39,517 bases of DNA from Octopus bimaculoides (GCF_001194135.2 NC_068989.1:20931744-20971260), one strand, 5' to 3'; positions 1 to 39,517 are shown, numbered from the stretch's first letter. Translations and numbers: made by a program. The notes: a model not told the origin generated them from the letters alone.

Positions 1-232
1 GTGTGGTAAGAAACTTGCTTACCAACCACATAGATCCGGGTTCAGTCTCACTGTCTGACATTTTGTGCAAGTGTCTTCTACTATAGCCTCGAGCTGACCT
101 AAGCATTGTGAGTGGATTCGGTGGTGCATCAGCATGGCCGCAGCTCTAAGCTGAAACGTAAAAAAAAAAAAAAATGTGTGTGCGTGTGTGTGTGTGCGTG
201 TGTGTGTAGCCCCCACCACCGCTTGACAACCT
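1..232 (+). mobile_element. tRNA-derived SINE (octopus OK-like family), 5' part; head clipped by window edge, 3' part interrupted
   Basis: A-box-like TGGTAAG at 4-10, B-box-like GGGTTCAGTCTC at 38-49, then body (GCAAGTGTCTTCTACTATAGCC...TTGTGAGTGGAT) and internal (TG)n; the same body recurs at 6317-6575 and 32181-32291. Family name is from memory. Confidence 0.75.
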
Positions 233-244
233 ATGTCGGGGGAC

Positions 245-788
245 ATGCGAAAGTATGCAGAGTGAACCGCTGGACAAAGATTGACCTTGTACTCTGCTGT
301 ACATGCGCATTACGTTTTAACGGTCGAGCTCAGTTCCGCCGTTTACAGCAGTGCTTTTATGGAAGGAATGTAGCGTGTGATCATCGCATTAACCATGACA
401 GAGAAAGTTGTCCTGGCGATACCTGCTCATATGTCTGCGCAAAGTTGCAGAAAGTGTACGGAGAGGAGTGTATGAGGCGCACACACAGAGGTTTCCAATA
501 TGGCCGAAAACATGATGATATTGACGAGCCTTCTGGGAGACCCGCAACCAGTAGAAGTGAGAAAAATATTGCAGATGTGCGTGCAGCTGTGTAGGAAATC
601 GTCGAATCACCATCCGTGAGTTATCATAGGATATACAGATTAGTTATGGTTCAGTTCTGTCCATTATCACTGAAAATCTGGGTATGAGACGCGTGTCTGG
701 TAAGTTTGTGACTAAAAAGACGCACAGGTTTCAATTTCACTAGATCTCCTTGATTGTGTCGAGATCGATGAAAACTTTTTGAAAACTT
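245..788 (+). mobile_element. mariner-like transposase 5' fragment (pseudogene; HTH region, ends before first catalytic Asp)
   Basis: Frame-hopping translation gives KLQKVYGEECM...DEPSGRPATSRSEKNIADVRAAV.NRRITIRELS.DIQISYGSVLSIITENLGMRRVS.KFV...LDCVEIDENFLKT, typical of mariner N-terminal domains; stops and frameshifts present. Confidence 0.85.
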
Positions 789-1040
789 TGCGTAGGCCAC
801 TGAGCAGGTATCACCAAGCTTTTAGCAAAGTTTGATGCAGATTCTCTGCTCACCTTTTTCTGACATGTTCAATGCAACGATCACACGCTACACACCTTTT
901 TTCCAAGCACTGCTGTAAACAGCGTTAGTGCACATAGATAACAGAGTTTAAGGTCAATCTGTGTGCCAAGCGGCTTCACTCTGCGTGCTTTAGCTTCGTT
1001 ACTATGGCAACAGTCCGGGTACTTATTGATCAGGCCAGTA
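789..1040 (-). mobile_element. mariner 5' end (TIR, 5' UTR and first ~27 codons), inverted relative to 245-788
   Basis: Minus strand starts TA-CTGGCCTGATCAATAAGTACCCGGACTG (mariner-style TIR after TA, 1011-1040); ATG at 866-864 gives MSEKGEQRICIKLC*KLGDTCSVAYAK; 790-990 is the reverse complement of ~250-450. Confidence 0.8.
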
Positions 1041-1276
1041 TGTGTGTATATGTGCGTGCTGGTATGCGAGTATGTATATATTTTCACACGCACATAAACG
1101 CATACGCAAACATACATGTGTACATATATACATACACACATACGTGCATACGTATGCGCATGCATTCACACACACATGCATACATCCATATGCATACATA
1201 CATATATACAAACATACACACATACATACATACATACATACATACATACATACATACATACATACATACATACATG
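1041..1276. repeat. compound (CA/TA)n and (ACAT)n microsatellite
   Basis: Direct reading; explains the spurious HTYI/MYVC ORFs. Confidence 0.95.
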
Positions 1277-1649
1277 CATATCATGCATCGTACTGCTCTC
1301 TGATTTATGTTTTTATAGTCAGACACTTTTTTGAACTGAGTCAAATTTAGATAGTAATAATTATATTTATTTATTTTATCCACTGCCTGCCTGCCGTTCA
1401 GTCTACTTCATAGAATGTTATTTCATATCTGATGTCGCTTAAGTTGTTTTTCAACTTAGGAGTGTTTATAACCTGAAGTATCTCAACTTCCTTTCTTTTC
1501 AGTGGGTCAGTCTGCTTTGTTGCTCTGTTGGTGTTGGTATTGCTGAGGTTCCACTGTAAATTCCTGCTACTATTACGTTACAAAAATTTAAATGTTATGC
1601 ATTTCAGACTAGCTTTTAAGAATGAATGTATTCTGTTGCCTGTAACGTA

Positions 1650-1795
1650 GCTATTTGTGTGTATGTGTGTGCGTTTTCGTTTGTACATGTATACGGATAT
1701 AGTGTGCACATGTCCGTGCGTGCGTGTGTGTACGTATGCGTGTGTGTGTGTTTATGTATATATATACACATATATATACACACACGTATATATTG
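1650..1795. repeat. degenerate (TG)n/(TA)n microsatellite
   Basis: Direct reading. Confidence 0.9.
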
Positions 1796-2127
1796 GATGA
1801 AAGGGTACACTGTCGCAAGGAGGTGCATGCTGACGCAAGGACAATTCAATCAAAATGTGTAGAAAGCACAGTATGAGAGGAGCATGAAGGGAGAAATAAG
1901 TATTAGAAGGGAAGAAAGAAGAAAATATAATGGAGTGAGAGCAAGGAGGAATTTAAGCAAGGTCACTTGACTGGTAGTAAATAACAGAGGTGCTTTGGCT
2001 GAATCGCAGAATTTAGTAAGGGGAGTGGTATTTGAAGAATAAATAATTTGTAGGGGAGACGGTGGGGAAATATTTTTGGTCGTTTTGTGTGGAGAAAGAA
2101 AGTGTGTATGAATATAGCAAAGTATTC

Positions 2128-2265
2128 TACATTCTGAGTTCATATTCCACCAAGGTCGACTTTTCATCCTTTCGGATCGATAAATCAAGTACCAGTGAAA
2201 CACTGGGGTCGATGTAATTGACAGACCTTGTGTCTATAGTAGAAAAGATTATAGTGGTAGTTCTG
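2128..2265 (+). mobile_element. SINE fragment with Meta/MESC-like central domain
   Basis: TTCTGAGTTCATATTCC (B box) followed by AAGGTCGACTTTTCATCCTTTCGGATCGATAAATCAAGTACCAG; the same family occurs at 20370-20505. Domain name is from memory. Confidence 0.7.
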
Positions 2266-2269
2266 AGAG

Positions 2270-3625
2270 TTACTGCTGTTAAGGGTCATTTGGTGTATGG
2301 AGCTGGGGGTTATGTTGTGTTAATTTATTAGGTTGGATTTAGCTGGTTGTGGATTGGAGGTTAAACATTTTTCTAAGGGAGCTAGATTTAGTGAAATGTT
2401 TTTCCAGTAGGGCGAAGAAGAGTTCGAGTTCTCGAATCTGGAGGTAAAGGACAGAGGTGGGTTGAACCAGATAACGTTCCGGGTTATAGTCTGTTTAATC
2501 TGATTAGTGGGGTTACCTGGGTGCAGATAGGGCTTTGGAGGTCTATGCTGGTGTCTGATTTGATGGCTTGTGTTGTATATGGGATTTGGGGTTATCTAGT
2601 AGGGAGGTTGTTTGTTAGGTCATCTACTACACCGATATTTGAATGGGTATTGGAGGGCTGGGATGAAGGGGTACGTCTATAATATGGGGGTGCGGAACTG
2701 TTTTCTGTTCCAGGTTTAATGGAGAAAGGAATATCCCACGTGAGGATATATTCAATTGAGTGTTTATATCCGGCCCGTTGTAGGGCACAATTGTAATATT
2801 CAGCATATTGATCGAATAAATAATTATTAGCAGATAGTGAGGAGATCCGGTAGGAAATGCTTTCTGCAATGGGCTTTAGGACGGAGGGGGTGGTTGGAGG
2901 AGAAGTTCACGTAGTGGAGGTTGTCTTCAGGTTTGTGGTATGGGTAGAAGGTTTTGCTTTGCAAGTCCAGGGTTATGTCTAAGAAATTAGCAGTTTTGAC
3001 GTTGTTACAGAAAGAGATATTGAGGTTGACGTTTTTAAAAGAGCTTCTTAATCTTATTTTAGTCTGTTCGATTATCCGGTTACTAGAATTTTGGATAGTG
3101 AACAGAGCATCTCCTCTGTATAGACCACCGGAAATGTTAGGGAATTGTTCATGGAAATCGTTAAGTAGGTAGAGTCCTATAAGGTCAGGAACTTAGGCAG
3201 AGTCATTGGCTCCCATGGAGATGTCGAAAAGATTAGGCGCAACATTGCGGGACCAGGAGTTCCCATTAAAAGGTATGGTATTTTGGTGGGCTGCTAATAT
3301 AATATCAATATCGTCGCGAGTTAGGTTGGAATGTTTTTCGGCGAAAATTAGGGCCTTATTAAGAAGAATAGCAGAAATACTATCAATAATATTGATCAAT
3401 GTCGGCTTGCATAAATTTAAAGGTTTGCTTAGGGTATAGAGAGGTGAGCCTTTGGAGATCTTCAGCGGTTTTGGTCCAAAGTTTTTTGTAGATTTGGTTC
3501 AAAGTTGGGGTATTATTTAATCGAGTATAATTTTGCTAAGCTTATCTATATCGGAGCTGGAGGGGGCAGATATGGCCAGTGGGGCGGGGAGGGGGGTCAC
3601 TGCGAAGTTTTCTTTGTGATCTTAC
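2270..3625 (-). mobile_element. Penelope-like retroelement, RT domain and thumb (5'-truncated pseudogene)
   Basis: Minus strand reads KDHKENF...SDIDKLSKIILD...FKFMQADI (motif A)...LLNKALIFA...LFDISMGANDSA*VPDLIGLYLL (motif B)...GGLYRGDAL (motif C, DD decayed)...NFLDITLDL...PYHKPED...SSNHP...RNVIWFNPP...FFALLEKHF...LRKMFN. A possible GIY-YIG remnant lies at ~1950-2040 beyond the SINE (weak). Confidence 0.85.
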
Positions 3626-3827
3626 ATTTATATCTATCTATCTATCTATTTATATATGTAATATTTTGGGACTAATGGGTATATGTCGATTAGTGTGTTA
3701 ATTTTGGTTATTGAAATTTAGTAGTAATGAAAATTGTAACAACACTTCATTCCCTAACATGACGGGCAAATAATAACATGACTGCCCGAGCTCAAGATCT
3801 TTAGCGAGACACCACTTTATGTATGGA

Positions 3828-3937
3828 TGTACTTGATGTGACTCAGACTGCAAAATGGATGCATGCAACACAACATAATGAACGGAGTCCCACCCATATG
3901 AGACAATAGCAGGATGGGTCGAAACGATCGTCGTATA
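3828..3937 (+). ncRNA. degenerate type I hammerhead ribozyme
   Basis: Stem I TGTAC(3828-32)/GTATA(3933-37); core TTGATGT (vs CTGATGA); stem II GACTC(3840-44)/GGGTC(3916-20); GAAA; palindromic stem III ACGATCGT; GTC triplet at 3930-32. Confidence 0.5.
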
Positions 3938-3989
3938 AAATAAGATTAATGCCCAGTCCATCTTCTGGTTACTTGATTATTATTATCTC

Positions 3990-3992
<3 letters not shown>

Positions 3993-4053
<61 letters not shown>
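3993..4053. repeat. (TA)n(TG)n microsatellite running into a gap
   Basis: Direct reading. Confidence 0.95.
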
Positions 4054-5381
4054 NNNNNNNNNNNNNNNNNNNNNNNNNNNNNNNNNNNNNNNNNNNNNNN
4101 NNNNNNNNNNNNNNNNNNNNNNNNNNNNNNNNNNNNNNNNNNNNNNNNNNNNNNNNNNNNNNNNNNNNNNNNNNNNNNNNNNNNNNNNNNNNNNNNNNNN
4201 NNNNNNNNNNNNNNNNNNNNNNNNNNNNNNNNNNNNNNNNNNNNNNNNNNNNNNNNNNNNNNNNNNNNNNNNNNNNNNNNNNNNNNNNNNNNNNNNNNNN
4301 NNNNNNNNNNNNNNNNNNNNNNNNNNNNNNNNAAAATCTTCAGAACGTTTGTACAAGCACATATATTTGTTCGTATTTATATTTTTATATTTACCTATAT
4401 TCATTTAGTGATATAAGTGTATGGATATAATAAATCCTACATTTTTTTTAATGAAAGTTTTTAATGAAAGTCTGTACCTATTTTCCTTATGTGATTACCA
4501 ATTATTCATGTTTTTCATTAATTTTAATATTTTAATAAATATTTCTCCTATGTTTTATTGTAATATTTTATCACGTATTCATATATATTACATTTTATAT
4601 TTTATTACCAGATATTTATTTTAGAAGCTTATTAATGTTAACATTAAAATATTGTAGTGTATGATGAGATGTTGGTAAAAACCAATAGCTTTTCGCATAT
4701 TGTAATGTTTAAATGTTTTGCACAGTTACCTCCCTTTAGCTATATTTCACAAAACTGAACATTTTTTTAAAAATTTAGATAATTATTTTTTCAATTAGAA
4801 AATTACCTTAGACGTATTTATAACATAATAACAGATTCCTCTCCGTACATATTAATTTTCATTACCCCCCTTAATATTTAAAGCAACTTAGACAATTTCT
4901 TCTAAAACGTTCCGTGAATATTTCTTAAATTTGTTTTGTATTTTATAGATTAGTTTTAACGGACCCGATAGAACGATTTTGTTTTAAATATTAGCTGACC
5001 AATTACGTTGTGAGATTGACATTGGTCTTACCCCACTTATCATAAAGGTATTATGATGACATTCTTTTGTTAGTAAATAATAACATCACACTTAATTTAT
5101 ACCCAAATTATTTCTTTATTGATATAATTACGTAATGATTCCCCAGCTCTGTTTACCTTAACTAAATTTTATTACTATTCTATTGCATAGTTTTTAGTTT
5201 CGAACTAATGACCCCTGCTATAGGGATCATCCCATTTACCCCAACCAATAAATTTTATCTTTACTATCTCCTCCACCAAATAGAAATAAGATGTGATCTC
5301 AAAACTTCTGAATACAACCTTAAACTTTACTTTTTACTATTTTACATTTTTTTTTTACTTTTCTAATTCGTACCATTATGG

Positions 5382-5481
5382 ACTCTCTGATGAAGCTTTG
5401 GGGTTCAATGTTTGTATAATTTTTGTATGATGTGTCAATTTTGGCATGCCGGAACCCCAAGGTAGAAACAGCTGTAAGAGT
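5382..5481 (+). ncRNA. type I hammerhead ribozyme with intact catalytic core (PLE/retrozyme type)
   Basis: Stem I ACTCT(5382-86)/AGAGT(5477-81); CTGATGA 5387-93; 12-bp stem II GCTTTGGGGTTC(5395-5406)/GAACCCCAAGGT(5452-63); GAAAC 5465-69; palindromic stem III ACAGCTGT; GTA triplet at 5474-76. Confidence 0.8.
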
Positions 5482-6316
5482 AGAGTTGCATTTATTTATT
5501 TATTTATTCTTATAATTGTAATTAATAAATAGATCTTGTTGATGCTTGTGAATTAAATATCTTCTCAATCTTCTTCCCTGCCTTATAAATTCTGGCTAAA
5601 CTTTTATATACTTCCACTTATACTTATCATTCAATTGTACTATGTCTTGCAACAGTAAGCATTTGGATATAAGCAGGTATACCTCCAGTAGTATACTGAA
5701 TATTTATTATCTCTTAGATGGTTGTCTACGAACCTCTAACTCATATATACGTATATATATATATATATATATNNNNNNNNNNNNNNNNNNNNNNNNNNNN
5801 NNNNNNNNNNNNNNNNNNNNNNNNNNNNNNNNNNNNNNNNNNNNNNNNNNNNNNNNNNNNNNNNNNNNNNNNNNNNNNNNNNNNNNNNNNNNNNNNNNNN
5901 NNNNNNNNNNNNNNNNNNNNNNNNNNNNNNNNNNNNNNNNNNNNNNNNNNNNNNNNNNNNNNNNNNNNNNNNNNNNNNNNNNNNNNNNNNNNNNNNNNNN
6001 NNNNNNNNNNNNNNNNNNNNNNNNNNNNNNNNNNNNNNNNNNNNNNNNNNNNNNNNNNNNNNNNNNNNNNNNNNNNNNNNNNNNNNNNNNNNNNNNNNNN
6101 NNNNNNNNNNNNNNNNNNNNNNNNNNNNNNNNNNNNNNNNNNNNNNNNNNNNNNNNNACACACACACACACACACATTTACATACATACATACATGGGAC
6201 AAAGTACTGCTGAACGACCTCAGGACACTGAATCTTACGGAGATGAAAAAGAATACAAGTTATATCAAATGCCAAAGAGCAATTCTTGTTTTATTAAAAC
6301 TATCTTCACACAGGTG

Positions 6317-6575
6317 TGGCTGTTAGGCTAAAAAGTTTGCTTCCCAATCATGGGTCTTAGGTTCAGTTCTACTGTGCGACGCCGTGAGTGTACCAAAGCT
6401 TTGTGAGTGGATTTAGTGTTTACGACCCCATAACTTACCGGTTCGGCACCAGATTTAGATAGAATAAGTACCTGACTTGAAAATAAGTACTGAAGTCGAT
6501 TTTGTTCAACTAAACCCTTCAAGACTGTGCTCTATTAGGATCTCAGTCCAATGAATGAAACAAATAAAAGATAGA
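6317..6575 (+). mobile_element. OK-like SINE, internally deleted, with head and 3' tail
   Basis: GGTGTGGCTGTTAGGCTAAAAAGTTTGCTTCCCAA...GGTTCAGTTC head, CTTTGTGAGTGGATTT, CCGGTTCGGCA, AGAATAAGTAC, GTCGATTT and a tail ending AATGAATGAAACAAATAAAAGA. Confidence 0.7.
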
Positions 6576-7256
6576 AGATACGCGCTTGCACACACACACA
6601 CACACACAAATACAAACACGCACGCACATATAGTTGTGGGCTTGTGCTCAGCAGTTGCTGCCTCGTGTATGACGAATCAAGCTGTCCGCCGAGCATAGAG
6701 TGAAGATTACGCACCACCTTCCTTTAGCAGAGATTGAAGGCAGATCTTTCTCTGCTTAATGGCCGAAGCAAAAGAAGCAGTGTGGTGAGCCTGTTTGAAA
6801 GGTTTGAAGAAAGGAACTTTCCAATCTGGTCAACTTCTCATCAATCTCTTCAAATATCATTTGAAGAGGATGAAAGGGAGGTGCTGCCTTCTAGTGTGCT
6901 TATCAAAAGGTGGACGGGATTGGCAAGGCTGGAGAGACTGAATGGATCTGCTCTGAATACGCTTTTAAGTAGAATGAAAGAAACTAGAAAAGGGCACTTC
7001 CCATCTCTTGGGGGTGACTGAGTAATCCGGGTCTTCTGCGTGGAATTTACTCCGAATTATTCTAAGTGAAATTCGCCGCTCTTGGGGATTCTATTTAATT
7101 ATCAATTATTTGTTTCTCTCACTTCTATTTCTATATCCTTCGATATATCCTTTTATATTATAGTGTCTCCCTTGATCGATGTAGACTCCACCTGTTTTTG
7201 TGCCTTGTATCTCGTCCTTTGATATTGTCTTCCATGCATTGGACCCTTGTGGCTCA

Positions 7257-7314
<58 letters not shown>

Positions 7315-7875
7315 GAGTGAGAGAGCGGTGCATGCCATCAAAGTGACGCTGGAGTAAAATATATCAACCCCAGTATACCCATCATGACTACCCATCTGAT
7401 AAGGGTACACCAGGCACATGCATCTCAACCATATGTGCGCGACATGGTGATCTCATACCAAGATTAACAGCGCATGATCTTGCAGGTGGGGCCCAATTAG
7501 AATTTTCTTCATGTCGAGTAGCCTATCCCGCGCAAAAGGTCAGTGAATAAGGGTTGTTTAAGGATATTGAACAAAACACCTGTTTCCAAAGGTGAATTAT
7601 CAAATCCCAAAGAATTCCTCTCAACACATGGCTATGATGCTCCGCCACTACTTCTGCTCGTGATCAGAGATGCACATATCGTTAGCCACTAAGGGACATG
7701 CCCAACTGGCTAAGATAAAAAAAAACAAAAGCTTACAAACAAATTGTGGTATTGAGCAGAATACTTGCTGTAGCCCATTTTTTATACCAAGACAAAGCAA
7801 TGTACATGATAACACCTCCAGTCAGTTATGGTCAGAAGCTATGAGAGCCACTGCCTGGTACTGCATCTGGGCATT
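7315..7875 (-). mobile_element. ~560-bp non-coding element embedded in (AAT)n, copy 1
   Basis: Near-identical to 8148-8813, 16402-16819 and 16906-17459; minus strand starts AATGCCCAGATGCAGTACCAGG and ends CTCTCTCACTC-(AAT)n; flanked on both sides by (ATT)n on the + strand. Confidence 0.8.
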
Positions 7876-7892
7876 TATTTATTTTTTTATTA

Positions 7893-7949
<57 letters not shown>

Positions 7950-7952
<3 letters not shown>

Positions 7953-8115
7953 TAGTTTTATTTTTATAACGTGCTTTCACTTCACTACCGAGCGCAGCTC
8001 TGTGTGCCTTGGGTATGTGCTGTGGTTTGCTGTGATGCTCTTATGGTTACTGTATTGAAAGTGTTTTGCGTAGGATGTGTGCAGTGCCCAGTAGTGCAAT
8101 TTTCTGTATGTTATA
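7950..8115 (-). mobile_element. R4/Dong-like LINE 3' end (last codons and 3' UTR), 5'-truncated, in (AAT)n
   Basis: Minus strand reads YNIQKIALLGTAHILRKTLSIQ*, then a 3' UTR ending AAAATAAAACTACTG-(AAT)n; same as 16269-16383 and 39293-39477. Confidence 0.8.
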
Positions 8116-8116
8116 C

Positions 8117-8147
<31 letters not shown>

Positions 8148-8813
8148 GAGTGAGAGNNNNNNNNNNNNNNNNNNNNNNNNNNNNNNNNNNNNNNNNNNNN
8201 NNNNNNNNNNNNNNNNNNNNNNNNNNNNNNNNNNNNNNNNNNNNNNNNNNNNNNNNNNNNNNNNNNNNNNNNNNNNNNNNNNNNNNNNNNNNNNNNNNNN
8301 NNNNNNNNNNNNNNNNNNNNNNNNNNNNNNNNNNNNNNNNNNNNNNNNNNNNNNNNNNNNNNNNNNNNNNNNNNNNNNNNNNNNNNNNNNNNNNNNNNNN
8401 NNNNNNNNNNNNNNNNNNNNNNNNNNNNNNNNNNNNNNNNNNNNNNNNNNNNNNNNNNNNNNNCCATCCCGCTCAAAAAGGTCCCTGAATAAGGTTTGTT
8501 TAAGAATGTTGAGCAAATCACCCATGTTTCCAAAGGTGAATTATTCAAACCCCAAAGAATTCCTCTCAATACATGGCTATGATGCTCCCCCACTACTTCT
8601 GCTCATGATCAGAGATGCACATATCGTCAGCCACCAAGGGACATGCTCAACTGGTTAAAGTCAAACAACTGACAAGCAAATCTGTAGTATTGAGCAGAAT
8701 ATTTACTGTAGCCCAACTTTTATACCAAGACAAAACAATGTACATGATAACACTTCCAATAAGTTAAGATCAGATTTCATGAGAACCACTGCCTGGTACT
8801 GCATCAGGGTATT
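8148..8813 (-). mobile_element. ~560-bp (AAT)n-associated element, copy 2 (spans gap 8157-8463)
   Basis: GAGTGAGAG terminus at 8148; the body 8464-8813 matches copy 1. Confidence 0.75.
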
Positions 8814-8953
8814 TCTTCTTCTTCTTCTTCTTCTTCTTCTTCTTCTTCTTCTTCTTCTTCTTCTTCTTCTTCTTCTTCTTCTTCTTCTTCTTCTTCTTCT
8901 TCTTCTTCTTCTTCTTCTTCTTCTTCTTCTTCTTCTTCTTCTTCTTCTTCTTC
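8814..8953. repeat. (CTT)n microsatellite, ~46 units
   Basis: Direct reading. Confidence 0.97.
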
Positions 8954-9089
8954 GTCTCGATTTTATCATTGGAGCGTAGTGTTTTTTAAGTTAGTTTTAT
9001 TCTTTCTCATTCTTACTAACTTTCCATCTTGTTTTATCCCTATCAGCTGCAGCTACTGAAATTCACAAACTATTACTAGCCGTCCGATG

Positions 9090-9183
9090 CTGACTTATTT
9101 TTCCTTCCTTTTCTTTCTCTTTCTGATAACATCCATCATTTACCCTTCATTCTATCTTTCCTTCCCCTCTCTCTCTCCATTTC

Positions 9184-9229
<46 letters not shown>

Positions 9230-9345
9230 CCCTCTCTCTTTCTCTCTCGCTTCTCACTTTCCTATCCGCCTCTCTTTCTTTCGGTCTCTCTCACCCACAC
9301 TCAGCTTCTTGTTCTCTCCCCTTTTCTCGTACACTTATTCATTCT
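9090..9345. repeat. pyrimidine-rich low-complexity tract with (CT)n
   Basis: Direct reading. Confidence 0.85.
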
Positions 9346-9434
9346 AGTGTACACAGACTCTCGCAGACAAACCTCGTTCTGCGTTGGTTGAACAGACGAG
9401 AGATGGTTAAATTCACGAAACAGTTAAAGGAAAA

Positions 9435-10640
9435 CCTATTCTTTTCTTCTTTTAATGGTTTCAGTCGTAGGAGTGCGGCCATGCTGGAGCACCGCCGTAA
9501 CTTATTTTCTATCGGTTTTGCTTTCGCTTTATGGCAGGAAGTTGATCTGTGACTGAGTTTGGAGCAGCTGATCTTCCCTGGGGGTATCCTTGAATGTTTG
9601 GCTGGTCCAGGATAGTCGTTTGGAATTTATCCAATGCTTGTTTTAATGTTTCAGCAGAGGCTCTTTTCATGCTTCTGATTTCTTTAGGTAAGTAGTTGAA
9701 CAGTCGATGACCCCTAAATATCAGACTGGTACAATAAAGTATTTTCGCTCGTGATTTCGAAAGAGGTATATTTGGAAGCAGCCGATTGTCTTCTACCGCG
9801 TAAGAAGTCAATAAGCTATTCTTCGTGACTTCCTGTGATACCAAGATCCATTAACTTATGACAGATGATTCAATGATCAGTCTTGTCAAGTGCATTAGCA
9901 AAATCCAGGTATACGCAGTCAGTGTTCTTTCTTTTCAAGAGATTATTGAGAATAGCGTTATGGTGCTGTAATAGTTGTGACAGGTAACTTTGTCTAGTCC
10001 TAAAACCATGCTATGTGTCATCTAAGAGGTTGCTTGCCTCAAGGTATGTAATTATTCTTTTTCGGACAATGCGTTCGATAACGTTAGATGTGTGAGATGT
10101 GAGAGGAACAGGTCTCTAGAATTTGGCTTCAGCCCTGTGTATAGGATTTAATTTTGCGTCTTTCAGTAGTTCTGGAAATATGCCTTTTGAAACAGTATCA
10201 TTAATGGCTTTGTGAGGAGGTTGTTTTTGCACGTTGTTAACAGTATGGCTAGGAAACCATCTGGTCCAAATGCTGAGTTTGAATCTATGTCATTAAAAGC
10301 AGTAAGTATATCACCTTCCATAATATCATTTTTAGATGTGTCACTACAGTTGAGTTCTGGGGTCAAAGAATTCGTTTGGGTTATATACTATTTTGTTAAC
10401 TATAGGTTGGGAATATGCACTGTTATATTGTTGACTCAAGAGTGTGCATATTTGTGATGGATCCAGTTTGATTACAGGACCAATCAGGTTATGTGTAGCT
10501 GATTTTTGTTTAGTAAAGGGGAAAAAGAACTTAGGTTTAGATCTTATATTTTTCACAGCTCAGCGTTATCTTATCGAAGTTTCTTTTTCATAAGATAGCT
10601 TTGGGTTCAAGTCGTTGGTCTACCTACATTTCCTTTTCTT
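9435..10640 (-). mobile_element. CR1-clade LINE ORF2 pseudogene with 3' UTR, internally deleted
   Basis: Minus strand reads KNIRSKPKFF...IGPV; DILTAFNDIDSNSAFGPDGFLAILL; RPVPLTSHTSNVIERIV...HGFRTRQSYLSQLL...DCVYLDFANALDKTDH (motif A), joined at ~9845 to the C-terminus LIFRGHRLFNYLPKEIR...LDKF...PNIQGY...NSVTDQ; stop at 9509-11. Confidence 0.85.
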
Positions 10641-11122
10641 TTCTCAAGTTTTGAGGGAATTTAGTCACTCATACGGTATGGTGTCATAGTTTAGAAGCTC
10701 GCTTTGCAGTCATTTGGTTTCATGTGCTGTCTCACCCCACTTCACTTTAAGCGTGTGACTTTTACTAAAGACCTAGGCTAACCAATGCCTTGCGAGTGAA
10801 TTTGGTGGACAGAAATTATATATATATATATATATATATATNNNNNNNNNNNNNATATATAATTTAATACAAGGTAAAATAGTTTCCTTTATAGGAGTGG
10901 AATATAGGAATGGAAAACATCCAATTTTCCACTGTTTTTCAGTAAATACGCAGAGAAAAAATTTTCACAGCTCAAAAGGTTATATATATTCAATATACAA
11001 AAATTAAAAGAAAATGGACATTCACGACTGACATATTTTAAATATGATTTATTAAATTAGTATCATATTACAATAATAATATAATATAATATAATATAAT
11101 ATAATATAATATGAATAGAAAT

Positions 11123-12895
11123 AGTGTGTGACAAGGCTGAAACTTCGAATTACAAGCACAATACATCATGTAAACAGTTTTCAATCGCCCATTTTCACTC
11201 AATTGAGAAAAAGTAGATCTGAGATTATCGAAAACAATAATTACTCATAATTCCACCTTGTGGGGTCTAACACAAGATCTTGTGGCTCTGTGGTTTCGTT
11301 ATATTGCGTCTACAATGAAGTTATAATACTCAAGTAACACACTAGCAATTAAAACAATGAAACTATAGGGTCATTCGATCTGCTGGAGATATCGACCAAA
11401 TCTTCTTCAAATTATATACTGCTGTTTTGGTAACAGAAGGACACTTTCTATAATGTAGTTTCAGGTCGATTTCTTCGACTGACCCTTTCAAGGTGGTATC
11501 TCAGCATGGCTGCAATCCAATGACAGACACAAATTGAGGAAGAAAGATAGTAGAAGCCATAGACTAATGTTTCATTGCAATTTCATTTTACCTTTTTTTT
11601 TAGTTATATGGTAAGATGTGATATGAATGATATAGGACTGATAAAAAAGAAGGCGAAAATGTTCTTCAGCATTTCAAGAAATTTTACTTAGGAAGGGGAA
11701 TGAACTCTGTTGTACTAAATGGCAGTAGTTTCCTTTAGAGTCTAAAGTTTAGACAATACTAAAATTATTTGTAAATATTCACTCACGTAACTGAGCGTCA
11801 AAGAAATGTAGCCAAGGGTAACGAACAATCGCATAGCTATTTTTTCTTTGAAGTAGTGGATTTTTCATCGGTTACTGATATTTATACAAAAAGAATTAAA
11901 AGAAAATGGAGATTTACGATTGACATATTTTGAATATAATCTATTAACATAATATCTTATTACAATTATAATATAATATAATATAATATAATATAATATA
12001 ATATAATATGATATGATATGATATAATATGATATAACATAATATAATATAATATAATATAATATAATATAATATAATATGATATGATATAATATAATATA
12101 ATATAATATAATATAATATAATAGAAATAGAAATACAAATATCAATCCTACAAATTGTTTCGATTCATGAACAATAATGCATTTATAAAAAATTCATATT
12201 TAATGAGTATGAATCTCATCAGGGAAGTATTTGACGCAATTAGACAGAATTACATGTAAGGATTGTTAATTCCTAGAATAGACTGAATTAGATATGTTTG
12301 TAAGCGTGAGCGTCAATAATTTAAACATATAATAACAATAAAAATAAATAATTCAAATAAATGTAAACTAGTATAAATGTAAATAAAAAATAGTATTCTT
12401 TAGCACATTTAATAGTACTAATCTAAAAATATTTCTGCCCATTATTATTTATATAAAAAATCTAAATAATATGCCAAGAATTTATGGCTGGCTGGGAAAT
12501 ATCTTCTTTTATTCTTTAGGAAGAAATATATTTTATTCAGAGAAAATATTTAGAAAAATCGTTAATCCATAAAAGAAAAAAAAAACAAAAAAAAAAAACG
12601 CGCTATTAATTATGCCTAAATAGCAAAAAAAAAAAAATCTTCTTTATTATAATAATACAATATCAATAAATAGAAGGGACAATACAGGACATTACAAACA
12701 AATAGTGTTCATGAGTTCGTTTAATGAGATTTTATACTTTTCGGCTGAGATGGCGCTGCAAAACACCTTTTCGAAAATATATATAATTCTAAGTGACTCA
12801 AAGTCACTGATCTAATAAAATAGAAACATTGTTGTTCCTAAGTCTCTCAACTAGAGATATTCAGTAGCAACACTCTAAAGTAACGATTTTTTGCA
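11123..12895 (+). repeat. left arm of a large imperfect inverted repeat
   Basis: 11123-11880 is the reverse complement of 13595-14679, and 12597-12895 is the reverse complement of 13305-13575 (e.g. AAACATTGTTGTTCCTAA / TTAGGAACAACAATGTTT). Confidence 0.85.
11968..12122. repeat. (ATAAT/ATGAT)n pentanucleotide microsatellite; shorter copy at 11075-11112
   Basis: Direct reading. Confidence 0.9.
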
Positions 12896-13304
12896 AACCT
12901 AATGTGGAAGTCCCATTTTGGGGTGAATGCGACAGGAGACATCGTTCTACAGTACACTTAGGTTCTGGTATCCTTATATTTTCGACCAAATCTTCTTCAG
13001 ACTATACACTGCTGTCTTGGTAACAGAAGGACACTTTCTATAATGTAGTTTCAGGTCGATTTCTTCGACTAACCCTTTCGAGGTGGTATCCCAGCATGGC
13101 TGCAGTCTAATGACGAACACAAATTGAAGGAGAAAGATAATAGAAGCCATAGTCTCCTTATAGGAGGAGGTTAGTACAGATACTGCTTAGTGCTGAGTGG
13201 GGGTGCTAACCTCCCCTGTTCGAAAATATAAGGACACAGATCGTGTTTCGTATTCCTAGCTGGAGATGATGTCTCCTGGGGTTAAACAACAGGAGCATTC
13301 GCCC

Positions 13305-14679
13305 CAAAATGTTCGTTACTTCAAAGTGCTACTACTTAATATCTCTTGTTGAGAGATTTAGGAACAACAATGTTTCTATTTTATAATAATATATTTGTGT
13401 CATTATGATAATCTATATTTATGGTTTCATTTTTTCGAAAGATATTTTCTTAATAAAACTAATTTTTATTATGATAGCAATTTTCGTGTAGGTGACTATA
13501 AATAATGAATAGAATGTAATTTATATTTTTATAATTATTTCTTTTGCTATTTAGACATAATTAATAGCGCGTTGTTTTTTTCTTTATATATATATCAGCA
13601 ACCCATGAAAAATTCACTGCCTCAAAGAAAAAATAGCTTTCCGATAGTTCGTTACCCTTGGCTACATTTCTTCGACATCCATGTCAAAAAGACAAAAAAA
13701 AAAAAAAAGCAAAAAAGAAAGAAAAAGACTTGAATAGTTTCGAACAAAACTAAGTACTGGGGGAGAGAAAATCGACTAAAATTTCTTGCCTCTGAGACCC
13801 CACAATAGCGGCAATAGAAAATAGTTGCATTTGTGTTTCATTTAGAAAGTTGTCACTCCGAATTTATGCAGTGCACCAAGAATCCTGTGTATTAACTAGT
13901 ACACTAATGTGTGTGTGTACATATATGCACGTTTTGGGATATGCTTACCTTTATGCTCTGCTGCGTAAGTGAATATTAAGAAATAACTTAGAGTATATTG
14001 TCTAAAGGAAACTGCCATTTAGTAGAACATAGTTATTCCCCTTGCTAAGTAAAACTTTTTGAAATGCTGAACAACATAATCGCAAATATTTATTTCCTTT
14101 TCTTGTTTACTGAAAACTTGCGATCGATGTTTTTTCTCATTTTCGCCTTCTTTTTTATATCATTCTATATCATTCATATCATATCTTACCATATAACAAA
14201 AAAAAAAAAAAGGTAAAATGAAATTGCAATGAAACATTAGTCTATGGCTTCTATTATCTTTTTTCTTCAAATTGTGTTCGTCATTAGACTGCAGCCATGG
14301 TGGAATACCGCCTTGTAAGGGTTAGTCAAAGAAATCGACATGAAACAGCATTATACTAAGTGTCCTTCTGTTACCAAAATAGCAGTACATAGTTTGAAGA
14401 AGATTTGGTCGATATTTCCAGCAGATCGAATGACTCCATAGTTTCATTGTTTTAATCGCTAGTGTGTTACTTGAGTATTATAACTTCATTGTAGACGCGA
14501 TATAACGAAACCACAGAGCCACGAGATCTCGTGTTAGACCCTACTAGGTGGAATTACGAGTAATAATTGTTTTCAATAATCTCAGATCTACTTTTCTGAA
14601 TGAGTGAAAATGGGCGATTGAAAACTGTTTAGATGATGTATTGTGCTTGTAATTCGAAGTTTCATCCTTGTCATACACT
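13305..14679 (-). repeat. right arm of the large imperfect inverted repeat
   Basis: Collinear reverse complement of the left arm, with private insertions at ~13680-13960 and ~14070-14140. Confidence 0.85.
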
Positions 14680-14929
14680 GTGTTGTGCTGAATTTACCTG
14701 AGAATTACACTAAAATGACAAGTGACGGCGGGATTCTCAATCTGCAAGGCCAGGAATTTCTGGGAATTATTCATTGGTCCTTCACCGAAATTCCTCCGGC
14801 GCAGACAAGCCGCATGATTCTTATCGATGCCTAAAATCTCCATGAGGGCGTTTGCCTACCACTAACCCCCGATAGAAATGTTAGTAAGTAAGTCTGCAGC
14901 TTTAATTGTGAATAGAGCCTGAAAGATAA

Positions 14930-16191
14930 AATCTGGTATTATAATATTACCGCCAGATGGCTGAGAAATAATTTGAGATACTAGAACCTAAGTGTACTGC
15001 AGTACTATAAGGTAATGGAATGAGTGCAAGCAAAGAATTAGGAATGTGCTCTAACCAAAACTAAAAGGAGAGAATATTGTCAAACCAAGGAATACATGGC
15101 TCATGCCAGTTTTAAAATACACTGGTCTTCTTCTAAAATGGTCAAAATCAAAGCTATAGGAATTAGACAGTACTAGGAAACTGCTTACTCAATGTAACAT
15201 TGACATGTACTTACAAAGAAAGGAAGGTGGCAGAGACTTGTAAATGCAGAAGACATTATTACTGCGATGCTGGCTTTGAAAAACTATGTTATGTGTTGTG
15301 AAGAAAGAATGCTATCTGCGACAAGAATTATCTAATACGTTACTGAAACAGTAAGAAAATTCAAGAGCAGGAGTAAGGGCAACAAAACATACAGATGGGA
15401 AAAGAATGAATTACAAGACCAATTCATGCAACATATCGCAGATATTGTAACAAAAGAATACTGGTTGTAGCTCACAGATGGGAACCTGAAACGTTGAACC
15501 AAATCGGTGATTATAGATGCTAAGAACAAGTCATTAGAACGAATTTGATAAAATTCAATTAGTGAATTAACGCAGAATCTGTGGCAAAAAGGAGGCGAAA
15601 GCATTACTCATCTCTTTAAGGAATGCAGAAAATTTGCATAAAAAGAGTATAAATGCAAGCATGGCTGTATCGGCAAAAGAGTGCATTGGCATGTTAACTG
15701 ACTGTACAAATACAAATTAACAGAAAAGTGATATGAATATGAGCTAGAGCCTGAATAATGAATAATAATTAGAAGATTCTTTATGGGATTTTCCCATAAA
15801 GAATGCCAATACTATTGAAGAAAGACGACTAAATATGATTATATTTCAATGCAGGAAAAAGCATTGTAAGATCATAAGCTTTTCAGTAATAAATTATGAT
15901 AAAATGAATACCAAAGAAATTGAGATGATTGTGAACTATCAGGATCTACCCAAAAAGATAAAGAGATTGTGAAAGGGAAAGATGACGATTGATCCTGTAG
16001 TAGTTGTTGCACTTGGAACAAATAGTACTTTAGGGGTGAAGTATATTGGAATTAAATCAAAGCATGATCGACTTGCAGAGAAGTGTCATTTTGCATTCTG
16101 CAAAAATCATAAGACTTTTAAGATTTGAACAAACTTGTCTTGACTTAAACTCGAGACAATGTCCCAAATAACTAAAGTAGCATGCAAAGCC

Positions 16192-16192
<1 letters not shown>
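14930..16192 (+). mobile_element. R4/Dong-like RLE LINE, 5'-truncated pseudogene (thumb, CCHC, endonuclease, 3' UTR) followed by (AAT)n
   Basis: MPVLKYTG...ELDSTRKLLT...MYLQRKEGGR; RICGKK..ESITHLFKEC..EYKCKHG...VHWH; ILWDFPI...RRLNMII...PVVVVALGT...LQRSVILHSAKIIR; many stops and frameshifts. Confidence 0.8.

Positions 16193-16263
<71 letters not shown>
16193..16263. repeat. (AAT)n microsatellite
   Basis: Direct reading. Confidence 0.97.
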
Positions 16264-16264
<1 letters not shown>

Positions 16265-16268
16265 CAGA

Positions 16269-16383
16269 GCACTTTCAATACAGTAACCATAAGAGCACCA
16301 CAGCAAACCACAGCACATACCCAAGGCACACAGAGCTGCGCTCGGTAGTGAAGTGAAAGCGCGCTATAAAAATAAAACTACTG
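16269..16383 (+). mobile_element. R4/Dong-like LINE 3' UTR stub
   Basis: CACTTTCAATACAGTAACCATAAGAGC...AAAATAAAACTACTG, matching 7950-8115 (reverse complement) and 39293-39477. Confidence 0.8.
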
Positions 16384-16401
16384 AATAATAATAATGATAA
16401 T

Positions 16402-16819
16402 AATTCCCTGATACAGTACCAGGCAGTGGCTTTCATGGCTTNNNNNNNNNNNNNNNNNNNNNNNNNNNNNNNNNNNNNNNNNNNNNNNNNNNNNNNNNNN
16501 NNNNNNNNNNNNNNNNNNNNNNNNNNNNNNNNNNNNNNNNNNNNNNNNNNNNNNNNNNNNNNNNNNNNNNNCTTAAACAACCCTTTTTCAGGGATCTTTT
16601 AAGTGGGATGGGCTACTCGACCTAAAGAAAATTCTAATTGGGCCCCGCCTACAAAGTCATGTGCTGTTAATCTTGATATTAGATCACCATGTCGCGCAGA
16701 TCTGCTTGTGATGCATGTAGCTGGAGTATCTTTATTAGATGGGTAGTAATGATGGGTCTACTGAGCTTGGTATATTTTACTCCAGTGTCACTTTGATGGC
16801 ATGCAATGTTCTCTCACTC
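16402..16819 (+). mobile_element. ~560-bp (AAT)n-associated element, copy 3 (spans gap 16442-16571)
   Basis: Starts AATTCCCTGATACAGTACCAGGCAGTGGC and ends CTCTCACTC-(AAT)n. Confidence 0.75.
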
Positions 16820-16868
<49 letters not shown>

Positions 16869-16905
16869 TATAAAAATAATAATAATAATAATAACGACAG
16901 AAAAG

Positions 16906-17459
16906 AATGCCCTGATGCACTACAAGGCACTTGCTATCATGGCTTCTGATCTTAACTGTTTGGAAGTGTTATCATGTACATGTTTTGTCTTGGTATAAAA
17001 GATGGGCTACAGCAAACATGCTTCTAAATACTAGATTTGCTTGTCAGCTGCTTGACCATAACTAGTTGAGCATGTCCCTTCGTGACCCACGATATATGAA
17101 CCTCTGACCAGGAGCAGAAGTAGTGGGGGAGCATCATAGCCATGTGTTGAGAGAAATTCTTTGAGGTTTGAATAATTCACCTCTGGAATCATAGGTGTTT
17201 CGTTCATCATCCTTAAACAATCCTTAAACAATCCTTATTCAGAGACCTTCTGCGCGTGATGGGCTACTTGACAAGAAGAAAATTCTAACTGGGCAACATT
17301 ATGTGTTGTTTATCTTGATACAAGATCACCATTTTCCGAACATATGGTTGTGATGCATGTGCCTGGTGTACCCTTTTCAGACGGGTAATCAAGTTGGGTA
17401 TATTGGGCTTCGTATATTATACACCAGTGTCACTTTGAAGGCATGCGCTGCCCTCTCAC
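16906..17459 (+). mobile_element. ~560-bp (AAT)n-associated element, copy 4
   Basis: Starts AATGCCCTGATGCACTACAAGG and ends CCCTCTCAC before (AAT)n; collinear with copy 1, with small indels. Confidence 0.8.
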
Positions 17460-17582
<123 letters not shown>

Positions 17583-18304
17583 GAACCATTGATCATGTTG
17601 TCTCCATGTGCAGTCTTCTTCCGCCTACAGAGTATCTCAACAGGCATAATAGAGCTGCACAGTATATTCACTGGAAAAGTTACAAAAACTTGGACCTACC
17701 CCATTATAAAAACTGGTGGGAACATAAACCACCACCAGTGCTTGATAATGATCACATCTCACTCCTCTGGAACTTCACCGTTCAAACTGACAGAAAGATA
17801 GATGCGAATAGGCCAGGCATTATATTGAAAATCTTTACACAAAAATCATGCCTCCTCATTGATATGACTGTCACAATCGACATAAATGTATCTGTCAAGA
17901 CCTACCAAAAACTGAGCAAGTATAAAGATCTTGAAATAGAAATTAGCAAAATGTGGAACCTGAAGACTAAAACAATACCTGTTGTCATAGGTGCCCTAGG
18001 AATGATAGCAAAAGGGGCATTTACCTACGTAGCTCAGATACCAGGAAACTCCAAAATGGCACAAATTCAAAAGATAGTGCTCACGGGAACTTTCCATATA
18101 CTACGTAAAATACTGTAATCTCAAAGTTTTAAAAAGCTTATAATGTTCTTATGTTTTCTTAAACATACTCTAGAACAATACTATGTGCAAAACCAAATAC
18201 ATGATACCCTAGGCATAACACCGACTTGGACTTCTAACTTGTTTCTTGAGGTCTCTGGATGAGACTTGGTGTCAACTTGTCCAAATACAAGCAAAAATCA
18301 AACG
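17583..18304 (+). mobile_element. R4/Dong-like LINE 3' fragment with open RLE endonuclease frame (ORF 17606-18118) and 3' UTR
   Basis: IDHVVSMC..EYLNRHNRAAQYIHW...LLWNFTVQTDRKIDANRPGII...CLLIDM...KLSKYKDLEIEI..MW...IPVVIGALG...IQKIVLTGTFHILRKIL*. The catalytic PD is mutated to PG. Confidence 0.9.
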
Positions 18305-18357
18305 AATAATAATAATGATGATGATGATGATGATGACGATGATTATGATGATGATGT

Positions 18358-18404
<47 letters not shown>

Positions 18405-18510
18405 TTGATGATGACGATGATGTTGATGATGACGATGATTATGATGATGTTGATGATGATGATGTTGATGATGACGATGATGTTGATGATGACGATGATT
18501 ATGATGATGT

Positions 18511-18554
<44 letters not shown>

Positions 18555-18614
18555 TTGATGATGACGATGATTATGATGATGTTGATGATGATGATGATGA
18601 TGACGATGATGATG

Positions 18615-18663
<49 letters not shown>

Positions 18664-18673
18664 TAATAATAAT
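18305..18673. repeat. compound (AAT)n-(GAT)n-(AAT)n microsatellite with a 60-nt higher-order period
   Basis: Direct reading; 18421-18464 is repeated at 18481-18524. Confidence 0.95.
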
Positions 18674-19095
18674 AAGCTTCAAGCTTCAGTCATAAAGCTT
18701 AGTCAGAAATTTAAAAAGTCTCTTGGCTTACAAGTTAACAAAAAGAATGACTAAAGACATCCAAATACTGACAGACCTACCACTGCTTCTGACTTAGAAA
18801 TTAACAACCAGGAAGACCAAAGAGATCCAAACAGTGACAAACCTATCATTGCTTCTGACTTAGAAATTAACAACCAGGAAGACCAATGAGATCCAAATAG
18901 TGACAAACCTATCATTGATGCAAAAAACACCAAACAAAAAGCAAAGAAGGCTTGCATGAATAATATCGAAGATAACTGGAAAGGTAAACTCCTGCATGGA
19001 AAATACCCTAACCGCCTGTCCAAGCCAGATATTGATCAAAATGTAACACACCAATGGCTACAAGAGACAGGTGTGAAAGTGGAAACAGAAGGAAC
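18674..19095 (+). mobile_element. R4/Dong-like LINE internal fragment with a 66-bp tandem duplication
   Basis: KQKAKKACMNNIEDNWKGKLLHGKYPNRLSKPDIDQNVTHQWLQETGVKVETEG matches the pre-CCHC region of R4-clade ORFs. Confidence 0.75.
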
Positions 19096-19099
19096 ATTG

Positions 19100-19870
19100 G
19101 TAAAATCTATTTATCAGAACAGCAGTAAAAATGGACTATTTTACTGAGAAGATAGTACATGGGTACTTGATACGTAAAACACAAACCATAGAGGGGAGTG
19201 TTCATGTCAAAAGCATGACATGGAGTACCAACAAGTTTATGACATTCCACTTCGAAGGCTGCATCCATGCAATTCAAGAACAAGAGATCCCCACCACGTA
19301 CTTAGAGCATTCGAGGCAAAAAGCTTTAACAGAAAAAAAAAAAAAAAAAATGAGTGCTGTGCACGACCAAAATTGTGGACATCAACCACAGTATTAATAG
19401 CTTTGAGAGAATGTCTTCTAGATGTTATCTTTCTATGAGGCATGATACGGCAGCCCGAAGAGTCTGGAACTGGATACCCAAAAAGAAAATGCCTACAAGC
19501 AAAGCTGACCATATTGAGACTGATGTGTCAAAACTATTCTGGCGGAATTTAAAAATTAAATCAGTCACCAAGTTACAACACAACCGGATGATATCGTCGT
19601 GTAGGATAAAAGATATGTGGAAATCAGGTGCCCTCTAGATACAAATGTGGTTAGACAATGCGAGAGAAAGAGGACATCTATGGACTATTCATAAGGAGTT
19701 TGCAAATCCATACTCAGCTTCAGGATACATACCAATCCGTCTAAACCAAAGTATGGCTGAACTTGGGACCTTGAGAAGAGAACGGAAATCATTAATTCAT
19801 ACGCTGCAAATGATCACATCTGGGACTATCAAAGTCTGTAAAACCTATTTTGGTTTTAGAGAATGGTGGT
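19100..19870 (+). mobile_element. second, distinct RLE-type (R2/R4 superclade) LINE fragment, degenerate
   Basis: HGYL...FEGCIHAIQEQEIPTTYL; LCTTKIVDINHSI...YLSMRHDTAARRVW; WRNLKIKSVTKLQHNR.DIV; VEIRCPLDTNV; SGTIKVCKTYFGF. Confidence 0.65.
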
Positions 19871-20369
19871 TAAATCAAGATACTTTATTTCACAACCTTG
19901 CTACCAAGTAGGTGACTTGTCAAAATTTACTCTCAGTTAAAAAGAGAAGATACATACATACATACCAGTCATTTTTGACTCCTCAATGAAAGCATTTCTA
20001 ATCGATGAGAAAATAGACAACAATAAAATACGAACGTAAATGAACACTTATAAAAATATTCATGATTTCCTTGGTACGTTAAAAACTGGTTTTCAAGTGG
20101 TGAGAATTTATCTAAAAATAAAACAAGGCCATAACTATATAACTATTTTAGTAAATGCACATTTATATGATTATAAACTATAAAGTTTACAGACATACAT
20201 CACATAAACACACACACGCATACACACACACATACACACACACATGTTGTATAATCATTTACTTTTTAGTCATTAGACAGTAGCAATACTGCTGCACTAC
20301 ATTGAAAGGCACTTGTTACTCCTTGGTTAAAACCTTGACCTGGTTGAATCGTAAGCTACTCAGAGACAA

Positions 20370-20505
20370 ATTGCTTGGCAGCATTTATTCCGACGATGTA
20401 CAGTTTTGAGTTCAAATTCCGCCGAGGTCGACTTCGCTTTTTTGCCTTTCGAGGTCGATGAAATAAAGTACCAGTCTATCACTGGGTTCAATGAAATAGG
20501 TTAAC
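20370..20505 (+). mobile_element. SINE with Meta/MESC-like domain
   Basis: TTTGAGTTCAAATTCCGCCGAGGTCGACTTCGC...TTTCGAGGTCGATGAAATAAAGTACCAG; homologous to 2128-2265. Confidence 0.75.
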
Positions 20506-20554
20506 CCTTAAGCGCAAAATTTCAAGCCTATAGTTGAAAGATTTGTTAAGTTTG

Positions 20555-20635
20555 GTACTTATTCAATTGCTCATCTTTTGACGAACCGGCGTTTTACTGA
20601 GACGTAAACAAACATAAGGCAAGCGGTGAGTGACA
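20555..20635 (-). mobile_element. OK-like SINE central fragment
   Basis: Minus strand CGCTTG...GTTTACGTCTC...CCGGTTCGTCAAAAGA...GAATAAGTACC resembles 32181-32291. Confidence 0.55.
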
Positions 20636-20654
20636 CACACAAACATACTCAACC

Positions 20655-20816
20655 AATCTGTCTGCCAGTCTGTCTGTCTCTGTCTGTCTGTCTCTGTCTG
20701 ACTGTCTGTCTGTCTCTGTCTTTCTGTCTGTCTGTCTGTCTGTCTCTGTCTGTCTGTCTGTCTCTGTCTGTCTGTCTGTCTCTGTCTTTCTGTCTCTGTC
20801 TGTCTGTCTATCTGTC

Positions 20817-20853
<37 letters not shown>

Positions 20854-20872
20854 GTCTGTCTGTCTGTCTGTC

Positions 20873-20909
<37 letters not shown>

Positions 20910-20938
20910 GTCTGTCTGTCTGTCTCTCTCTCTCTGTC
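20655..20938. repeat. (TCTG)n compound microsatellite
   Basis: Direct reading. Confidence 0.95.
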
Positions 20939-22094
20939 ACACACACACACTCATATACATAGTTGTTCGTTTGATCATTCATTTGTTTTACGTCTGTTTT
21001 CCATACTAGCATGGGTTAGATGAATATATAATATTGAGGCATTATTTTACAGCTCGTTGCCCTTCCTGTCAATAACCTTTATTAGTTTTTCATGTGTTGT
21101 CTCATTCCACACATCTTTCCACGGTGCGGTCAGTAAACAATTTGTTGTCAAGGAAGCAAACAGACTTCACACTTTGTAAGTCAGTTGTTTGTTGTAGAGC
21201 GTTCAGAATGTAAGCACATACTTAGAGACATGCATTTGAAATATTCTCCACATATGTATACCTTTATATTCTTGTATTGGATATATAATATAACAAAGCA
21301 GGGGGTAAGAAAGTATATACACGATGCACTACTCAATGCTCTATATCAAAGGCTCACAGCGAACTGCTTACCAACACAAACTGCCAATCGCTCACAGTAC
21401 TTTGTCTTATAATAATGAGTCAGTCCACCATTTCGTCACTTTGTCGGTGGTCGGACTCCATCTACAACACATACATAAATGCATGCATAAATCATACACA
21501 CACATACAAATATATATGTATATACAAAATAGGAAATTCGCAAAAGCGTTAAAATATATTTATGGAAGTAACGAATAGAAAAAGGAAGAAAACAGCACAG
21601 AGGATTGGCAAGTTTTAGCAATTATTGTATCTGTCAAGCATTTGAAAAGGTAACGTTTTAACATTTCGGGCGCTAGTCCTTTACGAAAAGAAAAATATAG
21701 AAAAAATAGAAAGAAGGAAAGGAAATTTAAAGAAAAGTGATTGGAGGAAAGAAACGAGCAAAGACTTTAGGGACCAAGTAACAATAGGCACAGTTAAGAA
21801 GTCAGGAGAAATGGGATGCTAAATATTCCTTAAATAATGTCATATATTAAATAAGAAAATGACTAATTAGAAAAGGTAGTCATACATTCTAATAAAAATA
21901 TAAGGAACTAATGGCTGCTGGACACCTTTTAAAATAGTGCTCTTCAATCATGATACAACCCTCTTTTTACCAAAAAGGTTAACAATAGAAAACAAAGAAG
22001 GAGATTGGTCTTTAGTACATCTTTGAAGTAAATGTGTCTCTTCTGAAAAAGTGTCAAATCTTCTAGAATGAACCTTGCATATACAGACACAGAT

Positions 22095-22147
22095 GTATGT
22101 ATGTATGTATGTATGTATGCATGTATGTATGTATGTATGTATGTATG
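22095..22147. repeat. (TATG)n; further (ACAT)n arrays at 22355-22446 and 22831-22880
   Basis: Direct reading; the arrays flank the SINE at 22447-22830. Confidence 0.9.
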
Positions 22148-22446
22148 GAGTTTCTAGATTTCTTGCCAATAGAGAAAGAGCCGGTTTCTAATCTAGATCC
22201 AAGATTCGTTCATTGGAATTTCAACATCAACAGGATATTTTTGTATGTATGTATATGTGCAGATTCGTATGTTTTATTTTATGTATGCATTCTCATGCGT
22301 ATTGTTGTATGTTTAGACATGCTCATATATACTTAAATTATGTATTACGCACATGCATACATACATACATGCATACATACATGCATGCATACATACATAC
22401 ATACATACATACATACATACATACATACATACATACATACATACAT

Positions 22447-22830
22447 GTTGTTGGCACTCCGTCCCTTACGACGTCGAGGGTTCCAGTTGATCCGATCAAC
22501 GGAACAGCCTGCTCGTGAAATTAACGTGCAAGTGGTTGAGCACTCCACAGACACGTGTACCCTTAACGTAGTTCTCGGGGATATTCAGCGTGACACAATG
22601 TGACAAGGCTGACCCTTTGAATTACAGGCATAACAGAAACAGGAAGTAAGAGTGAGAGAAAGTTGTGGTGAAAGAGTACAGCAGGGTTCGCCACCATCCC
22701 CTGCCGGAGCCTCGTGGAGCTTTAAGTGTTTTCGCTCAATAAACACTCACAATGCTCGGTCTGGGAATCGAAACCGCGATCCTATGACCGCGAGTCCGCT
22801 GCCCTAACTACTGGGCCATTGCGCCTCCAC
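22447..22830 (-). mobile_element. full-length tRNA-derived SINE (octopus OR-like family)
   Basis: Minus strand starts GTGGAGGCGCAATGGCCCAGTAGTTAGGGCAGCGGACTCGCGG...GGTTTCGATTCCCAG (A and B boxes), has a central domain and a 3' domain shared with 22996-23252, and ends in (ATGT)n. Confidence 0.9.
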
Positions 22831-22995
22831 TACATACATACATACATACATACATACATACATACATACATACATACATTCGTATATACATACATATCTT
22901 TGTTTATCTGAATATTTAACACAAGGTATTCACATACACATGCACAACTGAGCAATCTGTTAACAGAAACGTAATCTTGATTGTATCAAGTGAGG

Positions 22996-23252
22996 GTCCC
23001 AGCTGATATAATCAACGGGACAACTTGCTCGTGAAATTAACGTGCAAGTGGCTGAGCACTCCGCAGACACGTGTACCCTTAACGTACTTCTCAGGGAGAT
23101 TCAGCGTGACAAGGCCGGCCCTCATGCCAGCTGAGTGAACTGGAGCAACGTGAAAGGAAGTGTCTTGTTCAAAGGCACAACACGTCGCCGGGAATTGAAC
23201 CTACGACCTTACGATCGTGAGCCTAACGCCCTAACCACTAAGCTACGCGCCT
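22996..23252 (-). mobile_element. tRNA-derived SINE (related OR-like family, different central domain)
   Basis: Minus strand starts AGGCGCGTAGCTTAGTGGTTAGGGCG...GGTTCAATTCCCGG; centre TTGAACAAGACACTT...TTGCTCCAGTTCACTCAGCTGG; 3' domain as in 22447-22610. Confidence 0.85.
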
Positions 23253-23290
<38 letters not shown>

Positions 23291-23564
23291 TAGATCTGCG
23301 TTTATACACCAACACTCATATGTATTCGTTATATATATTATATATGTATATATACTTATATACATGAAGAACTATGGACCTTCTGTTTGTTTTTAGTACG
23401 ATTCTACATTCAGTATACGTTATGTGTTTTGTTTATTTACCATACATTTTGAAATTTATTATGTAATGGAACGGTTCTAACCAAGATTCAAGGCTCCTTC
23501 ATTGGAATTTGAACATCAACAACAGGGTTTATATGTATGTATGTATGTATTTATGTATGGATGT

Positions 23565-23615
<51 letters not shown>

Positions 23616-24470
23616 NNNNNNNNNNNNNNNNNNNNNNNNNNNNNNNNNNNNNNNNNNNNNNNNNNNNNNNNNNNNNNNNNNNNNNNNNNNNNNNNNNNNN
23701 NNNNNNNNNNNNNNNNNNNNNNNNNNNNNNNNNNNNNNNNNNNNNNNNNNNNNNNNNNNNNNNNNNNNNNNNNNNNNNNNNNNNNNNNNNNNNNNNNNNN
23801 NNNNNNNNNNNNNNNNNNNNNNNNNNNNNNNNNNNNNNNNNNNNNNNNNNNNNNNNNNNNNNNNNNNNNNNNNNNNNNNNNNNNNNNNNNNNNNNNNNNN
23901 NNNNNNNNNNNNNNNNNNNNNNNNNNNNNNNNNNNNNNNNNNNNNNNNNNNNNNNNNNNNNNNNNNNNNNNNNNNNNNNNNNNNNNNNNNNNNNNNNNNN
24001 NNNNNNNNNNNNNNNNNNNNNNNNNNNNNNNNNNNNNNNNNNNNNNNNNNNNNNNNNNNNNNNNNNNNNNNNNNNNNNNNNNNNNNNNNNNNNNNNNNNN
24101 NNNNNNNNNNNNNNNNNNNNNNNNNNNNNNNNNNNNNNNNNNNNNNNNNNNNNNNNNNNNNNNNNNNNNNNNNNNNNNNNNNNNNNNNNNNNNNNNNNNN
24201 NNNNNNNNNNNNNNNNNNNNNNNNNNNNNNNNNNNNNNNNNNNNNNNNNNNNNNNNNNNNNNNNNNNNNNNNNNNNNNNNNNNNNNNNNNNNNNNNNNNN
24301 NNNNNNNNNNNNNNNNNNNNNNNNNNNNNNNNNNNNNNNNNNNNNNNNNNNNNNNNNNNNNNNNNNNNNNNNNNNNNNNNNNNNNNNNNNNNNNNNNNNN
24401 NNNNNNNNNNNNNNNNNNNNNNNNNNNNNNNNNNNNNNNNNNNNNNNNNNNNNNNNNNNNNNNNNNNNNN

Positions 24471-25501
24471 CGCCACGACTAAGCCCGACCGGAGCACGTA
24501 ACGATGACAACAGACAGGAAGAAAGAAATAACACAGACCACACGTTGCGAAGTGAAACTAACTTTTTTTTACATCACAATACAAAACAACATTGCATAAC
24601 AATAATACTTGCTTGTGAAATAACACATGTAACATAGTTTCCAAGCATCTGACAAAGTTTCCGAATAATTACAAAGTCTACAATCATTTCACATAATCAT
24701 AAAGTTTACAATCAAAGTTCGTGTCTCAGAAGTCAATTAAAAGTTCTTTTTGCTTCTCTTTTCTTTTAACAACATGTAACAACAAAGTTCTCTCTTTTCT
24801 TTTCTGCCAGTTAACATCACAGTTAACAAAAGTTCTTTTTCTTTTAACATCATGTAACAACAAAGTACATTTTTCTTTAAAGAAATGTAAACATTTACCG
24901 TAACAAATTCAAATCTCCCACTGCAATCGACCAGAACTGACCAACGTAGTCTACTACAATCTTTTGCCTGCCACAACAGTCCCTTCTCTCTCATTGACTC
25001 TAGCCATTTCGGTCACTGGTAACTTGTGTCAACAGCCTCTCTCTCTTAGCCTCTTTCTGTCAGCCTCTCTGTTCATCTTGCTTCTCTTCACTCACTGCTG
25101 GCTGCCACACACTCGTTCTTCACTGGCTGATCGCTTGTACATCGACTGCGATTCCATCTGGCTCCTCTACTGGCTGTTGGCCTTTACACCGAACTCGCGT
25201 TCTTCATCCACTGACTTTGTTTACACCAACTGCTGTCTACACCAACTGCGATTCCCAAATCTATACTCTCGTATTTATGACAGACACTGTAGCTCACAGT
25301 GCTACGATACACCTTCCAAAGCTGGGTCAGTTTAGTACAGTTCCTAACTTGTTGTTCTAAACTTTCGATGACCGGAAAGGGTCAGCGATCACACTCCTAC
25401 GCTATAAATAGCCGTGCTTGTTGACAGGACAAAGGAAATACCAATGCCCTGACCAACTAGCAAACGGTTTCAAACTCAGCTCGGGGAATAGGGACATAAC
25501 A
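24471..25501 (-). mobile_element. probable LTR of an LTR retrotransposon (3' end in gap)
   Basis: Minus strand begins TGTTATGTCC at a sharp composition boundary (25501), has a TATA-like CATAAATAC at ~25270-78, short internal tandem repeats at 24740-24870 and an A-rich poly(A)-signal-like tract near 24565. No terminal CA, PBS or ORF is visible. Confidence 0.45.
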
Positions 25502-25555
25502 TTATTTTTGTTTGTTTATCGGCGTCCGTATCAATATATATATATATGAATACAT

Positions 25556-27881
25556 TAGGGATACAACTTTTTTGCAACTCCATAGTCCTGTATTATATTC
25601 TGATGAGTTAGAAAACAATCAAAATCCATTGTTTTTTGTTTCGTATTTGATCAAAAAAGTTCACCCATGACTAACTTTGAAATTTTTATATTCGGTTGCA
25701 TTTGGGTGGATTTCCAAAAACTAGAACTCTGGTTGAATAATAAACAAAACATGGAAAAAGATCCAAAACATTTAATCCATAAGTGTTAAAAATATTGTAT
25801 TCTGCATTCCAGAACAATAAAAAGAAGGTAAGTCATATTAAGTCAAATTAGTCAATAGTCAAGTTTTGGCAAGTCTCATAGAGAGAACGAATCGCAATGG
25901 CATGTTGGCTTTGTTCTTTCATGACCATAATTGCTCGCTCACAGCATTGGTTGCTTCTGTTAATGTTTAGTTTTGAGGGCTCTTGTTTCCAGTGATTTTC
26001 CAAGCATTTCAAAGCAGTCTTGTAAGGTACTGAGGCTTGCGATAGCACTGCATAACCTTCAGCTCTATACACTTGGTCACTGAACCAGTGGTTCGCCCAG
26101 TCATATGACACGAACTGGCAGACCATCTGCAATCCTTCTGTCATATGTGGTGTAAGGGAAAATGCGAGAAGGGCTAAGATTGCTCACGAATTCCATCTGA
26201 CGTTACTAAAGTTCGGAATTTTCTGAAACTTGATGAAAGGTAGGTCGTTGTTTTCACGGAAGAACCTGAAGGTACGGGATAAATGGAACAGAAACTTCAT
26301 ATCATCTCTCCAGCCAGTTTGATCTTCAATGACACGAGTTCTATTCAGGAAAGAGATTTGGAGTTCTTCATAAACTTGTCGCGAGTTCTTTGACAAAAAG
26401 ATATTCGATGCTGGGTGAATTACCTGCGCCTGCTAGCTCCTCATCCATAGTAACGCGTAGGATTCTGCCCAAGACATGGTGTTGGCAGCTCACGAATTGT
26501 GGCTTGTTATAGCCTTTGCTCAAGAACATTCTCTGCAGTCTAGCCATTACCCTACTCTTTCGTCCTGTATTCACACTTGTATCAACAATAATAATTGAAA
26601 TCGAGTTTCACAAATGAAATTAGTCCAGGACGATTTTCAATCCTTCTACAATGATCTCAGCCTTGCCATCATACAGCTTCAGAGCAGCCAGCTTGATTTC
26701 ATTTCTTTCATTTTTGCTGACAACCGCTTGATATTCATTTCCGTCAATATGCTTACCATCGAAATGCAGGTTCCGTTTCTGATTGCGTAGCGTATCGATC
26801 AAGTGTTTCTTCATTTCATCAGGTTTCTTGAAGAGTGCCTTGTAAATGCCTTGCTGACTAGGAGCTGGGATATCTGACAACTGTTTGCGGATTTTCGCAG
26901 CTTTGTTGGTAGAGACGTTTGTTCCAGTTACAAGACTCGTACCAAATGCAGATTTGTTGTGACTTCTTGTGGAGGAATAAGTGCCATCAGTATCACTATC
27001 ATGTTGATCAACGCTGTCATCTTCACCATAATTGTACTCTTCAATCTCTTCTTCTTCAAAGTCACTGTCAGTATTCAGGTTTGATATAGAATGGGAGGTT
27101 TTAGCATTAGAGCATCTACTTCTCTTGGAAGGATGGATAGTGTGCTTGCTTGCAGATTTGCTTGTCGAATAACCCAATTTGCTCTTGCTTTGGAATACAG
27201 CTTTTTGTCATCAACATGGAGGTATTCACCGTGGACTTTGGTTATATCGAACAGTTCTAATGGCTCAAATTTTCCTTTCTTGTTGCATTTGTCATACAAA
27301 TGAAGCACATTTTCGATTGCTCGGAAATGATTGAAAAATTCAGTTTATCTCTCCACAATAGTGTCACTTCTCTTGATAATTCAGCCTTTAATTGATTTCC
27401 AAGAAACTGCTCCTTCAGTGGTATCCGACTTCTGCTGGCCTATGAGGCTTCTTCTACCGGTACATGACTTCTAGATGAATGGGGCTGGAACTGCACCAAA
27501 TTTTTCCATTTCTCCTTGTTTTTCTGAACAACTTCGAAGCTTTTCTTGAATGGCATACTTCTAGTAGACATGCAAATCTCACGCTGAAACCGACACAAGG
27601 GTGAAAATGAAAGAAAAACTTAATTATTTGCTTCATGACTAAGCATGATGTCTCAGCAATACAATCTAATCACCACTGAGATCTTATAAATGCTAAGAGT
27701 GCTGTGTAACCTTGCCCATATTCAAACAAGTTTTGCATAAGAATACAAACATAGATGCATGGGTAAACTTTTTTAAAGATGGCTCAAAAGTAAGTTCACT
27801 TTAGTTACTTATACATAACAGCTAATCTAAATATGATACAGAAAATTGTTTTTGAGGAAAAAATAAAAATTTGTATCCCTA
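25556..27881 (-). mobile_element. hAT-superfamily (hATm-like) DNA transposon, both TIRs present, transposase pseudogene
   Basis: TIRs TAGGGATACAACTTTT (25556-) and AAAATTTGTATCCCTA (-27881). Minus-strand frames give LFDI, LHFDGK (D 26758-60), DTSVNTG (D 26581-83), CQHHVL, VRWNS and CCERAI (E 25938-40), broken by stops and frameshifts. The subfamily assignment is recalled from motif patterns. Confidence 0.8.
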
Positions 27882-27887
27882 ATATAC

Positions 27888-27913
27888 CTATCTATCAATC
27901 AATCAATCAATCA

Positions 27914-27993
<80 letters not shown>
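27888..27993. repeat. (TCAA)n(TCTA)n microsatellite
   Basis: Direct reading. Confidence 0.95.
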
Positions 27994-28749
27994 GTCGAAT
28001 GAAAGTTTCAATAAAAAATGGATAAATGTGGCAAGAATGGTAAGAATGAAAGACGACACCATTTTAAGCATAGACTTGTAACAAAAAGAGACAAAAAGAG
28101 AGAAGNNNNNNNNNNNNNNNNNNNNNNNNNNNNNNNNNNNNNNNNNNNNNNNNNNNNNNNNNNNNNNNNNNNNNNNNNNNNNNNNNNNNNNNNNNNNNNN
28201 NNNNNNNNNNNNNNNNNNNNNNNNNNNNNNNNNNNNNNNNNNNNNNNNNNNNNNNNNNNNNNNNNNNNNNNNNNNNNNNNNNNNNNNNNNNNNNNNNNNN
28301 NNNNNNNNNNNNNNNNNNNNNNNNNNNNNNNNNNNNNNNNNNNNNNNNNNNNNNNNNNNNNNNNNNNNNNNNNNNNNNNNNNNNNNNNNNNNNNNNNNNN
28401 NNNNNNNNNNNNNNNNNNNNNNNNNNNNNNNNNNNNNNNNNNNNNNNNNNNNNNNNNNNNNNNNNNNNNNNNNNNNNNNNNNNNNNNNNNNNNNNNNNNN
28501 NNNNNNNNNNNNNNNNNNNNNNNNNNNNNNNNNNNNNNNNNNNNNNNNNNNNNNNNNNNNNNNNNNNNNNNNNNNNNNNNNNNNNNNNNNNNNNNNNNNN
28601 NNNNNNNNNNNNNNNNNNNNNNNNNNNNNNNNNNNNNNNNNNNNNNNATATATATATATATATATACATATATATCTATTACTTATTGATTATATTGAGA
28701 ACTAGTAACTGTAAGCGCATGTGTGTGAGAGGGCTGGGTGCAATCTACT

Positions 28750-29530
28750 TTTTCTACTTAACGTTTGTGTTTTTCGTTCCAAACCTGAATAACATTACCT
28801 GTTTCAATTGGCACAATATTGCCCAAGAAGATTGTGCTTCCATAAGGGAACATTGCTTATACTCCAGAATTGACATGATTAGCCAAACTACTCATATAAT
28901 ATTTGGAGTTTTTTTTGCATGTTGAGCAACTAAAGGGCTCCTATTATTTCAGAATCACCTCTAGTCTTCACGACAGGGACCGTATGTTCATGGTTAATAT
29001 CACCCTTGAGCAGTCTCTTGACATAATCTCGTCCCGAAATTAGAAAATGTTGCATCATTATTCATCGAAAAGGATTTTCTTCCTCGAGGCATTAATTACT
29101 TTCGATAGGCTGGAAAAACTGTTTTTTCTAGCTTATCATTGCTGATTGGAGACAGGAGTGGTTTACCAATTGCAAACCTTCCATGGTATCCAGTTTTAGA
29201 CAGTTTATAATTAATGGTTTTAGTTAGCTAAAGGTTGGTAAGGTGATACAGTTTCGATATAATTTTGCTGCCGTAGTTCATTGTGCTGAATAACATAGAT
29301 AAAGAGTATTTCAATAAGTCTTCCTATTCTGCGGTTCCCCTTTGTGACCTTTACTTTCCATCCAGCTTGCTAGAGCTAGCTTCAACTTGGTTTTGGAATC
29401 CGAACATAATTTCAGAGACTCTGCCTCTCGAAAAATTAAAACCTTCAGCAGTATCATTGACAGATGCTCCGGATATCCACACCTGGCTCCATTGGAACTT
29501 AGGCGGGTCTTGCATTTTAATTTTGATTTA
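28750..29530 (-). mobile_element. Tc1-like transposase pseudogene, heavily decayed
   Basis: Minus strand reads GASVNDTAEGFNFSRGRVSEIM; RTTAAK; KLSKTGYHGRFAIGKPLLS; KKILF.DE; GRDYVKR...TVPVVK; MFPYGSTIFLGNIVPI.T..VIQVWNEKH. Confidence 0.7.
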
Positions 29531-31789
29531 AATATATATTTGAGAGCTATGCAAAATGTACAGGGAACATGTAATGCATTTGAGTACATACATACTAGAA
29601 CAGTTTTGAATTTGTCATGTTGCCAATATAAAAAGAGTTAGAAAAAAGCGGTCTTTTTATAAATTTGTCCAACGTCTATATATAGATATCATATGACATA
29701 ATTGATGGAATTGTTAAAACACAGCAACAGTTTTACTGCAGCTGGGGCTCTAGATTTCATATAAAAAAATTTATTTATAATATTTGATTAGTGAAGACTT
29801 TAATGTTCGTATTAATGAGCTATTTAATCCTGTGAATATTCTAAAAAATAAACTCAACTTGTATGCATACGTTAGATAATGTTTTAGAAAAGCAATGATT
29901 ACATATGAAAAATGTCATATCTTAGTACTTACTTAACAATGGCAATTACTTTATATTGATTGTTATTGTACTCTTACTTTTGATCTCTTGTCAGGGTTCT
30001 TGTGCTCGGTATAATATTACGTTGGTGATTATAGAACTCAACAGTAACAAATCTGTATTGCAACATTCAAATGAATATTTACAGAACAATGGTGCTTCTG
30101 ATCAATATCATCAGAATATGATTTCTTTTCTACGTTGTCTATCATTTTTGTCTCTCTTTCCTTCTTTCTTTCTCTTTCTTTCTCTTTCTCTCTCTATTTC
30201 TCTTTCTCTCTCTATTTCTCTTTTTCTCATCCTCTCTTATTTCTTTGTTGGCCTCTGCATTTTCCCCATTTTCCTTGACATGATTTCAGAAGAAAATCCA
30301 CTCCTCGTATAGGTATGCATTGTCTATTGGAATATGACTCATTTTGTTTCTTCTTCATTGCCTCTCTATCACTTTCGTCCTTCTCATACCTGCATTTACT
30401 TGCTTAAACAAGTTCACATGCCACGCGCATGCACCTCCCTTCACACACGCACGCATAAAAATATACGCAAACACACAAATAATCTCATACACATATACAG
30501 TGTAGTGTTGCCCACACAAAATATACGCATAAACTTATATGCAGTGTCACACTCACTGGTGATGATAATGCTCGAAAACATATATATGCACACATACATA
30601 TATACTATATACAGACGTACAATATATTCAGTACACGCAAACTAAAAAAGTCCGTCCACTCATAGACACCTGCGCACAAACTCATACACAGAAATATATA
30701 TATACGTGTATAAACATATATGTATTTGCTGCGACAGGTGAAGCAATTTATACAGTGCTGGGAGACGTGAATGAGTTAGAGCGATCCGAAAACAGAGGTA
30801 TTTATATTTTTACATACTTTTCGATTTATCTGGGTGACTTTTTCTCTGTACACACACACATACTCGAACATACACGCGCGCACACACGCATACACACACA
30901 CAAACACATAAACACAAGCACACACGCACGTGCACTCTCACACACACATACTTATATATATATATATATATNNNNNNNNNNNNNNNNNNNNNNNNNNNNN
31001 NNNNNNNNNNNNNNNNNNNNNNNNNNNNNNNNNNNNNNNNNNNNNNNNNNNNNNNNNNNNNNNNNNNNNNNNNNNNNNNNNNNNNNNNNNNNNNNNNNNN
31101 NNNNNNNNNNNNNNNNNNNNNNNNNNNNNNNNNNNNNNNNNNNNNNNNNNNNNNNNNNNNNNNNNNNNNNNNNNNNNNNNNNNNNNNNNNNNNNNNNNNN
31201 NNNNNNNNNNNNNNNNNNNNNNNNNNNNNNNNNNNNNNNNNNNNNNNNNNNNNNNNNNNNNNNNNNNNNNNNNNNNNNNNNNNNNNNNNNNNNNNNNNNN
31301 NNNNNNNNNNNNNNNNNNNNNNNNNNNNNNNNNNNNNNNNNNNNNNNNNNNNNNNNNNNNNNNNNNNNNNNNNNNNNNNNNNNNNNNNNNNNNNNNNNNN
31401 NNNNNNNNNNNNNNNNNNNNNNNNNNNNNNNNNNNNNNNNNNNNNNNNNNNNNNNNNNNNNNNNNNNNNNNNNNNNNNNNNNNNNNNNNNNNNNNNNNNN
31501 NNNNNNNNNNNNNNNNNNNNNNNNNNNNNNNNNNNNNNNNNNNNNNNNNNNNNNNNNNNNNNNNNNNNNNNNNNNNNNNNNNNNNNNNNNNNNNNNNNNN
31601 NNNNNNNNNNNNNNNNNNNNNNNNNNNNNNNNNNNNNNNNNNNNNNNNNNNNNNNNNNNNNNNNNNNNNNNNNNNNNNNNNNNNNNNNNNNNNNNNNNNN
31701 NNNNNNNNATGTTTATAAAAACGGATACATAATAACACAACTTTATTTAGCCAATAATGCGATCAGGATAAAAATAAGCTTTTTTTTCT

Positions 31790-32178
31790 ATAATGGTTAT
31801 TCAATAGAACTATTTTCAGCTTCAGCATCTACTTCTATATGAGATCTAAATCATCAACATGCTTGAATCAAGTTGTCCTGGTTCATTTTGGACATTACTC
31901 TGACTATGCCAGCTTTCAAAGAGTCTTTAGTGTTATGGGTGTGTTAATTAAACCCTTTTCTGTCAACAACGTTCCGCATGTAATAGTCCAATGGACTGAG
32001 ATCTGGGGGAATTAGGAGACCAAATGTTAGGGGTTATGTGATCATGAAAATTTTCAGCCATTCATTCCTGTGTAACCAGAGTCATGTGTGATAGTGCCGA
32101 GTCTTACTGAAACACATATGGCCTTCCATAGCATACACTGTCTATCCAGGGAGTTTAATTATTTCCAGGACCTCAATG
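31790..32178 (-). mobile_element. Tc1/mariner (DD37D maT-like) transposase 3' fragment
   Basis: Minus strand reads PWIDSVCYGRPYVFQ*DSALSH...TQEWMAENFHDHITPNIWSPNSPDLSPLDYY...HNTKDSLKAGIVRVM...LIQAC..FRSHIE; the third catalytic position is D. Confidence 0.8.
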
Positions 32179-32180
32179 TT

Positions 32181-32291
32181 GTCGCTTGACCACCGATGTT
32201 GGTGTGTTTACGTCTCCATAAACTTGCGGTTCGGCAAGAGACCGATACAATAAATACCAAGCTTACAAAGAATAAGTTCTGGGGTCGATTA
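32181..32291 (+). mobile_element. OK-like SINE central/3' fragment
   Basis: CGCTTGACCACCGATGTTGGTGTGTTTACGTC...GCGGTTCGGCAAGAGACCGATA...GAATAAGTTCTGGGGTCGATT. Confidence 0.75.
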
Positions 32292-32295
32292 GAGT

Positions 32296-32343
32296 AATTC
32301 CTTAGCGCTTTCGTTCGTTTATCGAACTCGTCAAGACGAAATT
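32296..32343 (-). ncRNA. degenerate minimal type I hammerhead ribozyme
   Basis: Minus strand: AATTTCGT-CTTGACGA-GTTCG(ATAAA)CGAAC-GAAA-GCGC-TA-AGGAATT. Stem II is perfect, stem III is the palindrome AGCGCT, the core has an extra T and stem I is imperfect. Confidence 0.5.
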
Positions 32344-32409
32344 AAAACCAAAAATAATAAAACCTGAACGTTTTCTTGTTCTTTTATGTGAATCAGATAT
32401 TTTTTGCTT

Positions 32410-32580
32410 CAAACATTCAATTTTTGAGAGTTATTGCTTTTAGATAAGAAAACATATCCACAGAAAAAAGGGCACGGCACGGCTATGGGTACGAGCTTTG
32501 TACCCTCATATGCCAACCTACTCATGGGATACTTGAATGAAAAACTTTACAAGAAGGTCAAGAGGGCTTTTAATCATGAA
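32410..32580 (+). mobile_element. Penelope-like RT fragment (motif B)
   Basis: DKKTYPQKK..GTAMGTSFVPSYANLLMGYLNEKLY. Confidence 0.8.
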
Positions 32581-32751
32581 AAATATATATATATAGTTTT
32601 TTTTTTGGTGGGGAAGAAGTAAAAACAAAGAGCGGGAAAATAGACCTAGTGAGAGGTTTATTTTCAATTATATTGTTTGTTTTGGAGACAAGAGAGGAAG
32701 AGGAAAAAAGAAAAAAGAAAATAGAGGGAGAAAAGTAAAGGGTGGGGAAAA

Positions 32752-32835
32752 GATAGATAGATAGACAGATAAATAAATAGATAGATAGACAGATAGATAG
32801 ATAGATAGACAGATAGATAGATAGATAGATCGATC

Positions 32836-32877
<42 letters not shown>

Positions 32878-32895
32878 CAGATAGATAGATAGATA
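32752..32895. repeat. (GATA)n microsatellite
   Basis: Direct reading. Confidence 0.95.
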
Positions 32896-33924
32896 AAGAG
32901 AGTGAGAGAGGTTTCTCAATTTGATGTCAACCCATTGCAATTTCATTATAAAACATTTTTTTTTTGTCTTTTCTCTTTCTCTTTCTCATTGTGTACCTAT
33001 CAACATATTTATAAATTAGCACATTTTCTCACAAGGGCTAGATGAGCTTTCAAGAAGATGTCAATTTCAGGAAGTGGGATGAGAAGGATTAGGAAAGAGA
33101 GGAAGAAGAAGAAAAACTGTTTAATTCTTAAGTTGGTACGGTCGGTTACTACTGTAAAGTTTGAAAAATAAAGTGTTTAAAGTCTTATGAAAATTTATGT
33201 TTCTTGACACCTGTGTAATCAAATCCCATCTTCAGTGTAATCCCACGTTTTGCACGAACAAACACAACATTCATAAATCAGGAAAATAAAGCGAGATCAT
33301 AAAAAATAATTTGTGTTATATTTTTGATTACCTTTCATGATTTTGTAGAATTATTTTTCTTTTTCTTGCTTGCTTTGATAAGATAATTCAAAACAGATAT
33401 TTTTCACGAATTACTTTGCCAGGCAGATACATTAGATATCGCTCTTAATCAGTGATAAAATGGTTCTAGTATTCTTTCTCTGGTATATGTAGGTTCTATA
33501 AGAACAACAGTTATCAAAAAATCCCACTGTCATACATGTATCTCATCATTGGAACCACATTCAGAAATAACAGTAATAGTGTAATATAAATGTTTCCCTT
33601 TCATCCATCATCATCATTATATAAAATAGTAAAATGACCCAGAATAAGTTTTCTTGACAGCCACTAGAACCATCTAGCATACATTGATGTTACCTTACAG
33701 TTACCTTACATGGTATGTGAATATTGTTAGACAGCAATATAGCGTTCTGTGCAACATCCATTTGCATTATTTCCCTCCAGTCGCATTAGCTAGGCACAGC
33801 GTCCGTGCGAGCTTACCGTGTAGTATTCATAGCTTATTTCATTTGAACGGGTATTCATGTATATTGTTTCTGTTTCTCTTTCCATTTTTTTCACAAAATA
33901 TAGTTCTTCTGCTTCTCTTTCAAC

Positions 33925-34335
33925 CATTTAATTTTGGAGAGAATTTCTTTTAGATAATAAAACATTGCTTTTAGATAATAAAACATATCGACAGAAAAAA
34001 GGGCACGGCTATGGGTACGAGCTTTTCACACACATATGTTAACCTACTCATGGGATATTTGGAAGAAAAGCTTTACAAGAAGGTCGAGAGGGCTATTAAT
34101 CATGATTGCAAGAATTACGTCATTAAAAAGAGGAAACGCTTCCTTGATGGCTGATTTATATTTTGGGACAAATCAAATGAGGACCTACAAATATTTAATA
34201 ATATACTCAGCACACTTCACCCATCCATCAAATTCCCGACAGAATTCATTTTCAATGAATTACCATTCTTGAATATTCACATAAAAATGCACAACTCCAC
34301 AATCACAACAGACATATTTTACAAAAACAAAAACA
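33925..34335 (+). mobile_element. Penelope-like RT fragment (motifs B-E)
   Basis: DNKTYRQKK-GTAMGTSFSHTYVNLLMGYLEEKLY...KRFLDG*FIFW...ILSTLHPSIKFPTE...ELPFLNIHI...ITTDIFYK. Confidence 0.85.
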
Positions 34336-34499
34336 ACAAAATTAAAAATAATAAAATAAAACGGATACGCACACCAAAGTTTGAATTTCTACTCTTGCCA
34401 TCCTTTACACATCAAAAAGAACATCCCATAGAGCATGCCAATACGTATCTGTATTATTGCGATTGGCCCAAGAACACGACAAATGCGATTCAATGTAGT

Positions 34500-34565
34500 A
34501 AAGGTAGATGAAATGCTGCAAAGCATTTTACCCGGCGTGCTAACGATTCTACTTGTTCATCGCCT
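34500..34565 (-). mobile_element. SINE tRNA-like head fragment
   Basis: Minus strand GGCGATGAACAAGTAGAATCGTTAGCACGCCGGGTAAAATGCTT resembles the head of the family at 20370. Confidence 0.55.
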
Positions 34566-35266
34566 TGTATTTATTATATATTCATCTATTATATGCAACT
34601 GAAAGAATATTGAATTAAAATAGTCACCATGTATCGTTCTTAATGTTAGTCTAACGTAGAACAGATATTTACGGCGCTAGATGTCATAGGTAACATATAT
34701 AATGGATGTGTTGCGTTTAAAATCACAATATATATAATGAAGGGGGATGAAACGTGTTTCAGCTTGAGTTAGTAAGAATACCAGATGCATTTCAGCCTCA
34801 TTGAACCATATTAATGACGTGTACATACAGACAGTATCATGCTTAGACAAGAGTTATCACATCCGATATGAAGAAAACGGTGCATAAATCTTCACTTGTA
34901 ATTCGATTAGATGCTCGCCGGAATGATAACCCATTATATGCAACAGAAATAATATTAAATTAAAATAACCCTCTATGTATCATCTTCTATAATATAAATT
35001 GAACATGGGCGACCGTTCTATTCTTTTTTGTCTCAAGTTTCACGGCCAAACGGTTGGGTGGATTCGCGTGAAAAATGGCACACATATGGAGACGGGTGCA
35101 TAGATTGGAACGGGCTTCCCTACCCCCATAGTTACCAAGAAAATCTATTAAAATGACATGCGTGCGTGCCTGTGTGTATGTGACTGTGTGTCCCTGAAGC
35201 CATTCATGCATACATACATACATACATACATGCATAACCACTCTCTCTCTCTCGGTTTTTCTCTAT

Positions 35267-35299
<33 letters not shown>

Positions 35300-36919
35300 N
35301 NNNNNNNNNNNNNNNNNNNNNNNNNNNNNNNNNNNNNNNNNNNNNNNNNNNACTTCAAAAGAAATTCACTCATAAAACTGCCCATGTCCGTTTTCATTTG
35401 ACGCCCACTTCAAAAGATCCCCTTTCCCCAAAACACATATTAAAAAAATATTTTCACTTATCCGGCCATTGATCGAGAGATAAAACACAAACCACCTCCT
35501 GCTGACTGCAAAACTCCCGCCAAATTAGCCGCAAAAAACACACACACGTCCATTTCATATGTCTTTCACTTTCTCTATGATTATACACACGTCCAATACA
35601 ATAGCTCTCACATACATTTTCGTCTTCAACAGGTATGTATCTATTCTATAATATAAATTATTTTCTATAAGCGCATAACAATTACCTATTCCACACATCT
35701 TCACTTAGCTTTTATCTTCACTTTTCTTTAATTGGATACGTCTGCTATTAATTCTAACATACAATTTCCCCGTTAATTCTGACAGCTTCATTTTCTGTTT
35801 AAGCAATTCTTAACGTCAACTTCTTAATGCTTCTTCTACTTTTTCCTAGTTACCATACTTACCGAGAACATCGATTAAAACTTTTTCTAATGCAATTCCC
35901 CTTTCTTCTGCCACTAACACAACCAGTTCCTTACACACCTTACAGGTTCTCATTCAAACTACATAATACGCAGAATTGTCTCATTAATACAATAGGGTGT
36001 TTTGAGGGAGATATGGCTGCTATTTCTACCAGGTCTACCTACCATGCAGAGGTCTGAACTTAAATTTTCATTCATAGATTTGCATTTCAAACATTTAACA
36101 TAATCTTTTCCATAAATAAACTATCGTAAAATTTTCTACTATGACCTAACATTTTCTATGTATGTGTGTGTACCTTAAAAGACGTGATTAGACAGAGGTC
36201 CAATAGAATAGTTCCCATAAACAGACTACCTAGAAATTCTTTCTTCACAACTCCTGAAGCTGTTTCCTGCAAAGATATTTTGGAAAGACTTCCGCCCTCC
36301 CAGCGTTGAGAAACACTGTTATAGATTATGCATAACCGAAACCGATCACAGCCACATCATCCAAACAGACCGGGTGAAACAGGGTTTAGATGCTAGTACA
36401 TAATATAAATATACAGTTGAAGGGAAAATAACAGCGCTATTCTTCTACAGATAGCATGTATTATAGAAGTGCTGTGTTTAAAACACAATTTATATCGTAA
36501 AGAGACAAAAATCATCTCTGCAGCGTGTAGCAAGTACGCCAGATTGGGGCGCCTATGCTTATGCCAACGAATATTGCTTGTTTCCAGTATATCATGTGCA
36601 CAAATGTCGTCTGCGTATGTGACTGGCAGTGAGCAAAGGCCATTGAGGTCGATACGTACGTATGTATGCATGTATGTAAGTATGCATGCCTGTATGTATT
36701 TACGGCCTCGTATTTATTAAGTGACTTTTTACCGGTTCGAATCAATTTATAGTTAGACATCATCGCACAACATACTGAAGCACATTATATTTGCATACAC
36801 CGTCAGAGGTCACATTCACGATGGGCAGTGGAGTGAACCATATCGTTATTTGTTTTCTGCGTCACTTGGGGTGATCGCCAACTCCTCCCTCATATCTATG
36901 ATTGGTAGTAATACATGAA

Positions 36920-36979
36920 CACACAAATGCAAACACACACACACGCACACACACACACACACACAAACACACACAGACA

Positions 36980-37023
<44 letters not shown>

Positions 37024-37035
37024 CACACACACACA
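36920..37035. repeat. (CA)n microsatellite
   Basis: Direct reading. Confidence 0.95.
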
Positions 37036-37225
37036 GGTAAATAAATAAATAGATGTAACTTTATACAGTAACACATATATGTTCCATTATGATATATTGT
37101 GGCATTAGAAAACAAGCGAAAATTAATTAAATTATTTTGCCTCAAGACTCATTCAAATATGTTTTTTTTAATAAAATACTTTTTCTTTCTTTCAGAATTC
37201 CGTCGACATTTTACCCATTCGTATC

Positions 37226-38715
37226 ATGGAAGGAATGAAATATATTTTAATAATTTCTCTATTAAAAACTTTTGTCCATGCAGAAGACCAGATAATTGAT
37301 ACTACCACTGGGAAGATTAATGGATCAACAGTTTTAGTTCAGAATGTTAAGCTTGATGTATTTCTTGGAATACCATTTGCGAAACCTCCCGTTGGTAATC
37401 TAAGATTTAGAAGACCTGAACAAATTGAACGGTGGAGTGGTATAAAAGAAACGAAGGAACATGTTTCGGCGTGTGCACAATTTGAAGATAATACGTTTAA
37501 TGATGTTCCAGGTGCAGATCTGTGGAAAATAAAAGCTAATATAAGCGAAGACTGTCTTTATTTAAATATTTGGACGCCAACAGAAGCACGGAAGTCCCGT
37601 TCAAATTTAACCACGATGATTTGGATATATGGAGGTGGATTTATATTTGGATCAAGCACGTTGGGCATATACGATGGAAAATGGTTAGCTGTCAGTCAAA
37701 ATATTATTGTTGCATCATTTAATTACAGATTAGGGCCCTTTGGTTTCCTTTCCTTAAATGACGAGCGTGCTCCAGGTAATATGGGACTGCTTGATCAAAA
37801 CCTCGCTATAAAGTGGATTCACGATAATATTGCATCATTCGGTGGAGACCCTGATAAACTGACACTGTTTGGAGAAAGTGCTGGTGCAGTATCTGTTAGT
37901 ATGCATGTTATTTCACCAATGTCTCGGAATCTTTTCAGGAATGCTATAATAATGAGTGGGACATCTAACGCTGACTGGGCAATTAAGACAAAAGAGGAAA
38001 ATATAAATAGAGCGAAAGAAATGGCTGCTTTCCTGAGATGTCCAACTGAGAACGATGAGCAGATGTTAAATTGCTTTCTAAATGCCAAAACTGAAAAACT
38101 ATCCCTGGGACAACTTCATAATTTAAAAGGATTCTTTGGAATTCCTTTTGCCCCCATTATCGATAACTATTTCTTACAAGCGAAGCCAAACAAAGCTCTA
38201 CAAAGTAAAGCAATTAAAAAAGATGTGTTAATAGGCTTTGTTAAAAATGAAGGCAGTCTTTTTCTTTTATCTGGTTTCCCCAAATATTTCACCACTAACA
38301 AAACTGTTCCAATAAACAATTCTCTCGCACATAAATTAATAAAAGAAGTGATTGAACCAGCACAAGTAAATTCTGTGCAGCTTGATTCCATCTTTTATGT
38401 TTATGGTTCTAATGTCTACTCCTCCTCTGAAACTGAAAAATACAGATACGTACTTGACCAAGTAGCTGGTGATACCATATTTAAATGTCCTGCTATTAAT
38501 TTTTCCCGGGAATGGAGTACCCATTCCAATGTTTACATGTATTCTTTTGAATATCGGTCAAATGATTCGCCCTGGCCGGAATGGATGGGTACCATACACG
38601 GAAATGATATATACTATGTGTTTTCGCAAGTGTTATATGGACAGAATTATTCATCAGAAGATAAAGGAGTGTCAGAAATGATGTCAAGTTATTTTGCAAA
38701 CTTTTCTAAATCAAG
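37226..38715 (+). CDS. cholinesterase-family (acetylcholinesterase-like) carboxylesterase, first coding exon; partial, C-terminal exon(s) outside the window
   Basis: Open frame of ~497 codons; signal peptide MKYILIISLLKTFVHA; GIPFAKPPVGNLRF; SEDCLYLNIW; WIYGGGF; FGESAG (S218); NEG (E342); WMGTIHG (H458); W100 (choline site); Cys pairs equivalent to Torpedo 67-94 and 254-265, plus C402. Acceptor TTTCTTTCAG ends at 37195 and donor AG|GTAAG follows 38715. The in-frame TAA at 38717 is intronic. Confidence 0.93.
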
Positions 38716-39182
38716 GTAAGATTGACTTGTATACGACATTTTGGTTTTGCTATTCTCGCCTTTATCTTGTCTCTTGTAATCTCTATATATCAAGAGAGGT
38801 TAATATGTTTATAACTCACACACATGCACAAACGTCATTCCGAAAATTTGCTTCTTGCGGGACAGTACCATGAATATTTAGTACCAGCTGCTGCTGTTGC
38901 TACTGCTGCTAAAGATGACATTGTCTTTCACGATGGCCAGCTGTTCCTTTCAGTGGACGAACAACTCTTGTTCGCCATCTTCCTACTTTTTGAGCAAAAA
39001 TCTGATGGGTACTTAGCCTAAACAAACTACAAAATAGCTCCAAAGGGTTACAGATGGAAAAGAACTAATCAATTCCCCTAGATCCTGGCTAGTTTATATA
39101 TGTAACAATAACAAATTTAATTTGTATAAATGTTTGTAACAAACTGAATAAGAACACACTCCGGGAGTAACGTGTCGATTAA

Positions 39183-39290
<108 letters not shown>

Positions 39291-39292
39291 AC

Positions 39293-39477
39293 ACCAGGAC
39301 TTACAAATATATATAACATACAGAAAATTGCACTACTGGGCACTGCGCACATCCTACGCAAAACACTTTTAATACAGTAACCATAAGAGCATCACAGCAA
39401 ACCACAGCACATACCCAAGGCACACAGAGCTGTGCTCGGTAGTGAAGTGAAAGCACGTTATAAAAATAAAACTACTG
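39293..39477 (+). mobile_element. R4/Dong-like LINE 3' end in (AAT)n, intronic
   Basis: PGLTNIYNIQKIALLGTAHILRKTLLIQ*, then the 3' UTR shared with 7950-8115 and 16269-16383, then (AAT/AAC)n. Confidence 0.85.
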
Positions 39478-39517
39478 AACAATAATAATAATAACAATAA
39501 TAATAATAATAATAATA

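What the first reader, a model, noticed from the sequence alone, without database searches (positions are those of the whole stretch)
37226..38715. Cholinesterase with a butyrylcholinesterase-like, de-aromatised gorge
Aligned by eye to Torpedo AChE, the triad (S218/E342/H458), oxyanion GGG and choline-binding W84 (W100) are intact. Six of the 14 gorge aromatics are replaced: Y121->I140, W279->L297 (no Trp anywhere in that loop), F290->I306, F330->L345, Y334->S349 and Y442->N460; Y70 is F. Four of these positions (121, 279, 290, 330) are the ones vertebrate BChE also lost. Prediction: an active enzyme with a weak peripheral site, little substrate inhibition and a wider acyl pocket, probably a lineage-specific paralogue convergent on BChE rather than the synaptic AChE. 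Possible roles (ester scavenging, secretion, or pairing with divergent cephalopod cholinergic-type receptors) are speculation.
Basis: partly seen in the sequence, partly recalled or inferred. Interest (0 to 1): 0.7.

Follow-up and report, generated by a model that had tools for sequence, protein, structure and literature searches.

The report
Octopus cholinesterase paralogue, first coding exon
This is the large first coding exon of one member of a clustered, fast-diversifying cholinesterase gene family in octopuses; its catalytic machinery is intact and its active-site gorge is partly stripped of aromatic residues, which makes it a new member of a well-known enzyme family rather than a new kind of thing.

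Summary
Window 37226-38715 (+) is an uninterrupted 496-codon cholinesterase exon with conserved splice sites.

The gene is not the canonical octopus AChE. It pairs with O. vulgaris P0010 (83% identity, 92-98% bootstrap) inside an expanded octopod clade. That clade has at least six loci per Octopus species, and several lie within about 350 kb on one chromosome.

The "BChE-like" reading is only partly supported.
- Positions 70, 121, 279, 288 and 290 vary in most cholinesterases, so overlap with BChE is expected.
- The unusual losses, Y334 and Y442, are residues that BChE keeps.
- F288 is retained and a Phe sits at position 400, so a wider acyl pocket is not shown.

The 14 gorge positions are hypervariable among the octopod paralogues, and dN/dS is about 0.5.

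Exons 2-3 lie beyond the window. Expression and kinetics are untested. Verdict: a new member of a known kind, of modest interest.

The parts
37180..37195 (+). Polypyrimidine tract and AG splice acceptor (tttttctttctttcag)
   Evidence: Read directly. The same ctttctttcag|AATT junction, 30 nt before the ATG, is conserved in five paralogous octopus loci.
37196..37225 (+). 30-nt 5' UTR part of the exon
   Evidence: Conserved in position and partly in sequence in L001-L005. There is no in-frame upstream ATG in the window.
37226..38715 (+). Coding part of the large first coding exon: 496 codons plus 2 nt of a split codon. It encodes the signal peptide and about 90% of the cholinesterase catalytic domain.
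   Evidence: ORF; Pfam PF00135 E=2.7e-142; PDB hits to BChE and AChE; AF2 model pLDDT 93.9, pTM 0.92; tblastn to octopus paralogues covers aa 1-496.
37226..37282 (+). Predicted signal peptide MEGMKYILIISLLKTFVHA (aa 1-19)
   Evidence: Hydrophobic N-terminus that precedes the position aligned to the mature N-terminus of Torpedo AChE. Lower pLDDT and helical in the model. The cleavage site is inferred, not computed.
37631..37639 (+). Oxyanion-hole GGG (G136-G138); the next codons give I140 (Y121) and F141 (S122)
37523..37525 (+). W100, the choline-binding Trp84, inside the C83-C110 omega loop
37874..37882 (+). E217-S218-A219 (Torpedo E199, catalytic S200, A201)
38114..38143 (+). Peripheral-site and acyl-loop segment: L297 (W279), F304 (F288 kept), I306 (F290)
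   Evidence: no Trp in residues 285-312.
38249..38272 (+). Catalytic E342 (E327), L345 (F330), F346 (F331 kept), S349 (Y334)
38480..38488 (+). F419 (Torpedo V400, BChE F398) and C421 (C402; its disulfide partner is encoded in a missing exon)
   Evidence: the role of position 400 is from PMC3045457.
38597..38608 (+). Catalytic H458 (H440), N460 (Y442), D461 (E443)
38716..38721 (+). Splice donor GTAAGA. The ORF's 'stop' TAA (38717-38719) lies inside it.
   Evidence: The paralogues end the exon at the same place with TCAGG|GT(A/G)AG. The intron position matches the region where the PDB alignments end (Torpedo residue about 480).

Best explanation
The feature is exon 1 (37196-38715) of a protein-coding gene in an octopod-lineage expansion of the cholinesterase family. 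In Octopus this family is a cluster of three-coding-exon genes: about 1.48 kb, 189 nt and about 90 nt. The window's copy is the counterpart of the O. vulgaris gene behind protein P0010. It belongs to 'group A' together with P0001/P0003 and P0002.

Shown:
- An intact reading frame and intact splice sites.
- An intact Ser-Glu-His triad, oxyanion hole, E199, D72 and Trp84.
- Two complete disulfides.
- A confident cholinesterase fold.

Inferred:
- It is a glycosylated, secretory-pathway serine esterase that still binds and hydrolyses choline esters.
- Loss of Y121, W279 and Y334, together with F330L and Y442N, should remove most aromatic stacking at the gorge rim and bottleneck. This predicts weak binding of peripheral-site and bis-quaternary ligands and little substrate inhibition.
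- The acyl pocket keeps two Phe (F304 and F419) with Ile at 290. I therefore expect an intermediate rather than BChE-like acyl specificity.
- By analogy with its paralogues' third exon, which encodes a hydrophobic C-terminus after an SGS motif, the mature protein is probably GPI-anchored. That exon is outside the window.

Biological role: most likely a non-synaptic ecto-esterase, one of a set whose ligand-contacting gorge residues are diversifying among paralogues.
For: Identity and fold:
- Pfam and PDB homology.
- AF2 pLDDT 93.9; TM 0.89-0.91 to AChE and BChE.
- Residue map.

Gene structure:
- Splice sites conserved with five paralogous loci.
- Three-exon structure of the paralogues, and absence of exons 2-3 from the window.

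Phylogeny:
- The window pairs with P0010 at 92-98% bootstrap.
- Group A is supported at 100% in the 3' half.
- The canonical P0007/8 group and P0015/16 lie outside.

Clustering:
- O. vulgaris P0001, P0017, a double-domain model and P0005 lie between 56.24 and 56.59 Mb of OX597822.1.
- O. bimaculoides P0004 and P0003 lie between 20.81 and 21.04 Mb of CM046609.1.

Selection:
- dN/dS is 0.48-0.54 against the paralogues, that is below 1.
- The stop-free stretch is 514 codons against at most 195 elsewhere in the window.

Gorge diversification:
- The 14 gorge positions are more variable than average in the expanded clade (entropy 1.41 vs 0.89, P about 0.009).
- In non-cephalopod cholinesterases the same positions are less variable than average (1.28 vs 1.58).

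Mutagenesis background for positions 288, 290, 70, 121 and 330 comes from PMC3045457.
Against: - Only exon 1 is in the window, so the integrity of the whole gene, the third disulfide and the C-terminal anchor are unverified.
- There is no expression or activity evidence. No protein at 90% identity or more is in the 5.8-billion-protein collection, and the exact ORF is not on record.
- The O. vulgaris counterpart P0010 is a broken model that lacks about 120 internal residues. This could be an annotation or assembly fault, or a damaged gene.
- dN/dS of about 0.5 is high for an essential enzyme and is compatible with relaxed constraint.
- The pairwise dN/dS values are not specific to the window's own branch.
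- The near-invariant Gly at the exon 1/2 junction is replaced: the split codon is AG|N instead of GG|N.
- Y442N, Y334S and F330L might disturb the positioning of W84 and lower activity on choline esters.
Confidence: 0.75

Rival explanations
1. A true functional analogue of vertebrate BChE: a wide acyl pocket, efficient butyrylcholine hydrolysis, iso-OMPA sensitivity and no substrate inhibition, arrived at by adaptive convergence.
For: Four of the six lost aromatics coincide with BChE losses (PMC3045457). Eight of the 14 aromatics remain, the same number as in BChE. F290I alone raises iso-OMPA reactivity about 200-fold in mouse AChE (PMC3045457).
Against: - F288 is retained and F419 sits at position 400, so two Phe remain in the acyl pocket.
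- BChE keeps Y332 and Y440, which this protein has lost.
- The shared positions vary across most cholinesterases.
- Sister paralogues carry many different residue sets, which looks like diversification rather than convergence on one solution.
- The gene is not orthologous to BChE.
Confidence: 0.12
2. A decaying or silent duplicate (an incipient pseudogene) in a tandem array. The aromatic losses would then reflect relaxed constraint rather than function.
For: - dN/dS is about 0.5.
- The O. vulgaris counterpart has a broken gene model.
- No matching protein or transcript-derived sequence is in the collections.
- The conserved junction Gly is lost.
- Other cluster members have lost E199, W84, W432 or G117.
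Against: - 496 codons stay open in 36% GC DNA in which other stop-free stretches reach at most 195 codons.
- The acceptor and donor are intact.
- All catalytic residues are intact, as are D72, E199, W84 and five Cys.
- dN is significantly below dS. My own rough estimate from the values gives Z of about 3.9 for the comparison with P0001.
Confidence: 0.1
3. It is the canonical (synaptic) octopus acetylcholinesterase.
For: Best PDB and database hits are AChE and BChE. The choline-binding site and triad are intact.
Against: - The published O. vulgaris AChE cDNA product (P0008, A0A075D677) and its O. bimaculoides counterpart P0007 form a distinct clade and are only 63-64% identical to the window's protein.
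- That clade keeps F279, Y290, Y330, Y334 and Y442.
- Caveat: I could not place the squid optic-lobe AChE (Talesa 1999, cited in PMC3264636). It did not appear among close relatives of P0016.
Confidence: 0.02
4. A non-catalytic cholinesterase-domain adhesion protein of the neuroligin, gliotactin or glutactin type.
For: Such proteins share the fold, and some octopod paralogues show erosion of the active site.
Against: In this copy the triad, oxyanion hole and E199 are all intact. All top hits are cholinesterases, not neuroligins.
Confidence: 0.01

Closest known systems
Octopus 'cholinesterase 2-like' genes: O. vulgaris P0010 (hypothetical predicted protein) and P0001, O. sinensis P0002, O. bimaculoides P0003
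   Same: - 83% identity to both halves of P0010, 73% to P0001 and 70% to P0002.
- Same exon structure and the same splice junctions.
- The same group-A signature: Y442->N/S, and Y121->I (V in P0002).
- The O. vulgaris and O. bimaculoides relatives that could be mapped lie in one chromosomal cluster per species.
   Different: - No identical or 90%-identical protein is on record.
- The window's copy alone has F141 (S122F) and L297.
- Unlike P0001, P0002 and P0003, it keeps D72 and E199, and it has Phe at position 288.
- P0010 has Y70 and S442 where the window has F and N.
Octopus vulgaris acetylcholinesterase cDNA (Fossati et al. 2014; A0A075D677 = P0008) and its O. bimaculoides counterpart P0007
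   Same: Same family, same three-exon layout and C-terminal hydrophobic tail, 63-64% identity. F at position 400.
   Different: - The canonical proteins keep aromatics at 279 (F), 290 (Y), 330 (Y), 334 (Y) and 442 (Y). They have L288 and a GGA oxyanion motif.
- They form a separate, shorter-branched clade.
Vertebrate butyrylcholinesterase (e.g. human BChE, PDB 1P0I)
   Same: About 40% identity and TM about 0.89. Eight of 14 gorge aromatics remain. Non-aromatic residues at 121, 279, 290 and 330. D70/D72 kept. Phe at position 398/400.
   Different: Not orthologous. It keeps F288 and F70 where BChE has L286 and N68, and it has lost Y334 and Y442, which BChE keeps as Y332 and Y440. The C-terminus is probably GPI-type rather than a tryptophan-amphiphilic tetramerisation peptide; this is inferred from the paralogues.
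Atypical, intermediate cholinesterases with one acyl-pocket Phe (medaka atypical BChE, PMC3045457; amphioxus ChE2, from my own knowledge)
   Same: One of the two acyl-pocket Phe is kept. The peripheral site is partly de-aromatised. The medaka enzyme is GPI-anchored. Intermediate substrate specificity is expected.
   Different: - Medaka keeps F290 and loses F288; here it is the reverse.
- Medaka keeps Y334 and Y442.
- The duplications are independent and in different phyla.
Torpedo and mammalian acetylcholinesterase
   Same: Triad, oxyanion hole, E199, W84, D72, the disulfide pattern and the overall fold, TM 0.90-0.91.
   Different: Six of the 14 gorge aromatics are replaced, including the core peripheral-site Trp279 and the bottleneck residues Y121 and F330.

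Membership tests
Type-B carboxylesterase / cholinesterase superfamily (Pfam PF00135, alpha/beta hydrolase) | A significant match to the family profile over the whole domain, and an alpha/beta-hydrolase fold | tested here: met
   E=2.7e-142, 475.8 bits against a cut-off of 27, residues 21-496. AF2 pLDDT 93.9; Foldseek TM 0.89-0.91 to cholinesterases.
Cholinesterases (AChE/BChE clade) | Ser-Glu-His catalytic triad in the GESAG context | tested here: met
   S218 (in FGESAGA), E342 and H458.
Cholinesterases (AChE/BChE clade) | Oxyanion hole G118, G119, A201 and the adjacent E199 | tested here: met
   G137, G138, A219, E217.
Cholinesterases (AChE/BChE clade) | Choline-binding Trp84 on the Cys67-Cys94 omega loop | tested here: met
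   W100 lies between C83 and C110, and the loop has the same length as in Torpedo.
Cholinesterases (AChE/BChE clade) | Three conserved intrachain disulfides | tested here: inconclusive
   C83-C110 and C272-C283 are present. C421 (C402) is present, but its partner (C521) would be encoded in exon 2, outside the window.
Cholinesterases (AChE/BChE clade) | Closest relatives are cholinesterases rather than carboxylesterases or neuroligins | tested here: met
   The top 60 PDB hits listed are all AChE or BChE. The top database hits are named cholinesterase or acetylcholinesterase. In the tree the protein nests in a cephalopod cholinesterase clade.
Cholinesterases (AChE/BChE clade) | Hydrolysis of choline esters that is inhibited by eserine (physostigmine) | not testable with these tools
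   Needs a recombinant enzyme assay.
Acetylcholinesterase sensu stricto (EC 3.1.1.7) | Gorge lined by 14 aromatic residues, including the peripheral site Y70/Y121/W279 and the acyl-pocket residues F288/F290 | tested here: not met
   8 of 14 are aromatic. I140, L297, I306, L345, S349 and N460 replace aromatics.
Acetylcholinesterase sensu stricto (EC 3.1.1.7) | Orthology with the canonical octopus AChE | tested here: not met
   P0007/P0008 form a separate clade at 98-100% bootstrap. The window groups with P0010, P0001 and P0002.
Vertebrate butyrylcholinesterase (EC 3.1.1.8) | Orthology with vertebrate BCHE | tested here: not met
   Vertebrate BChEs cluster with vertebrate AChEs, far from the cephalopod clade.
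Vertebrate butyrylcholinesterase (EC 3.1.1.8) | Both acyl-pocket positions (288 and 290) aliphatic | tested here: not met
   F304 is retained at 288; only 290 is aliphatic (I306). F419 sits at position 400.
Vertebrate butyrylcholinesterase (EC 3.1.1.8) | Butyrylcholine hydrolysed as well as or better than acetylcholine; no substrate inhibition; sensitivity to iso-OMPA and ethopropazine | not testable with these tools
   Kinetic assay required.
GPI-anchored (H-type) cholinesterase subunit | A C-terminal exon that encodes an omega site followed by a hydrophobic tail | not testable with these tools
   Exons 2-3 are not in the window. The paralogues P0001, P0005, P0008 and P0010 end in ...SGSQNIWTFQ followed by a hydrophobic stretch.

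The most novel reading that the evidence does not exclude
The octopod cholinesterase cluster, this gene included, may not be a set of redundant acetylcholine hydrolases. It may instead be a diversifying family of surface-anchored esterases whose ligand-contacting gorge residues (70, 72, 121, 279, 288, 290, 330, 334, 442) are under diversifying selection. The function could be perireceptor clearing of tastants and odorants in suckers or skin, or scavenging of dietary or prey ester toxins. It would have evolved in parallel with the octopus expansion of nicotinic-receptor-like chemotactile receptors, and the scaffold would be kept uniform by gene conversion of the 5' half of the exon.
Probability: 0.1. 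Interest if true: 0.65.

Novelty: new member of a known kind. Interest (0 to 1): 0.33.

Why it matters
On its own the gene is another invertebrate cholinesterase paralogue. Cholinesterase duplications with partly de-aromatised gorges are already known in nematodes, amphioxus, teleosts, ticks, spiders and schistosomes.

What may be worth a short comparative study is the context uncovered here:
- Octopods carry a clustered family of at least six cholinesterase genes, and Argonauta has several paralogues of its own.
- The 14 gorge-lining positions are, as a set, more variable than the rest of the protein, and three of them (72, 288, 334) are among its most variable positions.
- The 5' half of the big exon appears to be homogenised by gene conversion.

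None of my five octopus- or cephalopod-focused searches of the open-access and preprint library (of eight searches in all) found a paper describing this expansion.

There is also a practical point. 'AChE activity' is used as a biomarker and as a regeneration marker in octopus. It may be the sum of several enzymes with different substrate and inhibitor profiles.

Tried and rejected
- Exons 2-3 and other cholinesterase exons in the window. tblastn with eight cephalopod cholinesterases found only exon 1.
- The O. vulgaris orthologue locus. Look-ups of P0010 and P0002 failed with 'not on record'. The 10-kb flanks of P0001, P0005, P0017, P0003 and P0004 do not contain it. A window-branch-specific dN/dS could therefore not be computed, and the P0010 exon could not be checked for intactness.
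- Source species. The exact 497-aa ORF is not on record, and no protein at 90% identity or more was found. The window does not overlap any fetched locus. The species is therefore inferred only. Divergence from O. vulgaris (83% aa) matches O. bimaculoides-O. vulgaris orthologue pairs (82-89%). The pattern of N gaps resembles the O. bimaculoides assembly.
- Structure. The AF2 model and Foldseek search confirm the fold but cannot separate AChE-like from BChE-like. Coordinates are not exposed, so gorge or acyl-pocket volume could not be measured.
- Literature. Five searches on octopus or cephalopod cholinesterase paralogues, gene-family expansion, salivary-gland proteomes and sucker esterases found nothing on this family. 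The Fossati 2014 paper is not held.
- Squid optic-lobe AChE. I tried to link P0015/P0016 to the biochemically characterised squid enzyme. A second homology search with P0016 returned no named decapodiform sequence, so that relationship stays open.
- Other ORFs in the window gave no credible Pfam hit.
- Rejected readings: the canonical AChE, a non-catalytic cholinesterase-domain protein, and orthology with BChE (see the rival explanations).

Full report
**What is there.** Window 37226-38719 (+) is a 497-codon ORF. It is by far the longest stop-free stretch in a 39.5-kb, 20-41% GC, repeat- and gap-rich eukaryotic window: 514 codons against at most 195 elsewhere. It is one exon.
- A polypyrimidine tract and an AG acceptor end at 37195.
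- 30 nt of 5' UTR precede the ATG at 37226.
- The exon ends at 38715 (AAATCAAG|GTAAGA), so the ORF's stop codon is part of the splice donor.
- Both junctions are conserved, to the base, in five paralogous octopus loci.

The product matches Pfam COesterase at E=2.7e-142 and solved BChE and AChE structures at 1e-120 to 1e-99. An AlphaFold2 model built on 113 homologues is confident, with pLDDT 93.9 and pTM 0.92. It superposes equally well on human BChE and Torpedo AChE, at TM 0.89-0.91.

**Check of the observation.** The alignment was numbered through an electric-ray AChE, which follows Torpedo numbering.
- Kept: S218/E342/H458, G136-G138 plus A219, E217 (E199), D88 (D72) and W100 (W84).
- Replaced: Y121->I140, W279->L297, F290->I306, F330->L345, Y334->S349, Y442->N460. 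Y70 is F86.
- Aromatics kept: W114, Y130, W233, F288 (F304), F331 and W432, so 8 of 14 remain.
- Residues 285-312 contain no Trp.
- BChE lacks aromatics at 70, 121, 279, 288, 290 and 330 (Table 1 of PMC3045457), so four positions overlap as claimed.

**What it belongs to.** The nearest proteins are octopod 'cholinesterase 2-like' entries:
- O. vulgaris P0001, 73% identity
- O. sinensis P0002, 70%
- O. bimaculoides P0003, P0004, P0006 and P0007, 64-65%
- the published O. vulgaris AChE cDNA product P0008, 63%
- five Argonauta hians proteins, 55-59%

O. vulgaris P0010 is a gene model that lacks about 120 internal residues. It matches both ends of the window's protein at 83%. That equals the identity of O. 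bimaculoides-O. vulgaris orthologue pairs in this family, 82-89%.

In neighbour-joining trees the window pairs with P0010 at 92-98% bootstrap. The pair sits in a group with P0001/P0003 and P0002. The P0007/P0008 (AChE) clade and two unnamed, probably decapodiform, sequences (P0015/P0016) lie outside the expanded clade.

The paralogues are clustered.
- In O. vulgaris, P0001, P0017, a 1189-aa double-domain model and P0005 lie between 56.24 and 56.59 Mb of one chromosome.
- In O. bimaculoides, P0004 and the two genes fused in model P0003 lie between 20.81 and 21.04 Mb.
- Each gene has three coding exons. The window holds only the first.
- The source species could not be identified. Divergence and the style of the assembly gaps are compatible with O. 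bimaculoides.

**Is it functional?** dN/dS against the paralogues is 0.48-0.54. That is below 1 but high, so purifying selection is relaxed or is mixed with diversification. This copy keeps every catalytic element. Unlike most members of the expanded clade, it also keeps D72, E199, W84, W432 and a GGG oxyanion motif. I therefore expect an active choline-ester hydrolase. Against this:
- Exons 2-3 are unseen.
- The O. vulgaris counterpart has a broken model.
- No transcript-derived protein matches.
- The near-invariant Gly at the exon junction is changed: AG|N instead of GG|N.

**How far is it 'BChE-like'?** Only partly.
- Among 100 non-octopod homologues, positions 70, 121, 279, 288 and 290 are variable everywhere: W279 is present in 38 and Y121 in 19. 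Overlap with BChE therefore says little.
- The rare changes are Y334S (Y in 97 of 100), Y442N (Y in 82 of 100) and F330L. BChE keeps the first two.
- The acyl pocket keeps F304 and also has F419 at position 400. PMC3045457 notes that an aromatic at 400 normally faces an aliphatic 288, and that invertebrate acyl pockets use alternative aromatics. A widened pocket is therefore not demonstrated.
- The weak peripheral site is a sound inference. Loss of Y121, W279 and Y334 removes most stacking partners, although D72 is retained.

Within the expanded octopod clade the 14 gorge positions are more variable than the protein average (entropy 1.41 vs 0.89, P about 0.009). Positions 72, 288 and 334 fall at or above the 98th percentile. 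In non-cephalopod cholinesterases the same positions are less variable than average. The pattern is diversification among paralogues, not convergence on one BChE-like solution.

**Side finding.** Synonymous divergence between the window's exon and distant cluster members is about three times lower in codons 1-250 (0.23-0.31) than in codons 251-496 (0.70-0.77). Trees for the two halves also disagree. The 5' half groups the paralogues by lineage. The 3' half groups the Argonauta paralogues with Octopus group B at 91%. This points to gene conversion of the 5' half, and it makes duplication dating from full-length trees unreliable.

**Literature.** The octopus AChE of Fossati et al. is known (cited in PMC5430041), and so is a squid optic-lobe AChE (Talesa 1999, cited in PMC3264636). 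None of my five octopus- or cephalopod-focused searches found a paper describing the octopod cholinesterase cluster. The relation of the squid enzyme to this family could not be settled.

**Verdict.** This is a new member of a known kind. It has modest interest on its own and somewhat more as an entry point to a diversifying octopod cholinesterase cluster.

Noticed in passing
window 37144-38026 versus 38027-38715; loci L002, L004, L005: Synonymous divergence from distant cluster paralogues is about three times lower in the 5' half of the exon (dS 0.23-0.31) than in the 3' half (0.70-0.77). Nucleotide similarity extends 45-80 nt upstream of the ATG. Trees for the two halves give different topologies. 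This suggests gene conversion (concerted evolution) of the 5' half among paralogues.
   Followed up: partly
window 38714-38717: The split codon at the exon end is AG|N (Ser or Arg). All five paralogous loci have GG|N, a Gly that is at least 90% conserved across 113 cholinesterases.
   Followed up: partly
window 37646-37648 (F141): S122 (Torpedo numbering) is Phe here. The other octopod sequences have S, A, V or L, and the likely orthologue P0010 has S. A new aromatic next to the lost Y121 might partly refill the gorge. This could not be checked without model coordinates.
   Followed up: no
L003 (O. bimaculoides CM046609.1 20.986-21.049 Mb); proteins P0003, P0010, P0017: Several public gene models in this family are faulty. 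P0003 fuses two neighbouring genes across N gaps (10307-18147 and 41727-42380). P0010 lacks about 120 internal residues. P0017 starts at an internal Met although the full exon is intact in L004 at 9620-11098.
   Followed up: partly
Proteins P0001-P0006, P0011-P0014, P0017 (octopod paralogues): Many expanded-clade members have changes in core catalytic-site residues: E199->Q or H in seven, W84->F or M in two, W432->L in three, G117->A in one and W233->N in one. Some paralogues may have altered or reduced cholinesterase activity.
   Followed up: no
window 36933-37035, 39184-39291, 32751-32895: Long microsatellites flank the exon: (AC)51 about 160 nt upstream of the acceptor, (TAA)36 about 470 nt downstream of the donor, and (AGAT)36 further upstream.
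   Followed up: no
window 4054-4332, 5773-6157, 8157-8463, 10842-10854, 16442-16571, 23616-24470, 28106-28647, 30972-31708, 35300-35351: There are nine assembly gaps (N runs of 13-855 nt). The style matches the gap-rich O. bimaculoides locus L003. Together with the divergence from O. vulgaris, this hints at the source species without proving it.
   Followed up: partly
window 7300-7473, 17307-17476, 7875-8115, 16265-16404, 39278-39517, 22454-22831, 27992-28105: Dispersed repeats, 88-98% identical to elements in the introns and flanks of other octopus cholinesterase loci (L002-L004). Some occur in both orientations within the window. They are probably SINE or other transposable-element copies.
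   Followed up: no
window 17606-18118 (+), 26620-27177 (-), 9509-9844 (-): ORFs of 111-185 aa with no Pfam match. They are possibly transposable-element remnants. No other recognisable gene lies in the 37 kb upstream of the cholinesterase exon.
   Followed up: partly
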